DNA from: a virus | Length of the DNA stretch: 64,000 nucleotides | IMG/VR virus record: IMGVR_UViG_3300027741_000001 | Direction: 5' to 3' (one strand) | In this document: piece by piece, positions 1-64,000 of the stretch | Position numbering within the stretch: position 1 is the first letter of the stretch | Layout of the letters: every line of letters starts with the position of its first letter | Position numbers and translations under genes: made by a program | Notes under the pieces: model-generated | What the model saw: the letters and a program-made list of their open reading frames with translations, nothing else | The model's database searches: none | What the model was told of the DNA's origin: nothing

Positions 1-443
1 GTAAACTGAGGACCACGCAAAGAGTCAGGTTCATCAGCAGTAAAGCAGGTAGCCGTATTACCATTAGGCCAAGTAAGTCTTCTCTTAGAGGGTTCATACA
101 AAGGTCTCTCGCTAGGTGGAGTGACATTCATAATGCCAGACTCACCTTCAACGATTACATCTCGCACGTCAGCTGCAGTACGAGCAACTAGAGCAAAGCG
201 TCTTTGTCCTGTAGTTGTGTGCTTAGCTTCTTCACGAACCCACTCGGCTGCTGTCCTAGTCTTACCAGCACCACGACCGGCTATATAAGCCCAAATGTTC
301 CAGTCACCTTCAGGTGCTTGCTGCTCTGGTCTACCCCAGACTGACCAGTCCCACATAAGTGAGTCTGCATCCATACCGGATAGTACTTTAGCCTGTTCTT
401 CAGGGGGAAGCATTGCGATCTGCTCCATGATACTTTTAGCCAT
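1..443 (-). CDS. terL: Terminase large subunit, N-terminal part (runs off window)
   Basis: Manual translation from ATG at 443: MAKSIMEQ...WAYIAGRGAGKTRTAAEWV...VIVEGESGI...TWPNG...ADEPDSLRGPQF; Walker A (GRGAGKT) and LRGPQF motifs of terminase ATPase domains. Confidence 0.92.
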   Translation of the reverse strand, partial: MAKSIMEQIAMLPPEEQAKVLSGMDADSLMWDWSVWGRPEQQAPEGDWNIWAYIAGRGAGKTRTAAEWVREEAKHTTTGQRRFALVARTAADVRDVIVEGESGIMNVTPPSERPLYEPSKRRLTWPNGNTATCFTADEPDSLRGPQF

Positions 444-511
444 TTAGTCTCCTACCTCCATGATAGTAGAAACGGCCCCGCATTAGCAGGACCGCCTCTG
501 AAATGTATAGC

Positions 512-1039
512 TTAACCAAGCACAATACGAACGTTCGGGTCACCCTCGAACAGTGCAGTGAAAGTATCTGCATTCATAAGGCCATCGCCAACAATGTTGT
601 TATTAGCCTGGAATACAGCCACTGCTTGCTTAGTAAGATCACCATAGTAACCGGCTTTAACTAGGCCATCTTGCAACAGCTCTAGCTCAATGAGCCTACG
701 CTGAACGTGATAGACAGTTAGTGATCTACGGTTAGCATCATTCTTGTATACGCAAGAGGATAGCACCACGTCATCTACTACGCCTGTTCCAACTACAGCT
801 GGGCCAGCAGGGGTAGGCAAGTAGTTCTCGATGTCTTCTCTAGTTACCGCAACTGGTGCAGCATACTTAGTATCCTCGACTACAGCTACAGGTTCAACTA
901 CAGGTTCAACTACAGGTTCAACTGTAGGCTCAACCGCATCTTCTACTACTAGTTCTGCAACAATCTCTGGCTCTTCAACCACTGCTGCTACTTCTTCAAC
1001 TACGACTTCTTCAGCCGCATCTGTTTCTTTCTTTGCCAT
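512..1039 (-). CDS. Protein with acidic V/E/P-rich N-terminus and C-terminal peptidoglycan-binding-like domain
   Basis: VQRRL...GYYGDLTKQAVAVFQ...DG...T pattern of PG_binding_1; short 12-nt repeats encode VVEP. Confidence 0.65.
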   Translation of the reverse strand: MAKKETDAAEEVVVEEVAAVVEEPEIVAELVVEDAVEPTVEPVVEPVVEPVAVVEDTKYAAPVAVTREDIENYLPTPAGPAVVGTGVVDDVVLSSCVYKNDANRRSLTVYHVQRRLIELELLQDGLVKAGYYGDLTKQAVAVFQANNNIVGDGLMNADTFTALFEGDPNVRIVLG

Positions 1040-1068
1040 AAGGCCTCCTTTGTAAGATTAGATCTCTA

Positions 1069-1239
1069 TTATACCCGCTGAGCAAGCAGGGCCATCGAGA
1101 TCGAAGTTAGTCCAAATACAACGGGAAGTACTGGTGATCCAATACTTGCTACCGCAAGCACGATAGCGACTACTGCAAGCAGTACAGATATGACTGAGAC
1201 CCAAACAATATCTCTAAGTCTGATCAACCATCCTGGCAT
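1069..1239 (-). CDS. Small membrane protein (56 aa, not in ORF track)
   Basis: Manual translation MPGWLIRLRDIVWVSVISVLLAVVAIVLAVASIGSPVLPVVFGLTSISMALLAQRV; start overlaps upstream stop. Confidence 0.55.
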   Translation of the reverse strand: MPGWLIRLRDIVWVSVISVLLAVVAIVLAVASIGSPVLPVVFGLTSISMALLAQRV

Positions 1240-1517
1240 TACTTGGCCGCCTTCTTCTTTTTAGGTGCTGCAACTATTGGACCGTATGAGTCTTCTAGCT
1301 TAGGTGCAACTACTCCAAGCAGAGGCTGTACCTTCTTGCCTTTCGGCTTCTTGTTACCGCAAGCGCAGTTGCCACCGCAAGCACACTTGGGTGTCTCGAT
1401 GACTATACTTACAGTTTTGGTCTTTTTGACCTGCTTACGACAAATAAAATTGTACAGTACAGCAGATACAAAGCCTACGGCTAGTGCCAGTAGAGCTAGG
1501 GTAATATATGTTTCCAT
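1239..1517 (-). CDS. Membrane-anchored basic hypothetical protein
   Basis: ORF track 1239..1550; likelier start METYIT at 1517 after GAGGAG; N-terminal TM, CACGGNCAC, Lys-rich tail. Confidence 0.6.
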   Translation of the reverse strand: METYITLALLALAVGFVSAVLYNFICRKQVKKTKTVSIVIETPKCACGGNCACGNKKPKGKKVQPLLGVVAPKLEDSYGPIVAAPKKKKAAK

Positions 1518-1518
1518 G

Positions 1519-1665
1519 TCACTCCTCGATATCAGATATAAAGCCGGCATTATCTACCGTCCTGTTAAGAACAAGACTAACAGCGGCTAATACGAGTAGG
1601 GTGATCGAACCCACTACGGCTACAACAATAGTTGCAACAATAGCTAATGCATATATGGGATCCAT
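1519..1665 (-). CDS. Small single-TM protein (48 aa)
   Basis: Manual translation MDPIYALAIVATIVVAVVGSITLLVLAAVSLVLNRTVDNAGFISDIEE, GAAAGGA RBS. Confidence 0.5.
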   Translation of the reverse strand: MDPIYALAIVATIVVAVVGSITLLVLAAVSLVLNRTVDNAGFISDIEE

Positions 1666-1778
1666 CAATCATCCTTTCGTATGTACTAATTCTATACTGT
1701 GTTCAAAAATGTGAGAAGGCCCCCAGCATTACACTGGAGGCCTTCTTTAGAATCTAAGCAGCTTGTAGCCGTTCCACC

Positions 1779-2354
1779 TTAAATTTTCTTCTGCTTAAGA
1801 ACACGAACGAAACGGATCTGACTTCCTTTGTAGTTAGTCAGTGGTTCAACAATAGTTGTACCTGATCCATAGTTAGCATTAATGATCTTATTGCCACCAA
1901 TATAAATAGCGGCATGATAGAAATTGGAGCTACCATTGTACGCAAATACAACGATATCTCCAACGTTAGGGATAGATACTCGGCTACCAAGATGACCTTG
2001 TTTATTAGCAGAGTGTGGAAGGGTTATACCGAACTGTCTATAAGTCCAGCGAACCATTCCGGAACAGTCCCATCCCCTGGTCGTATCGCCTGAGAAGACA
2101 TATGATGTTCTTCCTACGCGGGACTTCAGGTACTTCACAAGCAGAGACATTCGTGCATAGTTTCTAACCTCTTTCGAGCTAGATGCTTTTTGCATGAAAT
2201 GCAACTGCGAGCTAGTCAACGGATTTGTCTTTACAACAAATGTTGATGTTTCTGTTGGTTTCGCTACTTGATATTTGGATGCTATAGCTGCAGAAGCTGA
2301 GCATCCGGCAATGGTTAATACCACCGCTACTAGTAATGTTGCGAACTTTCTCAT
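1779..2354 (-). CDS. Secreted NlpC/P60 (C40) cell-wall peptidase
   Basis: Signal peptide; YVFSG...WDCSGMV...PGD-like VGDIVVF...HAAIYIG catalytic Cys/His motifs. Confidence 0.9.
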   Translation of the reverse strand: MRKFATLLVAVVLTIAGCSASAAIASKYQVAKPTETSTFVVKTNPLTSSQLHFMQKASSSKEVRNYARMSLLVKYLKSRVGRTSYVFSGDTTRGWDCSGMVRWTYRQFGITLPHSANKQGHLGSRVSIPNVGDIVVFAYNGSSNFYHAAIYIGGNKIINANYGSGTTIVEPLTNYKGSQIRFVRVLKQKKI

Positions 2355-2466
2355 TGGCGACCTACCTTTCCTGATTTTTGAGGTGAGTTAGTACTCGGTC
2401 GTTATTGTTGGGTTCTCCCATAACCGTTCATCTTTAAACGGTATTTTTAGATTGTAGCACTAAATG

Positions 2467-2685
2467 CTACTCTTCGGTGACAGTTCCAGACTCGGAGGCT
2501 ATCATCAGAAGCTTTACAAAATGTGTTACATCGGGATCCATGATCTCTTTCTGATGTAAAAAGTACTCATATTGAAGATCCAGGTTCTCTTCTACGGTTA
2601 GCTCTTTAGGATCAAGAGTTCCTTTTTTATATTCCTGGTAAGCGGTATCTAGTTTTTGACTCGGTATGTTCATGTGGGGCTCCAA
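2467..2685 (-). CDS. Hypothetical protein
   Basis: ORF track, co-oriented with neighbours, downstream of GGTAAAAT -10-like box. Confidence 0.5.
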   Translation of the reverse strand: MEPHMNIPSQKLDTAYQEYKKGTLDPKELTVEENLDLQYEYFLHQKEIMDPDVTHFVKLLMIASESGTVTEE

Positions 2686-2795
2686 TCTTAGTATATTTTA
2701 CCTTACTCCAGGTAAAGGTAATCCCCCGGAGCGAACACGCACCAGGGGGATAACTCAGATTTATATAATCTACCGCATTAGACCAGGGTTAGTAC

Positions 2796-3017
2796 CTAAT
2801 CTTTCCTGGTAGAAATGATGGACCAGGCCAGGGTAATCAAAGATAAACCGGCAAATACCCAGCTGGTAACTTCCCACCTGGCGTACATAGCAAGGGTGTT
2901 GGCATTGTCATCAAATAAAATGTACTGATCTAAATAGAGCCTGGATATCTGCACTGAAAGAAGTCCAGCAATAGCTAGAAGTAAAGCAATAGAAATTCTT
3001 GTAAGAAACTTTTTCAT
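2796..3017 (-). CDS. Two-TM membrane protein
   Basis: Two hydrophobic segments; GGAAGG RBS. Confidence 0.6.
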   Translation of the reverse strand: MKKFLTRISIALLLAIAGLLSVQISRLYLDQYILFDDNANTLAMYARWEVTSWVFAGLSLITLAWSIISTRKD

Positions 3018-3209
3018 TTTGTACCTTCCGTATAAGTAGAGAAAGTTCTCTAACTAAATCTAAGCATATAATAATCTCCCAGGTCAGTCGGTATCTAAAT
3101 CCTGGTGTGTCTAGCTGTCCCTGGTTATTTATTTTAGATCCTGGCACCAGGTCGCACCTGGTAAAGATAAACCCCCGGTATCTCTACCAGGGGATTATCG
3201 GCAACCGGA

Positions 3210-3389
3210 TTACTCTAGTATTCCGGTATCCTGGTCGCTATGGTGGCAAGTCCAAGCCCAGTCGTTCCTGGTTATCTTGGTTCTGTCCCAGTGTTCGTTC
3301 TCATAACATCTACCGCAGATTTCACATTGAGTAAAAGTCTCTCCATTAGAAAGTCTTACTAGGGTTGATGTTGTCTGTAAGTAAAACAT
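3210..3389 (-). CDS. Small Zn-finger-like protein (59 aa, not in ORF track)
   Basis: Manual translation MFYLQTTSTLVRLSNGETFTQCEICGRCYENEHWDRTKITRNDWAWTCHHSDQDTGILE, downstream of cassette promoter. Confidence 0.6.
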   Translation of the reverse strand: MFYLQTTSTLVRLSNGETFTQCEICGRCYENEHWDRTKITRNDWAWTCHHSDQDTGILE

Positions 3390-3404
3390 TTTTTCTCATT
3401 TCCG

Positions 3405-3461
3405 CTAGGTGATTTTTCCTAACTAATAAAACTTTACCAGTTCCAGCTGGGAATAGTCAAG
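3405..3461 (-). promoter_or_regulatory. Early-cassette sigmaA-type promoter plus leader hairpin (representative of about 15-18 copies)
   Basis: CTTGACT-N18-TAAAGT then TAGTTAGG...CCTAG; -35 boxes (GTCAA on + strand) recur at about 3777, 4245, 4682, 5992, 6784, 7445, 8528, 9936, 10671, 11813, 13393/13403, 14809, 16787, 18524, 20586. Confidence 0.85.
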
Positions 3462-3478
3462 TATGTAGCAAATAAAAA

Positions 3479-3506
3479 TAAGCAGTTTAGACACTTGCTC
3501 AGGTGT
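3479..3506 (-). ncRNA. 28-nt H-type pseudoknot repeat, copy 1
   Basis: ACAC-CUGAGCAA-GUGU-CUAAAC-UGCUUA; P1 ACAC/GUGU, P2 UGAGCA/UGCUUA. Confidence 0.8.
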
Positions 3507-3512
3507 TTAGAA

Positions 3513-3707
3513 TTATTCGTGATCGTCATAATCAGGTTCAGGTGGCTCAAAGGTTATAGTGTTCTCGGCATCACACTCATCACAGATTACAATTTTTTCA
3601 CCATCTCCCCTAGAAACTGTTTGCTCGCTGTCCTCGTTCTCATACTCACACTTCTCACAAGTGAAAGATACTGATACTGATACTTCATCATCTCCGTATT
3701 CAAACAT
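3513..3707 (-). CDS. Small acidic Zn-ribbon protein, paralog of 6504..6716
   Basis: CEKC...CDEC; shares SVSF.C.KCE.EN with 6504..6716. Confidence 0.75.
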   Translation of the reverse strand: MFEYGDDEVSVSVSFTCEKCEYENEDSEQTVSRGDGEKIVICDECDAENTITFEPPEPDYDDHE

Positions 3708-3808
3708 TTTACATCTCCATTTTCCGTTAGGTCGTTTGCCTAACTAATCCAACTTTAGCATCTCCGTATAGAAATAGTCAAATAAATAAATAATTTTTTT
3801 GCGTGTTT

Positions 3809-3973
3809 CTATTTTCTAAATCTTTTCCTGATCCAAAAAGTTCCGTGAGTTCGGCAGAATACTTTGTGCCTACAAGGAACTAAAACTAATATTCCGTAAT
3901 CTTTTGGTTCTTGGATTAGTCCTAATGCGAACTGTTCCGCTTGTTCAGCGTCAGCTGGTTTCTCTATAAACAT
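3809..3973 (-). CDS. Small hypothetical protein (54 aa, not in ORF track) with G-run RBS
   Basis: MFIEKPADAEQAEQFALGLIQEPKDYGILVLVPCRHKVFCRTHGTFWIRKRFRK; preceded by TAGGGGGGGGTT. Confidence 0.6.
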   Translation of the reverse strand: MFIEKPADAEQAEQFALGLIQEPKDYGILVLVPCRHKVFCRTHGTFWIRKRFRK

Positions 3974-3982
3974 AACCCCCCC

Positions 3983-4189
3983 CTAATCTATCTTGGGATA
4001 GTAAGGGGTTGGGTCATAGCAACTCTCGCAATAACCAGTCTTGTCATTAGCCGTATAGCGTTCGGTATCTATCAGGGGATTAGTAGCCGTAATAAGTTCA
4101 TCACAACTAGGGCAAACTTCGTTAGTTGCTGATAGTCCAACAATTTTAGCAACCTTGTTGATGTCTAGAAAGTTTTCCATTTTTCTCAT
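3983..4189 (-). CDS. Small Zn-finger protein; C-terminus paralogous to 8669..8950
   Basis: CPSC...NPLIDTERY...GYCESCYDPTP; start at 4189 or 4180. Confidence 0.75.
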   Translation of the reverse strand: MRKMENFLDINKVAKIVGLSATNEVCPSCDELITATNPLIDTERYTANDKTGYCESCYDPTPYYPKID

Positions 4190-4331
4190 TTCTGTTCGGC
4201 AACTTGCCTAACTAATAAAACTCTATCACCGCAAGTTTTATTCCGTCAAGTATCTAAGTATTTTATTTTGGCGTGTCTAGGTAAAACTAAACCCCTGCCT
4301 GAGCTTCGGCAAGGGTTCAGTTTCACGATCT

Positions 4332-4610
4332 CTATAAGGCTCGTAAGGCTTCTACAAGGCTAGGGTATTGTCCGTATTCACTAATAGTTTCTATGCCTGT
4401 ATCGGTGACTAGCCTGATAGTAAAAACCTTAGTGTCCTGCTGGTAGTTCCATTCGCTAGTTACAAACTTTAGACCCTGTTCAGTTTCTTTCAGGCTTGAC
4501 CAAAAAATAGTTGATTTGAAAAACTCCAGTGTTGATTTAGAAAACCACTCTTTATTATCGGCAACAATTTTTTGCCAAACTGGACTTGACTTGGTGACTT
4601 GTAGTTTCAT
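4332..4610 (-). CDS. Hypothetical phage protein
   Basis: Own promoter, RBS and terminator; WFSKSTLEFFKS motif. Confidence 0.75.
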   Translation of the reverse strand: MKLQVTKSSPVWQKIVADNKEWFSKSTLEFFKSTIFWSSLKETEQGLKFVTSEWNYQQDTKVFTIRLVTDTGIETISEYGQYPSLVEALRAL

Positions 4611-4755
4611 TTTTCTACTTTCTTTATTTTGATTAGGCGATTACCTAACTACTAAAATCCTAGATCACTTATCGGCATTTAGTCAAGATTATTCTGGCGT
4701 GTCCAAAAATAAAAAACCCCTAGCCTTTCGGCTAAGGGCTTTCTACTCTCGGGGC

Positions 4756-5034
4756 TTAGTCCTGCTTAGTCAAGTCCAGAACTAACTCGGCAGACATATC
4801 GCCAGTCCAAACTATCTCAATGTCATCGTGACTGTCTATGTAATCTTGGTCAGGGTATCCAGTAAAATCGTGTCCAATAATCTCGTTATCTTCTCTAACC
4901 TGATCCATAGCATCATCTTCATCTTCGGCAAAAACAGTTCCCATTAGTTCAATGTTCCTGAGTTCGCAATCTCTGTCATAGCCGAAAGGGTAAATTTCAA
5001 TCCACCAATAAACTCGATATTCTTTCTTTTCCAT
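4756..5034 (-). CDS. Acidic hypothetical protein
   Basis: Own promoter/leader hairpin and terminator (about 4711-4742). Confidence 0.75.
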   Translation of the reverse strand: MEKKEYRVYWWIEIYPFGYDRDCELRNIELMGTVFAEDEDDAMDQVREDNEIIGHDFTGYPDQDYIDSHDDIEIVWTGDMSAELVLDLTKQD

Positions 5035-5145
5035 TTTTTACTCCGTAACTGCTAGGCACTTCACCTAACTACTTCAACTTTATCAGTCCCGAATGGAAAT
5101 AAGCAAGCGTGTCGGTATTTATTTTTTGGATCTCTAGAAATCTCT

Positions 5146-5304
5146 CTAAGACTTCTTTACCCTGACCATACGCTTTAGTCTTAGGTTCAGCTCAAAGGGA
5201 ATTAGACCGGCAAGCATAGCCCTATAAAGTAAGTCATAGGTTCTAAACCTGTCTAGTCTGTCCAGCTCGGCAACTCGTTCTGGCGTGAATTTAGTTCTTC
5301 TCAT
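5146..5304 (-). CDS. Small basic hypothetical protein
   Basis: 3' part of ORF 5146..5400; likely start MRRTKF after AAAGGAGG. Confidence 0.55.
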   Translation of the reverse strand: MRRTKFTPERVAELDRLDRFRTYDLLYRAMLAGLIPFELNLRLKRMVRVKKS

Positions 5305-5384
5305 TTTGCCTCCTTTGTAGTTAGTCATTACATAAATAATAACTTCTAATCGGCATAAAAAATTCCCGATCTCTAAAAAATAAA

Positions 5385-5412
5385 TGAACCTTTTAGACAC
5401 TTGTTCAGGTGT
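5385..5412 (-). ncRNA. 28-nt pseudoknot repeat, copy 2
   Basis: ACAC-CUGAACAA-GUGU-CUAAAA-GGUUCA; compensatory change in P2 (UGAAC/GUUCA). Confidence 0.8.
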
Positions 5413-5451
5413 GTTCGGCAGAGGGGAAATGAAAGAAACCCTCTCCCAAGT

Positions 5452-5643
5452 CTATTTACGCCTATTACGCTTTCTAATAAATCTAGGAAGCTCGGCAACT
5501 GCTAGTAGCAACGCTACAAACAATAGCAGAAATGCCAAAGTAAATCCAATCTCAAATGCTCGCTGATTATTGTCGGCTATAAATCCATAATAGATACCGC
5601 AACCAGCAGACCATAAACCTAATACTGCCAAAAATGTTTTCAC
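5452..5643 (-). CDS. Two-TM small membrane protein
   Basis: Hydrophobic segments and Arg/Lys tail. Confidence 0.65.
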   Translation of the reverse strand: MKTFLAVLGLWSAGCGIYYGFIADNNQRAFEIGFTLAFLLLFVALLLAVAELPRFIRKRNRRK

Positions 5644-5675
5644 AACTTCACCGCAACTTTCTATTAGTTTTTAGT

Positions 5676-5703
5676 TGAGCCTTTTTAGAACTTGCTCAGG
5701 TTC
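5676..5703 (-). ncRNA. 28-nt pseudoknot repeat, copy 3
   Basis: GAAC-CUGAGCAA-GUUC-UAAAAA-GGCUCA; compensatory change in P1 (GAAC/GUUC). Confidence 0.8.
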
Positions 5704-5708
5704 GGCAC

Positions 5709-5936
5709 TTACTTTACTTTCTCGCCAATTGCGATCAGTAATTCAGTTGGAGAAACTTCCAGCTCACGACATAGCACCGCCAAAGTATTTGACGGAATGT
5801 GTCGTTGATTATGAAAGTATCGGCTAAGGCTAGACTTCTGTAAGCCTGTTGCGATAGCGAATTGGTTTAGAGATTTGTATCCCTGTTGCTCGTAGCGAGC
5901 AATAAACCAAGTCCAAGTATCAACTTTTTTTCCCAT
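5709..5936 (-). CDS. XRE/Cro-family HTH transcriptional regulator
   Basis: SLNQFAIATGLQKSSLSRYF...LCRELEVSPTELL HTH pattern. Confidence 0.85.
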   Translation of the reverse strand: MGKKVDTWTWFIARYEQQGYKSLNQFAIATGLQKSSLSRYFHNQRHIPSNTLAVLCRELEVSPTELLIAIGEKVK

Positions 5937-6328
5937 TTTTTCACCTCTTTTCGTCTTGATGTATTCAGTTTAGTTGCTGTTTGGAAACTTTGTCAAGTTT
6001 ATCCGCATTTTATTTTTTGGCGTTTCTACGATCTCTTGACTTGGTATCAAGCTTGTTCGCATACCAACTAAGTCGGTGTCCTGTATTCATTAGCACTCCG
6101 CTAATACTTCTAAGACTTCTAGCAATTTTATTTAGCATTATCTAATCTCTCTTTATCGGTGTTCCCCTGTAATACAGCATAGCGTTCTGCTCGCCACTCT
6201 TTACACTCTCGGCACTCTTGTTTATGTGTGTTCTCACCAATGTATTTTACTTCCGTAAGCTTGCCACAAGACCAGCAGGCGATCTTAGATTTTCTATCTT
6301 TCACTTTTGCCTTTCCAAAGATTTAGGT

Positions 6329-6356
6329 TGAGCCTTTTAGACACTTGCTCGGGTGT
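6329..6356 (-). ncRNA. 28-nt pseudoknot repeat, copy 4
   Basis: ACAC-CCGAGCAA-GUGU-CUAAAA-GGCUCA; lies between two small Cys-rich ORFs. Confidence 0.75.
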
Positions 6357-6503
6357 TGTTGCTAGTTAGTGCTGTTCACATCCACAGCAGTTATCGCAAG
6401 CGATAGGGTTGCTGTTTGCGCAAACACAGAATATATCCAGTTCTGTTTCGCATTTAGGGCAAAGTGCTATCTGTCCTGTTGTAGTTCTGATAAACTCGTC
6501 CAT

Positions 6504-6716
6504 TTAGTCATCACCAAAACTAACGCTGTTGTTCTCGCCACACTCGGCACACTCAACATCAACATCTCCCGACCTGCCACCAACTACAACTTCTACGCTG
6601 TCGTTCTCAACTTCACACTTGCCACACTCAAAGCTGACGCTAATCTCTCGTTCATTATCCCAAGGGGTAGCAGTTCTCCAACCATCATAACCGCCACCAA
6701 TGTCGTATCCACTCAT
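6504..6716 (-). CDS. Small acidic Zn-ribbon protein, paralog of 3513..3707
   Basis: CGKC...CAEC; promoter spacer ATCTCCGTATAGAAATAGTCAA identical to that of 3513..3707. Confidence 0.75.
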   Translation of the reverse strand: MSGYDIGGGYDGWRTATPWDNEREISVSFECGKCEVENDSVEVVVGGRSGDVDVECAECGENNSVSFGDD

Positions 6717-6896
6717 TTTTATCTCCGTATCTGTTAGGCGATTTACCTAACTACTCCAAGATTACTATCTCCGTATAGAAATAGTCAAGTATTTAGATTA
6801 TTTATTTTTCGGTGTGTCGCAAGTTTCACCAGATCGTCTTTTTTCGGGCAAAGCTAAACCCCCTAACCATTTAGGCTAAGGGGTTCGGCTTACTTC

Positions 6897-7370
6897 CTAG
6901 ATACTCATAACTCCGTATGTTCCAATAACTAGGGATAGAACAATGGCGTAAGGTCCTAGTGGAACGCTAGTTCCAGCCTTAGCCTTACGAATAACCACCC
7001 GATAGAGCGTTGCGACAATGCCAGCAATAAGGCTTACAGCAACCAATACCACCGGCAACCACCAGACAAACCAGCCGATTACTAGGGAACTACCAAAGAA
7101 TAACTTGATGTCCCCCATACCTAATAAGTCATAGTAGTTAGCAAACATACCAGCAATACCGATACCAAACGCAACTGCCAAAGCTAATCCTAATCTCCAC
7201 CACTCTCCACCAGCGAAACTAGCAACTAAGTCGGCAACCAAACTCATAACGATAAATGGCAGGATAATCTTGTTCGGTAGTCGGTGTTCTCTAATGTCTA
7301 TGACGATTAGGGGAATAGCAACGATAGCCAGATAAACCAATGGCATTACAGCGATAAGTGTTGTGTTCAT
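6897..7370 (-). CDS. Prepilin peptidase, A24 family (TadV/CpaA-like, no methylase domain)
   Basis: Multi-TM; IDIREHRLPN (first Asp), GMGDIKL (second Asp), VPLGPY C-terminal motif. Confidence 0.88.
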   Translation of the reverse strand: MNTTLIAVMPLVYLAIVAIPLIVIDIREHRLPNKIILPFIVMSLVADLVASFAGGEWWRLGLALAVAFGIGIAGMFANYYDLLGMGDIKLFFGSSLVIGWFVWWLPVVLVAVSLIAGIVATLYRVVIRKAKAGTSVPLGPYAIVLSLVIGTYGVMSI

Positions 7371-7456
7371 TTGAGTTCCTTACTCTCATTTAGGTTAGGC
7401 GATTACCTAACTACTCTCAACTTTACTAAACCTGTTCGGGAATAGTCAAGTTATTT

Positions 7457-7741
7457 TTAGGCGTGTTTTACTAAATAAACAATGGCAATGTATTCATCAG
7501 CATAGGTCGCAACATTATCGGTAAATGTCCAGTTGCGAGCTTTATCTATGTCTAACCACGAAAGTTTGCCGGTGCTATCTTTTAGGGCAACGCTGTTAGT
7601 TTGTAGTTTCCCTATCGTTCTGACCTGATCTAGAAACTTATGAGGTTTTTCCTCACCTGTCTTTATGTCTAGGTATTTGATAATCGTTAGGGTTGTATCA
7701 GGCTTGGCTAATACTCTTTTGAACTCGGCAAGTGTTTTCAT
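7457..7741 (-). CDS. Hypothetical protein
   Basis: AAGGAG RBS; ORF track. Confidence 0.7.
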   Translation of the reverse strand: MKTLAEFKRVLAKPDTTLTIIKYLDIKTGEEKPHKFLDQVRTIGKLQTNSVALKDSTGKLSWLDIDKARNWTFTDNVATYADEYIAIVYLVKHA

Positions 7742-7783
7742 TAGTTCTCCTTTTTTAGTTGTGTTCTAACTTTACCAGCTTGG

Positions 7784-8032
7784 CTAGTCTAAGCCAAACT
7801 CTTTTCTAAACTTAACAATGTCTAATCTAGTTTCGGTAATCATCTCACCTAGTTCATTAGACTTTATTGTCGCCTGTTCTAGCTGTGATAATAGCCTGTC
7901 TAGAAACGCTAAGTCTTTATTCGGTGTTGTCTTTACCTGCTCGGTAATACCTTCCAATAGAGATAATAACCCTGCTCGTCTAGATTTTAGATCTAGTAAT
8001 CTCTGTTGTAGTTGTTCTAGTTGCTCGTTCAT
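7784..8032 (-). CDS. Coiled-coil hypothetical protein
   Basis: Heptad Leu pattern; RBS. Confidence 0.65.
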   Translation of the reverse strand: MNEQLEQLQQRLLDLKSRRAGLLSLLEGITEQVKTTPNKDLAFLDRLLSQLEQATIKSNELGEMITETRLDIVKFRKEFGLD

Positions 8033-8099
8033 TTTTATTTTCCCTTGTTAGTGATAAAGGTGATAACCCTTTTGGATTACCACCTTTATCGGTGTAGTT

Positions 8100-8456
8100 C
8101 TAACTTACCTTATCGGCATACGCTAACGCAAACTGCTCGGCAGTATAAGTTTCTCCGTCATACTGAACTGAACCTGTATCGGCATTTACAACAACGACAG
8201 GATTATCGTCAAAGGTGTCGCTAGGCTCTGCCTTTATTGCTCTAATGCCGAAACTCAACTCTCCGTTGTAGTTTCCTAACTTTGCGTATTCATAGAATAG
8301 CTGTGCTGTTAGATAAGACGGGTCGCCTATTCTGCCCGTTCTGTCCAATACATTACCAACTGCCTTAGCGTTGTCTGTGCCTGACCAATGCCCATAAAGT
8401 TCTATGGCTGTATCAAACTGCTCGCTTGTGATGTGGATAGTTGCTCTATCGCCCAT
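8100..8456 (-). CDS. Hypothetical phage protein (MGDRA...LYGHWSG type)
   Basis: Own promoter (8528) and AAGGAG RBS. Confidence 0.75.
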   Translation of the reverse strand: MGDRATIHITSEQFDTAIELYGHWSGTDNAKAVGNVLDRTGRIGDPSYLTAQLFYEYAKLGNYNGELSFGIRAIKAEPSDTFDDNPVVVVNADTGSVQYDGETYTAEQFALAYADKVS

Positions 8457-8565
8457 TTTTGTTTCTCCTTTTTCGGTGGTTTATTTTTTTTGGTGCTAAC
8501 TAATCTAACCACAACTACCTAAGATTAGTCAAGCTTATTTTCCGGTATGTTCCCTAAATAAAAAA

Positions 8566-8593
8566 TAAGCCTTTTATACACTTGCTTAGGTGT
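8566..8593 (-). ncRNA. 28-nt pseudoknot repeat, copy 5
   Basis: ACAC-CUAAGCAA-GUGU-AUAAAA-GGCUUA; compensatory change in P2 (UAAGC/GCUUA). Confidence 0.8.
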
Positions 8594-8594
8594 G

Positions 8595-8660
8595 GAGCAA
8601 GGGAGAAATGAGAGAAACCCTTGCTCGTTGGCAGTAGTGTTAGGGGGGACTAACTGCCAA
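8595..8660 (-). ncRNA. Tandem hairpins with anti-RBS loops (candidate antisense RNA)
   Basis: Stems GAGCAAGGG/CCCUUGCUC and UUGGCAGU/ACUGCCAA; loops UUUCUCUCAUUUCU and GUCCCCCCUAAC complementary to initiation regions at 4180-4193 and 3977-3986. Confidence 0.6.
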
Positions 8661-8668
8661 GCTTGTTT

Positions 8669-8950
8669 TTAGTCTGGTGTCGGGTCATAGCAATTATCGC
8701 AATAACCGATTTTGTCGCTTACAGCATAGCGTTCAGCGTCAATGAGTGGATTATTCTCGTCTATCTGTGCCTTACACAACGGACATCTCTCAACAACTTC
8801 ATTATTGTTGATAAGCATTTCTAGATCGTGTAAAGCTTGTTCGGCACTAATCTCCTTGGAGTAGTAGTCGTTGTAAATAGCCTTTACTGCTTTCTGCTCA
8901 ACTTCGTTCATTTCCATTTTCTGCTCCTTGTTTTTCGGTGGTAGTTCCAC
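8669..8950 (-). CDS. Hypothetical protein with C-terminal Zn finger paralogous to 3983..4189
   Basis: CPLC...NPLIDAERY...GYCDNCYDPTP; likely start MEMNEV after AAGGAG. Confidence 0.75.
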   Translation of the reverse strand: MELPPKNKEQKMEMNEVEQKAVKAIYNDYYSKEISAEQALHDLEMLINNNEVVERCPLCKAQIDENNPLIDAERYAVSDKIGYCDNCYDPTPD

Positions 8951-8951
8951 T

Positions 8952-9260
8952 TTACTCGGCTTGATTACTTTTTGTCAAGTTTTCTTTTAGATTAGAAATC
9001 TTGTCTGCTGTCCAAGGGCTATGATTACACTCGCAATGTGGTTTTACCCACTCCCTAGCAATACCGGCAGGGTCGTTGAAACAAGTATCATCTATGTCAT
9101 CTTGGAAACAACGGAGCATAAAGTCGGTGGTCTTTCCACACACTCCACAGCAATACTCAATAACTTCAAGCTTGTGTCCTATGTGGTTGCTTAGGTAGTC
9201 ATTGAAATAGAAACTTTTTGGATCACTAAAATCGCCTTTCGGCTTTCCCTGTTCGGTCAT
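8952..9260 (-). CDS. Cys/His-rich hypothetical protein
   Basis: 3' part of ORF 8952..9338; likely start MTEQGK overlapping upstream stop (ATGA). Confidence 0.6.
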   Translation of the reverse strand: MTEQGKPKGDFSDPKSFYFNDYLSNHIGHKLEVIEYCCGVCGKTTDFMLRCFQDDIDDTCFNDPAGIAREWVKPHCECNHSPWTADKISNLKENLTKSNQAE

Positions 9261-9439
9261 TTTTTCTTTGCTTTCTTGATAGTTAGTTTTACTTCTACGC
9301 TGTAAAAGCGTTCTACAACTTCCCTTGCTGTTTCCCAATAGCCTAAGTCTATGGCGGTTTCTCGGTGAGTTCTAACTAACTCGTCTGCTAGGCGTTCTAG
9401 TAGTTCATCATTGGTTAGGTGTTTTACATACTTGGTCAT
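9257..9439 (-). CDS. Hypothetical protein
   Basis: ORF track with promoter and leader. Confidence 0.65.
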   Translation of the reverse strand: MTKYVKHLTNDELLERLADELVRTHRETAIDLGYWETAREVVERFYSVEVKLTIKKAKKK

Positions 9440-9552
9440 TTTTCTACTTTCATTTTCGGTGGTATCTCTACCTTACCACTTTTCTCGGTAAAAAGTAAAT
9501 CCCCTAATCCAAACTCTCGGTTCGGTTTATTAGGGGATCGCTTTTTTAGTTC

Positions 9553-9855
9553 TTAGACAAGCTTTATGTATTCGTATTCGGTTGTTCTTAGGCACTCGTC
9601 AAACGCAACAGGGAACTTCTCTTTCATCAAGGCACGATCAAAACTTGTGTTCTTTCCTGCCTGTAAAACATACGAACCCTGTCCAGCAACAACTCCACGC
9701 TTGGCACCATTTAGAGCCTGTGCCAAGATTTCGGTAGCCTGTGCCTTTTGTGTTTCTAGTTCTGCCATTTGGAGCTTGATAGTTTTTAGCAGGGCATAAG
9801 CTTCTTTTGCTTTTTTGCTTGTGATTTTTACTTCTTGTGGTTCTTGATTTTCCAT
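9553..9855 (-). CDS. Hypothetical phage protein (coiled coil plus beta domain)
   Basis: Own promoter (9936), AAGGAAG RBS, terminator-like hairpin 9499-9538. Confidence 0.7.
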   Translation of the reverse strand: MENQEPQEVKITSKKAKEAYALLKTIKLQMAELETQKAQATEILAQALNGAKRGVVAGQGSYVLQAGKNTSFDRALMKEKFPVAFDECLRTTEYEYIKLV

Positions 9856-9969
9856 TTATTTACTTCCTTAGTTCTGTGCCGATTTCGGCTATTGGAACTT
9901 CCAATACTTCTAACTTAGTCTTTTCTCTAATCTAAGTCAAGTTTATTTTCATTTATTTTTTCGGTGTGT

Positions 9970-10239
9970 CTAACTATTTTCTAAATAGCTTTGATACTGC
10001 TCTGTTCTTTCTATTACCCTGATCAGTTTTTTATTGTTGGTTAGGGTAGCAAAATCCATTAGACACTCGGCTCGGTTGTAATACTTTTTTGTTTTTATCC
10101 AAGCTCCGTTTAGTGTTCGGTAAGTCAGGCTTGCTCTAATCTCTGCTCCATACTCGGCAGAATAAGTAAGCTCTAACTTTGTCTTAGCGTTCTCTATTTT
10201 CCAGATCGCTATTCTTGATAGTTCGTAATCAACTTTCAC
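9970..10239 (-). CDS. Hypothetical protein
   Basis: Coupled to upstream gene (GTGA overlap). Confidence 0.6.
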   Translation of the reverse strand: MKVDYELSRIAIWKIENAKTKLELTYSAEYGAEIRASLTYRTLNGAWIKTKKYYNRAECLMDFATLTNNKKLIRVIERTEQYQSYLENS

Positions 10240-10619
10240 TTGGTTTCCCCTTTTTTCATCTCGGCTTTTTCTAGTCTAGTAGCCGATACTAAAACCTGAA
10301 TTTTGTTTCCGTCTGCCAAGCTTAGTCCTAAGCAGTTTCCGTTAGTATCAGTTCCACCTGTAAGGATTACATTACCAACGATTATGTCCGTAGCTCCAAA
10401 ATAATAATTCCAAATAGCAGTTGCTCTGTGGTTGTAAGGTAGTCCGTCTAGTTTGCCTTCCTCGTTTGTCCACATAGTCATAGTTGGCGATAATCTAACG
10501 ATCTCTAAATAACCGCCAACGACTTCCTTGATAACTTCGTATTCGGTTTCGGCAGTAAAGCTCACAACTTCTAGTTCCCCTGCTGTCTTGATAATTAGGG
10601 CTTGCTTTTGATTTTCCAT
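10236..10619 (-). CDS. DUF3846-like protein
   Basis: VVGGYLEIV...NEEGKLDGLPYNHRAT...IVGNVILTG motif set. Confidence 0.8.
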   Translation of the reverse strand: MENQKQALIIKTAGELEVVSFTAETEYEVIKEVVGGYLEIVRLSPTMTMWTNEEGKLDGLPYNHRATAIWNYYFGATDIIVGNVILTGGTDTNGNCLGLSLADGNKIQVLVSATRLEKAEMKKGETK

Positions 10620-10733
10620 TTTTTTCCTTTTTGTCGGGATAGTTCCATTGTTCCAAATAGGTATCGGTAAGTCAAGTATTTCGGCAAAAAAAAATTCGCC
10701 AAGTTTTTAGCCTGACGAATTCTTTTCGGTTGC

Positions 10734-11141
10734 CTAATCTCTGGTCAAATCCTCAATAGTGTCGGCTGGTGGCTCTGTGTGGCTACTAGGTTTCGCTGTT
10801 CTGCTGAAAGTGCTGTTGCCATAGGTCAAGTCGTGTCCAATTGTTTCTGCTTCTATCTCAACGCTTGTTCCTGCTCGTTCGCCATTGTCCCAATCACGAA
10901 CACGCAACTTACCTGAAACGATTACACGATCGCCTTTGCTAACACTTGTAGCAACATTTACCGCTAATGTTCTAAACGCAGTAATGGTGAACCAATTTGT
11001 GTCGCTATCAACCCAACGATTTTGTGTTCTATCCCAACGCCTGATACTACTTGCTAGACGGAAACTTGTAATCTCTAATCCGTCTTGCGTTACTATGTGG
11101 CGTGGTGTTGTTGCTACTAGCCCTGTTGTTATGTATTCCAT
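10734..11141 (-). CDS. ssb: Single-stranded DNA-binding protein (actinobacterial type)
   Basis: ITSFRLAS..RRWD...WVD..TNWFTITAFRTLA.NVA.S..KGDRVIVSGKLRVRDW...SVEIEAETIGHDL OB fold. Confidence 0.92.
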   Translation of the reverse strand: MEYITTGLVATTPRHIVTQDGLEITSFRLASSIRRWDRTQNRWVDSDTNWFTITAFRTLAVNVATSVSKGDRVIVSGKLRVRDWDNGERAGTSVEIEAETIGHDLTYGNSTFSRTAKPSSHTEPPADTIEDLTRD

Positions 11142-11172
11142 TTTATTCCTTTGTTATCGGTGGTTTTTTTGG

Positions 11173-11200
11173 TAAGCAGTTTAGATACTTGCTTAGGTAT
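11173..11200 (-). ncRNA. 28-nt pseudoknot repeat, copy 6
   Basis: AUAC-CUAAGCAA-GUAU-CUAAAC-UGCUUA; compensatory changes in P1 and P2. Confidence 0.8.
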
Positions 11201-11237
11201 TTAGGCGTTTGCCTATGGTCTTAGTTTAGTGGTTTCA

Positions 11238-11756
11238 CTAACAAATCTCAAATCCACCACTATCGGTTAGAAACTCGGCAAACTCTTTTATGTCATCAAG
11301 CTCCAAATCGTAGTTAGTTTCCCAACTATCTTTCTTGCCCTCGCCATTACAACCATTACACCAACCCTTTTCTCTACCTAAGAGAATAGCCAAATCCGGT
11401 GCTAATTCACGATCAGACATTTTGTTCTCAACGCCAACCTTGTCGGTTCTAATACCTGTGCCTTGACACCACTCGCAATTTTCTCTTGGCAAAAGTGATA
11501 AGTGTATGTTTCTTGCTTTTACATAAGTGCTTGCTGTTCCGTCAGACAAATCTTTTACAAGCAAGCGAGCAAGCTCCACGCTGTCGTTAGCGTCAAGTCC
11601 ATCACCATCGTTAGTGTGTCCGTTCTTTACCTTGCCAGCAAGGTCTGTGTGTCGGTCTAGGCAGTAGTCCCATAGTGGTCGCCAGCCCCATACATTTCTA
11701 CGGAAGTAAGTTCCCTTTTCGCTTTTTGGATTTTTTCCATAAACATCCATACCCAT
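11238..11756 (-). CDS. Hypothetical phage protein with DnaJ-type Zn motifs
   Basis: YFRRNVWGWRPLW; CEWCQGTG and CNGCNGEG; C-terminal FL..SGGFEIC. Confidence 0.75.
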   Translation of the reverse strand: MGMDVYGKNPKSEKGTYFRRNVWGWRPLWDYCLDRHTDLAGKVKNGHTNDGDGLDANDSVELARLLVKDLSDGTASTYVKARNIHLSLLPRENCEWCQGTGIRTDKVGVENKMSDRELAPDLAILLGREKGWCNGCNGEGKKDSWETNYDLELDDIKEFAEFLTDSGGFEIC

Positions 11757-11813
11757 TTTTGATTTCCTTTCAGTCGGGTTATGTTTCCAAATTACCAGCT
11801 AATCAGATACAAG

Positions 11814-11957
11814 TCAAGTTTCTTTACAAAACTTTTCGTGGATTTTCCAAAACAAGTTATCAACTCCACGCCACCACCAGAAGTAATACCACCGATTAGC
11901 GTGAGCATACATTTTACAAACTAGGGGTCTGCCCTTACAGATTTCGCAGTTGATCAC
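11814..11957 (-). CDS. Small Trp/Cys-rich protein (47 aa, not in ORF track)
   Basis: GTG start overlapping upstream stop; MINCEICKGRPLVCKMYAHANRWYYFWWWRGVDNLFWKIHEKFCKET. Confidence 0.5.
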   Translation of the reverse strand: MINCEICKGRPLVCKMYAHANRWYYFWWWRGVDNLFWKIHEKFCKET

Positions 11958-12253
11958 TTATCAAGCTTTATCTTGTAGTGGTTCGGCACTAGGTCATTTA
12001 GGTCAAACATAAACTCTAAGCTGTCGTATTGGTCTAGGTTCTCGTCAAGCCACTCCTCAAAATCCGGTGTGTATTTGATGTTGGTGATTAGCCAATAGCC
12101 CTCGTCAATTTCCATTTGACACCATTGTTCAGTTCCTCGCCACTCAAACCAAATCTGTCTGCCAGCGTTTTCTAGCCAAGCTCCCTCAACTTTTGTAATG
12201 ACTACATCAGGGATAAAGTTGTTGTCCTCGTTGGCGTATAGATCGTATTTCAT
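11954..12253 (-). CDS. Acidic hypothetical protein
   Basis: AAAGGAAAT RBS. Confidence 0.7.
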   Translation of the reverse strand: MKYDLYANEDNNFIPDVVITKVEGAWLENAGRQIWFEWRGTEQWCQMEIDEGYWLITNIKYTPDFEEWLDENLDQYDSLEFMFDLNDLVPNHYKIKLDK

Positions 12254-12278
12254 AGATTTCCTTTTCTAAGAAGTTAGG

Positions 12279-12306
12279 TGAGCAGTTTATCAACTTACTC
12301 AGGTTT
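12279..12306 (-). ncRNA. 28-nt pseudoknot repeat, copy 7
   Basis: AAAC-CUGAGUAA-GUUG-AUAAAC-UGCUCA. Confidence 0.7.
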
Positions 12307-12604
12307 AGCATTTTTTTCTTTTAGGGAGAGAGAATAAAATACAAAAAAAGAAAACCGGATAGTTATTACCATCAACTCCAATAGGGCTACAATTTTTAGG
12401 TCTGGAAGTCAAGACCCTTAGTTTTTTCTCTTGCTAAGGAACAAGCGTAGTTTAGCGACATACATTGGTCGGATTTCACTAGGTTTTCAGGGTAGTAATC
12501 CCCATACCACCAACACTTGTTCCTGAACGGACACCTCTGGTTCTCCACCTAAAACTAAGACTTCTAGGTTTAGGTTTCGGTATGCCTAGCAAAAGTTTAT
12601 TTAG

Positions 12605-13030
12605 TTATTCCTCATAAGGATTATAGTCCTGTTCGGGCGATAACTCAAATCTAAAACTAGCTCCGTATTCATCGTGGCTTGATCGGGTAATTACCATTTC
12701 CTTTTCAGGCGTAATCTCAACCCTTAGCGTGTAATCGCCATTTATGGCAAGAGCTTTTAGTAAGTCCTTAGCAGGAACTTCTGTCCAACCACTCGTGTTG
12801 TCCCAATTCATTTTCTCGCCAACAACTCTGATGATCGTGTCCTCGTCCCAACCCTTACTGTTCAGGTATGGCATTAGAAACTCGTCTGTGAAGTATTGCT
12901 TATCGTCCTCAAAACAACCGAAACACTCGTCACTCCAAGTCATTTCGCCTGTTGTTTCGTCCTCAACCTCGCAAGAGCAAGTGTTAGACATTTTCATTTC
13001 TGTTGCCTGTGGTTCAGTTTCTTTATCCAT
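12605..13030 (-). CDS. Acidic hypothetical phage protein
   Basis: GAAAGGAAAT RBS; CSC...CFGC, SHD motif. Confidence 0.75.
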   Translation of the reverse strand: MDKETEPQATEMKMSNTCSCEVEDETTGEMTWSDECFGCFEDDKQYFTDEFLMPYLNSKGWDEDTIIRVVGEKMNWDNTSGWTEVPAKDLLKALAINGDYTLRVEITPEKEMVITRSSHDEYGASFRFELSPEQDYNPYEE

Positions 13031-13061
13031 TTTGATTTCCTTTCAGTTGGATAAGTTCAGT

Positions 13062-13346
13062 TTATAGACTTACAAGCTGTTCGTCAAGTTCTATCGGCAA
13101 GTAGTTTGGAACTCCACCACACATAACCATACCGATTTTGATTACCAGATCACTAGGCTCAATAGCCAAACATTGAGCAACCTCTATCAGCATTTCACTA
13201 CTGACTTCTTTGCGAGCTTTTTCTATTTCCCATAGGTAAGTAAGCGAGATACGCCCTGATCCTCTATTTACTGTTTGGCGTAGCGTGAGCTGTTTGTCTT
13301 GCCGGTATTCAGCGATTATGTGTCCTAGTGCTTGTCTAAATAGCAT
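13062..13346 (-). CDS. ClgR-like XRE-family regulator
   Basis: LFRQALGHII..YR....LTLRQ...ISLTYLWEIEKARKEVSSEML closely follows the actinobacterial ClgR pattern. Confidence 0.75.
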   Translation of the reverse strand: MLFRQALGHIIAEYRQDKQLTLRQTVNRGSGRISLTYLWEIEKARKEVSSEMLIEVAQCLAIEPSDLVIKIGMVMCGGVPNYLPIELDEQLVSL

Positions 13347-13416
13347 TTCATTTTCCTATTCGTTTAGTGGTTTATTCAGCCTATACCCCTGTGTCAAGTT
13401 TTGTCAAGTTTTAGAG

Positions 13417-13527
13417 AGGGACTAGGTAAGAAAAAGAACCACCAAAAATTTACCTAGTCCCTGAACGGATAGTTAGAGAGGCATAGCGTCTATCCGTTAT
13501 CGGTGAGAGAAAGCATAAACTCACCGA
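13417..13527 (-). ncRNA. Array of three long-loop hairpins in a 3' UTR
   Basis: Perfect stems AGGGACTAGGTAA/TTACCTAGTCCCT, AACGGATAG/CTATCCGTT, TCGGTGAG/CTCACCGA with 12-20 nt loops. Confidence 0.6.
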
Positions 13528-13535
13528 AGTTTGTT

Positions 13536-14423
13536 TTATTCTAGCGTAGGAACTTCACTATTCAGGGTCGGGTATTGTCTAACTCCCTGATCGTCAAGAA
13601 CCCAAGCTGTCGTTTCATCAAGAACTTCCATTTGCTCGTCAGGGTCGTTCCCCTGTTCCATAGCAAGCTCGTAAGCGTTCTCTGCTGTGTTAGTTCTTAC
13701 TCGGTAAGACTTCTGAATAACAACAATGAACTCTTGTTCATCTCTCGGACAGTCCTTATACCACTCGTCCTCGTCGCTGTCGTTGGCACACCTACAACTG
13801 TCCTCTTGGTCGCTATCGACATAGTCCTTGTGGCTTTGTGGTATGTCCCACTCTTTGTCGATACCATAACTTCCACCTGATCCTGAAAACTCTGCTCCCC
13901 AGCCTTGTTCCTCGGTTGAGTGTAAGTGGAAATGTAGTTCGGGGTGTTGCTGAACCATAGCCCTAAATACAGGTTCAGGGATAGACCAAGCAGTAGAAAA
14001 AGTGTAGCTCAAACTTCTAGTGAGATCGTCTATCTCGTCAAGTTCGGGTGAAACACACTCATCACTAGCGTCCCACTTAGTTCCCCAGTTGCTACTGTTC
14101 CAGCTATACCAGTCATCAGAAGTTTCCTTACTCTCGCCAGTAAAACCTACTCCCTCAACAAAACCAGTAGTTCCGAAATAATCGCCCAGGCTATCTGTCG
14201 GTGGTGCTATGAAGTTCCAAAAAGACATAGGACTTTCATCTGACATTACAGTCAAAATCTTTCGGTCTTTGTCCTCTACCTTAGTAGTAGTTTTGTCCTC
14301 GTTGCGTATCCAGCTTTCAGATAGCCAGCGAGTTTCGTGTTGTTGGCTTGCCTTAGTAGCAAACTTTTTCAGTTCAGCAGGTTCGCCTGAAACAGTTAGA
14401 GAGTTATAGACCCAGTTAGGCAT
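13536..14423 (-). CDS. DUF1281/Api92-like ferredoxin-fold protein
   Basis: MPNWVYNSL, WYSWNSSNWGTKWD, FSTAWSIP motifs. Confidence 0.8.
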   Translation of the reverse strand: MPNWVYNSLTVSGEPAELKKFATKASQQHETRWLSESWIRNEDKTTTKVEDKDRKILTVMSDESPMSFWNFIAPPTDSLGDYFGTTGFVEGVGFTGESKETSDDWYSWNSSNWGTKWDASDECVSPELDEIDDLTRSLSYTFSTAWSIPEPVFRAMVQQHPELHFHLHSTEEQGWGAEFSGSGGSYGIDKEWDIPQSHKDYVDSDQEDSCRCANDSDEDEWYKDCPRDEQEFIVVIQKSYRVRTNTAENAYELAMEQGNDPDEQMEVLDETTAWVLDDQGVRQYPTLNSEVPTLE

Positions 14424-14749
14424 TACTTACCCCATTTCTTTCTCTTACTAGCAGGGTGTCGCATTTGAGAAATCATTTTTGTAATGACTTCGTGGTGTTC
14501 CATTTCGCAAGTGATAACTATGTCGTTTAGTTCCTGATCACCTAACTTTTCAGCTAGAAGTTTCATAGGCTCAAATGCTCTGTAAATAGCAGGGTTAGGC
14601 ATTTCAGCCTGAACTAATGCTGATGAAATCGCACAAAAAATTTGGATAGCAGTCGCAGCTACATCTTGTGGTTCGTTGATTTCATTTTGGATAACAGACA
14701 ATAAGCTCTCGTCCTCGTTATTGTGATCGTGTGTCGGGTTATCGCACAT
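14423..14749 (-). CDS. Hypothetical protein
   Basis: Own promoter (14809), GAAAGGA RBS. Confidence 0.7.
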   Translation of the reverse strand: MCDNPTHDHNNEDESLLSVIQNEINEPQDVAATAIQIFCAISSALVQAEMPNPAIYRAFEPMKLLAEKLGDQELNDIVITCEMEHHEVITKMISQMRHPASKRKKWGK

Positions 14750-14888
14750 TTGGCAGTTCCTTTCATTTCTCGGTTGTAGTTCTAATTTACTTTGCTTTAT
14801 ACAACTTTGTCAAGTTCCTTTTTTATTTTTTTATTCCGAACAAGTCAAGAGAAAGGAAATGAAAACTTGACCTGCTCGGAACTTTATG

Positions 14889-16733
14889 CTATCGCCCTAT
14901 TCGCATACCTGCTTTGGTAAGAGCCTCTGCCCCTGCCTTACCAACAATTTCAGCAACTTCGGTAATCGCACCCTTGACTTTTACAAGCTGTGTGTCCGAA
15001 CCCTCAATAACAGCACTAGCATAAACACCCTGATCGTAAGTTATCCATAGGACACCCACCCCTGCTTGCTTACATCTTTGTAGCCAAGACTTACACGCTT
15101 TGATTTCCTCGTTGGTGTAGCAAGCGTCAGAAACGATTACTAGCAACCTCGCACTTGTTCCACCAAGTAAATCAAGTTGTCCGTTTAGTGCCTGAAATCC
15201 TAAGTCAAACTTTTCAGTTCCGTCTGGTGCTGTATAGACATTTACATCTTCCAAGTGTTGTCCTACACGCAAGGTTGGAAACACGCCTGAACCGAAATAG
15301 ACCATAGCAGTCTTAGCCTGAACACGCCTACCTGCCTCACTCAAAATCCAAGCTGTGCTTGCCATAGGTTTCATAGCAGAACCCATAGAACCTGAAACAT
15401 CTACCATAATCCCAATAGACAAGTTAGGTGTTTCGGTGTGCTTGCGAGTTTTGTGTCGCCAAGTTTCCACCTGCGACATAATGCCCTTAGACCTAAGAGC
15501 CTCACGCTGAACCATAGCCCTAGAACGCAACCTGCCCTGTGGCATAACCGAGTTGATTTTAGTTTCAGTTCTGTTTCTGTATTTAGCTTTCATAAACAAC
15601 TTAGCAATTAGAACAGCACTTGCTCTTTCAGCAGAAGTAGGCTTGCGAGTTTCCTCTAAGCGAGAACCTGAACCACCCGAACCAATAGTTTCTTTCTCAC
15701 CAAATACACGCTGACCAACTGCCTTGTGCTTGTTCTTTTCCTCTGTGGCGTTGCTCTTGCTCTTGGCTTTTTCTTTTGAGTGTTCGCCCTCTTGCTGATC
15801 GGCTAATTTGTCGTTAGCAGTCATTTCAGCGTTTTCTTTGGCGTTCTCAACTTCTTTCAGCATTTCCTCAATGGTCTTACTGCGACCCTTGCTTTTGCCC
15901 TCGCCCTCACCCTCGCCCTCACTTTCGCCCTCGCCCTCACCACTAGGGAACTCGCAACCACCTTGCGTATCGTCCTCGCCCTTTTCTTTGGCTCGTTCAG
16001 ATACAAGTCTGTCCCACTCAATAGCAAGAGGGTAAAGGTCAGTAGCGTTGTGGTGATTATCGTGAGCTTGTGCTTTTAGCCATAGTTCTCTCAACTTCTC
16101 AATAAAGTCAATGCCTAGTTTTGTTTCTAACATTTCAGCAATACCCTCAACATCACTTCTGTAAAGAATACCGGCATCTATTCTTGCCAAGACTAATCCT
16201 GCCAAGTGAGCCAATGCCCTAGTTTCAGACATTAGGGAAAGCGTATCAACATCACACTCGGCTAACACGATCTCTAAGGCACAAGAGGTTAGAAAATAAC
16301 GATTAGTTGGAATAGCCATAGCACCAAATCCCTCAATGCGACTTTCCTCTAACAAGTGGAGAGCTTTGTTTTGTCTAGGGGTCAAGTCCTTAGAACTTTG
16401 TTCCAATGACCAACGAGAGAACTTAGCGTGGCAAGCCTCGTGGTAGATAGCACCGATAGCCTTTGGAAACTCATACTGATTATTTTTGTCTGCCAAGTTA
16501 GGAATAAAACTTGGTGGAATAGTCCCAAAAGCAATTTCCGTATTTACTTCTATCTCTGACGAAATAGGGTTGTATAGAGCAGGAACGGGTGCGTTTAGTT
16601 TTGTTCCAACATAAGCGATCAAGTCAGTTCTGCCTGACCAAGTATTAGCAAGTTCGCCAATAGTTTTTCCAATAGGTAGCCACTCTTTCGGTGTAGCCTT
16701 TACACCATTTGAGTTAGTTCCGAAGTGCGACAT
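14889..16733 (-). CDS. vWA-domain protein with N-terminal HExxH region (CobT-like partner of AAA ATPase)
   Basis: HEACH and LEESRIE; EG-repeat linker; MIDAS DVSGSM...VIVSD. Confidence 0.85.
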   Translation of the reverse strand: MSHFGTNSNGVKATPKEWLPIGKTIGELANTWSGRTDLIAYVGTKLNAPVPALYNPISSEIEVNTEIAFGTIPPSFIPNLADKNNQYEFPKAIGAIYHEACHAKFSRWSLEQSSKDLTPRQNKALHLLEESRIEGFGAMAIPTNRYFLTSCALEIVLAECDVDTLSLMSETRALAHLAGLVLARIDAGILYRSDVEGIAEMLETKLGIDFIEKLRELWLKAQAHDNHHNATDLYPLAIEWDRLVSERAKEKGEDDTQGGCEFPSGEGEGESEGEGEGEGKSKGRSKTIEEMLKEVENAKENAEMTANDKLADQQEGEHSKEKAKSKSNATEEKNKHKAVGQRVFGEKETIGSGGSGSRLEETRKPTSAERASAVLIAKLFMKAKYRNRTETKINSVMPQGRLRSRAMVQREALRSKGIMSQVETWRHKTRKHTETPNLSIGIMVDVSGSMGSAMKPMASTAWILSEAGRRVQAKTAMVYFGSGVFPTLRVGQHLEDVNVYTAPDGTEKFDLGFQALNGQLDLLGGTSARLLVIVSDACYTNEEIKACKSWLQRCKQAGVGVLWITYDQGVYASAVIEGSDTQLVKVKGAITEVAEIVGKAGAEALTKAGMRIGR

Positions 16734-16860
16734 AAGATTTCCTTTCAGTTGTCGTATCTTGATTTTATAGAGTTGATCTTGTTTTTGTCAAGTTTTGATT
16801 TGAGGGTAGGTAGCCAACTATAACTACCTACCCTCGCCAAAAAGCTAGGGGACACAATGC

Positions 16861-17898
16861 CTAGATTTTGGCAGTCTTTACTTCCTCGCCATAAACCCTA
16901 GACAGAACTTCGGCAACGATAGGTCTATCCAATTCGGGTGCTGACGAGATTAGGTTGCTAACAGCCCACTTAGTTCCGAACACCTTTTCCAAATCCCTAA
17001 ACGCAAGTAGTTCTCGCATTTGAGGACACCAAGAAACTTCGCCAGACATAAACTTCTTAGCTAGATTTTGACTTGCTGTTGTGATAATGGCAGGGACACC
17101 CAACTTCTTAGCAAGAACCCAGTCAGTAGTGATTTCCACTTGTGCTGTAAATCGTGAGAGCAACGCCTCTGATAGAACAACACCGACAGCATTAGGGTTA
17201 GTAGCCCCGACAACATAAAATCCGTCTTTGGCTTTGATAGTGCCTCTTTCGGGATTTTGAGTAATTGGCAATTCTCGTCTGCCGTCCATTAGACCATAGA
17301 CAACTGATAGAACTTTCGGGTCAATAAGTCCGATCTCGTCAATAAATAAGACCTCACCTCGTTCAGCAGACTTGACTAATGCCCCGTCTATCCAGTCAAA
17401 AGAGCCACTAGGAGTTTGGACATAGCCACCTACCAAGTCAGAAACTTCGGTATCGCCAGAACCTAGAATTGTGTGAAGTTCCTCACCAAAAGTAGCCTCA
17501 ACGAGAGCAGTTTTTCCTGTTCCCGGACTGCCATAAAATAGTGCGAATTGGTTGATAGAACGGAGTTGTTTTAGAACAGCAGTATCTTTGTGTTCGCCCC
17601 AATTACGAGTGTAGTAAAGCTCACCATTAGGTCTTGCTAGTGCCTCGTCAGCAGATAGAGTTTCAGCCACTTTTTCTTTTACTTTCTTTTTAGTTGTTTC
17701 AGCAGACCCACGCATAGTAAGCCCACCAGATTTGGATAGGTTGTTTTTCATAGTTGTTGCGAAGTCAGCATTTACAGCTTGCGAGCCGACAGCGATCAGT
17801 AATTCAGGCAACTTAGAGGATAGACCCTCTAAATCGTTTATCCTTGTTAGTGCTGTTGTTTCTTGTTCGGATAATGTAGCACTTATGTTTATAGTCAT
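16861..17898 (-). CDS. MoxR/CbbQ/NirQ-type AAA+ ATPase (CobS-like)
   Basis: GSPGTGKT Walker A, LFIDEI Walker B, ATNP, ALLSRF; adjacent vWA gene. Confidence 0.9.
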   Translation of the reverse strand: MTINISATLSEQETTALTRINDLEGLSSKLPELLIAVGSQAVNADFATTMKNNLSKSGGLTMRGSAETTKKKVKEKVAETLSADEALARPNGELYYTRNWGEHKDTAVLKQLRSINQFALFYGSPGTGKTALVEATFGEELHTILGSGDTEVSDLVGGYVQTPSGSFDWIDGALVKSAERGEVLFIDEIGLIDPKVLSVVYGLMDGRRELPITQNPERGTIKAKDGFYVVGATNPNAVGVVLSEALLSRFTAQVEITTDWVLAKKLGVPAIITTASQNLAKKFMSGEVSWCPQMRELLAFRDLEKVFGTKWAVSNLISSAPELDRPIVAEVLSRVYGEEVKTAKI

Positions 17899-17930
17899 TT
17901 GTTTTGTGTCCTTTCGGGGTTGTAATAAGA

Positions 17931-18458
17931 CTATACAGCAGGGGTAGGGGTTAGGTCAAATAATTCGTCAGGAAATCCGAGAGCTTTACGAGAACGCATA
18001 ATTCTACGAATAAGAGCATTAGGAGTGTTCCAGTCCCTAGTGTCCTCTAAGTCCTCTTGTGAGAACTCAATGACAATAGGTTCTTTGTAAAGTTCCCATT
18101 TCTGATCAACGAGGCTATGGAAAGTTCTGTCCATAAATACAAGACCACCGACAGCATACTTCTTTGCTAAATCGTGATCTAGCGTTTCAGCAGAACCACC
18201 ATTAGCAGTTCTAGTTTCTTTTCTCTCATTTACAACTTTCCACTCTTGCGAGTAAGCTCGCCAAGGTCTGCGAGGTGAGTATGCCGATACTTGCCTACGC
18301 CAGATAGTAGAGGGAACATAAATAGGGGTAGTGCTGTCGTTCTTATCTACCGACATACTTTCAGGCGTGTAGATAACTTGTAGTGTGTGTCCGTCTTTGC
18401 GAAACTCTGTGTATAGGGCATAACCTACCGAGATGTTTGCTTTGTTTGTTTCAGCCAT
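17931..18458 (-). CDS. Hypothetical protein
   Basis: Own promoter (18524), GAAAGGACAC RBS. Confidence 0.75.
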   Translation of the reverse strand: MAETNKANISVGYALYTEFRKDGHTLQVIYTPESMSVDKNDSTTPIYVPSTIWRRQVSAYSPRRPWRAYSQEWKVVNERKETRTANGGSAETLDHDLAKKYAVGGLVFMDRTFHSLVDQKWELYKEPIVIEFSQEDLEDTRDWNTPNALIRRIMRSRKALGFPDELFDLTPTPAV

Positions 18459-18545
18459 TTTTTGTGTCCTTTCAGGGTTGATTTCGGCTTACTTAGAAAG
18501 TCTAAGTCTTTTGTTAGAAGTTTGTCAAGTTTCTATAAAAGTTTT

Positions 18546-19079
18546 TTAGAAGTGGAAATCCACTAAAACTAGGAACTGATTTTCAGGGTTAGCGTCTATA
18601 CGCTTACGGAACTCCGACAAGTTGGTATCCCACATTTCCAGATCGTAAATAGCACTATCAGATACCCACTCACCATTTAGAAGTTCAGATAGTTTCTTAG
18701 CGTAATAGAGAGGCATACTTTCAGGAACAGACCAGTCTGCCTCGTGGTCGTAGTTGTGGCTGAACAAGATGTCCTGCTTGCCCTCGTTATAGAGCTTTTG
18801 TCTGTAATTGTCTATGTCTGCGTATCTGTGTTTTAGATAGATAGCAATAGCTTTTTCAGCAGTTTCAGGATCATCTGAATACCGGAGTGTGTCAAGCTCG
18901 GCTTTTTCGCCAAATACATTTTCACTTTCCCAGCGACCAGCGAAAGATACCTCTGAATTAGATGAAACTTCGTTCCAGTCAGACCACTTTGGTTCTCCGT
19001 CGCTGAACTTGTCGGCTACTATTCCTCTTGCCTGTTCGTGAGTGTCTGCCACAACTAGCATTATTTGTGAAGTGTGAAT
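18546..19079 (-). CDS. Hypothetical phage protein, probable ATT start
   Basis: ORF track starts at 19061; in-frame ATT at 19079 lies 7 nt after GGAAGGA; ends LVDFHF. Confidence 0.7.
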   Translation of the reverse strand: MHTSQIMLVVADTHEQARGIVADKFSDGEPKWSDWNEVSSNSEVSFAGRWESENVFGEKAELDTLRYSDDPETAEKAIAIYLKHRYADIDNYRQKLYNEGKQDILFSHNYDHEADWSVPESMPLYYAKKLSELLNGEWVSDSAIYDLEMWDTNLSEFRKRIDANPENQFLVLVDFHF

Positions 19080-19125
19080 TTTAGTGTCCTTCCGTCTTTG
19101 TAGTTCTATTGTATAACTTTTATTT

Positions 19126-19788
19126 CTATTCCGTCAAGCTGTGGAGTGTATTTCCTTGATCCTCTAAGTATTGTCTCAGACTGACCCCTGCTGACCACCC
19201 CCTAGATGTCGGTTCAATAAAAACTATGTCGTTGGCAAATCCATTTTTGCCCCAACGCCACTCACCATTTATGTATTGTAGCTGTCCAGCATAGATGTAT
19301 CCGTTTAGTAGGTCTAGGTCTAGGATTAGTTGCGCTCTTTTTATTCCTGTTATAGCCATTAGCCCCACCACTCGGCTAACGGATTATGAGTTCTCAATGC
19401 CTCTAAATACATCTCGTCGGTTTCAGGTGAAATGTAAAGTTGTATCTCTACCGGAAAAGTTGGTTTTCCTTGTATAAGCATTTGCCATTTACCATTTACA
19501 AATCCGTATTCCCTATGACGAATTCTGTATTCCAGTTCTATCTCGGTTTCTTTTCTTATGGTTGGTCGCATCATTTTAGAAATCTTCCGATAGAGGTCGG
19601 CAGTGCTTGTCTAGCCAATTTCTATAACGCACTTCATCAGCAGGATCCTCAACGATAGTAATTTCTATCCCAAAAAGAGGTCTGCGCTTGTGTATGTAGT
19701 GCCACTTACCATTTACAAATCCAAAGTTTGCTACGAGTGTGTGATACTCCAAGCTAGACGGTGTTTCATTTCTATTTCTTATATCCAT
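19126..19788 (-). CDS. Three tandem small paralog-like genes (19126..19371, 19359..19574, 19576..19788)
   Basis: Shared GFVNGKW / QYINGEW motif. Confidence 0.55.
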
Positions 19789-19819
19789 ACCTAAATGGTA
19801 CAGGTTATATAAAAGAAAA

Positions 19820-20065
19820 TCAAGCCACAAAGCCGGGTGAAAGAACCGGTGAAACGCAACCGTCGCACAGCAGGAACTCAATGTCCTCGTCGCTGTCGTC
19901 GGTTGATAAAACGATCACGCAAGGATAGAAACCGTTAGGTGTATAGGCGATCGGTTCGTCGCAGTTTTCGCAGACCTCGAATACGCCGAACGTAGTTAGC
20001 CCAAACTCCTCGGCTTGGACAGCGTCGTGTTCGTTGTTCATAACGTGTAGCTCTATGTGTTGCAT
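19820..20065 (-). CDS. Acidic Zn-finger protein
   Basis: CENC...CDGC; GGAG RBS. Confidence 0.65.
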   Translation of the reverse strand: MQHIELHVMNNEHDAVQAEEFGLTTFGVFEVCENCDEPIAYTPNGFYPCVIVLSTDDSDEDIEFLLCDGCVSPVLSPGFVA

Positions 20066-20123
20066 TTGGTCTCCGTTTCAGGTCTAATGCCATTTTACGG
20101 GACGTTCTTAATAGGTGATTTGG

Positions 20124-20357
20124 CTACTCCCAGTGTTCGAGACACTGCCTTTGTTCTTCCTCACTTTCGAAGATACGGATTACGTGAATACAAGGGTCTC
20201 CACCCTCGTCAAACTCGTTCTGTTCGGTTGCAGTCATAGGTGTTCCGTCGTGTGTGTTGCACACAACTTGTGGAATAATCCAGCCTTGTTTCTTTCCATA
20301 GTCCAGCCACTCGGCTAGGTCGGAGTTGCGTTCAGGGTCTTTTATAAAATCAGTCAT
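20124..20357 (-). CDS. Hypothetical actinophage protein
   Basis: VCNTHDG.PMT..E..EFDEGGDPCIHVIRI motif. Confidence 0.7.
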   Translation of the reverse strand: MTDFIKDPERNSDLAEWLDYGKKQGWIIPQVVCNTHDGTPMTATEQNEFDEGGDPCIHVIRIFESEEEQRQCLEHWE

Positions 20358-20747
20358 AGCTTTACTTTACTTTCTCTAAACAGACAGTGCAAATTTTTTC
20401 TAGACAAAAACCCTCGTTGTCGGTGTTGCACTCATAGTTGCACTCAAGGCTTGATTTATGTAGATATCTTTTGAATTGATGTAGGCAGTCCAAGTCTCTG
20501 GTCAAGTCAAACTTGAACCCCATTGAACTTGCTCTAATGATGTCGGGAGTATTCATATGTATATCGTATCGGTTTAATTGAAAAAGTCAAGAAGAATTTT
20601 TGCCATCGGCTGTGGAGCTAACTTCTGATGAGTTTCGTTGGAAGTTTGAGGATGCGAAAGCTTCCAGGCGGCGGGAACTTCAAATGAGGTTCGTTGGAAG
20701 TTTTTGCCTGGAAAGCTACTTTCAGATTTATTCCCGGTTTGGCAAAA

Positions 20748-20779
20748 AAAAATCCCCGCTGTTTAGGCGGGGAATTTTT
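20748..20779. terminator. Intrinsic terminator (likely bidirectional)
   Basis: A-tract, TCCCCGC/GCGGGGA stem, T-tract. Confidence 0.75.
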
Positions 20780-21533
20780 AGTCGAGTTCTGTCATATACC
20801 AATGTCGAAAAGCTATTGCTGTTCTTCTGTCTGCAGACGTCCATCGGTTTCTTATCCACTCGTCGTCAAACAACTCTGATGGTTTGTGAGGTTGTCTGAC
20901 TCTAGTGTTTGCGTCTTTTAGATAGTCAATGCAATAGTATGGCGATTTGTGTTGGAATGCTATCCACTCGCCCAAATGTTCAATGATGAAATATTGGCAT
21001 GTGTCGCAAACTTTTAGTTCCCACTGTTTGTCATTGCCTATACGCATTAGTTTTCCTCTTTGAAAATCCAATTGTTTTCAAAATCATGTCTGACATTTTC
21101 GTGGTCTTCGGCGCAACTAATGCACCACCACTCTCTATATCCGTTAGACACATAATCAACGCATTCGCTGGCTAGTCCGTCTCCACACCCCTCGCAAGTG
21201 AAGCAGTTTGACCCGTTCATACAGTCAGAACATTGATAATACTGTTTGTCTCCGGTTATAAACATTGAGGCTGCCCCGATGTTGGAGATTAGTTCGGGAC
21301 AGGAGTAGCATTGCTTACTCATCGTAGTAGCCTTCCTCGTCAGCCTCTTCGTCGAGGTCTTGACAACAACTCATACACAATCCGTGTTCGAGCATTTCTT
21401 CTGGGGTTTCAGTAGAGCAGTCTCTGCATGTGTTCTCGCAGTTTGTGCAGGCGGTTAGCTCGCCTAGTTCAGTAAAGATCATAGACGTCGGTTGCCATAT
21501 CAGGCACCTCGTGCATTTTAGATTTTCTTCCAT
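20778..21533 (-). CDS. Three small Cys-rich Zn-finger genes (20778..~21047, 21047..21322, 21315..21533)
   Basis: Multiple CxxC pairs; overlapping stop/start; promoter near 21565. Confidence 0.6.
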
Positions 21534-21574
21534 ATAAGTAAGTTATCACCTTATATAAAAGAATGCAAGTTTAT

Positions 21575-22357
21575 TTATGGAATTACTGTAAAAAAGTTTC
21601 CGGTCTCTAAAGCGAGACGTTCGAGGCTTGGAAAGTCTGGAATGCCGGTTACGCTGCTTCCGATGTATCCGATTCTTCGTTGGAAGTTTGCGAAGGCTGC
21701 AGTCGTTTTGTGGTCCCACTCTCCTCGCTTAGCTCCGCGCAAACCAACGGTCATACCGAGTGCAAGTTGGATAGTTGTTACGTACGGGTGCTTGAGTCCT
21801 GGAATGATGACTGAACTTTTAACGAACGGCTTCGTTGGAAGTTTACCTGGGTCCGGATCGCTCCTCTCCTCCTGCTTCGAAAATGTTCGTGAGAAGTTTG
21901 GCCGCGCGAAGGCAAGCACGTCGTAAACATATCGGTTTCGTCTGTAGACGCCATCATTGGCCTGGCTGCCTTTTGGAGTTCCGTTGGAGGTTTGAGCTTC
22001 GATCGTCTGAAACATCCCGTGCTTTAAAAAGTGCTCGACGTCAGTGACGATTCCTACGTGAGGCATACCCAGATCTCCTCCGTTGGAAAAGCTGAAGAAG
22101 ACAATGTCGCCTGTTTTTGGTCGAACGTGCGTCATCCCTCGTTGGAAGTAGTAGCTCAGAGCTGCAGCTGTGTGCACATGGGATGGCAAGTTCAAACGAA
22201 CGGTTCGTGCGATCACGTCGATGAAGCTGCCGTTCCAATCCTTGTCTGGGTACCCAACCAGTTCTCCGTACGTTGAACCTTTGTTCATACGTGCTTGATA
22301 CCCAACGTGGTTACCAGCTTCCCTAAGGAATGCTTCGCGGTTCGCTCTCGTCATCAA
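21575..22357 (-). CDS. CHAP-like domain plus C-terminal peptidoglycan-binding domain
   Basis: YG...W(N)GSF...PKTGDIVFF...HVGIV...TIEA; IQLAL...AFANFQRRIG...TGIP. Confidence 0.75.
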   Translation of the reverse strand: MMTRANREAFLREAGNHVGYQARMNKGSTYGELVGYPDKDWNGSFIDVIARTVRLNLPSHVHTAAALSYYFQRGMTHVRPKTGDIVFFSFSNGGDLGMPHVGIVTDVEHFLKHGMFQTIEAQTSNGTPKGSQANDGVYRRNRYVYDVLAFARPNFSRTFSKQEERSDPDPGKLPTKPFVKSSVIIPGLKHPYVTTIQLALGMTVGLRGAKRGEWDHKTTAAFANFQRRIGYIGSSVTGIPDFPSLERLALETGNFFTVIP

Positions 22358-22529
22358 TCTCTCCGGTCGTTAGAAGTTTCTCCAGGGCCTGCAGCAGCAA
22401 AGCTGCTTCGTTGGCTCTGGCTGTAAGTCTTATATGTTCTAGTCTAGTGGACGCCTGGTTAACGTCTGCAGCAAGCTGGGATGCGAGTTCACGTGCGTTC
22501 GTTAGAAGTTGCGGATCCGAGCTATGCAT
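22323..22529 (-). CDS. Hypothetical protein
   Basis: ORF track, GGAGGA RBS. Confidence 0.6.
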   Translation of the reverse strand: MHSSDPQLLTNARELASQLAADVNQASTRLEHIRLTARANEAALLLQALEKLLTTGEIDDESEPRSIP

Positions 22530-22534
22530 GTCGG

Positions 22535-23560
22535 TTAGTCCTCCTGGATTTCTGCGTCGATGACGTCTTCGTTGGAAGTTGTAGATCCGGCAGCGGGTGC
22601 AGCTGCAGCTTCCTGGTTCGGATCAACTTCGTTGGAAGTTACCAGGATGCCTGCCTCACTGAGCTTAGACGCAGCTTCAATTGCGTTCGTTGCAAGTCGG
22701 TTCAGACGTTCAGCAATGATGCTTGCGGCCGGACGAACATCTAATGAGATGTTGGTATCAATTTCCATTCCTCCACGTACTCCGGCTCGGTCAAGAATTT
22801 CGGTGGCGGCTTTAAGCTTTACCGGTTCACTCTCAGCGAACTCCATCATTTGTTCTAGAACGTCGACGGCGTAAGGAGCTGCCTGGAATAACTTCTGACG
22901 AGCTCGTTCGATGTCATCGCCTGGACGATGCTTCACTGACCTGAGGTGGATGCGGCAAAGTCCGTCATCTTGTAGACGTCCTGAAGACCAGAGCTGGCAG
23001 CGGATCCCATCATCCTTTACGTTGGAACATCTCGTTGGAAGTGCGGCCGGCTTTCTCTTTCCAGACGTAGGCGGGCTGGATTGTTCTTTTATATAAGCAC
23101 GGGTTGCGCCGATGACCCAAGGTGGGCAGATGTAGTCGGAAGCTTCTTCAGCGATGAGATCGAGGCCCGTTAGATAATCTGAGTTTTTGTTCGTTGGATC
23201 TGACAGGATGGGTTTCTTTTCAGCAAGAGAGAGGATACGTTTCTCGGTTGCCATTTCTGATGAGATAGCTTGGATCAATCCCGTTGGAACTCCGTTGGAT
23301 GCGTAGACCGGTATCCAGTTGAACTTCGCACGACGTAGGAGTTGTCGGTTTTCAAACGTATCTTCGCAGACGCCGCGGTCGCTCTCTTCAATGCCGAGGA
23401 GTGAAAGGTCTGGACGTAGGTTTAAAGGTTCATTGATTTCTATAATAGGAGCTTCGAGCTCTGGAGTTTCGAAAGGATCTGAAGGGATGGCCTTAACTTC
23501 CAATGGACGTTCATTAGAAGTTGAGGATCCGGATCCTAGATCCGAGCTATCGTCTGTCAT
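22535..23560 (-). CDS. Putative terminase small subunit-like DNA-binding protein
   Basis: RC...DGIRC...LCRIH Zn motif followed by A..VL..MM...SEPVKLKAATEILDRAG helical motif typical of TerS-like proteins. Confidence 0.55.
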   Translation of the reverse strand: MTDDSSDLGSGSSTSNERPLEVKAIPSDPFETPELEAPIIEINEPLNLRPDLSLLGIEESDRGVCEDTFENRQLLRRAKFNWIPVYASNGVPTGLIQAISSEMATEKRILSLAEKKPILSDPTNKNSDYLTGLDLIAEEASDYICPPWVIGATRAYIKEQSSPPTSGKRKPAALPTRCSNVKDDGIRCQLWSSGRLQDDGLCRIHLRSVKHRPGDDIERARQKLFQAAPYAVDVLEQMMEFAESEPVKLKAATEILDRAGVRGGMEIDTNISLDVRPAASIIAERLNRLATNAIEAASKLSEAGILVTSNEVDPNQEAAAAPAAGSTTSNEDVIDAEIQED

Positions 23561-23852
23561 ATGTTCCTTCGTTCGAAGTTTGGATCGGATGGAGTCAACC
23601 GGGGAGAGGCTCGTGACTCCACCCGACCTCTTTTGCGTTTGTTTTTGTAAACGCTAGTAAGGGGAGCCTCTTCCGCAACCTCTTTTATATAAGGTTGATA
23701 GTTCTCATTATGGGGGTAGTTTGAAAAGTTTTTTAGGCGTGAGGTGTGAGAACGCTACTCTTTCTGGTTTAGAAACAAAAAAATCCCCCCGAAACCATAA
23801 GGCTTGTAGGGGGGACTAAGTAAAGTTTTGAAGTTTTACTTTTTAAAATAAA

Positions 23853-24323
23853 CTACTTGGCAAATTTGCCTCTGCTGTCTTTTTTCTGTACCAAGGCTCT
23901 TTCACGAAGTTTTTGGTTTCTTTCTTCGTTTTTGTAGAAAGGCTCACGATATGAAAGCTCGGCCACTTCATCTCTGTGAACTAAATAGTATTTATCATTA
24001 CCTAGAACATAATACTTTTGTAGTCGTCCTTGATTGATGTGGTAATTTAATGCTCTTCGATTTAGGTAAAGCATTTCAGCAGCTTCATCCAAAGTAACCA
24101 AATCAGGGTGAACTTCTAAAACACGGTCTAGCCATTTAGACGCTAGCCGAGCTTCATTGAGATCGACCAGAAAGTTCCAACCATTTGGGTTTTGATATCT
24201 TTTTAGTCTGCCTTTTTTAATCCAGTAGTGAACCATACCGACAGTAACGTAAAGAGCTTTACCTGCTTCTTTTGCAGTTACCAACTCTACTTCTTTTTCT
24301 TGCAATTGCATATCTCCCAGCAT
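23853..24323 (-). CDS. Tandem MerR/excisionase-like HTH protein
   Basis: Two LVT..EA...L.V....V..WI..GRL repeats. Confidence 0.8.
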   Translation of the reverse strand: MLGDMQLQEKEVELVTAKEAGKALYVTVGMVHYWIKKGRLKRYQNPNGWNFLVDLNEARLASKWLDRVLEVHPDLVTLDEAAEMLYLNRRALNYHINQGRLQKYYVLGNDKYYLVHRDEVAELSYREPFYKNEERNQKLRERALVQKKDSRGKFAK

Positions 24324-24771
24324 TCTTGAGTTTTTTCTAGCCTAGCATTTCTGTCTGACAAAACTCTAATTCTGCGTTGTTCTTTTAAATCATCATCTAG
24401 TCCCCAAATAGTAGGGGGCCAAGTTTTAGGAGGTTCAGGTGGATCGATTATAAACCTTCCAACAGAATTTCTAAGCGGTTCACTAATGCTCATTGGGTTC
24501 CTTTACTTTTTTCCTTGCAATTGCATTCTCCCCAACATTCTTGAGTTTTCTCCAATTCGGCGTTTCTCTCTAATAAATTTTGTATTTTATATCGTTCTCT
24601 TAAGGAATCGTTATGTTGAAAAATTACATCTAATGTTTCATCATCCATGCTTAAGGTGTAAGGCAGCGGTAGTCCTAATTCTGGGTCGGAAGGATATATA
24701 AACCTTCCAACAGAATCTCTAATCGGTTCACCATTTGCTTTTTTCAAAGGTTCATTGTTCTTTGGATTCAT
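24287..24771 (-). CDS. Two tandem paralogous small genes (24287..24493, 24490..24771)
   Basis: EPLRNSVGRFI / EPIRDSVGRFI and RNA.LEKTQECW..CNCK shared. Confidence 0.7.
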
Positions 24772-24905
24772 CTACTTCTTCTTCTTCTTCTTCTTTCTTG
24801 CTGGGATGACATTTGGTGCAATCACAATACCAAATCTTGTCGTAATATTTAATTTCTGTTTTGCAGTTTTCGTGATGACCCGTGGCACAAAAACCGCACA
24901 TTGGT

Positions 24906-25388
24906 CTACTCGGGTTCTTCGCCCTCATTAAAATCCTCTGGTGTCGGGGGTTCTGGATATTCTTCTAGGTAGGATACAAATGCTTCGTAAAGCATATCCG
25001 GAGTTAATTCTGGAGTATCTTCGTCAATTTCTTCTTCGTACTCTTCCATAGCTGTTCGTTCGAACTCTAGATCATCTTCAAACTCTTTCTCTTCTCTAGA
25101 AAGTTCATTGTAGTAGTCATCTTCTTCGGCTTGACGATTTGACTCTTCTTGACTTTTTTCCATCCACTGATCAATAACTTTAATTAGCTCGCCCATTGTT
25201 AAATATTTTATAACCCCATTCCAATCTTCAGAGTTGCGTAAAGCTAGTCTAAGCAAGTCCACTGACATTTTCAATCGTTGCATATCAGCTGGCATACTTA
25301 ACACTCTCAAAACTTTAAGTCCGGGGAGTTCGTGCATTGGCATAACTTCCAATTCGATATCGGAAATCTCTAAAACTATATATTCCAT
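24906..25388 (-). CDS. Very acidic hypothetical protein
   Basis: ORF track; E/D-rich C-terminus. Confidence 0.65.
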   Translation of the reverse strand: MEYIVLEISDIELEVMPMHELPGLKVLRVLSMPADMQRLKMSVDLLRLALRNSEDWNGVIKYLTMGELIKVIDQWMEKSQEESNRQAEEDDYYNELSREEKEFEDDLEFERTAMEEYEEEIDEDTPELTPDMLYEAFVSYLEEYPEPPTPEDFNEGEEPE

Positions 25389-25873
25389 TACAGACCTTTC
25401 GAAACAAGAGGGGTGATTTTAAGTTTTGGATCATTGGAGAAGGTTATACCCCAACCCTCGCATTGAGGGCAGTCTTCCGTATTCACCCTATGAACTATTC
25501 CGGTGCCTGTGCATTTAGGGCAAGTGATAAGTATCTCACCATTTAGATTTTCATATTCATAAACGCTTTCCAGCTCTATATCAGAAATCTCTAATTCAAC
25601 TATTTTTTCCATAATTTTCTGGATAACTTCATTGGCATTGAACTCGCTAATGGTATTCATGTATTGCTCAATCCAGACTTTAACAATTGTGCCTTTGGCA
25701 CTAATTGAATAAGTTGCTCTGCCAGTAACATCTTCTCTAACGCCGATGCTTTTGTAGATTACATCTCGAGCGATCTGAACTGCTTCATCTAGGTATTTAA
25801 CTTCTAAGTATTGACCTTGCTTTGTGTATCTGAACTCGGCGTAGGTCTGAACTATTGGTCTATCTATTGTCAT
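25388..25873 (-). CDS. Hypothetical protein with DnaJ-type Zn finger
   Basis: CPKCTGTG...CPQCEGWG. Confidence 0.7.
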   Translation of the reverse strand: MTIDRPIVQTYAEFRYTKQGQYLEVKYLDEAVQIARDVIYKSIGVREDVTGRATYSISAKGTIVKVWIEQYMNTISEFNANEVIQKIMEKIVELEISDIELESVYEYENLNGEILITCPKCTGTGIVHRVNTEDCPQCEGWGITFSNDPKLKITPLVSKGL

Positions 25874-25897
25874 TATGTATTTATCCTATCGGTTATC

Positions 25898-26347
25898 TTA
25901 TCGGCAGTCAACACAAAGAAATGCGTTGTACCCGTGTTTACCATTTTGAGAGATCGCTACTGGACTAATTGGCTTTTCCACATCACATCTATCGCATTTA
26001 GGATCAATCAGCCACTTAATCTCTACTCCAAGAGATTTTGCCTTAGACATAGATTTACTCAAAGCGTGTGAAGTTCCTGATCCATTAGTTTTTCTCAAAA
26101 ACAGTCTTGTATCAGATACTTCCAAAACTAGACGAATCTGCTTACAATCGCAAGCCATCCTGGTTGGGTTACAAGCTACAACATCAGCATAAGTTGAATG
26201 TCTTGTATTTGGGTGTCCGCAGATACAGATCCGTCCATCACGTTCTCTAGTTCGAATAACTTCTTCTTCTGCAACTTGTAAAGCTTCTTCTTCCGAGAAA
26301 TCGAAAAAGCTCATTGCATCCTTATTTTCTTCCAATTTTATCTCCAA
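25898..26347 (-). CDS. Cys/His-rich Zn-binding protein
   Basis: CICGHPNTRH...C...CDC; CDRC...CVDC. Confidence 0.7.
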   Translation of the reverse strand: MEIKLEENKDAMSFFDFSEEEALQVAEEEVIRTRERDGRICICGHPNTRHSTYADVVACNPTRMACDCKQIRLVLEVSDTRLFLRKTNGSGTSHALSKSMSKAKSLGVEIKWLIDPKCDRCDVEKPISPVAISQNGKHGYNAFLCVDCR

Positions 26348-26507
26348 TCGATAATTAAAAATGATACCTTACGAAACAACTATAACACAACTAAAAACCC
26401 ATTTATTGGTTTATTTCAACCTTTTTTTACTACGCGTATAGAGAAAAAATTCCGCATTAAGGGAAAATATAGTTGCAATAAACCATAAAGTGTATATTGG
26501 ATTAGTT

Positions 26508-26612
26508 ATACTATCAACTTTTTTACAAAAACTTTTGTTTTTTCCGATAGTATCTCTACCATAGATACTATTCACTTTTTGCAATAACTTTTCAAAATAT
26601 CTGATAGTATCT
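26508..26612. repeat. Two tandem about 50-bp elements bounded by inverted (AG)ATACTAT / ATAGTATCT arms
   Basis: Copies at 26508-26555 and 26563-26612; third copy at 59142-59191. Confidence 0.75.
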
Positions 26613-27132
26613 TTTATAGTTGTACACAAGATCCCTCGAAAGGACCCCCCGATGAGTTGTCGTGAAACACCAGATTTTGACGAATCCGAGGTCCTTATGT
26701 ACAAAAAATTACACAAAAAAGCTTCTGGAAACCCTTGGATATTCTCCACGTTTAAGGGTGACGAATATCCTCCAGACATCATTCTTTCGATAGTTTTAAG
26801 TGCGGCAGCTTGGCCGGTAATGATCTGGTATTGGACAAAATCATATCTTTGGCCTATTTTCTCAATTCTTCTATCTACGGCACTTTTGGCAATTTGCTTC
26901 AATTTAGGCTCTTTCTATCTTTATGTCTTAATTGGCTATTTCAGCGCATTATTCGGAATTACAAGCTGGCTCCTAATTGGCTTTGCTCACGGAACTACCC
27001 CAAAACACAGAGAAATGACCATAAAAGAGTGGTCAGACCATATTACTAAAGATTTAGATTAAAAGGTCATAAACCCGATTCTGCGGTAAAATAGATTCGG
27101 GAGAGATACACCTCTATAGAGAGATATCTCAT

Positions 27133-30018
27133 ATGAAACGCAACAAATCAAAAAAAGTGCCACAAATCATTATTGTGACACTTCTTTCGGGATTACCGAT
27201 CTGCTATGCAGAATCAGCTTTAGCTACTTCTTCTTTCGGTTTATTAGAACAGAAGCAATCGAGCTCACAACAATCAGTGAAACCCAACCAACTACTAAAC
27301 CAACCCAAAAACTATCTAAATTCACGGTTACAATCATCTCTAACTCCTTCAGTTGAGGATCTTAATACTCTAAAGTCTACACTAGCTGACTACAACACGC
27401 AACTTGACACACTAATCAGCAAACAGCCTACAAACGACTCCCCAGAACTTCAAACAGCCATTAAAAAAGCTCAAACAGCTATCCAGACTCTAAAAACTGA
27501 CGTTTCTGACCTTGAATTGGCCTTAACTACCTATAACAATGCCAAAACTGCTCTTACCTATGCTCTAAAAGCACAAACTCTTGCGGACAAAGACGCACAG
27601 GATAAGAGAAAGATCCTCAGCTCATCGCAAACTTCCCACGAAGCCACGAAACAACAATTAGAAGTTCAGAAGACCGCCGTAGCTCAAGCTCAAACTCAAG
27701 CCACAGAAGCAGATGCAAGTGCGCTCCAGGCACAGGAACTTCTAATGAAGACGACGGAAGCACTGACGCAGCAGAAAGCCATCACAGCTCAGGCACTACA
27801 AACTTTAAACGAACGTCAAACTGACGCCATCGCAGCATCGTCAACATATACCCAAGCACAACAAACACTTACAAATGCAGAAGAACAGAAAGCACAAGCA
27901 GAAAGAAATCTTTCAGCTGCAACTTCCAACAAAGCACAAGCACAGAAAAACTTAGCTGCAGCTACCGTCCAACTTCAAACGAAGCAATCAGAAGTTAACT
28001 CATCCAGGGAGATCTACAATTCCGCCGTTGCCCACTACAACCAAACTTTAGATGAGTACAACCAAGCTTATGACTGGTATCTATATACACAACAGAACGT
28101 CAACTTAACACGCACTAATCTTCAAGCAGGACAACAAAACCTAGACCAAGCACAGTGGAACTATGACAATAACCTCATCCCAGATCCAACGTGGACACCA
28201 GCAACTTACCAACAAGAGCACACCAGGCAAGTTCCAACGACCACTCTTGTTCCAGTAACAACTACCACCCTTACTGGTGGACTAACCGCTGATTCATTCA
28301 ACAGGCAGAATTACTCATCCCGCCCTCCTCTTCCAACTTCTAACGAAACTCCTATTGCAACTCTTAACGTTCCAAATATTAACTACCAATGGGGCGGAGG
28401 TAGTGTTCTAAACTCAGGTAGGTATGACCGAGTCCTCGTTCGCTTCACCGGCCAGCTCTCGGCCCCGGTCACCGGCGACTACCAGTTCTACGCCCCCGCG
28501 GACGACGGCGTCATGCTCTACCTCAACGGTCAGCTTCTGGTCAACGACTGGCGCGACAAGGGCGGCGGCGGGTCCACCTCGGTCCCCGTCCACCTCGAGG
28601 CCGACACCCCCCAACAGCTGACCCTCTACTTCTACGAGAACGGCGGCGGGGCAAACGTCTGGCTTTACTACGCAACTCCAACCACAGGCTTCCAGATTGT
28701 TCCAGCAGCCTACTTAGGCACAACTGCTACCACTACAACCACCTACGTCGAACAAACCACATACATCACCGAAACCTATTACACAACTGAAGTAATTCCT
28801 AACCAAATAGCCCCACTTATTCACGACCCCGCTCTACTTCCTGACCTAAAGAACGCACAGATCTACTACGACGCAACTGTTCTATCAAACCAGCAAGCAG
28901 AAGAAGACTGGCAGTTAGCACAAGCAGATCAACAACAAGCAGCTCAGAACTCTACAACTGCTTACAACCAAGTTATAGATACTGCCACCACTCTGAACGC
29001 CCTTTCTTCAGATCTGGACGTCGAACAAAACGCATTCAACCAAGCCCAGGCAACTTCTAACGAAGCAGATTCAAATTTCCAGAAAGCACAAAGCGTGCGA
29101 TTAGAATCCCAGCAAAATTTGGCATCAGCTGAACAAACTGCAAACGAAGCAACCCAGTATTTAGCTGGATCTAATGCACAATTACAGGCAGCTCAACTTG
29201 CTTATAACATAGAAGAACAAAAAAACCAAGAGACTAAAACTTCCAACGAACAAGCAAAGACATCATTGGAAGCAGCATCCTCAGCTCAATCTCAAGCCCA
29301 AGCAAATCTAGAAACACAAACAAGCTTGCTAAGCTCTGCAACTTCTAACGAAGCTCAAGCTCAAGTTGACGCAGATCTAGCTGCAGCAAACTCAACCCAA
29401 GCTGACACCACATCAAACGAAGCATCAAGTACAGCACAGCAAGCTCAGATCACCACCGACAACTCATCAACCTCATTCCAGTCTTCATTGGAAGTTGCCC
29501 AGGCTACCATTCTCACAATCCCAAACCTCATCAAAGAAGCCACCGACATCTTCAGCACACCACAGGGCTCAGCAGATATTCCAACAAATCTAGATGCAAG
29601 CAACTTACAGGACATTGATTTAGCTCAAATTGACCCAACAGAACTTAGCCCAGAACAAGCCACACTACTTGTAGCAGCTGCTCTAGAAACCTTCAATACA
29701 GCCACAGAAGGCTCTCCAGAGTACAATCAAGCCCTAGACGCCCTTTACCTAGCTGCACAGCAAGATGACATTGTTGTTGACGAGTCCCTAGCCAATATCC
29801 CGGGTGTTGGACAGGCTGCAGTAGCCATTGCTAACGTTTTGAACTTAGTTGGCAACGTTGGAGCCGATATTTCACCTAAAGCCCGTAAAAAAGCTCAAAA
29901 CCTTGTTGTAACCACCCTTGTTGTTGGACAAATTGCCCAAGCAGCAGCTCTAGCTACCGCCAGTTCAGGCGGTTCATCTAACAAAACAAACAGAATAAAC
30001 AGGAAGACAGGAAAGTAA
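27133..30018 (+). CDS. Large secreted Ala/Gln coiled-coil protein with central PA14 domain
   Basis: N-terminal hydrophobic segment; INYQWGGG...VRFTG.L..P..G.Y.F....DDGVMLYLNGQLLVNDW...YENGGGA PA14 signature. Confidence 0.85.
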   Translation: MKRNKSKKVPQIIIVTLLSGLPICYAESALATSSFGLLEQKQSSSQQSVKPNQLLNQPKNYLNSRLQSSLTPSVEDLNTLKSTLADYNTQLDTLISKQPTNDSPELQTAIKKAQTAIQTLKTDVSDLELALTTYNNAKTALTYALKAQTLADKDAQDKRKILSSSQTSHEATKQQLEVQKTAVAQAQTQATEADASALQAQELLMKTTEALTQQKAITAQALQTLNERQTDAIAASSTYTQAQQTLTNAEEQKAQAERNLSAATSNKAQAQKNLAAATVQLQTKQSEVNSSREIYNSAVAHYNQTLDEYNQAYDWYLYTQQNVNLTRTNLQAGQQNLDQAQWNYDNNLIPDPTWTPATYQQEHTRQVPTTTLVPVTTTTLTGGLTADSFNRQNYSSRPPLPTSNETPIATLNVPNINYQWGGGSVLNSGRYDRVLVRFTGQLSAPVTGDYQFYAPADDGVMLYLNGQLLVNDWRDKGGGGSTSVPVHLEADTPQQLTLYFYENGGGANVWLYYATPTTGFQIVPAAYLGTTATTTTTYVEQTTYITETYYTTEVIPNQIAPLIHDPALLPDLKNAQIYYDATVLSNQQAEEDWQLAQADQQQAAQNSTTAYNQVIDTATTLNALSSDLDVEQNAFNQAQATSNEADSNFQKAQSVRLESQQNLASAEQTANEATQYLAGSNAQLQAAQLAYNIEEQKNQETKTSNEQAKTSLEAASSAQSQAQANLETQTSLLSSATSNEAQAQVDADLAAANSTQADTTSNEASSTAQQAQITTDNSSTSFQSSLEVAQATILTIPNLIKEATDIFSTPQGSADIPTNLDASNLQDIDLAQIDPTELSPEQATLLVAAALETFNTATEGSPEYNQALDALYLAAQQDDIVVDESLANIPGVGQAAVAIANVLNLVGNVGADISPKARKKAQNLVVTTLVVGQIAQAAALATASSGGSSNKTNRINRKTGK

Positions 30019-30218
30019 TGAAAAAACTAGGAAAGTTCCTATCAGACCTACTAAAAGACCTACTTGACCAAGCTTGGACCCTACTAGGTTTAGCTTTAGG
30101 TTGGGTACTTCTAGAAGGCTCAGCAAGAGATATCGTAGGAAAACTAATTGGAGTCACACTTCTAATCTGGGTACTCACATTCCCTATTAGACGTGAAAAA
30201 GACGAGGATGACGAGTAA
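30018..30218 (+). CDS. Two-TM membrane protein (holin-like)
   Basis: Two TM segments, charged tail, near M23 lysin. Confidence 0.55.
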   Translation: MKKLGKFLSDLLKDLLDQAWTLLGLALGWVLLEGSARDIVGKLIGVTLLIWVLTFPIRREKDEDDE

Positions 30219-30418
30219 TGTTTGCTTATTTAAAGCACTACTACTTTATAAAACACAAAGATGTCTCTCTGCTTGCATTAGAAGCTTGGAGAGAGTACAT
30301 CAAAGGTAAACCACGTATCTACAATATGGATATTTGTCACAATTTTCAAAAAGGGTTTATTAACACTTACCGTCACAATTATGCTAAGGCTCAACTAGCC
30401 TTAAATAAAGCGTTGTAA
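30218..30418 (+). CDS. Hypothetical protein
   Basis: TAATG coupling with upstream gene. Confidence 0.5.
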   Translation: MFAYLKHYYFIKHKDVSLLALEAWREYIKGKPRIYNMDICHNFQKGFINTYRHNYAKAQLALNKAL

Positions 30419-30459
30419 AATTAACTGTAACACCCAATCACTATTAAGGAGACAAAATT

Positions 30460-30993
30460 ATGGCCGTTGAAGTGACATACTTCGAACCATTTGATCCAAA
30501 GCTTCGCGGAGACGAGCTTGGAAACTTAGCACCATATCGTAACGGACGTCCACATCGTGGACAGGACTGGCATCCAAAGGAGAAGAGCCCAATCAAGGCT
30601 ATCTGCGATGGCACAGTTGGTCTTGTTGCTTGGACCGATGTACTAGGACACATCCTTGTTCACTCTTCAGCAGATGGCAAGCACTGGGTTCTATACGCAC
30701 ACCTCGCAGTAGCACCTACCCTAAAGAAGGGTGACAAAGTTGTTGGCGGTCAAACCGTTCTAGGTCTAGTTGGTGGCGGTAAGAACACACCAAGCGGATC
30801 CGCAAGTACCGGGGCCCACCTTCACATGACTGTTGCCACAATGGGAAAGAACTTTGCAGGAGTTGAAGCACACTTGCTTCCATTCGAGCGTCTAGTTGAC
30901 CCACTAAAGCTTTTCACAGCAGCTCCTAAGAAGTCTGTTGCAGCAAAGGTTGTATCCGCCGTCAAGAAGGTAGTTCCTACCAAGAAGGCGTAA
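30460..30993 (+). CDS. M23 family peptidase (endolysin candidate)
   Basis: HRGQD, YAHL, STGAHLH Zn motifs. Confidence 0.9.
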   Translation: MAVEVTYFEPFDPKLRGDELGNLAPYRNGRPHRGQDWHPKEKSPIKAICDGTVGLVAWTDVLGHILVHSSADGKHWVLYAHLAVAPTLKKGDKVVGGQTVLGLVGGGKNTPSGSASTGAHLHMTVATMGKNFAGVEAHLLPFERLVDPLKLFTAAPKKSVAAKVVSAVKKVVPTKKA

Positions 30994-31049
30994 TAAGCTA
31001 GCCCGGAGATAAAGGTGTAATTAAAACACGTAATAAACCTGACCGGTAG

Positions 31050-31088
31050 AAAGAAGCCCCCACCTGACGAGGATGGGGGTTTTCTTTT
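31050..31088. terminator. Intrinsic terminator between convergent units
   Basis: GCCCCCA...TGGGGGT stem with T-tract. Confidence 0.7.
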
Positions 31089-31282
31089 ACTTCTTTTTTA
31101 ATTTACTAATTAATTTTCTTATTGGCCACAGAAGAATCCAAAAGCATTTAAATATTGTATGTAGTACCCAAATAAATAAAACTAACGAAGTTAACATAAA
31201 TAAAGTTAGTGGGAACTGACTTCTTTTAGGAAGTTTAGATCTTGTTTTTACAGTAGCTCTATAGCTAAACGGTTGATTCCTA

Positions 31283-31768
31283 CTATTTCTCGGCATGAGT
31301 CACCCAGTAGTAATTACAACCCTCACAACAGGGTTTATTATCTGGATCACTTACAGAATCAAAGAACTGAAAGTAGTACACAGGATCTTTCTTATAAAGA
31401 TTTGCCTTGTGTGTAGCCAAAACTCTATGGCTTTTATCAGAGTCATGGAACCAGTTAGGTAGTCCATTACCCCAATTATCATAATTTGCTAAGAACAAAT
31501 TCTTGATATTGATTACGTTATTTATAGTTTTTATGCCACGTTTGTCAGCTTCTTTAACGCAACACATAATGTAAGCCAACAATGATTTTTCGTGCCCACG
31601 CCACATCTTTACTGCAGGGTGATTACGCCATCCGGCTTTAGGGTCGTCACTCGATAGAACTTTAAGAATCTGATAACCCTCTAGAATCTGCTTGTTCAAT
31701 CGCTTATTGTCTAGCACTTGCGCGGACTGATCAAAGTCCTTATATGGTAGAAATGTTTGCATACTCAA
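31283..31768 (-). CDS. MSMEG_6728-family / pyrimidine-dimer glycosylase (DenV-like) protein
   Basis: MQTFLPY..F..SA..LD.KRL.KQ..E..QIL...GWRNHPAVKMWRG. Confidence 0.85.
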   Translation of the reverse strand: MSMQTFLPYKDFDQSAQVLDNKRLNKQILEGYQILKVLSSDDPKAGWRNHPAVKMWRGHEKSLLAYIMCCVKEADKRGIKTINNVINIKNLFLANYDNWGNGLPNWFHDSDKSHRVLATHKANLYKKDPVYYFQFFDSVSDPDNKPCCEGCNYYWVTHAEK

Positions 31769-31807
31769 ACCATACTGACGTTTAGCATATCTGTCAAGAT
31801 ATATTTA

Positions 31808-33001
31808 CTATTTTCTGCCTAATTTAATTACATTACTGTAAGTGACATATCCAAAAGGATCTATTACAATTGATCCCTCAGGGTAGCCATCAGCATACCT
31901 TTCATGGGCAGTAGCAACAAAATAGACTCCAACCCCTTCAATTTCAGTGACATGCTTATGAGGGTAATCAATTAGATTAGATACTAAAATAGCCGGACTT
32001 CCAGTTTCAATATTTGTTTCAGGTTTAAATGCCTTACCTAGAATGTAAAGATCTAAACCATTCTCTTCAGCTACAGACGCAGCAAACTCTCCATGCCACT
32101 TCTCATAATCTTCTCTAGATTTCATAAGATCTTCAAATATGTTGTGGCTTAGCCCAACACTTTCAGCTAACCAGCTTAGAGCAATATTATCTCTAGGGTG
32201 ACAACCACCACCATCACTCATACCAGCCCTCATATATTTAGGAGAGATAAGTCTTTTAGTTGAGACAGACCATGCTTTAAAAATGTCATCAAAGTTCATA
32301 CCAATCTTATGAGCAAGCTCTCCCCAAGTATTTGCGATAACAGTCTTTGCAGTAATCCAGGTATTGTATGAAACTTTAATACCTTCTGCAGTTGTTATAT
32401 CAGTAACAATATGAGGCTTTTCAAACAGAGTCTCATAGAACTCTTGAAGTTTAGAGCTAGCACGATCACTTTCTACCCCAATTAGAGCAAATTCTGGATC
32501 TAGATAGTCTTCAATGGCAGTACCCATAGCAATAAACTGCGGAGTATAAACATACTCAATGTAATCATTCAATAGAGGCTTTATTCTATTTTCGTACGTT
32601 GTAGGTAGGCAAGTGGAGATAACTGCAACAATTGTTTTCTTTTTTCCCTCTTTAGCAATCCTAGCAATACTTTCAATGCCATCTATTAGGTATGAATAGT
32701 CAAAGTCCTTCCTAAGTTCCGGAAGAGAGGTAGAGCCTTCATACTGAGGGTCGTGAGGAGTTTGGATCGGAACAAAGATAATGTCTGATCTGGCTACTAT
32801 GTACTCAAGACTTTTTAGCTTAAGCTTTGTAGAGTTTAGAAGAGGCTCCATACCTTTTTCAATAAAAGGTGTTGATTTAGTATCTAAATACTTTTGAATA
32901 TCTGGGTTTATATCGTATCCAAAGATCTCATGTCCTTTAGATTCAATAGCCAAAGCTACAGGAAATCCAAGCTTTCCCAGTCCAACAAAACCTATTTTCA
33001 A
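31808..33001 (-). CDS. UDP-glucose/GDP-mannose dehydrogenase family protein
   Basis: GLGKLG Rossmann motif, TAEGIKVSYN, GGGCHPRD catalytic Cys, AFKPET. Confidence 0.9.
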   Translation of the reverse strand: MKIGFVGLGKLGFPVALAIESKGHEIFGYDINPDIQKYLDTKSTPFIEKGMEPLLNSTKLKLKSLEYIVARSDIIFVPIQTPHDPQYEGSTSLPELRKDFDYSYLIDGIESIARIAKEGKKKTIVAVISTCLPTTYENRIKPLLNDYIEYVYTPQFIAMGTAIEDYLDPEFALIGVESDRASSKLQEFYETLFEKPHIVTDITTAEGIKVSYNTWITAKTVIANTWGELAHKIGMNFDDIFKAWSVSTKRLISPKYMRAGMSDGGGCHPRDNIALSWLAESVGLSHNIFEDLMKSREDYEKWHGEFAASVAEENGLDLYILGKAFKPETNIETGSPAILVSNLIDYPHKHVTEIEGVGVYFVATAHERYADGYPEGSIVIDPFGYVTYSNVIKLGRK

Positions 33002-33002
33002 C

Positions 33003-33692
33003 TTACTCTCCTACGTTCTTTAGCATTTTTTCTTTTAGTTTTTCAGCGTCATTAAGCCGCTTTTTTTGCATTTCCAAGCTACTGTACAAAGACGCAACTC
33101 CACCATTCTGATTATGTCTATCCAATCTATCAAGCGTGTTCCTATCAATCACAGCTTTTCCAAATAGGTAGTGCATATGCTCAGTAAGAATGTCGACATG
33201 TATATGACGACCTATCATCTTAGCTACGTCATTTAACCAAGTGTCGTTGTAGTCACTAACAAAATACGGAGGAACAAAGTACCCTACAGCCTCAACCCAA
33301 TCTCTATGAATAAATCCATGAGTACCAAAAACCCCATTAAAATGGCTACCATCATTCCCATATACAAAAGCAATATTGTCAGGGTACTCTTTAAATTTAT
33401 TAGAAACTATAGTGTCCCACCCTTTAGTTCTAAAAATAATGTCATCCCCACAATGCATAAGAATATCTCCAGAAGCTTTTTCATAGCACTTGTTCCACAT
33501 CTCACTTAAAATAATTCTCTCACCAGACACTTTTGTAAAAGGAACTTCTAAGTTATCGTAGCTGTGGTCATCTTCATCAATATAAAGAATCATTTCTATG
33601 TTTGAAACATCATCTGCAGTCTCTAAAACAGATTGCCATAGTCTAAAAACATTTAAAGGTCTTTGTCTAGTTGGCATTAAAATACTGATCAT
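33003..33692 (-). CDS. Glycosyltransferase family 2
   Basis: ISILMPTR.RP, IDEDD, GDD, YNDTWL motifs. Confidence 0.85.
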   Translation of the reverse strand: MISILMPTRQRPLNVFRLWQSVLETADDVSNIEMILYIDEDDHSYDNLEVPFTKVSGERIILSEMWNKCYEKASGDILMHCGDDIIFRTKGWDTIVSNKFKEYPDNIAFVYGNDGSHFNGVFGTHGFIHRDWVEAVGYFVPPYFVSDYNDTWLNDVAKMIGRHIHVDILTEHMHYLFGKAVIDRNTLDRLDRHNQNGGVASLYSSLEMQKKRLNDAEKLKEKMLKNVGE

Positions 33693-34205
33693 TTAGCTCT
33701 CCTTGATTAATCTTTTTTGTTTTGCTAAAAATATTCTTTCGTGGATAGTTCTAACGGAAGAAACTCCTTCAATACTAGCAATTGTCTGAGCTACATTAGA
33801 GATCCCAAACTGCTTTAAAAACAAATATTCCTCAGCTGTTCGTTCTAATACAGTTAAACCAATGCTCATATCTTTCCAATGACCAGCAAGATGCATCATA
33901 GCTAATGCAGTCCTCTTTTTAGAGTCCGGAATGATATTACCTACTACACCATCTCCCCCATAGAACGTCTTGGCAATATAAAGAACGTCTTCCAGTAGAA
34001 ATCCTGCACGTTGACGAGCTTCTATCTCATTATTTCCATAGATCGGGAAGTTCATAACTGCCATAACCTGTAAACTTCCCATGAAGTTACCTGATACCCA
34101 CCACTCACATGCGTATCCGTCACCCTCCTTACGGACGTCGGCGGTAACAACCCGACCATCACTGACCCACATCAGTAGGTTGTCCGTATCAATTGCAGTC
34201 TTCAT
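33693..34205 (-). CDS. Hypothetical protein, possible C-terminal HTH
   Basis: IASIEGVSSVRTIHERI..AKQK.LI. Confidence 0.6.
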   Translation of the reverse strand: MKTAIDTDNLLMWVSDGRVVTADVRKEGDGYACEWWVSGNFMGSLQVMAVMNFPIYGNNEIEARQRAGFLLEDVLYIAKTFYGGDGVVGNIIPDSKKRTALAMMHLAGHWKDMSIGLTVLERTAEEYLFLKQFGISNVAQTIASIEGVSSVRTIHERIFLAKQKRLIKES

Positions 34206-34305
34206 ATAGTAATCTTACCAATACTTTACTTACCCTATAAAAAACCCCCCGGGTCATAACTCTCGAGGGGCTTCCTTTGACAGGCACTATGGTCGATTTA
34301 ATATA

Positions 34306-34632
34306 TTATTCCGTACCCAGATATTCTGCCAAATCTTTTAGAATGCCAGGCTTAGGTCTAGCACCAATAATAGTCTTAACTATTTCCCCGTTGTTGTACA
34401 CCAGTATAGTAGGAATAGAGCTAATACCATAGCGATCCAATAACTCAGGCTCTTCATCTGCATTTACCTTTACAATCTTTAGCTGTTCAGAATATTCTTC
34501 AGCAAGCTGATCAAGGATAGGAGCAACCATCCTACAAGGGCCACACCAAGTAGCCCAGAAATCGACAAGTACCAACCCGCCACCATCAACCACTTCTTGA
34601 TCATATTCATCAGTTTTAATATCCTTAATCAT
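34306..34632 (-). CDS. trxA: Thioredoxin
   Basis: VDFWATWCGPCRMVAP, SIPT. Confidence 0.95.
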   Translation of the reverse strand: MIKDIKTDEYDQEVVDGGGLVLVDFWATWCGPCRMVAPILDQLAEEYSEQLKIVKVNADEEPELLDRYGISSIPTILVYNNGEIVKTIIGARPKPGILKDLAEYLGTE

Positions 34633-34649
34633 TTTGCTGCAACTTTCTT

Positions 34650-35348
34650 CTAGTTTACTATATAAACAGTCTCTTTGTGATGCTTAAGTTTTACTGTAGG
34701 GTCTATGTATATTTTATACCCATTTCTTCTAGCATTCATACACCAAGAGTAATCTTCTCCTACATAAGTTTCAAGTTCAGAGTTGTCCCAGCTCAAGTAC
34801 TCAACTCTAAACCAAGGACGATCCATACTTTCAAAAACTCCACTTTTCATAGTAATAAATCCGAATCCAACCCCAAAGACTTCAATTGGATCTACTTTAC
34901 CAAAAAAAGCAAACTCATGTAAATTTGTAGTAGGTCTTTCAATCCCACGAGAATAGTAGTCTTGATTGAAATTTGAAACATTAACAATGCCATCACCGGT
35001 CAGTGCAGTGATTCCAGAGATTACATCAAAATCCGATTCATATAGCTTTTTAAAATTTTCAACTTCCCACTCGATATCAGAGTCAATCCAGAAGATTTTG
35101 TCGTAAGTATATTGTTTAGATCCAACAACTCCGTATTCCGAACTTAAAGCACTGTTTTTATCAAAATCAGGCCCCCTATCCAAAGCCGTTACTTCTCTAG
35201 TTAAAGGAATAAAAGATCCACTCATTGTTAAAAACCTGTATGTCAATCCAACAGACTCTAACCATGTAATAGTTTTAATCAAGCTTTTAACATAAGAAGC
35301 GTGCATCTGCTTTCCAGGAGTTGCAATCAAAACGTTGTAGTGCTCCAT
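34650..35348 (-). CDS. GT-A fold glycosyltransferase-like protein
   Basis: VLIATP, FWIDSDI, GFGF, GEDYSWC, H.KE motifs. Confidence 0.8.
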   Translation of the reverse strand: MEHYNVLIATPGKQMHASYVKSLIKTITWLESVGLTYRFLTMSGSFIPLTREVTALDRGPDFDKNSALSSEYGVVGSKQYTYDKIFWIDSDIEWEVENFKKLYESDFDVISGITALTGDGIVNVSNFNQDYYSRGIERPTTNLHEFAFFGKVDPIEVFGVGFGFITMKSGVFESMDRPWFRVEYLSWDNSELETYVGEDYSWCMNARRNGYKIYIDPTVKLKHHKETVYIVN

Positions 35349-35360
35349 CAGATCTTCTCC

Positions 35361-35570
35361 TTACCTGTCTTCATACCATTCCGTATCCATTTTTGTTTGG
35401 CTACCAAATGACACTGCAAACATAAGTAAGGTTACAAACACAACAAACGGTTGAAAGTACCACCAGTTCCATCCAGTACCAAATGACACAATACTTGAGA
35501 TTGTCTCGTGGTATCCAAACCAGAACAAAAAGGCAATCAAAGCATCTTTATTTATTTTTCCCATGTACAT
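35361..35570 (-). CDS. Small membrane protein
   Basis: Two hydrophobic segments. Confidence 0.5.
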   Translation of the reverse strand: MYMGKINKDALIAFLFWFGYHETISSIVSFGTGWNWWYFQPFVVFVTLLMFAVSFGSQTKMDTEWYEDR

Positions 35571-35886
35571 ACGCTTCCTGAGTGAGGCCCACTCAAATCT
35601 TGATACTCAACAACACTACATTTATAGTGCTGAAACGTGTATAGTAATCCCATAATACCTATAAACACTGCCAAGGTAGTTAACATCATCTTAGCTTCAC
35701 TACTCACCGTCATGCACCTCACACATTCTTATTGCAACATCTTCCCCAGCATCTTGATACTGCTCCCAGCATGACATAGGGGCGGGCACGTTTTCCTTTT
35801 TGATTAGGAAATAGCCGTAAACTAGAGAACCAAGCATTGCAGCAAAAATTAGCATAAAGGCAGTAATTTCTTTTTTAGTTAGCTTT

Positions 35887-37060
35887 TCATTCATTAGATT
35901 CTCCTCTAATAAGTTCAACAGCCTCGCAAAAACAATAGCCAAGTTTATTATGTCCACCATCCAGAGCGCATTCACTGTTCTCTATTAGCAGGTTTATGAT
36001 GCGTGCTTCAGCATCTTCAAACCCCCAGTCATAACACTGGCGTTCAAGCTTACTCATGGTATTACGAGCAGCACTATTTGGTTTACTCATTCGTTTCCCC
36101 CTTAATAAGAGCAATTGCTTCATCTACATTAATCATTGTTGCTTCGCCATATTCAAGAGTCATTTTTTCTGACCAAAACTCTTTGAGTTCCTCTAGCAAT
36201 TTGATAATGCGTTCTTGCTCACGCTCTACAGCACGGGCTCTACCTCTTAGGGATTCATCTAATGTAATCCATTTACTCATTCGTTTCTCCTTTGATCAGA
36301 GCAATAAGCTCTTCCATTTCCATGATTCCATCAATGTAGTGCTTAGCAGTGTAAGCCTTGTGGCGATCCTTTAGCAAGTTAATAATACGCTCTTGCTCCG
36401 CAGCTTCACCTGCCTCAAAGCCAAGAGCTAATGCTCTAGCGTTGTCTTCATTCATTCGTAGATCCTTTACGTCTAGCTCTAGCAATTCTTGAACGTTCAG
36501 CATTGGCAGCACGGCAGTCTGTACATCTACAGCCCTCTTTATATTTTGCATAAATTCCATGAGCATTATCTATACGTCGTTCGTCACTAGTTTTTTTCTT
36601 GTGGCAACCATAGCACAATACCTGGCAATTAGCCAACTCTTTTTCTTGTATCTCAGAGGTACGGGACCATATGCTAGTCGGGTTCATAGTCTTTAGACTT
36701 CTGTCTATATGATCGACTTCTAAAGAATTGACTGACCCACACTTCTCACAGCGCCCGCCACGAGAAACTATGAATGCATTTCGGTTAGCTTTAAGCCACT
36801 CAACCTGATACTTACGTTGTCTATCTTTATCTTTATAAGGCATCTTTCTCAATCAGTTCTATATGTTGACGAACAGCCCTGCAATTTGCATGGGTTCGCA
36901 TTATCTTTGCTTCCCTACAGTATGCATGATTACATGTAAGGCTGTCAAGTAGTTCAATTATTCTGACACGTTCCTCACGTCGACCAACTTCTTCTCCGGC
37001 CATCCAAATGATTCTAGCTTCTTCATCATCCATTAGAGGTTCTTTTCTAAATCTTTCCAA
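35887..37060 (-). repeat. Tandem array of small paralogous genes (E.ERII.LL...ALIKGETNE) interrupted by an HNH gene
   Basis: Members at 35887..~36090, 36083..36280, 36273..~36455, 36833..~37033 share ERII.LL and L.LI(K/R)GE(T/S)NE; near-identical DNA at junctions. Confidence 0.7.
36448..36852 (-). CDS. HNH endonuclease
   Basis: CEKCGS...LEVDHID...NCQVLCYGCHKKKT plus HG..Y..GCRC..C. Confidence 0.88.
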   Translation of the reverse strand: MRKMPYKDKDRQRKYQVEWLKANRNAFIVSRGGRCEKCGSVNSLEVDHIDRSLKTMNPTSIWSRTSEIQEKELANCQVLCYGCHKKKTSDERRIDNAHGIYAKYKEGCRCTDCRAANAERSRIARARRKGSTNE

Positions 37061-37950
37061 TTCTCTACAAAAACATCCCAGGAGTATTTCTCATTGACAG
37101 TGGTGCTCTGATCACCAAAACTATGTTGACCATTCTTAATTGTAAGAATAGCCTCAGTTAGAGCTTTAGCATAAGAAGTAGCACTTAAAACATTATAAGG
37201 AACCTCAACACCATACCCTAAAGAGACTTCAGATAAAGCACCATAGCCAGAATACACAGACAGTAATCCTGCAGACATAGCTTCTACTTGAACTAGACAA
37301 AAAGCTTCTTCTACTGTAGATGGATAAGCATGGATATGGGACTCACTCATAATCTTATGGACAGTTTTCCTAGGAGTTTTCCCCCAAAAAGTGACTCTAG
37401 GATCATCTGGATAATCATCAAACATGTGCTCTAGATCTTCTGGATAGTAGTCATTAAAGATGTTCAACTCAAAGTCTTCATCTACATACTTCAAAGATTT
37501 CAATAAGAGGCCCATACCTCTAGAACTATGAGAGGCGTGTACTATTTTTACCTTCTGGACGTCGACGAACTTTTGCGGATTAAAAGCTATAGGATCAAAC
37601 GCATTAGGGATAACCACAAACCTATCCTCCGGAACCTTATTAAAGTCTTGCATCAGAGTTTTTTTATGGAATTCGGAAATACCTATAATACGCACAATAT
37701 TCTTAGATATTTCAGGGCTATTAAAAGTCTCAAGAGCCCACTTTTTTATGCTAGTAGTGTACATAGCATTATGAGCCCATATGATTATTTTCTTGTCTAG
37801 ATAGAAGTCTTTATCCCAACTTAGAACTTTCCCGGGGATAATAATGCATACATGATCCTGTAGCTTGGGAACGTTAAATGCCACCCTTTCGTGGAAATTC
37901 AGAGCCATATATTCAGTACCACCGGTAAACTGGAGGTTATACTCAAACAT
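37033..37950 (-). CDS. Glycosyltransferase, GT-B fold (family 4-like)
   Basis: GGTE, VIPNA, YPS..EEAFCL..VEAMSAG...GALSE; likely start MFEYNL. Confidence 0.85.
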   Translation of the reverse strand: MFEYNLQFTGGTEYMALNFHERVAFNVPKLQDHVCIIIPGKVLSWDKDFYLDKKIIIWAHNAMYTTSIKKWALETFNSPEISKNIVRIIGISEFHKKTLMQDFNKVPEDRFVVIPNAFDPIAFNPQKFVDVQKVKIVHASHSSRGMGLLLKSLKYVDEDFELNIFNDYYPEDLEHMFDDYPDDPRVTFWGKTPRKTVHKIMSESHIHAYPSTVEEAFCLVQVEAMSAGLLSVYSGYGALSEVSLGYGVEVPYNVLSATSYAKALTEAILTIKNGQHSFGDQSTTVNEKYSWDVFVENWKDLEKNL

Positions 37951-38106
37951 TATCTTTTTTCTTTTCTTTTGCATTGGCTCTCTTAGCCTGTTCATGTAGT
38001 CTTTTTTTCTGCATTTGACGATCAAATCTGATCTCTTTTATAAGCTTTTTGTATTCTTTGTTTGTCATATTTGTCTTCTTTTCTTCTGGACGTCGACGCT
38101 TTTTAA

Positions 38107-38454
38107 TCACTCTTCCGATACAAGCCATTGTATTAGCTCCGGGTTGTCTCGCATAACCATGATCAATGAGTTCTCCCAAACACCAATAAAGTAATGCTCC
38201 CAAGTTTCAAAATCATCTGACTTCTTAGGTTTGACAGAGTTATCAAAAACCATTCTAGCAGCATGAAGTACCTCATGCATAACAGTTACTTTCTTTTTAG
38301 TCAGGTGCATCCCGGACTCTATTACGATTAAGTTCTGAGTCTCAAGTGTGTAGCCATAGCTACCATCACTCAGCATCCCATCTTCCTTCTGAGTACGCTC
38401 AATAATCTCGAAGACTTGTACTCCGATCTTCACTGACTTAAGGACGTCGACCAT
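38107..38454 (-). CDS. Zn-metallopeptidase-like phage protein
   Basis: TVMHEVLHA HExxH; GGAGG RBS. Confidence 0.7.
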   Translation of the reverse strand: MVDVLKSVKIGVQVFEIIERTQKEDGMLSDGSYGYTLETQNLIVIESGMHLTKKKVTVMHEVLHAARMVFDNSVKPKKSDDFETWEHYFIGVWENSLIMVMRDNPELIQWLVSEE

Positions 38455-38659
38455 TTTTTACCTCCAGGTCTAGTATACAACAGGCCCTAAAATTAACTTC
38501 CCACCAAACTTCGAACAGATGTACGAATATCTATAATATAGAAGTTATATAATATAAGGTATCACTTTTGTACAGAGGCTTTTTAAACCTTGCCATGTAA
38601 ACTTAAACTTAAGTTTATACAGCTAAATCGCTTGTATCTAGAGGGTTTACACTATATCT

Positions 38660-39745
38660 ATGGAAGAAAACCTTGTACCCGAAGAACGCGATCTAGCTAA
38701 CGCTTTGCGCGTCATTGTCAAGAAGCATGGCAAGTTTAATGCTGATAACACCGGCGTTTGGGCTGGCTATGACTCTGCCGAGAAGAATGCAGAGAACGCT
38801 TCCATAGGAGTAAAGTGCGGAAACTGCGTATTCTGGAACGCTCCAAATGGTTGCGAGATCATTGCTGCTGAGACTGAAGAAGGCGGCCTATGTCGCTTCG
38901 CGGTTCTTCCAGACGGTGCTGTAACAGCAACAGCTGGATCTAAGCCAGCTCCAAAGAAAGATCAAATTAAGGGCTCAGATAAGAACAAAGAGGGCTCTGC
39001 CTCAGATGGCAAGGGCGTAACCTTTACAGCCGAGATCACTAAAGCTCTTGAAAAGAAGGTTTCTGAACATAATGAGAAGGCACCTAATGGCCGAAAGGTT
39101 ACACTAGGCAAACTTAAAGCTGTTTACAGACGAGGAGCTGGAGCTTTCTCAACTTCCCACAGAGCAGATCAAAATCGCAACTCATGGGCGATGGCTCGCG
39201 TTAACGCATTTCTAAAGCTAGTTAAGTCAGGTAAGCCTAACAACCCTAAGTACGTTCAAGACAACGATCTTCTTCCAAAGATGCATCCAAGAAGCAATGA
39301 AGCCTCTACCATTCAACCTCTACTTGCTTCTCTAGTTGCAGCTTTAGATGATAACTCTTGCCCCCCAGCTACACAGGATATTGGAGTTAATCTTGCTAAC
39401 CGAGAGAAAGCTATTGAAACTGCTGGCTATGGTCCACTAAATCCTAAAGAACCAAACAACGAGTTCTGGAAAGAGAAGGCAGATCGTTGGTCAGTTACAG
39501 TTGATGAAGCCAAAAAGAGCCGTTGCGGAACTTGCGTAATGTTTATTCGCACACCAAAGATGTTGGACTGTATTGAAGGTGGTATTGCTGCTGGAGATTC
39601 AGGATCGCAAAACGCATGGGATGCTATCGATCAAGCAGAGCTAGGTTACTGTGAGGCATTTGACTTTAAGTGTGCAGCTAGTAGAACTTGCAACGCATGG
39701 GTTGTTGGTGGACCTATTACTGAAGAAAAGTCTACTCCTCAGTAG
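38660..39745 (+). CDS. Multi-domain phage protein with two Cys clusters flanking an LKAVYRRGAGAF...WAMARVNAF domain
   Basis: CGNCVFW...C...C and CGTC...GYC..FDFKC...RTCNAW. Confidence 0.75.
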   Translation: MEENLVPEERDLANALRVIVKKHGKFNADNTGVWAGYDSAEKNAENASIGVKCGNCVFWNAPNGCEIIAAETEEGGLCRFAVLPDGAVTATAGSKPAPKKDQIKGSDKNKEGSASDGKGVTFTAEITKALEKKVSEHNEKAPNGRKVTLGKLKAVYRRGAGAFSTSHRADQNRNSWAMARVNAFLKLVKSGKPNNPKYVQDNDLLPKMHPRSNEASTIQPLLASLVAALDDNSCPPATQDIGVNLANREKAIETAGYGPLNPKEPNNEFWKEKADRWSVTVDEAKKSRCGTCVMFIRTPKMLDCIEGGIAAGDSGSQNAWDAIDQAELGYCEAFDFKCAASRTCNAWVVGGPITEEKSTPQ

Positions 39746-39920
39746 GGTCTAAAGACTTAATAAATTCAATTATGTGCTCACTTCTAAAATGATCTCTGTA
39801 CATAGTAAAGTCATCATCGAACTCTACGCCAGTTCGATTTTCTTCGATCCAGTCTAGAATCTTTTTACAGGTTTCATTGATACCATCTTTTTTACCGTAG
39901 TCATAAGCTTCAATGCCCAT
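39732..39920 (-). CDS. Hypothetical protein
   Basis: 3' part of ORF 39732..39998; start MGIEAY after GGAGG. Confidence 0.55.
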   Translation of the reverse strand: MGIEAYDYGKKDGINETCKKILDWIEENRTGVEFDDDFTMYRDHFRSEHIIEFIKSLDPTEE

Positions 39921-39950
39921 ACAGACCTCCAAGATCTTTACTAGTACTTT

Positions 39951-40140
39951 CGCAGACTGCGCTGGTCTCGAACCAACCACCATCCGAACTTCTATCATCG
40001 ATAGAAGGACATACTCCCGAAGGAGATTAGATGGGCATCCCCATTCAGCCTCACTGGAACCTCATACACCAACCATCCAGCGCGATCAAGTTTCAGTCAA
40101 AGATCCGTTTGCAACCAAATCAATAACCTCTGCTACTGCC
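39951..40140 (-). ncRNA. Unidentified structured RNA with 3' T-arm
   Basis: Multiple hairpins including CUCC-UUCG-GGAG and GUUGG-UUCGAGA-CCAGC; closing GCAGA/UCUGC. Confidence 0.55.
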
Positions 40141-40172
40141 TATTAGATTTTACCTAATATCAGGGTAGTTCT

Positions 40173-40514
40173 TTATACTATATCAAAACTCGATTGAGGT
40201 TCAAGTTTTTTCCATATTAAATTATCAATTTCTTCATTCTTAAAAAGAAGATCTAAAGCTTCCTTTTCAGGATGCGAAGCTATCAAACTATAATATTCTT
40301 TTTTAAAATCATCTGATTGATTTGCAGAAGACCTAACTGTATTGTAGGTATGATGAAAATGAAGCTGAAGATCATTAAACTTCATCCAAAGTTCTAGAGC
40401 ATACCTAACAGCATCACGCTGCGCATCAATAGATTCTGTTGAAAACTCTTTTTCTAAGAGATCTTCATCCGTAGAAATAATCTCCCAAACTCTGTGCTCA
40501 ATACTTTTACTCAT
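40173..40514 (-). CDS. Hypothetical protein (resembles RNA-ligase C-terminal helical segment)
   Basis: KKEY..LI...P....LF.......LIWKKLEP pattern; weak assignment. Confidence 0.5.
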   Translation of the reverse strand: MSKSIEHRVWEIISTDEDLLEKEFSTESIDAQRDAVRYALELWMKFNDLQLHFHHTYNTVRSSANQSDDFKKEYYSLIASHPEKEALDLLFKNEEIDNLIWKKLEPQSSFDIV

Positions 40515-40537
40515 AGAAAAATACTAACATAAAAGTT

Positions 40538-40660
40538 TGGCGGACCTAGTACTGACTTTCCACAAGTTTGGACCTTGCTTCCAGATGTTCCCACTCTTTC
40601 GAGTCGTCTCAAGTTTTCACTCTGCTGGTTGGTCTTGTGGACTCAGCAGTAAAGAGCCTA
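40538..40660 (-). ncRNA. Unidentified structured RNA ending in CCA
   Basis: UCCACAAG/CUUGUGGA and CUGA/UCAG stems, ACUC-GAAA-GAGU tetraloop. Confidence 0.45.
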
Positions 40661-40667
40661 TAGTTAT

Positions 40668-40865
40668 TTAAGAGTATAAGTAGTTTACCAGAACCACTGT
40701 CCCAACTACTATCAAGCCAAAAAGAGTAAGCCCAACTACTAGAAGTAAACAACTCTTCCATTCATTTTTCCAGCCAAGCCAACCAGTCGAATACTTCAAC
40801 TTCTCCCTATGATGTGAATCGTCTGGAATGGGGTCTGGGTAAGGATTTATGAAGCCACCAGCCAC
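40668..40865 (-). CDS. Small membrane protein
   Basis: AAGGAG RBS, GTG start, C-terminal TM. Confidence 0.6.
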   Translation of the reverse strand: MAGGFINPYPDPIPDDSHHREKLKYSTGWLGWKNEWKSCLLLVVGLTLFGLIVVGTVVLVNYLYS

Positions 40866-40887
40866 TACTTACTCCTTATCTAATCCG

Positions 40888-40959
40888 TGGACTGTGTAGA
40901 TTTGCACTACCGACTACTACTTATCGAATCGACTCGTAGCACCTTGGCTACGCCAGTCC
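40888..40959 (-). ncRNA. tRNA-like 72-nt RNA, no canonical anticodon loop
   Basis: GGACUG/CAGUCC-A acceptor-like stem; CGUAGC/GCUACG arm; GUAG-UGCAAAU-CUAC T-arm-like. Confidence 0.5.
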
Positions 40960-41017
40960 TTGGAGATTCCGTTGCCTAGGACGGGTAGACCGCTTTACGC
41001 TCCTTTGTCTACAAGCG

Positions 41018-41318
41018 TGGAGATGCGGGGAATCGAACCCCGGTCCAATTGACATTCAGTTATTCTTCTACAAGCTTAGGTTTTACCAACCACGGTATTA
41101 CAGGGCACTACGAGAGGATTTGTTCTACTTATTTAAAACCTGACTGCCCACCTAGAACTAGTGCTTTGTCAGGGGCCTAAGCGTTGCGATTAAATCACGC
41201 GGCTAGAGCGAATGCGGAAGTACGTTCAGCATTTATTGTTTTACCACACTTTAAGAATGCGTGGCCGTTTCTGCTTGCTTCACTAACATCAAGACAACTG
41301 TCGAAACCAGTCATCCCC
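41018..41318 (-). ncRNA. ssrA: tmRNA
   Basis: 5' GGGGAUGACUGGUUUCGAC, 3' CGGGGUUCGAUUCCCCGCAUCUCCA, G3-U70 pair; tag reading frame (A)AERTSAFALAA*. Confidence 0.95.
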
Positions 41319-41325
41319 TTGTTCA

Positions 41326-41460
41326 CTATTTAGTTATATTTACTAGCTTACGTTTAATCTTATCAAAGATCTTAGGACGCTTTTTAAATGCCTTACCGTT
41401 CTGTCTTCCAGAACTTTTTACTTCTGGTACCGGCTTTCCACCAGGTTTACCTTTTGCCAT
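41326..41460 (-). CDS. Small very basic protein (44 aa, not in ORF track)
   Basis: AGGAG RBS; MAKGKPGGKPVPEVKSSGRQNGKAFKKRPKIFDKIKRKLVNITK. Confidence 0.65.
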   Translation of the reverse strand: MAKGKPGGKPVPEVKSSGRQNGKAFKKRPKIFDKIKRKLVNITK

Positions 41461-41486
41461 GTCATTCTCCTATTGTCGTTACTGCG

Positions 41487-41560
41487 TTGCGGGGGCAGGA
41501 TTTGAACCTACGACCTCTAGCTTATGACGCTAGCGAGCTTCCGAGCTGCTCTACCCCGCG
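41487..41560 (-). tRNA. tRNA-Met(CAT), initiator-like; CCA not encoded
   Basis: CGCGGGG/CCCCGCA with C1:A72 mismatch, GAGC/GCUC D stem, CUAGC-GUCAUAA-GCUAG anticodon arm, GUAGG-UUCAAAU-CCUGC T arm. Confidence 0.93.
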
Positions 41561-41570
41561 GTGTATAAAA

Positions 41571-41618
41571 ATAATAACACATTTTAACTTGACATGTCAA
41601 CCAACACGTGTATATAAT
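41571..41618. promoter_or_regulatory. Divergent promoters sharing a palindromic -35 block
   Basis: TTGACATGTCAA at 41589-41600; TATAAT at 41613 (+) and TATTAT at 41576-41571 (-), both 18-nt spacers. Confidence 0.7.
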
Positions 41619-41656
41619 AATTTTATTCGATAATGAATATAAACTAAGGAAGACAA

Positions 41657-42118
41657 ATGACAGAAGAATACGCAGATCTAATGCGTCCACTATTACCCCT
41701 TGCCCGTAAAGCTTACGGATCAAGAGATACAGTTTCAGTTCAACACGATGCAAGCCGGGAATATACCCGCCTAGCTATTGAATACTATTCAAAAGGTGGA
41801 AGCCTATTGAAACTAGCAGATGCCCTAGGAGTTACATATGCTGGCCTTCGTAGAAGAATTTTAACCGACGAGATCAGACCAAAAGACAAAAGAACTCGCA
41901 GTAAAGCTACTGCAGAAGAGATTAGCTCAGCAGTCACATCTATTCTTTTTGCTAAAGGATCAGGAGATGTTGAAAACTACCACGAAACTATTAGGGTTCA
42001 GTATGAAGATAGAGGAATCTCCCTAAGTAAAATTGCTAAAGCCATGGGCCTAAGCTCTGCTAATCCACTTTATTATGCAGTAGCTAAAACAAAAATAAAA
42101 CAAAAAGAAATTATCTAA
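41657..42118 (+). CDS. Tandem HTH DNA-binding protein
   Basis: GGSLLKLADALGVTYAGLRRR and GISLSKIAKAMGLS. Confidence 0.8.
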   Translation: MTEEYADLMRPLLPLARKAYGSRDTVSVQHDASREYTRLAIEYYSKGGSLLKLADALGVTYAGLRRRILTDEIRPKDKRTRSKATAEEISSAVTSILFAKGSGDVENYHETIRVQYEDRGISLSKIAKAMGLSSANPLYYAVAKTKIKQKEII

Positions 42119-42152
42119 CAAAAAACCCCCGGCTAAACACCGGGGGCTTTTT
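42119..42152. terminator. Bidirectional intrinsic terminator
   Basis: A-tract CCCCCGG...CCGGGGG T-tract between convergent genes. Confidence 0.85.
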
Positions 42153-42158
42153 ATTTAA

Positions 42159-42422
42159 TTATTCGCCAGACTTTTTAGTCTCAGCAAGCTTAGCTTCAGC
42201 AGAGCTGGCAAAAGCGGTATTGATTTCATCATGGTCTAGAACGCCATCTACGACGTAAGCACGAGCCAAAGACTCAGCTACTTCTGCAACTCCAACAAAT
42301 GAAGCAACAAGTGCAGACTTCCAAAGTTCAATACCAGCAATGCTACCAGCAGCTAGAACGCTGCTCACCTTTAAGATGACGAGAGCAATTGTTCTCTTCA
42401 AGATAGTTAAAGCAATTTTCAT
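42159..42422 (-). CDS. Small membrane protein (holin-like)
   Basis: Two hydrophobic segments then DGVL..DEIN. Confidence 0.6.
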   Translation of the reverse strand: MKIALTILKRTIALVILKVSSVLAAGSIAGIELWKSALVASFVGVAEVAESLARAYVVDGVLDHDEINTAFASSAEAKLAETKKSGE

Positions 42423-42478
42423 GGGATCTCCCGGGATAGTAGGGGTAAATTAACCTCTCTCCCAGGCCTATATCTAGT

Positions 42479-42790
42479 TTACCTGTTTATTCGAACTGTT
42501 ATTTCTGTAATAAATTTTCCAGATCTTAAACTTTTACGGATCTCTTTTCGTTCACCCTCGGTAGTTCCACCCCAAATACCTATTTCGCTGTTTTTAACAG
42601 CATAGGTTAGACATTCAATCATGTAAGGGCAAGTTTTACAGACAGCTTTTGCCCCAGACTCATTGTAGTAACTAGCTTGTCTCCCACCCTCCCTATCCTG
42701 AGGGAAAAAAGCTTCAGGATCGGTGCTAGCGCAAGGAGGATCTCCTTCTTTAAAAAAGTTAGGATAGTCCTTAGGTATGATGTCTTCCAT
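42479..42790 (-). CDS. whiB: WhiB family transcription factor
   Basis: C...DPEAFFP...AKAVC..CP...ECL.YA...GIWGGTT..ER. Confidence 0.95.
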   Translation of the reverse strand: MEDIIPKDYPNFFKEGDPPCASTDPEAFFPQDREGGRQASYYNESGAKAVCKTCPYMIECLTYAVKNSEIGIWGGTTEGERKEIRKSLRSGKFITEITVRINR

Positions 42791-42812
42791 ATATGTCTTT
42801 TATCTTTCTGGC

Positions 42813-43016
42813 TTATCGCCAAGGTTTAGAGGTGTTATATCCACCTCCTTTAAACTGAATTGGAGGGGCGGTGAATATACGTATTAGTTTAGCATCGCAC
42901 CCCTCAAATTTGCAAATCAAGTCCTGAGGGGACGGATCATTCATACTCCGATCTTCAGAGTATCTGTGTTCTTTATTTTCTGGGTGCTCCGAGCACTTGT
43001 AGTCATAAGTAGCCAT
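42813..43016 (-). CDS. FmdB-family Zn-ribbon protein
   Basis: MATYDYKC...C...C...L.RIF..P.IQFKGGG. Confidence 0.8.
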   Translation of the reverse strand: MATYDYKCSEHPENKEHRYSEDRSMNDPSPQDLICKFEGCDAKLIRIFTAPPIQFKGGGYNTSKPWR

Positions 43017-43075
43017 AAAATAATTCTATAGCATAATAAAAAAGCCGTCCCGAAGGACGGCCTCTCTATTTAAGA

Positions 43076-45118
43076 CTATTTATCTTTTAGGTTTTCAGTA
43101 ATTAACTTGACCTCACAGGCATCTGTAGTGCAGTAGGCATCGCCAATAGCTTCCAGACCCATGCCCTGATATATACCGTCAAGAGAGATAGGGAATAGCT
43201 TTTCAGTTGCAGCTAGGTACTCTTCTTCGGTAATCTGGGTGTAAGGCATCTGAGGGTAGGTCATGTTGCCTGAAGGCAAGAATGACACAGTCTTTAGCTG
43301 ACCGTCGTACATGTGGAGTACAGACTCAACGTGCTTAGCTTCTGTCTCAGGGTCAAACGAGATAGTTACAGATACAGAGTTATCTGACCAGTAACGCTGA
43401 GCAGTTGCGGCTAATGCCATCTTCTCAAAGATAGTTACATCGCGTTCTGCACGTTCCGCCTCTGACTTGATCGGGAAGTAGACAACAGTCGTGTGATCTG
43501 GATTAGATACGTCCGGCTCAACTGTGTAGTTAGCCATCTTGAACAACGCCAACATAGGATCATCATTTCCAAAACGGATTGCACGGTTGAAGAATTTACC
43601 ACCCGGAGTCCAGTGGACACCCGGGCTCTCACCAGCAAGAATTGACACGGTACCTGATGGCTTGACAGTTGTGGTCTTGATTGACTCACGAATACCTAAC
43701 CACTCCGAGTATGTAATGTCATACTTCTTGACTACCGCATAGCCCTCGTCCATCCAAGTACGTAGTTCTGGAAGACCCTTGCGGTCAGCAAAGTTAGCAA
43801 TACCAGACATCGAGGTTCCGATACGACGGTTTCTCTGCATGATTGCGTTTGTCTCTTCCCAGTGAGTAGGTAGAAGAGTTACAGTCTTAGCGTATAGGTA
43901 GGCAAACTTCAAAGTACGAAGGTAGTCTTCCTTACTCTCGTGACGGTTTAGGTAGGTCTCAACAAGAGTACACATTTCGTAGCTCTCCAAAGACTGTTCA
44001 GCACAAGGGTTGTAGCCCATGATCCGATGGTCCTTGTTGTTGATTGGATCACCTAGACGACCGTACGCCTTAGATACATCTTCCCAAATAACTCCAGGCT
44101 CACCATTAAGGATGATTCCATCAATAATCTTTGAGAAGTCAGTTCCAACGTTTACCATAACTGAGTTGTTAGACATCCAACCCCAACCAGGGTTTTCAGA
44201 GTCGTAAGAGTTACGAGCAGGAAACTTCTCAACGTTCTTTAGGTTTAGGAAGTTGTCGTCGTCAATACGGCCGATCAAAAGCTCAGCTGAACGGCGAACG
44301 TTACCTGACACAACACAGCGACCAATGAGGTTACCGATATCAGCAATATCAACTGTAGTTAGAAGCTCACCGGCACGACCGTTAAAGATCCCACGGATCT
44401 TTTCATGCAGTGCAATCAACGGATCTGGACCAGATGCTGTACCACCAAAGGTAGCAATAGGAGCACCGTACAGACGGATCTCGCTATAGTCAAACTCTAC
44501 ACTTGATTGCTCAGGCTTTAGGTATGAGTTGATCAAAGCAACAGTGCTCTCCTGCCAACCTTCACGGGTATCCGGAATAACATAAGCACCCTGAGCCTCA
44601 CCGGGAGTGTAGATCTCAAAGTTTTTATCAGCACCCTTGTCATCAAAGCCAACACCCACCCCTAGCATCGATGCTTCCATAAGGAAAGCAAATGGCTTAC
44701 CTGGGTTTGCTTTGGTCATTTCCAAAGTAGATACAAAAGCACAGTTCTGCAGAGCAGCCGAGTTCTTTTGAACGTTTACGATGTTAGTTCCCATGACCCA
44801 AAGGCCACGACCTGGAGGAGACCACTTGAGACGGAATAAAGAGTCAAAAAACTCTTTAGCTGAGGCAGCAGCCTTAGCATCGGACCATGGCAAGCGGTTC
44901 TGCTTTGCATGATCCTTTTGGATCGAGTATGTACCATTAGTAACACGCTCACAAACTTCGGCCCAAGTTTCCTTAGTGCCATCTTCTTTTTTGCGAGAGT
45001 ACGTACGCAAGAATGTAATTTCGCCTACAGAGTTGCCAGCAGCATCTTTGTAACCGAAAGGGGATTCTTTTTGCTTGTACTCCGCTACGAACTCTTCATT
45101 TAATTTAAATGAGAACAT
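43076..45118 (-). CDS. nrdJ: Class II (adenosylcobalamin-dependent) ribonucleotide reductase
   Basis: RTYSR, PPGRGLW, NCAF, GNVRRSA, NPCAEQ, CTLVE, TVKPSGT, C-terminal CTTDAC. Confidence 0.95.
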   Translation of the reverse strand: MFSFKLNEEFVAEYKQKESPFGYKDAAGNSVGEITFLRTYSRKKEDGTKETWAEVCERVTNGTYSIQKDHAKQNRLPWSDAKAAASAKEFFDSLFRLKWSPPGRGLWVMGTNIVNVQKNSAALQNCAFVSTLEMTKANPGKPFAFLMEASMLGVGVGFDDKGADKNFEIYTPGEAQGAYVIPDTREGWQESTVALINSYLKPEQSSVEFDYSEIRLYGAPIATFGGTASGPDPLIALHEKIRGIFNGRAGELLTTVDIADIGNLIGRCVVSGNVRRSAELLIGRIDDDNFLNLKNVEKFPARNSYDSENPGWGWMSNNSVMVNVGTDFSKIIDGIILNGEPGVIWEDVSKAYGRLGDPINNKDHRIMGYNPCAEQSLESYEMCTLVETYLNRHESKEDYLRTLKFAYLYAKTVTLLPTHWEETNAIMQRNRRIGTSMSGIANFADRKGLPELRTWMDEGYAVVKKYDITYSEWLGIRESIKTTTVKPSGTVSILAGESPGVHWTPGGKFFNRAIRFGNDDPMLALFKMANYTVEPDVSNPDHTTVVYFPIKSEAERAERDVTIFEKMALAATAQRYWSDNSVSVTISFDPETEAKHVESVLHMYDGQLKTVSFLPSGNMTYPQMPYTQITEEEYLAATEKLFPISLDGIYQGMGLEAIGDAYCTTDACEVKLITENLKDK

Positions 45119-45192
45119 ATGTAGTTATACCTTCTTCTAGGGGGGAGTATTTGATGTTTTACTAGTATACCCCATAAATAAAAAAGGGAGTA

Positions 45193-45420
45193 TTAGTCGT
45201 GATTTAAATATAGTGCGTCTACGATTTGTTTGCAAATCGGACATACCCTCAGTTTTAAAGGGTCTCTGTGAGGCACAAACTCTATTCCGCATAGAGCTAT
45301 TACGGTAGTTCCCATAACATACCCCTCTGTTACCTTGGCAGCTTCCGCATAATGTGCAAAATCTTCTGAATCATCTGTATCAGAAATATCAGTTCGTTCA
45401 AGCAGATTTGTACTAGACAT
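45193..45420 (-). CDS. DUF3039-like actinobacterial protein
   Basis: FAHY.....VTEGYVMGT.VIALCG..FVP.RDP....VCP.CK. Confidence 0.85.
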   Translation of the reverse strand: MSSTNLLERTDISDTDDSEDFAHYAEAAKVTEGYVMGTTVIALCGIEFVPHRDPLKLRVCPICKQIVDALYLNHD

Positions 45421-45517
45421 ATCTAATTATCTCCAAAATTTAAGGTAAGTAATAAATTAATAGTACCAGATTAAATAAGGTAAAATTATAGAATAACTCA
45501 CACTTTAAGGACTTCCA

Positions 45518-45880
45518 ATGAGCCAATACGGATCTTCCGACGTTTACAACATTACAGTCACACAAGGTGACACCCTATCTAGAGTCCTAACTTGGACTAC
45601 TAATGCAAAAGTTCCTTATAACCTTACTGGTTACACAGCAAAGATGCAAGTCAGATCTTCAGCCGATTCAACTACTGTAGTGCTTGAACTGAGCACTGTC
45701 AATGGGTATATAGTTTTAGGGGGCATAGCCGGGACAATAACTTTAACGGTTCCAGCAGCTAATATGTCAATAGTTAATGCCGGACAGTATGTTTATGATC
45801 TTGAGCTAATTTCTGGAGGAGGACAGAAGACTACCATTGTAGAGGGGAATTTTAAAGTAAAAGCTCAGGTGACTAGATAA
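45518..45880 (+). CDS. Virion/tail accessory protein (Ig-like fold)
   Basis: QGDT...NLTGYTAKMQVR...YVYDLEL...IVEG.F.V..QVTR. Confidence 0.75.
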   Translation: MSQYGSSDVYNITVTQGDTLSRVLTWTTNAKVPYNLTGYTAKMQVRSSADSTTVVLELSTVNGYIVLGGIAGTITLTVPAANMSIVNAGQYVYDLELISGGGQKTTIVEGNFKVKAQVTR

Positions 45881-46641
45881 TGTCTCCAATATATGAAGAT
45901 CTCCCAAATAAAGTAATAATCAGCTCTTCAGATGTAAATAACATAATTATTCAAGATGAAGAAAATAAAGTAATTGTTTCCACTGTCGGATCGCAAGGTG
46001 CTACTGGATTACAAGGTATTCAGGGTGTACAAGGTACACAAGGAACCCAAGGACTACAAGGTTTTGGATATGCCCAACTTCAGGGTACTCAGGGTACTCA
46101 GGGTACTCAAGGTGTAACCGGATTACAAGGTATACAAGGTATACAAGGTATACAAGGTATTCAGGGTGTACAGGGTACACAAGGAATTCAAGGATCAACA
46201 GGGATTCAAGGAATTACTGGTACACAAGGTACTCAGGGCATTCAAGGAACGCAAGGTACTCAGGGTACTCAGGGTACTCAGGGTACTCAGGGTACTCAAG
46301 GATTACAAGGTTTACAAGGGTTACAAGGTATACAGGGGCTATTAAACAAATACACTGTATCGGAAACTGCTCCTACTATTGGAGTACAGAGTGGAGACCT
46401 TTGGTTCCGTTCCTCAACTGCACAGCTCTATATCTATTATGATAGCTATTGGATAGAAACATCTTCAAGCTATGTAGGTCCAACAGGTGTTATCACAGCA
46501 ACTGCTCCAATTACATATAATTCTGGAACTCAAACAGTCGGAATTGATCAAGCATCACTATCTATTTCTACAGCAACACAAAATGCTCTTAATCTAAAAG
46601 CGGATACAAATCTAGCAATTGCATATGCACTTGCACTATAA
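45880..46641 (+). CDS. Collagen-like (G-X-Q) fibre protein
   Basis: Long Gly-X-Gln run; APT...GDLWF...LYIYYDSYW domain. Confidence 0.85.
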   Translation: MSPIYEDLPNKVIISSSDVNNIIIQDEENKVIVSTVGSQGATGLQGIQGVQGTQGTQGLQGFGYAQLQGTQGTQGTQGVTGLQGIQGIQGIQGIQGVQGTQGIQGSTGIQGITGTQGTQGIQGTQGTQGTQGTQGTQGTQGLQGLQGLQGIQGLLNKYTVSETAPTIGVQSGDLWFRSSTAQLYIYYDSYWIETSSSYVGPTGVITATAPITYNSGTQTVGIDQASLSISTATQNALNLKADTNLAIAYALAL

Positions 46642-46650
46642 GGAAAAATA

Positions 46651-49212
46651 ATGAAGCAAATTATACAAACATATACATTTTCAGCATCAGCTAAAACAGT
46701 AACTTTTACTGAACTTGATTCAATTGCTCTTGAGCGTATTCTTCTTATTACAAATACAACTAGAAACATAATTATCTATAACTTTGCTGACCCAACTAAG
46801 GGCGGAACAATTGAAACAAATGTGCTGACTTTAGCAACAAGCACAGCTGGTATGGCAGATACAGATAAGCTAAATATTGTTTATGATGAAGCACCTAGGG
46901 ATATAACATATGAACGAAATGTTGTTGGGACACAGAGGAGCTTCTTCAAAGATGGAATTAATACTTCTATTGCACAACCAGATTCATCTATTTGGGATAT
47001 GACTCGTGATAGTAGTACCCACATTGTTAATACCGGTGGAGGAAGCAACGGCTCTGCGTATATTCGTATATCGTTAGACCCGTTTCTACAAGATAGTGGT
47101 GTAACCCTAACTGCTAAAAAACAATTTACCATGCCAGTTAGAGCATCATTTGGTGTATCTTCATCAATACGCTCAAGTCAAACAGAAACATTTTTTGGCA
47201 TGGTCGGCTGTGATGTAAATGGAACAATTGCATATAACTCAACAGTATCTGATCAGACTTTAGCTGCTCAAACAGTAACAATTGCATCCAACATTGCTAC
47301 ATTTACACTAGTAAATCATGGTTTTGTTGCCGGTGATGTAATATCTATTTTTAATATTACAGCTTCTTCAGGAACACCAACATTCTTAAACATTCCGGTA
47401 GCTGTAGTTACTATTGGTAGCAAGGATACATTTACAGTTGGAACTGGTATTGGTACAGCATCCGTACCTATCACTGGTGGAACAGTAAGACTTTTAGACC
47501 CACTTTACTACGCTAAAAATGGTGTTGGCTTTAACTTCAACTCAGCAACAGCAACTTCTTCAAACATTATTGGTAGAAGAGACGGAGTTAAGTCAAGAAG
47601 ACTATCTGCTCAGACAGTCGGAACTATTACTTCTGCTCAGACACTCACTGATTCTTTTTCTGATGCATGGGACTCAACAACTAATTATGAATTGGTTCTA
47701 ACTAATGATGAAACAACTTTTAGAAGTTATCCTGCTGCTTCTACTGCTGGAGTCAGCAGCACGCATAAATTAACTCAACAAACTCCAGATGATTCTATCT
47801 ACTATAAGCCTTACATTAGAGCTAGAAATCTCCCATCAATGTCTAAGCCATTTGCTAGAATTACTTCAATTTCAAAATCTGGAACTACTACAGCAACTAT
47901 TACTTTTGATGCCGCACATGGGCTATTACAAAATGACACATTCGGTATATATGGTGTTTTGAATGGAACTGATTTTCCATCAGCATCAACTTATGCTGTT
48001 GCTTCTGTAACTAGTTCTACAGTGATTACGGCAGTCATTGGCACAACAACTCCAACAACTACATCTACTGGTGGTTTTGGTTATGTAATAAATAACAATG
48101 CTACTAACAGTTCGCCAATAGTAAACTCTATTCAATCAATTACTAGAACAAGCAATGTTCTTTCTGTTGTTGGTGTGAATACTTGGTCTGGAGTATCAGT
48201 TGGAGATTATGTAAATCTTTATGGAATGACTGGAACTGGTGCATCAGCTTATGAGGGTGCATATAAGGTTCTTCGATTAAATACAACTACCCTTGAACTT
48301 CAGTCAACGGGATCAGATTTTACAATTATTGCTACTGGTGGTGGTGTTTTAAGAAGAACTGATGTGAGAATTCACTTTGTAAGAGTGACTGACTTTACTA
48401 AAAATATTACTGAAATCTATGGTGGCAAGGGAAGCACAGTTGATGCTAATAACGCTGTTTCAGTCGTGGTAGCTTCTAGTATTACTCAATCTAGCGGAAG
48501 CAATGCAACTACATGGTCAGCTGCTGGATGGGGTGGCTTCCTTGTAAATGATGTTACATCAGCAGCTATTACTACTACTACTAATTCATCTACTATTACG
48601 CCTGGTTCTCTAAATAACGTTGGAACCTATGCGCATTCATTTAGCGTATCTGTTACTGCAGTATCTGGAACAACTCCAACTATGGATGTAGGTGTAGAAG
48701 AATCCCCTGATGCTGGAACAACATGGGTTCGTATATATGATTTCCCACGCATTACTGCAACTGGTGTCTATTACTCACCTCAAATTCTTGCTACTTGGGG
48801 AACTAGATATAGATATGTAAGAACTGTATCTGGAACTACACCTTCATTCACACACGCAATCAACCGCATCCAGTTTTCCACTAACCCTCAATTTTTTCGT
48901 GAATTTCACGATAGAACAATTATCCCAACAACACTAAGTTCAACTACACCAACATATTTTGTAGATGGTTGTTTTAATATTTCGCTTGTAGTTTATGCCG
49001 GAACAGTCACCACAACTGCCGCTGGTTACCAGTTGGAAGGTTCTGAAAACAACACTGATTGGTACTCAATTGGCTCTGCTGTAACTCCCGCTTCAACAGT
49101 CACTTCTGTGACTTTCAACGCCAATACAACGCCAAAGTTTATTCGCGTAAGAATATCCTCCGCAGGTGTAGCAATCACTGGTCACTATGTTGTAATTAAG
49201 GCTCTAGGTTAA
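46651..49212 (+). CDS. Large Thr/Ser-rich virion fibre or receptor-binding protein
   Basis: YTF....KTVTF...[20 protein letters not shown]-terminal module; repeated beta-rich domains. Confidence 0.75.
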
Positions 49213-49217
49213 ACAAG

Positions 49218-50018
49218 ATGACAGCAATTGATTTTCCAAACTCCCCATCCGTAAATGAAACATTTACGGTAGGCGATCGTACCTGGAAATGGACAGGGTC
49301 TACTTGGGATATTGTTGTTACAACTCGAGTCACTGGTGCACAAGGTACAATTGGTGCTCAAGGCACACAAGGCACACAGGGACTAACTGGAATTCAAGGT
49401 ACTCAAGGTACTCAAGGTGTTCAGGGTCTACAAGGTACTACAGGTACTCAAGGTGCCACTGGCTTACAAGGTACTACAGGTACTCAAGGTACTCAAGGTG
49501 TACAAGGTACTACAGGTACTCAAGGTGCCACTGGCTTACAAGGTACTACAGGTACTCAAGGTACTCAAGGTGTTCAGGGTCTACAAGGTACTACAGGTAC
49601 TCAAGGTGTTCAGGGTCTACAAGGTACTACAGGTACTCAAGGTGTTCAGGGTCTACAAGGTACTACAGGTACTCAAGGTGTTCAGGGTCTACAAGGTACT
49701 ACAGGTACTCAAGGTGTTCAGGGTCTACAAGGTACTACAGGTACTCAAGGTGTTCAGGGTCTACAAGGTACTACAGGTACTCAAGGTGTTCAGGGAACTC
49801 AGGGTCTATCTGTCCAAGGAACCCAAGGCCTACAAGGTTTTGGCTATGCTCAGTTGCAGGGTACTCAAGGTATACAAGGTATACAAGGTATACAAGGTAT
49901 ACAAGGTATACAAGGTATACAGAGCACTCAAGGTATTCAAGGCTTACAAGGTGATTCTGGTACCCAAGGAACCAATGGATTTACCGATTATCAAACATAT
50001 ACATTCATTTATAGATAG
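49218..50018 (+). CDS. Collagen-like fibre protein
   Basis: AIDFPNSP...[10 protein letters not shown]-terminus then G-X-Q/T repeats. Confidence 0.85.
49569..49784 (+). repeat. Six perfect 36-bp tandem repeats ([12 protein letters not shown])
   Basis: GGTGTTCAGGGTCTACAAGGTACTACAGGTACTCAA x6, in frame. Confidence 0.9.
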
Positions 50019-50026
50019 GAAACAAA

Positions 50027-50407
50027 ATGGCAGCAACCCCTCAATTTGCAGCAACAGTTAGAACAGGTGCAGTATCCATTGGTACTGCAGATACTAGCCG
50101 TACAGCACCTACTAACGTAGGTACTTTATTTAGTGCAGGTTCTAATCATTCTAGGGTAGACGAAATAGATATTGTTGCAACAGGTACTACTACCGCAGGT
50201 GTAGTGCGTATTTTTGTTTACAATGGATCAACCTATTACTTGCTTAGAGAAGTTCTTGTTTCTGCAATTACACCTTCAACAACCGTAGCGGTATTTAGCA
50301 ACACAATTATTTTTAGCAACCTAGTAATTCCTTCAGGTTATTCAATCCGTGTAACAACTAACAACGCAGAAACATTTCATGTAACAGCATTTGGTGGAGA
50401 CTTTTAA
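50027..50407 (+). CDS. Virion structural/fibre-associated protein
   Basis: Beta-rich, in fibre operon. Confidence 0.65.
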   Translation: MAATPQFAATVRTGAVSIGTADTSRTAPTNVGTLFSAGSNHSRVDEIDIVATGTTTAGVVRIFVYNGSTYYLLREVLVSAITPSTTVAVFSNTIIFSNLVIPSGYSIRVTTNNAETFHVTAFGGDF

Positions 50408-50409
50408 AA

Positions 50410-51276
50410 ATGAATAAAGGTGCCTTACACGGTTATGGATTTAGCCCTACAGATGTAAGCCTTCAGCGTGTCATAACCTCTACAACCAGTTCTATAGGTA
50501 TTCCAGCAGATGTAAAATTTGTGTACGCTGTTGTAGTTGGCGGCGGTGGAGCAGGTGGCGGTAACTCTGCTACACAAGGTGGCTCTGGTGGTGGCGGAGC
50601 AGGGGCCGTAATCCAAGGTTGGACTTTAGCCGTAAACTCCGCTGTAATTGGTACTGGAGGAACTGCTACTTCAGCAGCAAAAGGCGGTACTGGTGGAACA
50701 ACTACTTACAGTATTTTCACAGCACAAGGTGGTTCTGGAGGTGGCTATCCAGCTTCCACAGCAGGAGTGGCAGGAACAAATGGTGCTGGAGCAGGTGCCC
50801 CTGGAGCAAGCACGACTACTGCTGGAGCAGCAACTGCTGGAGCTTTTCTTGGCTACAACTACGGCGGTGGAGGTGGAGTAGCAGCAATTTCTGCTGGAAC
50901 TCCAGGTAACGGAGAAACAGGAGCATCAGGTGGAGGAGGCGGTCCAGTTACCGCAACCGCATCTGCCGCATTAGTCGGTGGAGCAGGAGGCTCTGGACTT
51001 GCTGGAGGTGGCGGAGGTGGAGCATACAACTCTACAAGTTCTACACTTACTGGAGGTGCTGGTGGTAACGGAATTTATCCAGGCGGTGCTGGAAGAGTTG
51101 TAACTGGTACAGGTGCTTCTGGAGGTGGGGGCGGCGGAGTTTATGGACCTGGAGTTTCACCAACTACAACTACAGGTGGTGCAGGAGGCATCGGTGGCGG
51201 TGGTGGCGGTGGAGTAGGAACTACTTCAACTGCTGGAGGAGCTGGAGGACAAGGTATCGTTCTCCTGTATTGGTAG
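50410..51276 (+). CDS. Glycine-rich fibre protein, paralog 1
   Basis: LQRVI...IP..V..VYAVVVGGGG...GGQG.VLLYW. Confidence 0.8.
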   Translation: MNKGALHGYGFSPTDVSLQRVITSTTSSIGIPADVKFVYAVVVGGGGAGGGNSATQGGSGGGGAGAVIQGWTLAVNSAVIGTGGTATSAAKGGTGGTTTYSIFTAQGGSGGGYPASTAGVAGTNGAGAGAPGASTTTAGAATAGAFLGYNYGGGGGVAAISAGTPGNGETGASGGGGGPVTATASAALVGGAGGSGLAGGGGGGAYNSTSSTLTGGAGGNGIYPGGAGRVVTGTGASGGGGGGVYGPGVSPTTTTGGAGGIGGGGGGGVGTTSTAGGAGGQGIVLLYW

Positions 51277-51282
51277 GTAATT

Positions 51283-52443
51283 ATGAATAAAGGCACATTA
51301 AATGGATTTAATAAATCCACAAATGATTTAAAACTCCAGCGTGTAATTTTAAATACAGGATATGTCGACATCCCATCAAACATTAACATCGTCTACGCAG
51401 TTGTTGTAGGTGGTGGAGGCGGCGGCGGCGGTATGGCTACTACCAACCTTGTAAGCGGCGGTGGAGGTGGCGGTGGATCAGTTATTCAAGGTTGGACTAT
51501 TCCATTATCATATGCAGTAATCGGTGCTGGAGGAGCAGGTCAGGCTGCTAGAGGTAGTAGCGGTGGAGCCACAATATACGCAAATTTTTATGCTTCAGGT
51601 GGTGGTGGAGGGGCTGGAAGCGGTACTTACACAGGTATTGCTGGTAATGGTTCTGGTTCTGGAGGCTCTTCTAGTGGGGTGGCTACTCAAGGTGCTTCTA
51701 TTACTGCAACATCGATGGGCATCACTTTAGGCGGTGCTGGCGGAGCGGGGAATGCAGGTAACATAAGTTCTATCTACGAGGGCTATAGTGGAGAGGCTGG
51801 CTCAGGTGGTGGCGGTGGAGGTGGAATCTACACTAATGATCAAACAGATATTGTAGGCGGAACTGGAGGATTTGGACTTACTGGCGGGGGTGGTGGTTCT
51901 TGTTACTCAACAGGTGTGGCAGCAGTTCAAGGCGGTAACGGTGGAGACGGAATCTACCCTGGAGGTTTAGGACTTCCTTATGTTTACGGAGATTTAATTA
52001 TGGTTGCTGGGGGTGGAGGTGGAGGTGGAGTTGTCGGACCTGGAGGTTCTCCAAAAGATTTACAAAACCTAAGTTCAACAACTTCATTATCAATTCCATC
52101 TACCGCATCGGCTAGAACATTTTATGTAAGCGACACTAAAGGATTTGTAACTAACTGTGCAGTTAAAATTAGCGTAGTTGGTGACCCTTTTAGTTATGTC
52201 GCAGGTCGGGCTACGGTAATTACTAATACTTATGTAAGCATTTCATCTTCAAACATGACTGACTTTAGCGGTCTTGGAACCTATAACAACTGGGTTATTG
52301 AGTATGATCCTTATGGTGACGGAGGTGTTAGCAAAAACGCTGGCGGTGTCGGAGGAATCGGTGGAGGCGGAGGTGGAGCTGGTAGCGGAACTAGCACTCC
52401 GGGGGGAAATGGAGGTCAAGGTGCAGTTCTGCTGTACTGGTAA
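51283..52443 (+). CDS. Glycine-rich fibre protein, paralog 2 (with inserted domain)
   Basis: Same termini as paralog 1; about 90-aa non-Gly insert near the C-terminus. Confidence 0.8.
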   Translation: MNKGTLNGFNKSTNDLKLQRVILNTGYVDIPSNINIVYAVVVGGGGGGGGMATTNLVSGGGGGGGSVIQGWTIPLSYAVIGAGGAGQAARGSSGGATIYANFYASGGGGGAGSGTYTGIAGNGSGSGGSSSGVATQGASITATSMGITLGGAGGAGNAGNISSIYEGYSGEAGSGGGGGGGIYTNDQTDIVGGTGGFGLTGGGGGSCYSTGVAAVQGGNGGDGIYPGGLGLPYVYGDLIMVAGGGGGGGVVGPGGSPKDLQNLSSTTSLSIPSTASARTFYVSDTKGFVTNCAVKISVVGDPFSYVAGRATVITNTYVSISSSNMTDFSGLGTYNNWVIEYDPYGDGGVSKNAGGVGGIGGGGGGAGSGTSTPGGNGGQGAVLLYW

Positions 52444-52448
52444 AAATT

Positions 52449-53285
52449 ATGATTGTTAATAAAAAATTTGGATTTGTTCCTTCTGGATTAACTTTACAAA
52501 GAACAATACTTTCTACTGGTTATGTTGATATTCCATCCAACATCACTCAAGTTTTTGCGGTAGTGGTTGGAGGTGGCGGTGGGAGTTCTCTTACCATAAA
52601 TGGTTCCGCAGGGGGTGGCGGTGGTGGCGTGGCTTTTGGGTATGTAACTGCAAGAAACTACGCAATAGTAGGCGTTGGCGGAGCTCAAGACGAAGCAACA
52701 TCTGAAGGCTTAAGTGGCGGTAGAAGTTCTTATGGCGGTTTATCTGCTAATGGCGGAGGTGGCGGTGGCGGGCTAATTGCTGGAAAAGCAGTCACTGGTG
52801 CTGGAGGTGGAGGCGGTGGAGTAAGTGCTGCTGTTCCATCCCCTCCATCCTCTCCATCCCCACAAGCAGGTGGAGTGTCTACTGCCCTTTTTCTTTACAA
52901 AAGTGGTAGTGGTGGTGCAGGAGCATCAGGTAGCGAAGTAACCGCAACATCGGGGGGAAATGGCACTTCTGGCGGTGGAGGAGGTCTTGCTTACAGCAAT
53001 GCTGCTGGAGACACATCTACAATTACTGGCGGAAACGGTGGAAACGGACTTACTGGAGGCGGTGGCGGAGAGGCTACAAGTGATAGTTCTCTCACTACTC
53101 TTCTCGGCGGTGACGGCGGTAACGGAGTTTACCCAGGACAACCAAGAGATGTAATAACTGGTTTTCCTGGTTCTGGAGGAGGAATTTTAGGGTCAGGTGA
53201 CTCATTTGGAAGAGGCGGTCTTGGTGGGGGCGGTGGAGCAGGAGGCTCCGACGGAGGAGATGGTTGTATATTATTATTTTGGTAA
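52449..53285 (+). CDS. Glycine-rich fibre protein, paralog 3
   Basis: LQRTIL.TGYVDIPSNI..VFAVVVGGGG...GDGCILLFW. Confidence 0.8.
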   Translation: MIVNKKFGFVPSGLTLQRTILSTGYVDIPSNITQVFAVVVGGGGGSSLTINGSAGGGGGGVAFGYVTARNYAIVGVGGAQDEATSEGLSGGRSSYGGLSANGGGGGGGLIAGKAVTGAGGGGGGVSAAVPSPPSSPSPQAGGVSTALFLYKSGSGGAGASGSEVTATSGGNGTSGGGGGLAYSNAAGDTSTITGGNGGNGLTGGGGGEATSDSSLTTLLGGDGGNGVYPGQPRDVITGFPGSGGGILGSGDSFGRGGLGGGGGAGGSDGGDGCILLFW

Positions 53286-53294
53286 GGAGAAAAA

Positions 53295-53477
53295 ATGCCT
53301 AATTATGCAGTAGTAAATCCACAAGGTGGAGTAGTGTCAAACATTGTAGTTGGCAATGATTTAGAGTCGGTCAAAGAAGTAATCAGTGATGTCGTAGAGA
53401 TTACTGAAGAAACTGGTGTAGCTGGTATTGGCTACACATGGAACCCTGCAACTGGTACTTTTAGTTTTGAAGAGTAG
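53295..53477 (+). CDS. Small fibre-associated protein
   Basis: YAVV...VVSNIVV...AGIGYTW....F. Confidence 0.7.
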   Translation: MPNYAVVNPQGGVVSNIVVGNDLESVKEVISDVVEITEETGVAGIGYTWNPATGTFSFEE

Positions 53478-54746
53478 TTAAACAGTAACATTAAAAAATT
53501 CTTGATTACGAATTGCTAAATTTGGATTTACCCAAATTTGGTCTTGTATTCCAGAACCCCATTCGTAATAAATATCAACCAATACAAATCCTTGATTTTT
53601 CATAAAAACAGTAATTTCAGCGGTAAGAATATGGTTGTCGTGAGTTGGATTAGTTTCAGTCTCAACATGCAATAATTTGACATGCTTCAGTCGATCACCA
53701 AATCCTTCAATAACTTGACCACTAAATCCCTCGGTATCAATTTTTACTACATCAATAATTCCATCAATACCGATGTTGCTTAAAAAAGTATCCATACGAG
53801 TTACGGGGACAATAACTTTGTCAATAATTCCAATAAAATCTTTTGGGTACATAGTATTTTCTTTACTAGCCATAGAAGAACATCCAGCAAGTTCTTTATT
53901 GTCTGAGTTTACTTGATAAAAAGTAGTCTCACCATCAAAATTTGAAATAGCAGTATATTCAACAATCATCCATGGATGTAATTTTTTTGTAAGTTCTACA
54001 GCCTTAACGCTTGCATCTACTGCAATAACTGTAATTCCATTTAGTCGGTCAGATAAGTACTTAGCATCATCGCCATCACGAGTCCCAATATCAATAATAA
54101 TAGGGGCATCAACACCAAAAAATTTACGATAGTTAGTGACTACTGGCTCAAGCGGATCTATCTCCTCTAAATTAATTCCTATTTTACGAAGATTATTTTT
54201 AACCGCAATTTTATATTCTCTAACTAAATTTTGCTTTTCCAGTCTTAGTAGTATTTTTATGCTTTCATCTTTTCGACCAATCCACCAAGCACTTATAGCA
54301 ACTTGAAACTCTAAAGAATAGTCTCCGTGATACCCATCAATATCAATAGGAAGTCGAACCAAAGGATTGTCCAACATCATCAAACCAATTGTTGCGTAGG
54401 TATAGCACTCCTGCCAGTTTCCATCTTTTTCATAAAATCTTGACAAAAGAAAATATGCTTCAGGTCTTTTTGGTAAATGGGCAATTGCTTGAAGAATTAC
54501 ATTAGAGACAGTATTTCTCCTATCTTTCTGACCCTCAATGCAGATAGATATTCTAAGCAAAGAAGCATAGGCAATAAGAGGTTCAGTTTCATAGCCGTAC
54601 TCAGCCGCACGCAAATAAAATCCAACAGCAGATGCCGTCTGACCTAATTTTTCATACTCAACGGCAATATCAAAGTTTTTCTTGGCATCGAGTGGGTCAC
54701 TAAAAGCCTCAACAACAAGTCTTTCAATAATCTCATTAGAACTCAT
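53478..54746 (-). CDS. TPR domain fused to FkbM-family methyltransferase
   Basis: TPR-like N-half (P.RPEAYF.LSR.Y); IIDIGTRDGD, KIDTEG. Confidence 0.85.
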   Translation of the reverse strand: MSSNEIIERLVVEAFSDPLDAKKNFDIAVEYEKLGQTASAVGFYLRAAEYGYETEPLIAYASLLRISICIEGQKDRRNTVSNVILQAIAHLPKRPEAYFLLSRFYEKDGNWQECYTYATIGLMMLDNPLVRLPIDIDGYHGDYSLEFQVAISAWWIGRKDESIKILLRLEKQNLVREYKIAVKNNLRKIGINLEEIDPLEPVVTNYRKFFGVDAPIIIDIGTRDGDDAKYLSDRLNGITVIAVDASVKAVELTKKLHPWMIVEYTAISNFDGETTFYQVNSDNKELAGCSSMASKENTMYPKDFIGIIDKVIVPVTRMDTFLSNIGIDGIIDVVKIDTEGFSGQVIEGFGDRLKHVKLLHVETETNPTHDNHILTAEITVFMKNQGFVLVDIYYEWGSGIQDQIWVNPNLAIRNQEFFNVTV

Positions 54747-55755
54747 AAGTCAATGCCTCCGAAATAAGTTCTTCAACAACAAGCTTAGGAGTTCTCAAAA
54801 TAAAAGCAGCGTTGTCTTGGACACCAAAACTAATCAATAAATCGTCTCCATACTTAGCAGCACCAGCAACAAACTCCACCCTTGCTTCTAAGAATGTAAG
54901 CGGTCTAGGAGATAACCCAATTAGGTTGAACTGCTCATCCCAAATAACTAATCGATGTCTGTAGATACCATCTTTTTGATCAAGATAGTTTTTGAACAAA
55001 TCAACTTCGTGAGTGATTGCAATGTACACATTTCCCCACCGAACAACTTGAGAACTACCACGTTGGTCTTTAAGTGGAGTAAGTCCTTGATTCAACATAA
55101 CCTGCTCACATCTTGCTGGCAGCTCTGGATAAGTTCTAACAACTTCAGTCGGAGATGTCCACTTCACAAAATGAAACGGTTTGTCAAGAATCGGCATCCA
55201 GTTCTTTTCGCAGTAAGAATTGTTTGCTCCAGGAGCAGGAATGCGAATACGAGATATTTCTTTTACTTCCCAAGTCTCCTCATTGATAGTAATCTCGCTA
55301 AGTTCCATACGACCCTCACCATGAGTTGTCGTATCTCTTCTAACTCCAATGATGTAGTATTTACCATCCCACTCAACGAGGCGACAATCTTCTTCACCAG
55401 TAAACTCCCATAAAGGTTGCACATCTAGTTCTGAAGTGTCAACCAGTCCGTGCCCAACCATAGACAAGTTTTCATCTAGCTTACAAATGTAGTTAGTTGT
55501 GCGAAGCGCTTGATCTTGCTCAGGGTGTAGGTAGGACATCGGCCCCCACCTGCTGTTGAACCGTTGATTGTTTTCCGAATGATAAAGAGTGTAATTTACA
55601 TGACGTAAATTTACAAAAATCTCATCTTTTGAATTAACAAAAACAGATGGATTCATAAGTCCAGTACCTGAAGTTAGTTCATCTGATATAATAATAATAG
55701 GAGCAATCCTGCCCCCCTGAAAAATCGATCTTTGAACCAAATTATTTGAAGTCAT
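54736..55755 (-). CDS. Beta-propeller glycoside hydrolase-like protein
   Basis: NPSV, GEEDCRL, EKNWMP, RGSSQ, YRHRL, VEFVAG, ISFGVQD motifs. Confidence 0.75.
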   Translation of the reverse strand: MTSNNLVQRSIFQGGRIAPIIIISDELTSGTGLMNPSVFVNSKDEIFVNLRHVNYTLYHSENNQRFNSRWGPMSYLHPEQDQALRTTNYICKLDENLSMVGHGLVDTSELDVQPLWEFTGEEDCRLVEWDGKYYIIGVRRDTTTHGEGRMELSEITINEETWEVKEISRIRIPAPGANNSYCEKNWMPILDKPFHFVKWTSPTEVVRTYPELPARCEQVMLNQGLTPLKDQRGSSQVVRWGNVYIAITHEVDLFKNYLDQKDGIYRHRLVIWDEQFNLIGLSPRPLTFLEARVEFVAGAAKYGDDLLISFGVQDNAAFILRTPKLVVEELISEALTYEF

Positions 55756-55904
55756 TTATACCTACTCTTTAATGTGTTCAGTATATCAAAGTATCATATT
55801 TATCCACTAAAATATGATTTAAATAGTAAAAATCAGATAAAATTAAGTACGATAGAATTATTTAGCAAGTAAAATAAATACAAACTACAAACTAAGGAAG
55901 ACAA

Positions 55905-56090
55905 ATGGCTGAACAAGACCAAATTGAACTAATCGGAAATGTACTAAACATTACCCGTGAACAACTAACTCGCTCTATGAATCTAAACGCAGAACTTGAA
56001 GCCCTTCTTGGTGCCGAAAGATCTAAAGTTGCAGAACTAGAAAAGCAGCTAGCTGAACTCACTGGAAAAGAATCTAAAGATAAAAAGTAA
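55905..56090 (+). CDS. Small coiled-coil protein
   Basis: AAGGAAG RBS. Confidence 0.65.
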   Translation: MAEQDQIELIGNVLNITREQLTRSMNLNAELEALLGAERSKVAELEKQLAELTGKESKDKK

Positions 56091-56093
56091 CCC

Positions 56094-56570
56094 ATGAGCA
56101 CTTTTGAAGTTAAAGATGGAGCTAGAACGCTTCAATTTAACGGCAAGCTGCTTGGAAAATCTAGCTCTTACAAACGTGGATCCAATCGATGGATAGAGTT
56201 TGCACTCTATAAAACCGAGAGCGGATCTTACGTTTTGTCTAGAGTAGGTATCTCCTTAATCTTTCACGGTGCAGCATGTCCGTTAGTTAAAAGATATGAT
56301 CTACATGAAATAGACTACAATCTTTTAACTAAATCATCTACTCCGTGTGAACAATGTAGACCAACTCAAGAAGCTGAATTAGTTTTTCCAGAAAAAGATC
56401 GTTTTTGGGCTCAAGTTAGTGCTGAAGCTAGTGCTATCCTAGATGCATTGTACAAATACGACGAGAATGGATCGAAGTACCTAACTTATGTTGCTCAGAA
56501 TCTTCTTGAAAATGCTGGTAAAAACGACACAGGGATTGAAAAAATCTATAAATTTGAAATTATTCCATAA
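56094..56570 (+). CDS. Hypothetical actinophage protein
   Basis: RTLQFNGKLL..SS....RWIEFALYKT..G.YVL. Confidence 0.7.
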   Translation: MSTFEVKDGARTLQFNGKLLGKSSSYKRGSNRWIEFALYKTESGSYVLSRVGISLIFHGAACPLVKRYDLHEIDYNLLTKSSTPCEQCRPTQEAELVFPEKDRFWAQVSAEASAILDALYKYDENGSKYLTYVAQNLLENAGKNDTGIEKIYKFEIIP

Positions 56571-56580
56571 ATCTACTAGT

Positions 56581-56826
56581 ATGTCTGATATGGATAATAA
56601 TCAGACTGAAGTTTTTTCAATACCCCACATGGACATGGTTGCTATAGAGCTCCACGAGATGTATCAATCTTTACAACGTGGAGGGTTTACTGAAAAAGAA
56701 GCAACTCATATAGTTGGAATGACTGTAGCTTTTGGAGCTATGCTTCCAAATAAAGATATGCGTGATTCCCCGGAAACTCCTCCAATGGATTTTGATGATC
56801 CAGATGATGGATTAGATCTAATTTAA
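56581..56826 (+). CDS. Hypothetical protein
   Basis: 3' part of ORF 56488..56826; LHEMY.SL..GGFTE.EA motif. Confidence 0.6.
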   Translation: MSDMDNNQTEVFSIPHMDMVAIELHEMYQSLQRGGFTEKEATHIVGMTVAFGAMLPNKDMRDSPETPPMDFDDPDDGLDLI

Positions 56827-56846
56827 AAATAAATACAAGGACGAAA

Positions 56847-58670
56847 ATGACAAATGGATTAAATGATGTACAACTTCATCTAGTCGATAGCGTAGAATCT
56901 GCCGGTAAGTTTATTACTTGGCTAGGAGAACGTCGACCACACGATGCAATTGCTATTGATACTGAAACAGGCGAACGCGAAGGACGCCCACGATCAGATG
57001 CACTATCACCATGGCATGGAGATTTAAGATTAGTTCAAGTCGGCGATGGTATGACTGGATGGGCTATCCCATGGAATGAATGGGGTGGCGTGTTCTACGA
57101 AGCAATGGATAGATTTGACGGTCAAATAGTTTGCCACAATATTGCCTTTGAAGCTAAATGGTTTGAGATCAGATCTCGTTGGAGTATGCCTTGGCATAGA
57201 TCACACGACACAATGATTATGGCTCAACTTATTGATCCACTAGGTTCAGGTGCCTTAAAAAAACTTACGTCTCAGTATGTAGATTCAAAAGCTGCTGCAC
57301 TGCAATCACATTTAGATGAAGAACTTCATAAGAATGGCTGGACCTGGGGAACAGTGCCAACTAACTTTCAACCCTACTGGTCTTATGGTGCCCTTGACAC
57401 GGTGCTCACTATGCGTCTCTTTGAAAAATTTTGGGAGAAGTGCGGTCCTGGACAACCTTACTCACAGGCATACGAGCTTGAAATGGCTGCACGTAAGATC
57501 GTAACCCGCATGGAACTCAATGGTGCTCGTATTGACCTTGACTACTCACGTAGGAAATATGATGAATTAACTGCTTACTCCGAGTCTGTAAAAGACTGGG
57601 CTAAGGGTATGTATGGTGGAACTTCAATTGCAAGTAACGTGCAGCTAGTAAGACTTCTTGAGACCCTAGGTGCAGAGATCACAGATTTTACTCCCTCCGG
57701 GCAGAAGTCTGCATCAGCAGATCAGCTTAAGAAACTAATTATTGACGGCAATCCTCAGGTTAGAGAGCTATCAGAGATCGTTCTTAAACAAAGGAAAGCT
57801 GACAAACTTGCTAGTACTTATTTTCTAAACTTTATTAATGACAACGTGAATGGTTTTGTACACCCGTCTGTAAAAACAATGGGTGCCCGTACTGGACGTA
57901 TGTCAATCACAGCTCCGGCTCTTCAAACCTTGCCTAAGGGAGATGACACCGTACGTCGTGCATTTTTGCCTAAAGATGATGACCATGTAATTATTACTTC
58001 GGATCTCGATCAGGTTGAATTCCGTATGTTTGCATCTCTATCTAAAGACCCAAACTTAATCAATCTATTTAATCTTGCTGATGCAACTGGCTCTGACCCG
58101 TTCACCGAAATCGGCCGTGAGATCTACCAAGACCCATCAATGGTTAAGTCAGATAAGCGTCGTAACCTGATTAAGGGTGTAGTTTATGGTCGTCTCTACG
58201 GTGCAGGTGTAGCTAAACAAGCTCTTACCGCTGGTGTTCCAGAAGAGCAGATGCGTTCTGTATCAAATGCTTTTGATGATAGATTCCCCGGAATGATTTC
58301 GTTTCAAAAAGAAATTGAAGACATCGGTATGCGTAGACTTCGTGAAGAGGGTCAGGGATATGTTCACACATGGACTGGACGTCGCTTGCCTTGCGATGAA
58401 GACCGTGTATATACTTTGGTTAACTATCTGATCCAAGGTGGAGCAGCTGAAGTTTTCAAAGCTAATTTGATTAAACTTGACAAAGCTGACTTAACCGACT
58501 ATCTTATTGTTCCAGTACATGACGAAATCGTTCTCAATGCACCACGTGGTGAAGCTGAAGAAATTAAACAGCTAGTTCGTGAATGCATGACAACCCGAGA
58601 CGGCTGGGCAGTCCCCCTAACTGCTGATGTAGATGGTCCACTAAACAACTGGGGAGAAAAATACAAATAA
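56847..58670 (+). CDS. polA: DNA polymerase family A (3'-5' exonuclease plus polymerase, no 5'-3' exonuclease)
   Basis: DTETG, HNIAFE, ARTGRMS, SDLDQVEFR (motif A), K...YG..YG (motif B), NYLIQG, VHDE (motif C). Confidence 0.95.
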   Translation: MTNGLNDVQLHLVDSVESAGKFITWLGERRPHDAIAIDTETGEREGRPRSDALSPWHGDLRLVQVGDGMTGWAIPWNEWGGVFYEAMDRFDGQIVCHNIAFEAKWFEIRSRWSMPWHRSHDTMIMAQLIDPLGSGALKKLTSQYVDSKAAALQSHLDEELHKNGWTWGTVPTNFQPYWSYGALDTVLTMRLFEKFWEKCGPGQPYSQAYELEMAARKIVTRMELNGARIDLDYSRRKYDELTAYSESVKDWAKGMYGGTSIASNVQLVRLLETLGAEITDFTPSGQKSASADQLKKLIIDGNPQVRELSEIVLKQRKADKLASTYFLNFINDNVNGFVHPSVKTMGARTGRMSITAPALQTLPKGDDTVRRAFLPKDDDHVIITSDLDQVEFRMFASLSKDPNLINLFNLADATGSDPFTEIGREIYQDPSMVKSDKRRNLIKGVVYGRLYGAGVAKQALTAGVPEEQMRSVSNAFDDRFPGMISFQKEIEDIGMRRLREEGQGYVHTWTGRRLPCDEDRVYTLVNYLIQGGAAEVFKANLIKLDKADLTDYLIVPVHDEIVLNAPRGEAEEIKQLVRECMTTRDGWAVPLTADVDGPLNNWGEKYK

Positions 58671-59137
58671 TGACAAGAGTAATACTTTCAGTAGATCCAG
58701 GTAAAGCTAGCGGTATTGCTTTATTTGAAGTTAAACCTGATTCCGAGCCAGAACTACTTTGGTCTGGAGAGTACCAACAACATGAATATGCATTTCCTAT
58801 CCGCAAAGCTTTTAACTATGCACAATCTAGAGAAACTAGGTTAGAAGTGGTATGTGAAAGATTTACAATCAATGCTCAGACTGTGAAAAACTCTCAGGCT
58901 CCATATTCTTTGGAACAAATTGGAATTTTAAAGCAGGTTATGTTAGACTTTGGCCGTGACCCAGAGGATATCTATTTCCAATCCCCAGCCGACGCTAAAG
59001 CTATGTTTAACAACGAAAAGATCAGAATCTTGGACTTTTGGCATCGAGGCGGGGAGGGACACGCCCTAGACGCAATACGACACGGATTGCTAAGATTAGC
59101 AAAAAGTGGCTGGATTCCAAGAAAATTACTAAAATAA
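58670..59137 (+). CDS. RuvC-like Holliday junction resolvase
   Basis: ILSVDPGKASGIA, VVCERF, HALDAIRH. Confidence 0.8.
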   Translation: MTRVILSVDPGKASGIALFEVKPDSEPELLWSGEYQQHEYAFPIRKAFNYAQSRETRLEVVCERFTINAQTVKNSQAPYSLEQIGILKQVMLDFGRDPEDIYFQSPADAKAMFNNEKIRILDFWHRGGEGHALDAIRHGLLRLAKSGWIPRKLLK

Positions 59138-59141
59138 TCAG

Positions 59142-59191
59142 AGATACTATTGACTTTTTTAAATAAAGTTTTAAAATATCTGATAGTATCT
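59142..59191 (+). promoter_or_regulatory. Promoter/operator upstream of helicase operon
   Basis: AGATACTAT...ATAGTATCT inverted arms enclosing TTGACT-N16-TAAAAT; near-identical to 26563-26612. Confidence 0.7.
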
Positions 59192-59219
59192 ATTTACATA
59201 ACGACAGAAAGAAAGCTTA

Positions 59220-61034
59220 ATGCCTGTAACAGTTGAGTTAAATGAGACAGGATCTCATATCAACATCTTCGCCGATTGGCGATTTAAAGAACTTTGCAAG
59301 AGTGTGCCAGGGTCTAGTTATGATGCAAAGACATCGACTTGGCGTGTCCAGGCTTCCTGGGCTACATGCCTAGCACTTCGCTCTACCTTTAAAAATGATC
59401 TAGTTATTGGAGAACGTTTACAAGCATGGGCCATTGAAGAACGTGCAAATAGAATTGACCCATCTAATGCTCTACGCGATTTAGAAGAACTTCCAGATGG
59501 TGAAGGGGACTTAGATCTATTTCCTCACCAGAGAGCTGGAGTTAAGTTTTTAACTACTGCACGTCGTGCACTTCTTGCTGACGAGCCAGGTCTAGGTAAA
59601 ACCGCTCAAGCTATTCGTGCCTTAAAAACTATGCAGGATCAAGGCCAGGATGTTTTTCCAGCTTTGATTGTTTGCCCAAATACTCTTAAAAAGAACTGGC
59701 AACGAGAATTTACTAAGTGGTGGCCTGAGGGTGGACCAGTTATACAAGTTATCAAAGGATCTGCGGCACAGCGTCGCAAGCAGTTTGAAGAGCCAGCAGA
59801 TGTCTACATCATTAACTGGGAATCTTTACGTTCTCACTCACGCTTAGCTCCTTACGGATCTGTAGCACTTGCCCGTTGTGTGGCTTGCGGCGGACACGAT
59901 GATCGTGTATCTGAAAACCGTTGCGAAGTGCACAAGCGTGATCTAAACTTGATTGACTTCAAAGCAGTCATTGCCGATGAAATGCACCGCTCAAAGGAGC
60001 CTAAATCCAAGCAGACCCGTGCTTTATGGGCAGCTACCGGAGATGCTGACATTCGTTTCGCACTTACTGGTACACCAATTGCCAATAACGTTCTCGACAT
60101 GTGGGCAATCCTGCACTGGATTTCCCCAGAAGAGTGGCCTAGCAAAACCAAGTGGATTGATCGCATGGTAGACACTATGATCAATGCTTTTGGTGGAATG
60201 ATGGTTCTTGGAGTAAAGCCTCATATGGCTGACGAGTTCCATGCAACCATCAACCCTCGTATGCGTCGTATGCTTAAGGCTCGTGTACTTCCTTGGCTAC
60301 CAGAGATGATGTTTGAACGTCGTGACGTCGAGATGTCAGCTAAGCAAAAGAAAGCTTACGAGCAAATGCGTGACAACATGATTGCTGAAGTAGAAAACGG
60401 TGATGCAGTAGTTGCACCTAGCGTATTAACCCAAGCAATAAGACTTTCTCAGTTTGCTAGTTCTTTTGCAGAAGTTGTTATAGATGAAGCTACCGGAGAA
60501 CCTAAGACAATTTTGGCAGAGCCATCCTGTAAAGTAGATGCTGTTATGGATGACATTAAAGAGGGCGACTTTGGAGATGACTCAGTGGCAGTCTGCGCTG
60601 TGTCCCGCCAATTGATTGATCTTCTTAGTGCAAAAATGACTAAAGAAGGAATTGCACACGGTCTAATTACTGGTGCTCAAAATGAAGATGAACGTCAAAA
60701 AGCTATTGATGATTTTCAAGCTGGACGTATTAAATGGATCTTGTTTACAGCTCAAGCCGGCGGTGTTGGTGTCACCTTGACAGCAGCTCGCAGACTTGTT
60801 ATGCTACAAAGACCATGGTCACTAGTTGATCACAAACAAGCTCTAGATCGTATTCACAGAATCGGTTCAGAGATCCACGATTCAGTGGTTGTGATGGATT
60901 ATGTTACTGAGGGATCAATCGAAGAGCGTGTCATCCAAGTTCTTGAAACTAAGGCTGATAACTTTGAACAGATTGTTCGAGATAAAGACAAACTACTACA
61001 GTTGCTAAAAGACGACAAGGCAGGTAAGCTATAA
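59220..61034 (+). CDS. SNF2-family (SF2) helicase
   Basis: LLADEPGLGKT, DEMH, LTGTP, GGVGVTLT, QALDRIHRIG. Confidence 0.93.
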   Translation: MPVTVELNETGSHINIFADWRFKELCKSVPGSSYDAKTSTWRVQASWATCLALRSTFKNDLVIGERLQAWAIEERANRIDPSNALRDLEELPDGEGDLDLFPHQRAGVKFLTTARRALLADEPGLGKTAQAIRALKTMQDQGQDVFPALIVCPNTLKKNWQREFTKWWPEGGPVIQVIKGSAAQRRKQFEEPADVYIINWESLRSHSRLAPYGSVALARCVACGGHDDRVSENRCEVHKRDLNLIDFKAVIADEMHRSKEPKSKQTRALWAATGDADIRFALTGTPIANNVLDMWAILHWISPEEWPSKTKWIDRMVDTMINAFGGMMVLGVKPHMADEFHATINPRMRRMLKARVLPWLPEMMFERRDVEMSAKQKKAYEQMRDNMIAEVENGDAVVAPSVLTQAIRLSQFASSFAEVVIDEATGEPKTILAEPSCKVDAVMDDIKEGDFGDDSVAVCAVSRQLIDLLSAKMTKEGIAHGLITGAQNEDERQKAIDDFQAGRIKWILFTAQAGGVGVTLTAARRLVMLQRPWSLVDHKQALDRIHRIGSEIHDSVVVMDYVTEGSIEERVIQVLETKADNFEQIVRDKDKLLQLLKDDKAGKL

Positions 61035-61036
61035 AA

Positions 61037-61999
61037 ATGAATGACGAAACTACACAAGAAGTAAAGCCATACCGTCTCTCTAACTCAGAGATTCAGGTAT
61101 TCAAAGATTGCAGACGTAAGTGGTGGCTAAACTACTACAGACGTCTCATGCCAAAGAAAAGAGACTACACCGGTGCTTTAGCCCTTGGATCTCGTATCCA
61201 CGAAGCTCTAGACCAGTATTACTCTTCTAACGGCACAGTGGACCTCCTAGAGGCTCATGCTGCCCTTGTAAAAAAGGATATGGAAACTTTAGTCGCAGAA
61301 TATCGCGACACCTCAGATCTTGAATCCGAGGCCGAACTAGGACGAATCATGCTTGAAGGATATCTTCAGTGGATGGATGACGAGGGTATCGACGCTGAGC
61401 TAGAAATGATTTCTACTGAAGAGATTATTGAAATGCCAATGTTTGATGGAGAAGTTATTCTTCAAGGAAAGCTCGATATGCGTGTTCGTCGTAAGATCGA
61501 TGGCGTTCGTATGTTCCGTGACTTCAAGACTGTTGGTGGATCTTTTGCAGATTTTGCAAACCAGGCTCAAATGAATGAGCAGATTCTTACTTACATGATG
61601 CTAGAACACGCTCAAAATAAATCACCGGAAGAACGTTCCGAGGGTGGTATCTTTACTATGCTTAAAAAAGTAAAACGTACAGCTAATGCTAAACCACCGT
61701 TTTACGAGCAAATTGAAGTTCGACACAACGTATTTACAATGCGTGCTTTTTGGCAACGTATTCATGGTACAGTTGCAGATCTAATGACTGTTAAGAAATC
61801 TCTTGATGCAGGTCAGGATCCTAATTTTGTCGCTTACCCACGTCCTACCAAGGACTGCAAGTGGAAGTGCCAGTTCTACACTATCTGCCCAATGATTGAT
61901 GATGGTTCATCAGCAGAAGCAGCTATTGAAGATATGTATGAGGTCTCCGACCCATACGGATATTACAAATCACAAGACGAAAAGAAAGGTAGTGACTAA
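61037..61999 (+). CDS. PD-(D/E)XK exonuclease (RecB/Cas4-like)
   Basis: LSNSEI..F..C.RKW, GS.IH.AL, GKLD, DFKT, Q...Y, C..KC.F..IC. Confidence 0.88.
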   Translation: MNDETTQEVKPYRLSNSEIQVFKDCRRKWWLNYYRRLMPKKRDYTGALALGSRIHEALDQYYSSNGTVDLLEAHAALVKKDMETLVAEYRDTSDLESEAELGRIMLEGYLQWMDDEGIDAELEMISTEEIIEMPMFDGEVILQGKLDMRVRRKIDGVRMFRDFKTVGGSFADFANQAQMNEQILTYMMLEHAQNKSPEERSEGGIFTMLKKVKRTANAKPPFYEQIEVRHNVFTMRAFWQRIHGTVADLMTVKKSLDAGQDPNFVAYPRPTKDCKWKCQFYTICPMIDDGSSAEAAIEDMYEVSDPYGYYKSQDEKKGSD

Positions 62000-62001
62000 G
62001 C

Positions 62002-62760
62002 ATGTCAGATGTACAGCGTTCACTAACTATCATGGTCTATGGCGAATCAAAGGTTGGTAAATCAACTTTTGCAGTCACAGCACCGTACCCTCGCCTTATG
62101 CTAGACGTTGAGGGTGGACACAGATTCCTCCCAATTAACGTAAAGTATTGGGACCCAATGCGCGAAGAGCCACCTGTGGCTGACGGCACCTGGGACACCG
62201 TAGTTGTCACTGTACGTGACTACGACGTAGTTCTAAAAGCTTTCCAGTGGTTACAAGCAGGTAAGCACCAGTTCAAGTCATTGATCATTGACTCCATTTC
62301 GGAGCTTCAGGTTAAATGCATGGATAACATCGCCGGTACCGAGCAGATGAAGATGCAACAGTGGGGCGAACTACTTCGCCACATGGGTGCTCTACTTCGT
62401 GACTTGCGTGACCTTACAATGCATCCAACTCAACCTCTCGAGGCTGTAGTCCTAACTGCAATGGCACGTGCTGATCAGAATGGTCATATGAAGCCTTACT
62501 TGCAGGGTCAACTTGCAGTTCAAGCTCCGTACTTCTATGATGTATTAGGTGCTATTGCAATTGAAAATATTCCAAATCCAGATCCTACTCAGCTGCCTTA
62601 CAAGGCACGCCGTATGTACGTGGAACGTACGGACAAGTATGATGCTGGAGAGCGTGTTCAAGGCCGATTGGGTTCCATTGTGGAACAGCAAGATCTTGGT
62701 GTTGAACGTATGCTCGACATGATTTTCGGTCCACAGACCGAGAAAAAGAAGTCGGCTTAG
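62002..62760 (+). CDS. Sak4-like / AAA_24 recombination ATPase
   Basis: YGESKVGKST, DVEGG, IIDSISE; located between nuclease and SSB-like gene. Confidence 0.85.
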   Translation: MSDVQRSLTIMVYGESKVGKSTFAVTAPYPRLMLDVEGGHRFLPINVKYWDPMREEPPVADGTWDTVVVTVRDYDVVLKAFQWLQAGKHQFKSLIIDSISELQVKCMDNIAGTEQMKMQQWGELLRHMGALLRDLRDLTMHPTQPLEAVVLTAMARADQNGHMKPYLQGQLAVQAPYFYDVLGAIAIENIPNPDPTQLPYKARRMYVERTDKYDAGERVQGRLGSIVEQQDLGVERMLDMIFGPQTEKKKSA

Positions 62761-62807
62761 ATCCCTAGCCGATTAAACCCTAAATAATAACTATAGGAGT
62801 TATAAAT

Positions 62808-63347
62808 ATGAGTACTCTCAACTGGGGCGACCTAGTCAAAGATGCTGGCGAAACTGCAAGTGGCGGTAATTACGAACCACTTCCAGATGGCGACTATGAC
62901 CTAAAGGTCATCGAAGCTTCCGCAACCACTTCACAGAGTGGCAAAACCATGTTCAAGATCACTACCGAAGTTCAGGGTGGCGCAAACAACAAGCGTCGCG
63001 TCTGGGATAACCTGGTGATCAGTCCGGAGAGCTCAAACGCTCTAGGCATCTTCTTCTCGAAGATGGCTGCTCTTGGGCTCCCTCGTGAGTTTTTCACGAA
63101 CAACAACCCAACTAACGCACAGATTGAATCAGCCTTGATCGGCCGTACTTTCCGTGCTCAAATTGGATCACGTACTTGGAACGGTAGCAAGCGTAACGAA
63201 CTAAAGCGTTACTACGTTCAGCAGACTGCTGGAACTATTCCTGCTCAGGCAAGTACACCACCTGCTCCACCTGCTCCACCTGCTCCACCTGCTCCAAGCA
63301 CTGCTGGAGTAGCAGTTCCACCGGCCCCACCTGCAGCTCCGTTCTAG
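62808..63347 (+). CDS. DUF669-like ssDNA-binding protein
   Basis: YEPLPDGDY..KV..A.......GKTM...RRVWDNLV; Pro/Ala tail ending APF. Confidence 0.8.
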   Translation: MSTLNWGDLVKDAGETASGGNYEPLPDGDYDLKVIEASATTSQSGKTMFKITTEVQGGANNKRRVWDNLVISPESSNALGIFFSKMAALGLPREFFTNNNPTNAQIESALIGRTFRAQIGSRTWNGSKRNELKRYYVQQTAGTIPAQASTPPAPPAPPAPPAPSTAGVAVPPAPPAAPF

Positions 63348-63361
63348 TCTGTAGTAATTGC

Positions 63362-63390
63362 GGGGGCATTAGGTAAAACTAGTGCCCCCA
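63362..63390 (+). terminator. Hairpin, terminator-like
   Basis: GGGGGCATTAG/CTAGTGCCCCC stem; no clear U-tract. Confidence 0.5.
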
Positions 63391-63406
63391 CTAATTAAAG
63401 GTTTAC

Positions 63407-64000
63407 ATGTCAAAAATTTTATTAACTGGTATGACTGCACCTCAGTCTTCTTTAAATGCCAATACAAGAAATTTAAGTTTTTCTTCAACTATTAACATGG
63501 CACTTCAAAATTCTGGCCATACCGTAGTTTGGGCAGATCCTAAGATCGACATAACAAAAGACGAATTAGATTCGTACGACTCCGTAATTGTAGGTATTGC
63601 ACCGGTTACCAGCCTTAGTGCAAATAAAATATACGGAGCTTTAAATATAATCAATCTTCTCTGGAGCTCAGATAAACTTAACCTACTTATAGATGCTCCA
63701 AACGTATCTCAAATAACAACTTCTTTAAGATCTGTAAAAAATAATCCAGACACTTTAACTAAAGATTTTTTCTCAAATAAAAAAGGCTATTCTTCTGTAG
63801 TAAATAATCAATTATTAAAGACAAGTATTTTAAAAGCTATAGATTTATTGCTGGAACAAGATTGGCCTACCACACTTGTACCTGTATTACCTTGGAAACA
63901 GAACTATTCAGATAAAGAATTAAATCTTCCAAAATCAGCAAAGAAATCAATAACTTATTTAAATTTAGATTCCCATTTAATTGAAGATCCAATTAATTCA
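63407..64000 (+). CDS. Partial ORF, possibly GT-B/Rossmann-like
   Basis: MSKILLTGMT...ALQNSGHTVVW...DSYDSVIVGIAP; appears open to the window end. Confidence 0.55.
   Translation, partial: MSKILLTGMTAPQSSLNANTRNLSFSSTINMALQNSGHTVVWADPKIDITKDELDSYDSVIVGIAPVTSLSANKIYGALNIINLLWSSDKLNLLIDAPNVSQITTSLRSVKNNPDTLTKDFFSNKKGYSSVVNNQLLKTSILKAIDLLLEQDWPTTLVPVLPWKQNYSDKELNLPKSAKKSITYLNLDSHLIEDPINS

Follow-up and report, generated by a model that had tools for sequence, protein, structure and literature searches.

The window, by which the whole analysed stretch of 64,000 nucleotides is meant, comes from a large freshwater actinophage, and the question raised by its early region is what a 28-nt element, found seven times between the genes of positions 3479-12306, is and does. 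All copies are on the minus strand, the one that encodes every gene of the region, and they share one layout: S1a (4 nt), C, S2a (5 nt), AA, S1b (4 nt), L3 (7 nt) and S2b (5 nt). A reading made from the sequence alone had described seven sense-strand copies of this length, with the first stem (S1 or P1) varying as ACAC/GUGU, GAAC/GUUC and AUAC/GUAU and the second (S2 or P2) as UGAGC/GCUCA, UGAAC/GUUCA and UAAGC/GCUUA; every copy was recovered at its place and the stem variants are as listed.

Copy 1 (3479-3506; 41.9 bits under the covariance model given below) is composed of ACAC, C, UGAGC, AA, GUGU, CUAAACU and GCUUA. Its 5' edge is 6 nt past the stop of the gene at 3513-3707, and it is followed by a U-run and then by a sigma70-like promoter (3460-3431). 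Copy 2 (5385-5412; 43.0 bits; P2 UGAAC/GUUCA) is bordered on its 5' side by a hairpin (5420-5444, minus strand) with the loop UUUCUUUCAUUU, read directly, which recurs in relatives with different stems; a U-run is on its 3' side and the next start codon is ~80 nt downstream. Copy 3 (5676-5703; 37.6 bits; P1 GAAC/GUUC) lies 5 nt past the stop of the HTH gene at 5709-5936 and ~32 nt upstream of the start of the gene at 5452-5643. Copy 4 (6329-6356; 42.9 bits), with C.A at the outer P2 pair, lies 9 nt past the stop of the gene at 6366-6503 and 24 nt upstream of the GTG start of the gene at 6128-6304. Copy 5 (8566-8593; 43.7 bits; P2 UAAGC/GCUUA) has two hairpins on its 5' side, at 8595-8627 (minus strand, directly adjacent, loop UUUCUCUCAUUUCUC) and 8630-8658, and a U-run and a TTGACT promoter-like site on its 3' side. 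The suggestion that the element serves as a protein handle for adjacent antisense hairpins could hold for no more than two copies (5385 and 8566) and cannot explain the family. Copy 6 (11173-11200; 41.1 bits; P1 AUAC/GUAU) is 37 nt past the stop of the gene at 11238-11756, with a small hairpin (11202-11215) between, and ends 31 nt before the SSB gene at 10734-11141 begins. Copy 7 (12279-12306; 38.1 bits), which has an A.G outer P1 pair and U.G in P2, lies 25 nt upstream of the start of the gene at 11954-12253, at the 3' end of a ~300-nt conserved non-coding stretch; no upstream ORF is found within ~90 nt. Distances between copies range from 290 to 2600 nt. A possible eighth copy, degenerate, is present at 12444-12471 on the same strand. 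GC-rich hairpins after other early genes occupy the same type of gap, between a stop codon and whichever promoter or ribosome-binding site comes next.

The pattern of base changes supports a sense-strand H-type RNA pseudoknot under structural selection. Among the seven copies 96.8% of cells pair, G-U variants are present in the stems and four pairs are changed on both sides; in a control with the 3' partners shifted by 1-3 columns, pairing is 7-45% and no pair has a double change, so that the earlier claim of covariation in both stems, and of selection on structure, is upheld. With the covariance model, a check suggested by the same reading along with a metagenome search, the seven copies score 37.6-43.7 bits (E 4e-9 to 1.6e-7), and the next-best match in the whole 64-kb window with filters off reaches 12 bits. 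Another 79 copies are present in related IMG/VR contigs. From 43 related contigs come 47 distinct copies, in which both stems covary as well. When all sources are pooled (149 distinct 28-mers), pair 2-15 is GC in 84, CG in 37, AU in 20 and UA in 6, and all five P2 pairs are changed on both sides. Where a copy has a single non-Watson-Crick pair it is G.U in 28 cases versus A.C in 15 (18 versus 4 at pair 10-24). Only one of the 79 copies at related loci is antisense, all others being on the strand of the SSB gene.

In the knot deduced from these comparisons S1 has 4 bp and S2 has 5-6 bp, L1 is a single C, the junction is AA, and the A-rich L3 probably lies in the minor groove of S1. Taken singly the helices are marginal (+0.3 to -4.2 kcal/mol); the fold would thus need both helices as well as tertiary contacts, a need which the invariant C5, A11 and A19-A21 fit. 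The UAAA stretch previously called fixed is constant at A19-A21 and variable in the rest, the L3 of the copy at 5676 being UAAAAAG; AAAAG takes the place of AAACU in four of the seven window copies and in ~1/4 of the clade. On such comparative grounds the fold and the strand, like the family and the positional rules that follow, are taken as demonstrated.

The family is very widespread in phages and prophages, conserved in sequence, and uncatalogued in Rfam 15. A loose pattern traced the element to dozens of unrelated viral contigs; with 14 fixed bases a pattern gave 122 matches, and 78 of these pair fully or nearly so versus ~4 expected. Cultured phages of Clostridium, Roseobacter, Lentibacter, Anoxybacillus and Microcystis have copies that are almost identical, and small, unrelated cultured phages (SIO1, Lentibacter ICBM1, Clostridium phiCT19406B and Ma-LMM01) carry one copy per genome. 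Copies of exact sequence are also present in beta- and gammaproteobacterial contigs (Fluviibacter and Beggiatoa), and prophage-like or mobile-element DNA of more than 12 bacterial phyla contains the element. The 28-nt sequence is nearly unchanged across phages of at least five bacterial phyla; beyond the window clade the invariance of the unpaired bases is partly by construction, most of the distant copies having been recovered by patterns that fix those bases. In searches of Rfam 15 no match passed the gathering score and none appeared at E up to 10, including with a 66-nt slice and lax filters, nor with the covariance models of preQ1-I and other small pseudoknot riboswitches; this agrees with the earlier opinion that it is not a named family, and no published description of the 28-nt element was found. 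New here are the placement 5-6 nt past a stop, the 4-nt floor, the indifference to what follows and the G-poor 3' flank.

The position of the element is set by the gene in front of it. In three independently gathered sets the distance from stop to knot never falls below 4 nt and is most often 5-6 nt, and 59 of 157 copies lie 4-8 nt past a stop, where uniform placement in the gap would give 15.6; ~1/4 of copies are more than 30 nt from the nearest stop. The floor of 4 nt is the closest spacing that leaves the knot folded beside a terminating ribosome. The spacing rule is independent of the 3' neighbour, be it a ribosome-binding site, a promoter, a U-run or a tRNA, and the element is anchored to the upstream stop rather than to the downstream start. 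In the window clade a start codon follows 18-34 nt beyond the knot in 25 of 58 copies, and another arrangement is a promoter or terminator zone at least 56 nt beyond it. A U-run follows ~20% of copies, and at three loci a tRNA gene begins 7-11 nt beyond the knot; at one of them (L058) a knot and U-run stand 11 nt before the tRNA gene with no space for a promoter. G makes up only 2-6% of the 8 nt on the 3' side. In three relatives (L004, L013 and L027) the knot is found 3' of the SSB gene, not 5', and in two pairwise comparisons (L007 with L012, L020 with L032) sequence similarity ends right at the knot.

These rules lead us to favour, tentatively, a cap or roadblock at the gene end that would protect and insulate the upstream cistron independently of protein. 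The seven elements would be transcribed within the phage early mRNAs and would work without a dedicated phage protein. Placed as near the stop codon as the terminating ribosome permits, the knot could remain folded throughout translation of the upstream gene and, at the cistron end, block exonucleases that degrade in the 3'-to-5' direction, perhaps along with other translocating machines. The G-poor, unstructured RNA on its 3' side would offer a place for cleavage, termination or the next ribosome-binding site. The expected outcome would be stable, separately behaving cistrons within long or processed early transcripts, and gene cassettes could thereby be made portable. A dedicated protein partner is unlikely, judging from the single copies in small unrelated phages and the spread over more than 12 phyla. 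Nuclease resistance, protein independence and the direction of protection are what we infer; in eukaryotic virus systems, small pseudoknots of like build are known to bring Xrn1 and ribosomes to a halt (PMC6546385, PMC10520033, PMC10321173). An exonuclease roadblock was among the suggestions of the sequence-only reading, and the cap would belong to the same class of explanation. Against the cap, a 28-nt A/U-rich knot may be too weak versus PNPase or RNase R, the copies far from a stop and copy 7, which has no near upstream ORF, do not fit it well, and the 5-6-nt spacing is predicted equally for an element directed at the ribosome.

Such a ribosome-directed role, which seems doubtful, would place the knot at the mRNA entry channel of a ribosome on the stop codon, where it could modulate termination or block post-termination sliding and re-initiation and so uncouple the cistrons, or else tune the upstream protein by REP-like stalling and trans-translation. 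The peak at 5-6 nt in three independent sets falls in the range of frameshift and read-through stimulators, start codons lie 18-34 nt on where a gene follows directly, and the phage has its own tmRNA at 41015-41318. REP elements within 15 nt of a stop codon reportedly cause stalling and trans-translation, a finding said to be that of Liang, Rudd and Deutscher in 2015. Also counted for this reading is that scanning ribosomes stall at coremin and its Watson-Crick variants, which promote -1 frameshifting too (PMC10520033, PMC10321173). The hard 4-nt floor, however, resembles avoidance of the ribosome rather than engagement, and the upstream flanks, read directly, hold no slippery heptamer and no conserved extension frame; a -1 frameshift stimulator, which calls for a slippery heptamer 5-9 nt upstream within an ORF and an overlapping -1 frame, was rejected, as no heptamer recurs in 65 upstream flanks and the knot follows the stop codon. 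The copies distant from any stop and the three that precede tRNA genes likewise count against it. Protection in the other direction, with the knot as a bacterial counterpart of the coremin xrRNA that would halt RNase J and spare the downstream cistron, appears unlikely. It draws on the features shared with coremin, namely a 4-bp S1 closed by C-G, an L1 of one pyrimidine, a loop ending in AA and the spacer (Y)UAAACU, and on the cultured hosts (Clostridium, Anoxybacillus, Rhodobacteraceae, Microcystis and Actinobacteria), whose lineages have RNase J. Anchoring to the upstream stop is contrary to downstream protection, RNase P would in any case cut off copies directly 5' of tRNA genes, and exact copies occur in Fluviibacter and Beggiatoa contigs, of beta- and gammaproteobacterial lineages that to our knowledge are generally without RNase J. 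The downstream hairpin hp2 required by coremin is not enriched: a hairpin starts 0-3 nt past the knot in 57 of 185 copies, where shuffled flanks give 53 of 185 and a control offset gives 66 of 183.

A transcription signal is improbable. The knot, forming in the RNA exit channel, would pause RNA polymerase or terminate it before a U-run; copies 1, 2 and 5 lead directly into U-runs, with promoter-like sites next after copies 1 and 5, and in three larger sets the U-run copies seldom have a close start codon (0/9, 3/15 and 2/10). Yet ~80% of copies have no U-run, 25 of 58 clade copies are followed within 34 nt by a ribosome-binding site and start that must share their transcript, the L058 arrangement leaves a promoter no room, and a U-run beside a promoter may simply be the A/T-rich upstream element of that promoter. 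An intrinsic (Rho-independent) terminator, defined by a G+C-rich hairpin running straight into a U-run, was rejected: a terminator scan flags none of the seven copies, U-runs follow only ~20%, and many copies lie within operons. Very improbable is a role as a protein target, whether binding site or decoy, the candidate proteins being an RNA-binding regulator of the phage, a host defence nuclease of ToxN/AbiQ type, or SSB in an operator like that of T4 gene 32. The invariant unpaired bases could be contacts for a protein, and copy 6, separated from the SSB gene by an A-rich unstructured spacer, recalls the gene 32 operator, but SSB adjoins only one of the seven copies, the knot is 3' of the SSB gene in the three relatives noted, and the presence of the same sequence in phages with almost no genes in common and with hosts from different phyla argues against a system-specific partner. 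The antitoxin-or-decoy proposal of the sequence-only reading is not supported, and a ToxI-like antitoxin is rejected. Tandem Repeats Finder gave no array of 25-50-nt period in positions 1-16000, and Pfam gave no toxin family among ten flanking ORFs, where a Cro/C1-type HTH alone is above cut-off beside weak Zn-ribbon matches and the gene after copy 6 is SSB. The copies are dispersed singletons, and a 28-nt sequence near-unchanged in at least five phyla is not expected of a decoy for one host's system-specific antitoxin. An element acting as DNA, whether as a linker for recombination where cassettes meet or as the target of a DNA-binding protein, is scarcely credible. The breaks in similarity at the knot and the unusual conservation across unrelated phages would suit it, but compensatory changes preserve pairing, not sequence, G.U exceeds A.C, orientation tracks transcription nearly always, and shared sequence can in itself give rise to mosaic joints at the knot.

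Several known systems resemble the element in part. Type III antitoxins (ToxI, antiQ, CptI and TenpI) consist of ~2-5.5 tandem repeats of 34-45 nt directly upstream of the toxin gene, are system-specific in sequence, and are processed by and assembled with their cognate endoribonuclease (ToxN, AbiQ, CptN or TenpN). They too are small pseudoknotted RNAs with an A-rich single strand, whereas the phage copies are dispersed singly, have no toxin gene near them and share their sequence across phyla. Frameshift pseudoknots of the luteovirus type (BWYV, 28 nt) are alike in size, topology, a one- or two-base L1 with C, an A-rich L3 that would suit a minor-groove triplex, and placement 5-8 nt downstream of the A-site codon; the phage knot differs in lying past the stop in non-coding RNA, in its longer S2 and shorter S1, and in having neither slippery heptamer nor extension frame. 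REP/BIME elements, intercistronic stabiliser hairpins and the RNase III sites of T7 early mRNA are likewise multi-copy, of fixed orientation and placed past stops within operons, with known roles as 3' stabilisers and cistron boundaries, but they are plain imperfect hairpins of one lineage, not a pseudoknot of the same sequence in many phyla. The T4 gene 32 operator is comparable to copy 6 only, as an H-type knot with an unstructured A-rich leader upstream of an SSB gene; the remaining six copies lie at other genes, there is no likeness in sequence and the knot may follow SSB in relatives. An autoregulatory operator of this type was rejected, with one copy of seven in the SSB leader position and the knot 3' of that gene in the three relatives.

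A further close comparison is with the coremin motif (xrRNA-C), known from RNA viruses of plant, fungal and picorna-like type, and with xrRNA-WCC, its Watson-Crick variant (Dilweg et al. 2019, PMC6546385; 2023, PMC10520033, PMC10321173). Coremin hp1 has 3-4 bp and a YGAD (or YGNNAD) loop (PMC6546385, PMC10520033). Hosts of the phage element have no Xrn1, and hp2, a hairpin of at least 4 bp that in coremin comes right behind the spacer and is obligatory for Xrn1 resistance, is absent here. The phage loop is of 8 nt (C-UGAGC-AA) with U, not G, as second base, and its S2 strand is a 5-nt Watson-Crick one (UGAGC) where coremin has G or GNN. The coremin-like fold is a resemblance, not membership. 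What is alike is a tiny H-type knot with a 4-bp S1, a C-G loop-closing pair and a single-pyrimidine L1, a loop ending in A-A/D (here AA), a spacer reading (Y)UAAACU, a sequence near-constant across very different viruses, and sites after stop codons and in intergenic regions; the L3 of most copies, NUAAACU, matches six of the first seven bases of the coremin spacer UUAAACUAC. As a rather speculative step, phages of most bacterial phyla could share a protein-independent punctuation mark, a 28-nt triplex pseudoknot structurally akin to coremin that would mechanically halt exonucleases, ribosomes or both where genes end and so define phage mRNA units. If true, bacterial viruses would thereby gain their first described class of exonuclease-resistant RNA, and one fold would be common to phages and plant viruses.

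All seven 28-nt copies of the pseudoknot ("knot") noticed in the sequence-only reading lie where it had placed them, at 3479-3506, 5385-5412, 5676-5703, 6329-6356, 8566-8593, 11173-11200 and 12279-12306 (minus strand), and all are on the coding strand. The layout is S1a(4)-C-S2a(5)-AA-S1b(4)-L3(7)-S2b(5), S1 and S2 being stems P1 and P2. The covariation that had been claimed for both stems holds across the seven copies: 96.8% of cells pair, four pairs are changed on both sides, and pairing is lost when the partners are slid by 1-3 columns. Covariance-model scores of the copies range from 37.6 to 43.7 bits, and the best other match in the window with the same model, filters off, reaches 12 bits. 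The complete relative, the source record of fetched locus L001 (an IMG/VR genome of 135 kb with direct terminal repeats, almost collinear with the window), also carries exactly seven copies, 9.6-18.7 kb from its left end, and no further copies in the rest of the genome. That the knot is a real structured RNA is strongly supported.

Single helices are marginal, +0.3 to -4.2 kcal/mol each, so folding must be cooperative. Among the unpaired positions, C5 (L1), A11-A12 (junction) and A19-A21 (L3) do not vary, and the inner S1 pairs A3-U14 and C4-G13 are fixed as well; by analogy with luteovirus-type knots, we infer triplex contacts for all of these. In copies where one pair alone departs from Watson-Crick, G.U is more frequent than A.C (28 versus 15; 18 versus 4 at pair 10-24 alone), and this excess points to the sense RNA as the folding strand. 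Knot orientation is that of transcription. Positions 22-23 are CU or AG in all copies, with AG almost confined to the actinophage clade, i.e. related IMG/VR loci fetched through the SSB gene. CU allows a U23-A11 pair that lengthens S2, and also a nested hairpin (G13-C22, U14-A21) that would compete with the knot.

The window is part of a large tailed phage genome encoding a class II ribonucleotide reductase, a family A DNA polymerase, an SNF2 helicase and SSB. Its DNA polymerase has 78% identity to the counterpart in 'Actinomycetia phage DSL-LC01', which is itself metagenome-assembled (PMC10611076); Megablast of window 3000-13000 against cultured phages gave no match. A tmRNA (tag AERTSAFALAA) at 41015-41318 (-) adjoins a tRNA-Met at 41486-41560 (-). 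Genes are on the minus strand from window base 1 to about 26,000, and small early-type genes follow one another across 3,000-12,700, a separate TTGACT-N17/18-TAnnnT promoter serving many of them. A common leader, present at many early genes, runs from the promoter through the box UUAGUUAGG and a short variable hairpin to a GGAAAUGAGAAAAAUG-type ribosome-binding/start sequence, as on the minus strand at 3395-3430, 3722-3750, 4195-4225, 4630-4660, 6730-6760 and 7385-7415. Together with the knot, this leader gives the early region two repeated cis-elements. Between a promoter-like site (TTGAGT-17-TATAAT, 12648-12620, minus strand) and copy 7 lies a non-coding stretch of about 300 nt (12307-12615, minus strand), which contains a degenerate knot-like copy, CGAC C AAUGU AU GUCG CUAAACU ACGCU, at 12444-12471 (-). 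Both L001 and the more distant L026 show high conservation of this stretch, with indel lengths not divisible by three; it had no match in Rfam and is probably a non-coding RNA or a long leader.

A covariance-model search of 43 clade loci gave 79 copies, 47 of them distinct, all but one on the SSB-gene strand. P1 variants include ACAC/GUGU, CAAC/GUUG, CGAC/GUCG, AGAC/GUCU, CUAC/GUAG and UAAC/GUUA; P2 variants include UGAGC/GCUCA, UAAGC/GCUUA, UAGGC/GCCUA, UGAAC/GUUCA and UAGGG/CCCUA, as well as a 6-bp form, UGAGCC/GGCUCA. A loose pattern fixing just 14 bases (ACCTN4AAGTN4AAACTN4A) gave at least 122 matches in IMG/VR, and pairing is full or nearly so in 78 of the 122 matches listed, versus about 4 by chance. 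Among cultured phages, BLAST with a 36-nt query gave 90-96% identity in Clostridium tetani phage phiCT19406B, Roseophage SIO1, Lentibacter phages ICBM1-3, Celeribacter phage P12053L and roseophages CRP-6 and CRP-13, and weaker matches (83-87%) in Anoxybacillus phage A403 and Microcystis phage Ma-LMM01. By covariance model, the SIO1, phiCT19406B, ICBM1 and Ma-LMM01 records have one knot each. An exact 22-base pattern occurs in 44 bacterial-genome stretches from more than a dozen phyla, where the nameable upstream genes are mobile-element genes (ArdA, phage minor capsid protein). Over 149 distinct 28-mers, all P2 pairs and the two outer P1 pairs covary; this wide alignment was pre-filtered for pairing, and most of its distant copies were found by patterns that fix unpaired bases, an ascertainment bias, so that the clade set from the covariance model is the fairer view of variation. 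One of the 44 bacterial stretches, L205 (CP054675, Ca. Tepidiaquacella proteinivora; positions 1-8000), is a large CRISPR array built on the 30-nt repeat GTCTCAATTCCACTATGGTTCAATTCAAAT; the knot sequence is present in four of the array's spacers, and hosts thus do become immune to this conserved element of phages.

The position of the knot is anchored to the upstream stop codon. Copies of the clade, of the diverse IMG/VR set and of the bacterial set all begin most often 5-6 nt past the stop and no nearer than 4 nt, the one exception being a copy 1 nt past the stop in the diverse IMG/VR set; 59 of 157 copies begin 4-8 nt past the stop, versus 15.6 expected under uniform placement. Since ribosome geometry lets a duplex survive from about +11 onwards, counted from the P site, 4 nt past the A-site codon is the nearest point that a terminating ribosome need not unwind. 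Downstream content is free to vary between a start, a promoter or terminator zone, a U-run and a tRNA gene. The next start is 18-34 nt away in 25 of 58 clade copies and at least 56 nt away in the others, with promoter or terminator sequence intervening; a U-run directly follows about 20% of copies, and tRNA genes begin 7-11 nt beyond the knot at L058:13861-13973 and L159:772-883 (tRNA-Asp) and at L073:394-514 (tRNA-Leu). The eight bases 3' of the knot have 2-6% G in every set, and no enrichment of hairpins was found just 3' of it. Within the window, copies 3, 4, 6 and 7 are followed by a ribosome-binding site and copies 1, 2 and 5 by a U-run, with a promoter-like site after copies 1 and 5.

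A small hairpin separates stop and knot at copies 2, 5 and 6. Those directly 5' of copy 2 (5420-5444, minus strand) and copy 5 (8595-8627, minus strand) have the loop UUUCUYUCAUUUC, complementary to the GAAAUGAGARAAA-AUG start regions of the early genes starting at 3389 and 4189; in relatives (L026 near 13070-13104 and 17470-17508) the loop is kept and the stem changed. Similarity between close relatives often stops right at the knot, examples being L007 versus L012 (11848/11843; 14688/14418) and L020:18013 versus L032:15799, and knots thus mark joints between exchangeable gene cassettes.

Several candidate identities were set aside. The ToxI-type antitoxin that had been proposed does not stand: window 1-16000 has no tandem array of suitable period, the ten flanking ORFs examined include no toxin gene, and many phyla have the sequence in common. 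The notion of a tRNA-like element or RNase P substrate, with A28 as discriminator ahead of CCA, was rejected because the knot is often followed by CCA, CCC or CCU in the actinophage clade but not in the other sets. Hammerhead (CUGANGA...GAAA), HDV-like and pistol ribozymes were dismissed by eye and Rfam, with core or extra helices missing. A read-through or second-stop role was dropped as well: the UGA (6-8) and UAA (18-20) of the knot share a frame, but this is the frame of the upstream stop only when the spacer is 4, 7 or 10 nt, not the modal 5-6. The idea that carriers track RNase J-bearing hosts is weakened by exact copies in Fluviibacter and Beggiatoa contigs.

Function is inferred. The roadblock, one of the alternatives first raised, is still the best class of explanation, and our favoured, still tentative, reading is a protein-independent cap or roadblock at gene ends. 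The knot would stay folded while the upstream gene is translated, stop 3'-to-5' decay where the upstream cistron ends and insulate neighbouring cistrons. It is favoured because of the gene-end anchoring at the minimal ribosome-compatible distance, the indifference to downstream content, the unstructured, G-poor flank, and the single copy in small phages without an obvious common partner gene. A ribosome-directed role deserves mention, though it is unlikely: recoding signals have the same spacing, and ribosomes are stalled by knots of the coremin type. Somewhat less likely still is a 5'-to-3' block against RNase J like that of coremin (xrRNA-C of eukaryotic RNA viruses): the second hairpin hp2, which coremin needs for Xrn1 resistance, is missing, anchoring is upstream, and some copies sit ahead of tRNAs. 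Operon-internal copies and the knot ahead of the tRNA gene in L058 make a transcription pause or terminator signal improbable. A protein site or decoy is very improbable, and a DNA-level linker would be the most doubtful of all.

Almost unchanged in sequence, the knot recurs at gene ends in phages of Actinobacteria, Firmicutes, Alphaproteobacteria, Cyanobacteria, candidate-phyla bacteria and others. Such conservation points to a basic contact with machinery common to all cells (ribosome, exonucleases, polymerase) or to a mechanically special fold. If the roadblock or insulator reading is true, it would account for the individual stability and expression of genes within long early transcripts, provide a 28-nt portable insulator for synthetic biology and connect the RNA biology of phages with eukaryotic viral xrRNAs. 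Because culturable carriers exist (Roseophage SIO1, Lentibacter phages, Ma-LMM01), function is directly testable.

The knot belongs to a very widespread, apparently undescribed phage family. It had not been recognised as a named family, and consistently Rfam searches (gathering score; E up to 10; a 66-nt slice) returned nothing at any copy; literature searches on phage intergenic pseudoknots, phage exoribonuclease-resistant RNA or RNase J, and the knot sequence gave no description. The 8,495 unnamed candidate RNAs from IMG/VR of Fremin et al. 2023 (PMC10690425) may include it. The knot resembles coremin xrRNA in the S1 closing pair, one-base L1, loop-final AA and, in most copies, UAAACU spacer, but it has a long Watson-Crick S2 and no hp2, and hp2 is not enriched after the knot; it may work like coremin and is not filed as a member. 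The BWYV frameshift knot has the same size and topology, whereas the present knot lies outside ORFs. In distribution the knot resembles REP elements and intercistronic stabiliser hairpins.

Follow-up and report, generated by a model that had tools for sequence, protein, structure and literature searches.

The locus at 5385-5449

By the window we mean the whole 64-kb stretch of viral DNA analysed here. Around the locus the minus strand is the coding strand, and all elements of the module lie on it. The open reading frame 5452..5643 ends in a UAG stop codon, and about 5 nt past this stop begins a GC-rich hairpin, which spans 5415..5449 when its outer pairs are included and whose core stem is formed by 5439-5444 and 5420-5425. 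The 13-nt pyrimidine loop of the hairpin (5426-5438) reads UUUCUUUCAUUUC, and its folding energy is -15.3 kcal/mol, with a z-score of -2.8 against shuffled sequences. A 28-nt H-type pseudoknot follows at 5385..5412 (CM score 43.9 bits, E 3e-8), lying 7 nt past the core stem of the hairpin and 2 nt past its extended stem. The parts of this pseudoknot are S1 ACAC/GUGU, a first loop L1 of a single C, S2 UGAAC/GUUCA, an AA junction, and L3 CUAAAAG.

The pseudoknot is followed by UUUAUUUUUU, with a U-rich tract at 5373..5384 directly 3' of it on the same strand, and the next promoter lies downstream of this U-run. The tract could possibly be a transcript 3' end, a terminator tail, or the UP region of the next transcription unit. 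Taken together, positions 5385-5449 are best read as a composite RNA structure encoded in cis, one of several such copies, within the 3' UTR that follows a small early gene of the phage.

Other copies in the window

The pseudoknot is present in seven copies in the window, compared with an expectation of 0.07. All seven are found within 3.4-12.3 kb, with CM matches ranging from E 4e-9 to 7e-5; neighbouring copies are separated by 290-3000 nt, and each follows a different gene. Two of the copies, both on the minus strand, stand without a hairpin: one at 3479..3506, which begins 6 nt past a UAA stop and has a U-run and a promoter downstream, and one at 5676..5703 (S1 GAAC/GUUC), which begins 5 nt past the UAA stop of a gene for an HTH regulator. 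Another minus-strand copy, at 6329..6356, has the next start codon 24 nt downstream.

Three further copies, again on the minus strand, are preceded by hairpins. The pseudoknot at 8566..8593 (S1 ACAC/GUGU, S2 UAAGC/GCUUA) follows by 1 nt a second pyrimidine-loop hairpin, 8595..8626 on the same strand, which has a 9-bp stem and the loop UUUCUCUCAUUUCU at 8604-8617; beyond it come a U-run and, near 8531, a sigma-70-like promoter. The same 3' UTR holds an extra hairpin upstream, 8628..8660 on the minus strand, and this hairpin together with the hairpin and pseudoknot at 8566-8626 folds with -27.1 kcal/mol (z -6.2). At 11173..11200 (S1 AUAC/GUAU), upstream of ssb, the pseudoknot is preceded at a distance of 2 nt by a minus-strand tetraloop hairpin, AGGC-AAAC-GCCU, at 11203..11214. 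A small tetraloop hairpin of this kind (AGGCUUACGCCU) joined to the pseudoknot is the commonest hairpin-pseudoknot form among relatives. The copy at 12279..12306 has S1 AAC/GUU and an S2, UGAGU/GCUCA, that includes a G-U pair. A weak A-U hairpin with a long U/C-rich loop (12307..12343, minus strand) stands 1 nt before it.

An earlier note on this DNA had remarked that the loop at 5426-5438 is nearly repeated at 8604-8617 on a different stem, and that the order of hairpin and then pseudoknot recurs in two other places. Both observations are borne out. The two loops share the pattern TTTCTYTCATTTC, which has only two exact matches on the minus strand (5426-5438 and 8605-8617), and their stems are AGAGGG/CCCUCU and GAGCAAGGG/CCCUUGCUC, respectively. 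The order itself is strong at 8566-8626 and weak at 12279-12343, where the fold has an energy of -5.6 kcal/mol (z -1.3) and is matched by 25 of 200 shuffles. The loop sequence of the hairpin at 12307..12343 showed no conservation in the relative G003.

A related 17-bp hairpin, with loop UUUUCAUUUCCUUUCU, lies on the minus strand at 14833..14882 after a gene of 614 amino acids (-25.5 kcal/mol, z -7.2). It has no pseudoknot downstream, and is followed instead by an A-run and then a promoter. Thus, the pyrimidine-loop type of hairpin can stand alone. As for the downstream flanks of the pseudoknots themselves, a U-run and a sigma-70-like promoter follow three of the seven window copies, and no promoter follows the other four. 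A terminator scan called no site at any hairpin-pseudoknot module in the window.

A conserved pseudoknot family

The pseudoknot, which is the core element of the two-part module, belongs to a real and large family that is not catalogued. In its members loop 1 is a single C, the junction is AA, and loop 3 is A-rich and 7 nt long. In the alignment, 93.7% of cells are paired and six of the nine pairs show double changes, a result equalled by none of 500 shuffles. S1 comprises 4 bp and is 99.6% paired, with compensatory changes; its variants include ACAC/GUGU, GAAC/GUUC, AUAC/GUAU, AGAC/GUCU and CAAC/GUUG. S2, in which a 3' strand GYUCA pairs with the first loop, covaries as well. Because the stems tolerate G-U but not A-C, the pattern points to an RNA of this strand. 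The first loop reads C-U-G/A-A-G-C-A-A, with U at position 2 in nearly all copies, and the strictly conserved positions are C5, A11-A12 and U18-A21. Most members have UAAACU and then G, and four of the seven window copies, including 5385-5412, have UAAAAG.

We found no Rfam family for either the hairpin or the pseudoknot, whether at the gathering threshold or at E <= 5 (preQ1-I, pistol and twister included). A full-text literature search for the motif sequence returned one unrelated primer only, and topic searches returned nothing specific.

The family is widespread among phages. We find the pseudoknot at more than 118 loci on viral metagenome contigs of IMG/VR, with 168 CM hits, counts that carry a sampling bias in that the loci of relatives were gathered by pattern scans. 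It also occurs in cultured roseophages, namely SIO1 and the cobaviruses (phages of Lentibacter and Celeribacter, in which it follows the RNR gene), in the Clostridium tetani prophage phiCT19406B, and in the crAss-like phages cr7_1 and cr8_1; from cellular genomes it is nearly missing. Neither the CM nor the pattern detected a copy in DSL-LC01, the closest named phage by polymerase. In a complete relative of 137.5 kb, the pseudoknots are found only at 36.8-43.8 kb. Relatives also carry tandem arrays of two to three pseudoknots each in long 3' regions, which recalls the duplication of exonuclease-resistant RNAs in viruses, as well as arrays of hairpin-pseudoknot units without convincing open reading frames. 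Furthermore, near-identical pseudoknot sequences are found in otherwise unrelated phages, beside unrelated genes.

Coupling of hairpin and pseudoknot

The earlier note had proposed that hairpin and pseudoknot form a two-part module, an idea that would fail if the two were not associated in relatives. They are associated: the two-part module is conserved, and it is one physical RNA unit. In at least eight distinct contexts, relatives have hairpins with the same 13-nt pyrimidine loop at 0-2 nt from the pseudoknot, on different stems with compensating changes, as read from the listed sequences and not counted pair by pair in an alignment, since MAFFT placed the two lineages of loops wrongly against each other. 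The gap of 0-2 nt implies that the two parts probably stack. Across the window and 118 related loci, 10 of 12 distinct hairpins with the loop pattern adjoin a pseudoknot, more than chance would give; when hairpins with the same pyrimidine loop were collected without bias, about half had no pseudoknot after them.

The association extends to hairpins in general. A stable abutting hairpin of any kind accompanies 54 of 122 de-duplicated pseudoknots, compared with 128 among 610 positions drawn at random (odds ratio 3, p 3e-7). Most pseudoknots lack a pyrimidine-loop hairpin, and most of the abutting hairpins have loops of 3-6 nt. We also asked whether the pyrimidine loop could pair within the molecule, either to loop 3 or to the Shine-Dalgarno sequence that comes next, and found no consistent partner.

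Placement relative to stop codons and neighbouring genes

Measured from the upstream stop codon, the start of the pseudoknot lies most often, and by a sharp peak, at 6 nt (21 of 121 cases), with 5 nt in seven cases and 4 nt in two. Apart from four pseudoknots that overlap the upstream open reading frame, none lies less than 4 nt from the stop. A second mode occurs at 19 nt, where a 12-nt hairpin is inserted; 45% of pseudoknots begin 4-13 nt past the stop codon, too close for a hairpin to fit in between. The gap down to the next start codon, by contrast, varies widely, with a median of 90 nt. Since placement is tight with respect to the upstream stop and loose with respect to the next gene, we conclude that the pseudoknot is anchored to the upstream stop codon.

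The identity of the stop codon is not random either. Pseudoknots follow UAA or UAG, and UGA is avoided (3 of 86, compared with 240 of 1065; p 3e-6); the same holds when stops are counted by gene cluster (2 of 37 clusters, P 0.005). The upstream genes themselves fall into 46 unrelated clusters, including RNR, DUF932, HSP20 and SSB-like genes. On the 3' side, a Shine-Dalgarno sequence lies 5-27 nt downstream in about 37% of cases and an immediate U-run in about 11%, while on four contigs the 5' end of a tRNA lies 3-8 nt away. The first two bases after the pseudoknot, +1 and +2, are C/U and almost never G. What is common to all these 3' contexts is that the pseudoknot ends an upstream unit.

A proposed role at cistron ends

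Given the structure, its conservation, the coupling to the hairpin and the anchoring to stop codons, we tentatively favour a role in cis, as a roadblock or stabiliser at the ends of cistrons, with the hairpin as an optional stacked accessory. We infer this activity, and the direction in which it would operate, from placement and architecture. The pseudoknot would fold as a rigid knot at the end of the cistron, and we propose that it stays folded because it begins just past the leading edge of the terminating ribosome. There it would act as a mechanical roadblock at the gene boundary against exonucleases, and possibly against ribosomes or Rho. Protection might be directed either to the upstream message, against 3'-5' exonucleases, or to the downstream RNA, against RNase J. 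Where a U-run lies downstream of the knot, the transcript may end there, and pseudoknot and U-run might together serve as a terminator. The upstream hairpin would lengthen and stiffen the stack; its loop may bind a conserved factor, and would not be a target-specific guide.

Two observations go beyond simple stabilisation. A plain GC hairpin would suffice as a 3' stabiliser, and the conservation of C5, A11-A12 and U18-A21 may therefore reflect recognition by a protein or some other machine. Nor is the avoidance of UGA before the pseudoknot accounted for by a simple stabiliser.

Alternative readings

The conserved nucleotides raise the possibility, which we consider rather doubtful, that the element is an operator: a conserved RNA-binding factor would bind the pseudoknot and the hairpin loop, and thereby control the translation, decay or antitermination of early genes. 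Several features are consistent with an operator: the unpaired nucleotides do not vary among phages whose hosts belong to four phyla, the 13-nt loop is conserved on variable stems, copies are limited to one early region of a 137-kb genome, and a ribosome terminating upstream would come into contact with the pseudoknot. However, the neighbourhoods of pseudoknot-bearing contigs yield no shared partner protein and no RNA-binding domain: the best candidate, DUF932, is found at 30 of 118 loci, and the remaining neighbours are RNR, HSP20 and unknowns. Moreover, the conserved loop nucleotides are those expected in a compact pseudoknot of the triplex type, so that structure alone could explain them. 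Candidate factors would include phage-encoded proteins, as T4 RegA and gp32 are, and universal host components such as ribosomal protein S1 or the mRNA entry site of the ribosome.

It is unlikely that the element is a site of mRNA processing, at which the element is cut, or a host RNase is directed beside it, so as to separate cistrons, perhaps as a small self-cleaving RNA together with the hairpin. RNase P cuts at the 5' ends of tRNAs, and the location of pseudoknots 3-8 nt upstream of such ends agrees with a processing function; pistol ribozymes also have a layout of hairpin and pseudoknot. Yet the hairpin is missing from most copies, a search with the Rfam ribozyme models gave no match up to E <= 5, the copies share no dinucleotide that would be a candidate for cleavage, and at 28 nt the element is smaller than any known natural self-cleaving class.

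In a further reading, hairpin, pseudoknot, U-run and promoter form a mobile regulatory cassette, a repeated block whose chief part in evolution would be to offer homology for the shuffling of small early genes between phages, in the manner of the PeSL cassettes of T4-type phages. Such a cassette is compatible with an RNA function. The U-run and sigma-70-like promoter after three of seven window copies, and the near-identical sequences flanking unrelated genes in otherwise unrelated phages, would both be expected of it. Nevertheless, a promoter is missing downstream of the other four window copies and of most of those in relatives, and the compensatory changes in the stems of pseudoknot and hairpin indicate selection on RNA folding, beyond DNA homology. 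We consider the cassette improbable as the explanation of the element.

We hold it to be equally improbable that early messages give off the hairpin-pseudoknot unit at their 3' ends, as a small RNA kept stable by the resistance of the pseudoknot to exonucleases. In this scenario the conserved pyrimidine loop would act in trans, as an anti-Shine-Dalgarno mimic or a sponge for a conserved host factor, and would damp translation or decay throughout the cell, while stop phasing and UGA avoidance would arise from contact between the knot and the terminating ribosome. If it were true, the freed RNA would be a bacterial-virus counterpart of the subgenomic RNAs that arise in flaviviruses and plant viruses through exonuclease-resistant structures. 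None of the tests reported here favours the view that a stable RNA of hairpin and pseudoknot acts in trans.

The earlier note had put forward a small RNA of 60-100 nt, built as a guide with a handle. In such a model the pyrimidine loop would be a seed that guides the molecule to the RBS regions of phage or host mRNAs, and the pseudoknot would be the handle or a protective cap. For the loop at 5426-5438, the proposed target is the purine-rich leader GAAAUGAAAGGAA (14757..14769, minus strand), the RBS of 14423..14749, which lies 8-20 nt before the ATG at 14749. The two can indeed form 13 pairs, including one G-U, as the note had said. But a run of 13 pairs against the 150 start regions of the window is also reached by 14% of composition-matched shuffled loops, and when the three loops are compared with those regions we obtain P = 0.14, 0.90 and 0.49. 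Thus, of the proposed guide-plus-handle architecture, the conserved unit of hairpin and pseudoknot stands, and the guide does not: its match lies within chance, and the loops are conserved.

Loops that are conserved across paralogues and phages while their stems vary show the reverse of the pattern expected of a guide. Furthermore, the loops of 3-6 nt in most hairpins that abut a pseudoknot are too short for guiding. The loop at 12.3 kb is not kept in G003; one of the modules, in L060, precedes a tRNA, and others have no purine-rich partner nearby. We also count against a guide with a handle the 45% of pseudoknots that have no room for a hairpin, and the hairpin at 14833-14882 that has no pseudoknot. 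On the other side, the two parts are contiguous, the U-run after two window copies reproduces the layout of sRNAs derived from 3' UTRs, pyrimidine-rich loops are, as a class, complementary to purine-rich start regions, and the hairpin-pseudoknot arrays of relatives lack convincing open reading frames. On balance, we regard a guide RNA as very unlikely.

The least credible of these readings, and one we give almost no weight, is a signal in DNA, namely a promoter specific to phages in which TAAACT serves as the -10 element. The sequence fits TAnnnT, and a transcription start would be expected about where the motif ends, at 3-8 nt from a tRNA or 5-27 nt from a Shine-Dalgarno sequence downstream; but the two interleaved compensatory sets, which tolerate G-U and not A-C, depend on the strand in the way typical of RNA, the position of the motif is fixed with respect to the upstream stop and loose with respect to the downstream gene, four of seven window copies have UAAAAG in place of UAAACU, and +1/+2 are C/U, almost never G.

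Three other candidates were rejected: a tRNA-like or CCA end (C is favoured at +1 and CCA follows some copies, but inconsistently), a riboswitch (the genes that follow are of many kinds, a single region holds many copies, and tRNAs or U-runs come after some of them), and stop-codon read-through (extensions run to 1-89 codons, with no conserved product).

Implications

If the preferred reading, a roadblock at cistron ends, is right, then one tiny RNA knot marks gene ends on long messages in many unrelated phages, which infect, among others, roseobacters, clostridia, Bacteroidales of the gut and probably actinobacteria of fresh water. It would be a general and portable part of phage gene expression that is listed in no catalogue. 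The fixed offset of 6 nt from UAA or UAG ties the knot to the terminating ribosome, a link that has not been described for bacteria. The hairpin-bearing form indicates that the knot can be extended by conserved-loop modules, which hints at a further partner. The presence of the pseudoknot in cultured phages such as SIO1 makes its function directly testable, and a roadblock of 28 nt, should it prove to be one, could serve to insulate the genes of synthetic operons.

Comparison with known systems

The coremin motif, or xrRNA-C, of beny-, cucumo- and other RNA viruses stalls exonuclease and scanning ribosomes (PMC6546385, PMC10520033), a roadblock of the sort we propose. It requires the pairing of a short first hairpin of 3-5 bp. 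Its first loop is YGAD or YGNNAD, with G at position 2, and its spacer A16 A17 C18 U19 A20 is essential, such that changes of the UAAAAG type abolish function (PMC6546385, PMC10520033). Compared by sequence features only, its likeness to our element is that both are very small, and have a first stem of 3-5 bp, a loop with a pyrimidine first and AA/AD last, and then a conserved stretch rich in A, which in most members of our family includes UAAACU; duplication is frequent in both, as is a place in 3' UTRs or between genes. However, coremin requires G at loop position 2, where the pseudoknot here has U, and has a separate second hairpin after the spacer, whereas here the 3' strand pairs back into the first loop (H-type), with no local second hairpin. 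Where C18 and U19 are essential to coremin, the copy at 5385-5412 and three other window copies have UAAAAG. The setting is different as well, as bacteria, to our knowledge, have no Xrn1.

Among recoding elements, luteovirus -1 frameshift pseudoknots such as that of BWYV, also of 28 nt, and the UAG read-through pseudoknot of MuLV are, like our element, compact and H-type, with a very short loop 1 that contains C and an A-rich loop 3 that can lie in the minor groove of stem 1. These recoding pseudoknots are sited 5-9 nt past the A-site codon, a range within which our mode of 6 nt past the stop codon falls. Nevertheless, the spacers between stop and pseudoknot contain no slippery heptamer, the extensions of 1-89 codons are not conserved, UGA, the leakiest stop, is avoided here, and the hosts are bacterial.

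An intrinsic terminator has a GC-rich stem, a small loop and U's right behind the stem, whereas the hairpin at 5420-5444 has a 13-nt loop and is followed by a pseudoknot rather than by U's. The PeSL cassettes of T4-type phages and the RNase III hairpins between T7 genes are credited with fixing the ends and the stability of mRNAs and with promoting the shuffling of genes. Like our element, they are repeated structures that bound small early genes, often near promoters. They are, however, plain hairpins, each confined to one phage group, whereas the pseudoknot here is conserved in sequence, occurs across several host phyla, and keeps a fixed offset from the stop.

Finally, two families of small RNA invite comparison. 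In RsaE and 6C, which have C/U-rich loops, as in the module at 5385-5449, a pyrimidine-rich apical loop could pair with Shine-Dalgarno sequences, but here complementarity is at chance level and the loops are conserved. ToxI, a type III antitoxin RNA, is likewise a small pseudoknotted repeat unit of a phage; its 36-nt repeats stand in tandem by the gene for an endoribonuclease toxin, whereas the copies described here are dispersed, each following a different gene.

A conserved pseudoknot in phage genomes

The window carries seven copies of a 28-nt H-type pseudoknot, all on the minus strand and all at 3.4-12.3 kb, against 0.07 expected for the degenerate pattern. Each is built of S1 (4 bp), C, S2 (5 bp), AA, S1', a 7-nt A-rich loop and S2', where S1/S1' and S2/S2' are the strands of stems 1 and 2. 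A pattern scan of IMG/VR yielded more than 118 loci among the matches listed. The structure is conserved: when 60 sequences are aligned, 93.7% of cells are paired and six of the nine pairs show two-sided changes, values for pairing and covariation that none of 500 shuffles equalled. Our covariance model encodes S2 only; it gave 168 matches within the more than 118 listed loci, and in the lower-scoring ones S1 is still complementary, with new sequences (e.g. AGAC/GUCU, CAAC/GUUG, UAAC/GUUA, ACUC/GAGU). Since the stems accept G-U pairs but not A-C, the structure is in the RNA of the minus strand.

The pseudoknot is real and widespread among phages. Cellular genomes (596 Gb) contain next to no copies, and the few true ones are in prophage or phage contigs. 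The pseudoknot occurs in Roseophage SIO1, Lentibacter phages ICBM1-3 and Celeribacter phage P12053L (just 3' of the ribonucleotide reductase gene, the junction there being AU rather than AA), in Clostridium tetani phage phiCT19406B, and in the crAss-like phages cr7_1 and cr8_1. No Rfam family matches it, and a full-text literature search did not find its sequence in papers. The SIO1-like roseophages (L156, which is SIO1 22200-22227, L157 and L159) each have a single pseudoknot, placed between the ribonucleotide reductase and glutaredoxin/PhoH genes; the annotated glutaredoxin start of ICBM2 overlaps it, so that this start has probably been called too far upstream. In cr8_1 (MT774384.1 65692-65720) the annotated upstream CDS terminates inside the pseudoknot, its UAA stop consisting of the last U of stem 2 and the AA junction.

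The window is phage DNA, encoding a family A DNA polymerase, an SNF2 helicase, a class II ribonucleotide reductase, a tmRNA and tRNA-Met. By polymerase, the closest named relative is Actinomycetia phage DSL-LC01 (78% amino-acid identity), and a complete 137.5-kb metagenomic phage, IMGVR_UViG_3300009068_000024, has near-identical copies of the hairpin-pseudoknot modules. The genes at 1-26 kb are on the minus strand, and all hairpin and pseudoknot elements are therefore read on that strand. The pseudoknot-bearing early region also encodes, on the same strand, a small HTH regulator (5709-5936), a type IV prepilin-peptidase-like protein (6897-7370; Peptidase_A24, E 2e-10) and a DUF3846 protein (10236-10619). 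Within 3000-15000 (minus strand), co-oriented TTGAC(N17-18)TAnnnT promoters are numerous and canonical intrinsic terminators very few, the expected terminator places being taken up by hairpins and pseudoknots. The tmRNA (41015-41318, minus strand; 116 bits; tag peptide AERTSAFALAA) adjoins tRNA-Met (41486-41560, minus strand).

The hairpin as an accessory of the pseudoknot

The main module is as the earlier note described it, a hairpin and then the pseudoknot. On the minus strand, the hairpin (5415-5449 including outer pairs) has the core stem AGAGGG/CCCUCU, the loop UUUCUUUCAUUUC at 5426-5438 and a folding energy of -15.3 kcal/mol (z -2.8). The UAG stop of ORF 5452..5643 is about 5 nt ahead of its start; the 28-nt pseudoknot (5385-5412) and a U-run follow. 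The exact loop pattern occurs twice on the window's minus strand. The second copy, at 8605-8617, where nearly the same loop on another stem had been reported, has a different 9-bp stem and lies 1 nt ahead of the pseudoknot at 8566-8593. The claimed recurrence of this order thus holds at 8566-8626, while the third case (12279-12343, minus strand) has only a weak A-U stem (z -1.3). In both strong modules a U-run is directly 3' of S2. At 14833-14882, a 17-bp hairpin whose loop is similar stands alone.

Hairpin and pseudoknot are also coupled in relatives, a check that the earlier note had proposed. With duplicates removed there are 122 pseudoknots, and for 54 of them a stable hairpin (-5 kcal/mol or better) stops no more than 2 nt short of the pseudoknot; at random same-strand positions the count is 128 of 610 (odds ratio 3.0, p 3e-7). 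The gap distribution peaks at 1 nt. These hairpins are of several kinds. The tetraloop hairpin AGGCUUACGCCU is the commonest and is also seen ahead of the window pseudoknot at 11173. The pyrimidine-loop type is a minority (about 10 of 122 pseudoknots), yet specific: among its 12 distinct hairpins in the window and the 118 listed loci, 10 abut a pseudoknot (0-7 nt, mostly 0-2) and the remaining two have weak 5-bp stems. Their stems are wholly different (CUUAGGCAG, UUAGGCGG, GUCUUAGAG, UGGCAGUAG, GAGCAAGGG, AGAGGG), and the loops are of two types, UUCCCUUUCUUUC and UUUCUYUCAUUUC, which resemble each other.

When IMG/VR was scanned for the loop alone, without regard to the pseudoknot, 21 occurrences lay inside stems of at least 6 bp. 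Ten are followed by a pseudoknot and represent seven distinct stems, one of them a new 11-bp stem from a Bifidobacterium-binned contig; of the 11 others, most have weak A-T stems and one has a strong GC stem. Taking these counts together with the stand-alone hairpin at 14833-14882, we conclude that the hairpin is a conserved but optional add-on directly on stem 1, neither obligatory nor exclusive; where it abuts directly, it is probably stacked on the pseudoknot. Around L238:7398-7413, the same loop UUCCCUUUCUUU tops a 12-bp GC hairpin after which no pseudoknot follows; next comes AAUAGAAAGGGAAACC, complementary to that hairpin's own loop.

Placement at gene ends

The pseudoknot is anchored to stop codons. 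Its distance from the upstream stop peaks sharply at 6 nt (21 of 121), with 5 nt in seven cases and 4 nt in two; none is closer than 4 nt, apart from four that overlap the upstream ORF. A ribosome whose A site holds the stop codon reaches about 6 nt beyond it, and the pseudoknot thus stands as near to the stop as is possible if it is to stay folded. Insertion of a 12-nt hairpin gives a second mode, at 19 nt; with the pyrimidine-loop hairpin inserted the distance is 24 nt, and the stop codon lies in the hairpin's 5' arm. The distance to the next start is broad (median 90 nt). The pseudoknot goes with the preceding gene, and these upstream genes are mutually unrelated (46 clusters). A Shine-Dalgarno sequence lies 5-27 nt downstream in about 37%, and a U-run directly follows S2 in about 11%. 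Four unrelated contigs have a tRNA gene whose 5' end is 3-8 nt downstream of the pseudoknot (L094:11050, Arg; L105:4986, Glu; L046:6879, Asp; L060:511, Glu, the last with a hairpin-pseudoknot module). Some relatives have two or three pseudoknots within 280 nt and no convincing ORF between; at L010:5012-5313 (minus strand) there are three within about 280 nt, the first with a pyrimidine-loop hairpin, and two mini-frames terminate at UGA inside stem 2.

The stops before pseudoknots are UAA or UAG, seldom UGA. Across the window and loci L001-L118, UGA accounts for 3 of 86, compared with 240 of 1065 (22.5%) in neighbouring same-strand genes (p 3e-6); by independent gene clusters it is 2 of 37 (P 0.005). 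Perhaps read-through of the leakiest stop is selected against when a knot stands at the ribosome entrance. Programmed read-through at the pseudoknot is unlikely: it would lengthen the proteins by 1-89 codons, and these extensions show no conservation.

Possible functions

The analysis demonstrates the fold, its conservation, its coupling to the hairpin and its anchoring to stops. The reading with the best support is a boundary element acting in cis at the cistron end, whose activity we infer and to which we would give somewhat less than an even chance. The compact knot, probably triplex-stabilised, would outlast translation of the upstream gene and, where the cistron ends, block exonucleases and perhaps also Rho or ribosomes. 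With a U-run after it, the knot would form the transcript 3' end, and the hairpin would lengthen the stack. That the pseudoknot is instead a binding site for a conserved factor seems rather unlikely; a role in processing, or indeed as a small ribozyme, is less likely again, and a recombination cassette is improbable.

The earlier note proposed a guide-plus-handle small RNA with the loop as an anti-RBS guide. The 13 pairs (one G-U) that it claimed are indeed possible, with GAAAUGAAAGGAA at 14769-14757, just upstream of ATG 14749. However, composition-matched shuffles of UUUCUUUCAUUUC reach a 13-pair run in 14% of trials against the 150 predicted window start regions, and the loops at 8604 and 12.3 kb are not above shuffles for these regions (p = 0.90 and 0.49); pyrimidine loops fit purine-rich start regions as a class, nothing more. 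Moreover, the stems have diverged around conserved loops, the inverse of what a guide would show. The 12.3-kb loop is replaced by unrelated sequence in the relative G003, and in L060 the module stands ahead of a tRNA. The anti-RBS mechanism is not supported, and the small RNA model as a whole is very unlikely. A promoter would fit the positions before tRNAs and ribosome-binding sites but not the strand-specific covariation, and we give it almost no weight.

Comparison with known systems

The two-part module is real, conserved and uncatalogued, and the stop-codon-anchored pseudoknot family is a more important object than the hairpin-bearing module. Added here are the conserved-loop hairpin as a specific, directly abutting and probably stacked accessory, the statistics for 6-nt phasing and UGA avoidance, the placement just ahead of tRNA genes, and the presence of the pseudoknot in cultured phages, where it is open to testing. 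The module does not show the features of a plain terminator or of a ToxI-type antitoxin, and it matches no Rfam family. Luteoviral frameshift knots have the same size and loop layout and the MuLV read-through knot the same spacing, but the recoding features of both are absent here. Like coremin, the xrRNA-C motif of plant viruses (PMC6546385, PMC10520033), the phage element has a short first stem, a first loop that starts with a pyrimidine and ends in AA, and, in most family members, a UAAACU stretch; the window copy at 5385-5412 has UAAAAG at the positions essential in coremin. Unlike coremin, it has no G as the second nucleotide of that loop, and no separate second hairpin follows the spacer. 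Judged by its sequence, the pseudoknot is not a member of the coremin family; by analogy, it may work like coremin.

Follow-up and report, generated by a model that had tools for sequence, protein, structure and literature searches.

A structured operon tail in an uncultured freshwater actinophage that probably displays anti-initiation-region loops

The REP/BIME elements of enterobacteria are a dispersed repeat family of tandem palindromic hairpins that lie in operon tails and stabilise the upstream message. The loops of the c4 RNA pair with a leader and block translation. As for the shut-off of early genes in large phages, the explanations given so far are mostly protein-based. Among the systems closest to the locus described here are several small RNAs (sRNAs) of Gram-positive bacteria with C-rich loops; these include 6C of Actinobacteria (PMC6486639), RsaE and RNAIII with their UCCC loops (PMC2790875), and LhrC (PMC4132741), in which C/U-rich strands exposed by hairpins can pair with purine-rich ribosome-binding regions. 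Another is the c4 antisense RNA of phages P1 and P7, a phage-encoded structured RNA made from a transcript family to which its targets also belong (PMC8198154). Stable hairpins past a stop codon also recall intrinsic terminators; in this respect, the mycobacterial RNA polymerase requires a U-tract for termination, and the U-tract-less “I-shaped” terminators proposed for Actinobacteria are disputed (PMC3993855).

The locus compared with these systems is an array of three hairpins in a 64,000-nt stretch of viral DNA (the window, meaning throughout the whole stretch that was analysed), which has a G+C content of 42% and belongs to a large uncultured phage. The genes of the window include those for a family-A DNA polymerase, a class II ribonucleotide reductase, an SNF2 helicase and a single-stranded DNA-binding protein (SSB), together with a tmRNA and a tRNA. 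The DNA polymerase shares 78% identity with that of the metagenome-assembled Actinomycetia phage DSL-LC01, for which an actinobacterial host was predicted (PMC10611076), and 56-58% identity with those of Microbacterium phages. When the locus was compared with the deposited phage collection at the nucleotide and protein levels, no matches were returned, and only the DNA polymerase gave a placement; the source phage is an uncultured freshwater actinophage. The phage tmRNA (41015-41318, minus strand; tag AERTSAFALAA, 116 bits) adjoins a tRNA-Met (41487-41560, minus strand).

From position 1 to about 26900, every gene lies on the minus strand, in small early cassettes that each possess a promoter of the form TTGACA-17/18-TAnnnT. 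In about six small-cassette leaders between 3200 and 7400 (minus strand), a conserved 5' leader hairpin (UUAGG, 6-7 nt, CCUAA) follows directly after the -10 TAAAGT of successive early promoters. Textbook terminators with GC-rich stems, short loops and U6-U9 were found in the early region after the stops at 4334, 4758, 6899, 10736, 20780 and 23855. A repeated element of about 28 nt, of the ACACC-UGAGC-AA-GUGU-C-UAAA-GCUCA type, was also observed near 3479, 5385, 5676, 6329, 8566, 11173 and 12279 (minus strand), frequently with a U-run and, beyond that, a promoter on its downstream side; this element is perhaps what actually terminates transcription at its junctions, and it is missing at the junction studied here (13417-13527).

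The array follows a two-gene operon with a predicted TTGACA-18-TAAATT promoter at 14813-14784 (minus strand), located with a consensus promoter scan. The first gene (14423-14749, minus strand) encodes a 108-aa protein, and the second (13536-14423, minus strand), whose stop codon precedes the array, encodes a 295-aa protein with a DUF1281_C / Api92-like domain. Within the latter gene, a hypervariable patch (14112-14378, minus strand) gave no nucleotide alignment to close relatives, its flanks being 86-97% identical. The upstream protein looked only 60% identical, and a recombination joint or mosaic boundary at the array was considered and rejected, as BLAST showed the region to be colinear at 86-95% identity except for the variable patch inside the gene. 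The downstream gene (13062-13346, minus strand) encodes a 94-aa protein that is weakly XRE/HTH-like by profile match (HTH_19, E 0.0012, and HTH_3, E 0.014, both below the Pfam cut-offs). It is preceded by a promoter-like site at 13378-13407 (minus strand; -35 TTGACA at 13407-13402, an 18-nt spacer, and -10 TAGGCT at 13383-13378) with the layout of the other early promoters, which is kept in relatives. A second TTGACA lies 10 nt downstream of this -35; a AAACTTGACA tandem direct repeat at 13392-13410 (minus strand) gives the XRE-like gene two overlapping -35 candidates, one copy of which is mutated (TTTACA) in the relative L124.

A first-pass annotation of the sequence had described three perfect stems lying back to back past the 13536 stop, and the coordinates and predicted folds bear this out. 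In sense-strand order, on the minus strand, the hairpins are H3 (13500-13527; stem of 8 bp, loop of 12 nt at 13508-13519; -11.3 kcal/mol, z -4.7), H2 (13464-13498; stem of 9 bp, C/U-rich loop of 17 nt at 13473-13489; -9.2 kcal/mol, z -3.4) and H1 (13417-13462; stem of 13 bp, loop of 20 nt at 13430-13449; -20.7 kcal/mol, z -5.0), with one base between neighbours and z-scores computed against shuffles. The annotation had given the H1 stem 12 bp, one fewer than the actual 13 bp; the H2 stem measures 10 bp in relatives. The array begins 8 nt past the TAA at 13538-13536 and ends 9 nt short of the -35 of the 94-aa gene, and H1, H2 and H3 are all retained in a 206-nt context fold. A consensus scan detected no promoter just upstream of the array and no canonical terminator inside it. 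Rfam searches of the window at gathering thresholds returned the tmRNA and the tRNA only, and a permissive scan of 13300-13620 gave only chance-level matches. The window holds 38 perfect stems of at least 8 bp, compared with 10-31 in 20 dinucleotide shuffles, and three of at least 12 bp, compared with 0-1; perfect stems are concentrated in early intergenic DNA.

The array stems are wholly Watson-Crick, hence the two strands are indistinguishable from the array alone; neighbouring hairpins of the same class are informative in this respect. One of these, with a 16-bp stem and a long loop containing UCCUUUCU, ends the preceding operon (14834-14881, minus strand). Across its four variants, 64 of 64 cells are paired on the sense strand, the substitutions being G-C/G-U, U-A/U-G and A-U/G-C switches that always keep the pairing, and seven cells are G-U, which are mismatched on the plus strand or in DNA. 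Another neighbour, at 16802-16835, shows an A-U to G-U switch among relatives. These wobble-keeping substitutions argue that the class of operon-end hairpins, as judged from sequence, functions as sense-strand RNA. A plus-strand small RNA ending at H3 was also considered and rejected, given that no plus-strand promoter was seen by eye and that the neighbouring hairpin of this class is functional on the minus strand only. A T-rich run follows H3 on the plus strand (13528-13542), as is also the case at the first hairpin of another array (8533-8660, described below), and H3 read on the plus strand could be an antisense transcription stop.

The array was found in three IMG/VR contigs and two metagenome contigs, representing four sequence variants, and appears to be limited to a narrow clade; the 40 matches obtained with the H2 stem pattern elsewhere were all unrelated hairpins. 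The stem bases are unchanged (60/60) in the relatives L001, L002 and L124, despite divergence at four-fold degenerate sites of the flanking genes of 5.5%, 16.7% and 16.7%, respectively; the probability of no change in 60 bases at 16.7% divergence is about 2e-5. Such invariance indicates that the stems are under selection. Since the stems never vary, no covariation could come from the array itself (0/46 pairs in four variants). The whole stretch from the stop codon through the -10 box is conserved in relatives. Across the four variants, the H3 loop shows one change and the H1 loop two, none of them in its GGUGG core; compared with neutral sites, greater conservation of these two loops is not demonstrable (2-3 changes against 5.3 expected). 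The H2 loop is replaced in every variant, with lengths of 17, 14, 14 and 17 nt, and all variants are C/U-rich with a C run, containing CCCCUCU or CCCCUUUCC. In L002 and L083, it is an exact 14-nt copy of part of a different hairpin in the same genome, orthologous to that at 5420-5444 in the window.

Long loops of this kind share a composition. The loops of perfect intergenic hairpins are 68% pyrimidine, compared with 44% in intergenic sense sequence (p 2e-9), with values of 65% for the H2 loop and 83% for the H3 loop. The loops of H2 and H3 are of a C/U-rich, anti-Shine-Dalgarno-like type, the H3 loop being rich in U and C with CUUUCU at its end, and that of H1 is U/G-rich. UCAUUUC is common to the loops at 5420, 8595 and 14838. 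In the loops of 641 long-loop hairpins, the commonest hexamer is CCTTTC, with 17 occurrences compared with four for the reversed hexamer. CCUUUC belongs to the 3'-terminal sequence of 16S rRNA in Gram-positive bacteria, and it is the complement of the commonest ribosome sites of the early genes, among which AAGGA is the most frequent (19/55 genes) and AAAGGA occurs in 14/55. In distant relatives (L003, L006, L007 and L009-L013), strong hairpins with unrelated stems hold loops with CCUUUC or CCCAUUUC; these have stems of 9-14 bp and loops of 12-19 nt, as at 3392-3424 and 8620-8652 in L003, 3062-3099 in L006, 3506-3551 in L007, 3528-3572 in L009, 8773-8805 in L010 and 5718-5765 in L011. Several of them precede the homolog of the 295-aa gene, in the position taken by the hairpin at 14834-14881 in the window. 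These observations suggest that the array belongs to a lineage-wide class of operon-end hairpins holding long pyrimidine-rich loops open.

A second array of three long-loop hairpins (8533-8660, minus strand) lies directly past the stop of gene 8669-8917, with a promoter downstream of it, and its stretch from stop codon to first stem resembles the one preceding H3. One of its loops, a poly-C loop, can form 9 bp with the G-rich ribosome site belonging to gene 3809-3973 (p 0.02-0.03, uncorrected for multiple testing).

The H1 loop stands apart from the others in mirroring a 12-nt leader box, AACCACCGAAAA. A search with the 12-mer AACCACCRAAAA, allowing at most one mismatch, gave five occurrences compared with 0.77 expected, a number reached by 0/100 shuffles. 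Four are sense copies on the minus strand, located at 8470-8481 before gene 8100-8456, at 8932-8943 before gene 8669-8917, at 9453-9464 before ORF 9257-9439 and, as a GAUAA variant, at 11154-11165 before the SSB gene (10734-11141). The remaining one is the inverted copy in the H1 loop, which reads AACCACCAAAAA on the plus strand at 13437-13448. The ACCACC core of the sense copies lies 23-25 nt before the starts at 8456, 8917, 9439 and 11141; this distance is constant relative to the start codons and not to the promoters, which points to a role of the box at the RNA level. The H1 loop can form 11-12 contiguous pairs with the box, one of them G-U, as the first-pass annotation had recognised, and both this pairing and the over-representation of the box hold up on closer analysis; the remaining long loops reach at most five contiguous pairs. 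Composition-preserving shuffles of the H1 loop reach 11-12 contiguous pairs in 0.04-0.07% of cases, a figure that overstates the significance because the box was noticed through its loop match. With the statistic “best of all initiation regions”, H1 gave p 0.05-0.10, and the true significance of the match lies between 0.0005 and 0.1. The same pattern, inverted loop copy included, is present in G001, a relative with a complete genome of 135 kb.

H1 has its best predicted duplex with another site, the 16 nt (14750-14765) before the 14749 start of its own operon (-19 kcal/mol, four G-U pairs). In relatives, the two sides of this duplex both carry changes and its energy is still -19.5 to -20 kcal/mol; the loop and target changes at this initiation region do not compensate each other cleanly, and neither the box nor the loop core varies. 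The rank of H1 here (1/55 initiation regions), attained by one of ten loops, is not significant. A general rule by which each loop pairs with the initiation region of its own operon was also considered and rejected, as only H1 fits it and the other loops rank 6th to 43rd of 55; likewise, the initiation regions of the own or the next operon are not systematically the best partners, H1 excepted.

Specific targets were sought for all three loops. The duplex energies of H1, H2 and H3 with all initiation regions were not better than those of shuffled loops (p 0.10, 0.16 and 0.29, respectively). Eleven long loops taken together against 55 early initiation regions gave a summed p of 0.21, reversed loops performing equally or better, and a k-mer test against motifs present in at least three leaders revealed no class-wide excess (p ~0.6). 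The H2 and H3 loop complements have no sense-strand match in the window, in agreement with the first-pass annotation, which had reported no in-window targets for these loops and had described them as antisense to purine-rich, ribosome-site-like strings, of which they are indeed the complements. The annotation had also suggested searching for the loop complements in the full phage genome. In the complete relative, this search recovered the H1 pattern, one weak sense-strand match for H3 (one mismatch) and none for H2. For the enrichment of loop complements at initiation regions that the annotation's proposal calls for, neither energy nor k-mer tests rose above shuffles, H1 against the predefined leader box being the exception (0.04-0.07%). 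By the energy, k-mer and complement tests, there is therefore no evidence beyond base composition for H2 and H3 as specific guides.

That proposal, a true guide array in which each loop is a specific antisense guide and the targets of H2 and H3 lie elsewhere in the phage or host, is accordingly the most improbable of the explanations weighed here. The match of the H1 loop to the leader box would suit it, as would the fast change of the H2 loop among relatives, which could be that of a retargeted guide; however, the H2 variants remain generically C/U-rich, and one copies another hairpin instead of tracking a target. The three stems have neither sequence nor length in common and share no scaffold, near matches to their sequences elsewhere in the window being at chance level, and neither the H2 complement, absent on the sense strand of the complete relative, nor the weakly matched H3 complement has a counterpart in the window. 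A purely structural role, in which the hairpins cause pausing or a weak stop of the RNA polymerase or block 3' exonucleases and the loops are incidental, is a possible though somewhat unlikely account of the whole. The end of the upstream message would be defined, stabilised and insulated from the next promoter, and the loops would perhaps be pyrimidine-rich just to avoid attracting ribosomes. The array sits between stop codon and next promoter, a place occupied by ordinary terminators at other junctions of the same region, and a hairpin with a run of seven U comes after the homologous gene in L007, a distant relative; from position alone, a role in RNA-end definition or protection is plausible. 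The conservation of the stems, the freedom of the H2 loop to vary and a loop-target specificity not beyond base composition also agree with this account. Nevertheless, no U-tract follows any stem, and a tetraloop would suit a barrier better than loops of 12-20 nt, which weaken it. Given the long loops, the missing U-run and the U-tract required by the mycobacterial polymerase, the reading as three terminators is weak. Incidental loops would also leave aside the CCUUUC loop motif retained across relatives with different stems, and the H1 loop, which matches the leader box far better than its shuffles do.

The loops could instead be landing sites for a protein, such as a ribonuclease, an RNA-binding protein of the phage or the host, or Rho in factor-dependent termination at operon ends. 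The preference of Rho is for C-rich RNA without structure, and the loops are C/U-rich, single-stranded and held by stems, at a junction without an intrinsic terminator and with a loop motif conserved in relatives. Yet over the array as a whole C exceeds G only modestly, the neighbouring genes gave no candidate protein, and the H1 loop is U/G-rich and not C-rich, being better explained by the mirrored leader box; this explanation is considered unlikely. Still less probable is control at the DNA level, in which the inverted repeats or the box bind a regulator of the adjacent promoter, for instance the XRE-like protein. The HTH-like nature of the downstream gene would fit such control, as would a box-like string near the predicted transcript start of this gene and the position of the array, which ends 9 bp before the -35 within a stretch conserved from stop codon to -10. 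A dimeric HTH protein would call for half-sites at fixed spacing, which was found at H1 and H3 but not at H2 (17, 14, 14 and 17 nt); this 3-bp difference between variants argues against an operator for a rigid protein dimer and fits a folded strand better. Moreover, the three repeats are mutually unrelated, the distance of the box is fixed to start codons and not to promoters, and the neighbouring class member depends on G-U pairs. The second three-hairpin array (8533-8660) is not beside a regulator gene, and in L005 the XRE homolog lacks any upstream intergenic region.

The array is neither a programmable guide set nor a set of canonical intrinsic terminators; it is probably a structured operon tail displaying anti-initiation-region loops. 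In its full form, this explanation is favoured here only tentatively: the array would be the structured 3' tail of the early two-gene mRNA (14749-14423, 14423-13536), with loops that dock on initiation regions. Its stems would form a nuclease-resistant RNA end or domain, and the exposed loops could dock on purine-rich translation initiation regions. H1 would bind the AACCACCGAAAA box and possibly also the initiation region of the first gene of its own operon, and the docking of H2 and H3 would be generic, on ribosome sites of the AAGGA type; the translation of early genes would thereby be lowered. A bolder extension, which we regard as rather doubtful, is a lineage-wide, built-in antisense layer in which stable tails accumulate and shut down early protein synthesis, acting as an RNA-only early-to-middle timer. 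H1 might then be a dedicated switch for the four AACCACCGAAAA-box genes and the first gene of its own operon, and CCUUUC-type loops might be general ribosome-site blockers. If this were true, operon-tail hairpins would be a cheap, RNA-only timing device. If the hairpins were only structural, they would represent an operon-end signal without a U-tract in actinophages, for which the nature of termination signals is under debate.

Compared with the described systems, the array resembles intrinsic terminators in consisting of stable hairpins directly past a stop codon and before the next promoter. However, its loops measure 12-20 nt, compared with 3-8 nt in canonical terminators, and no U-run follows its stems in place of their 7-9 nt U-tract. 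With REP/BIME elements it shares the arrangement of tandem palindromic hairpins in an operon tail, but each of its three stems occurs just once in the window and in none of the other examined loci, save for the orthologous arrays of close relatives. Like c4, it is a phage-encoded structured RNA, and it would come from the same transcript family as its putative targets. It differs in giving no match to the Rfam C4 family and in lying downstream of its operon, whereas c4 precedes its target genes and is released from the leader by processing; the matched loop and target changes known for c4 between sister phages were not seen for the array. The C-rich-loop sRNAs are like it in exposing C/U-rich strands on hairpins able to pair with purine-rich ribosome-binding regions and in having several such loops per RNA, and 6C also in its actinobacterial occurrence, the presumed host of the array being an actinobacterium as well. 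In contrast to these sRNAs, the array matches no Rfam family, is placed in a messenger tail without a promoter or U-tract terminator of its own, and has loops as long as 12-20 nt, one of which (H1) has a U/G-rich sequence that mirrors not the ribosome site but a box preceding it; regulation by the array is putative. If the proposed docking is true, operon-tail arrays of this type would be a phage counterpart of C-rich-loop sRNAs such as 6C, RsaE and RNAIII, placed in the tails of messengers and not in separate genes.
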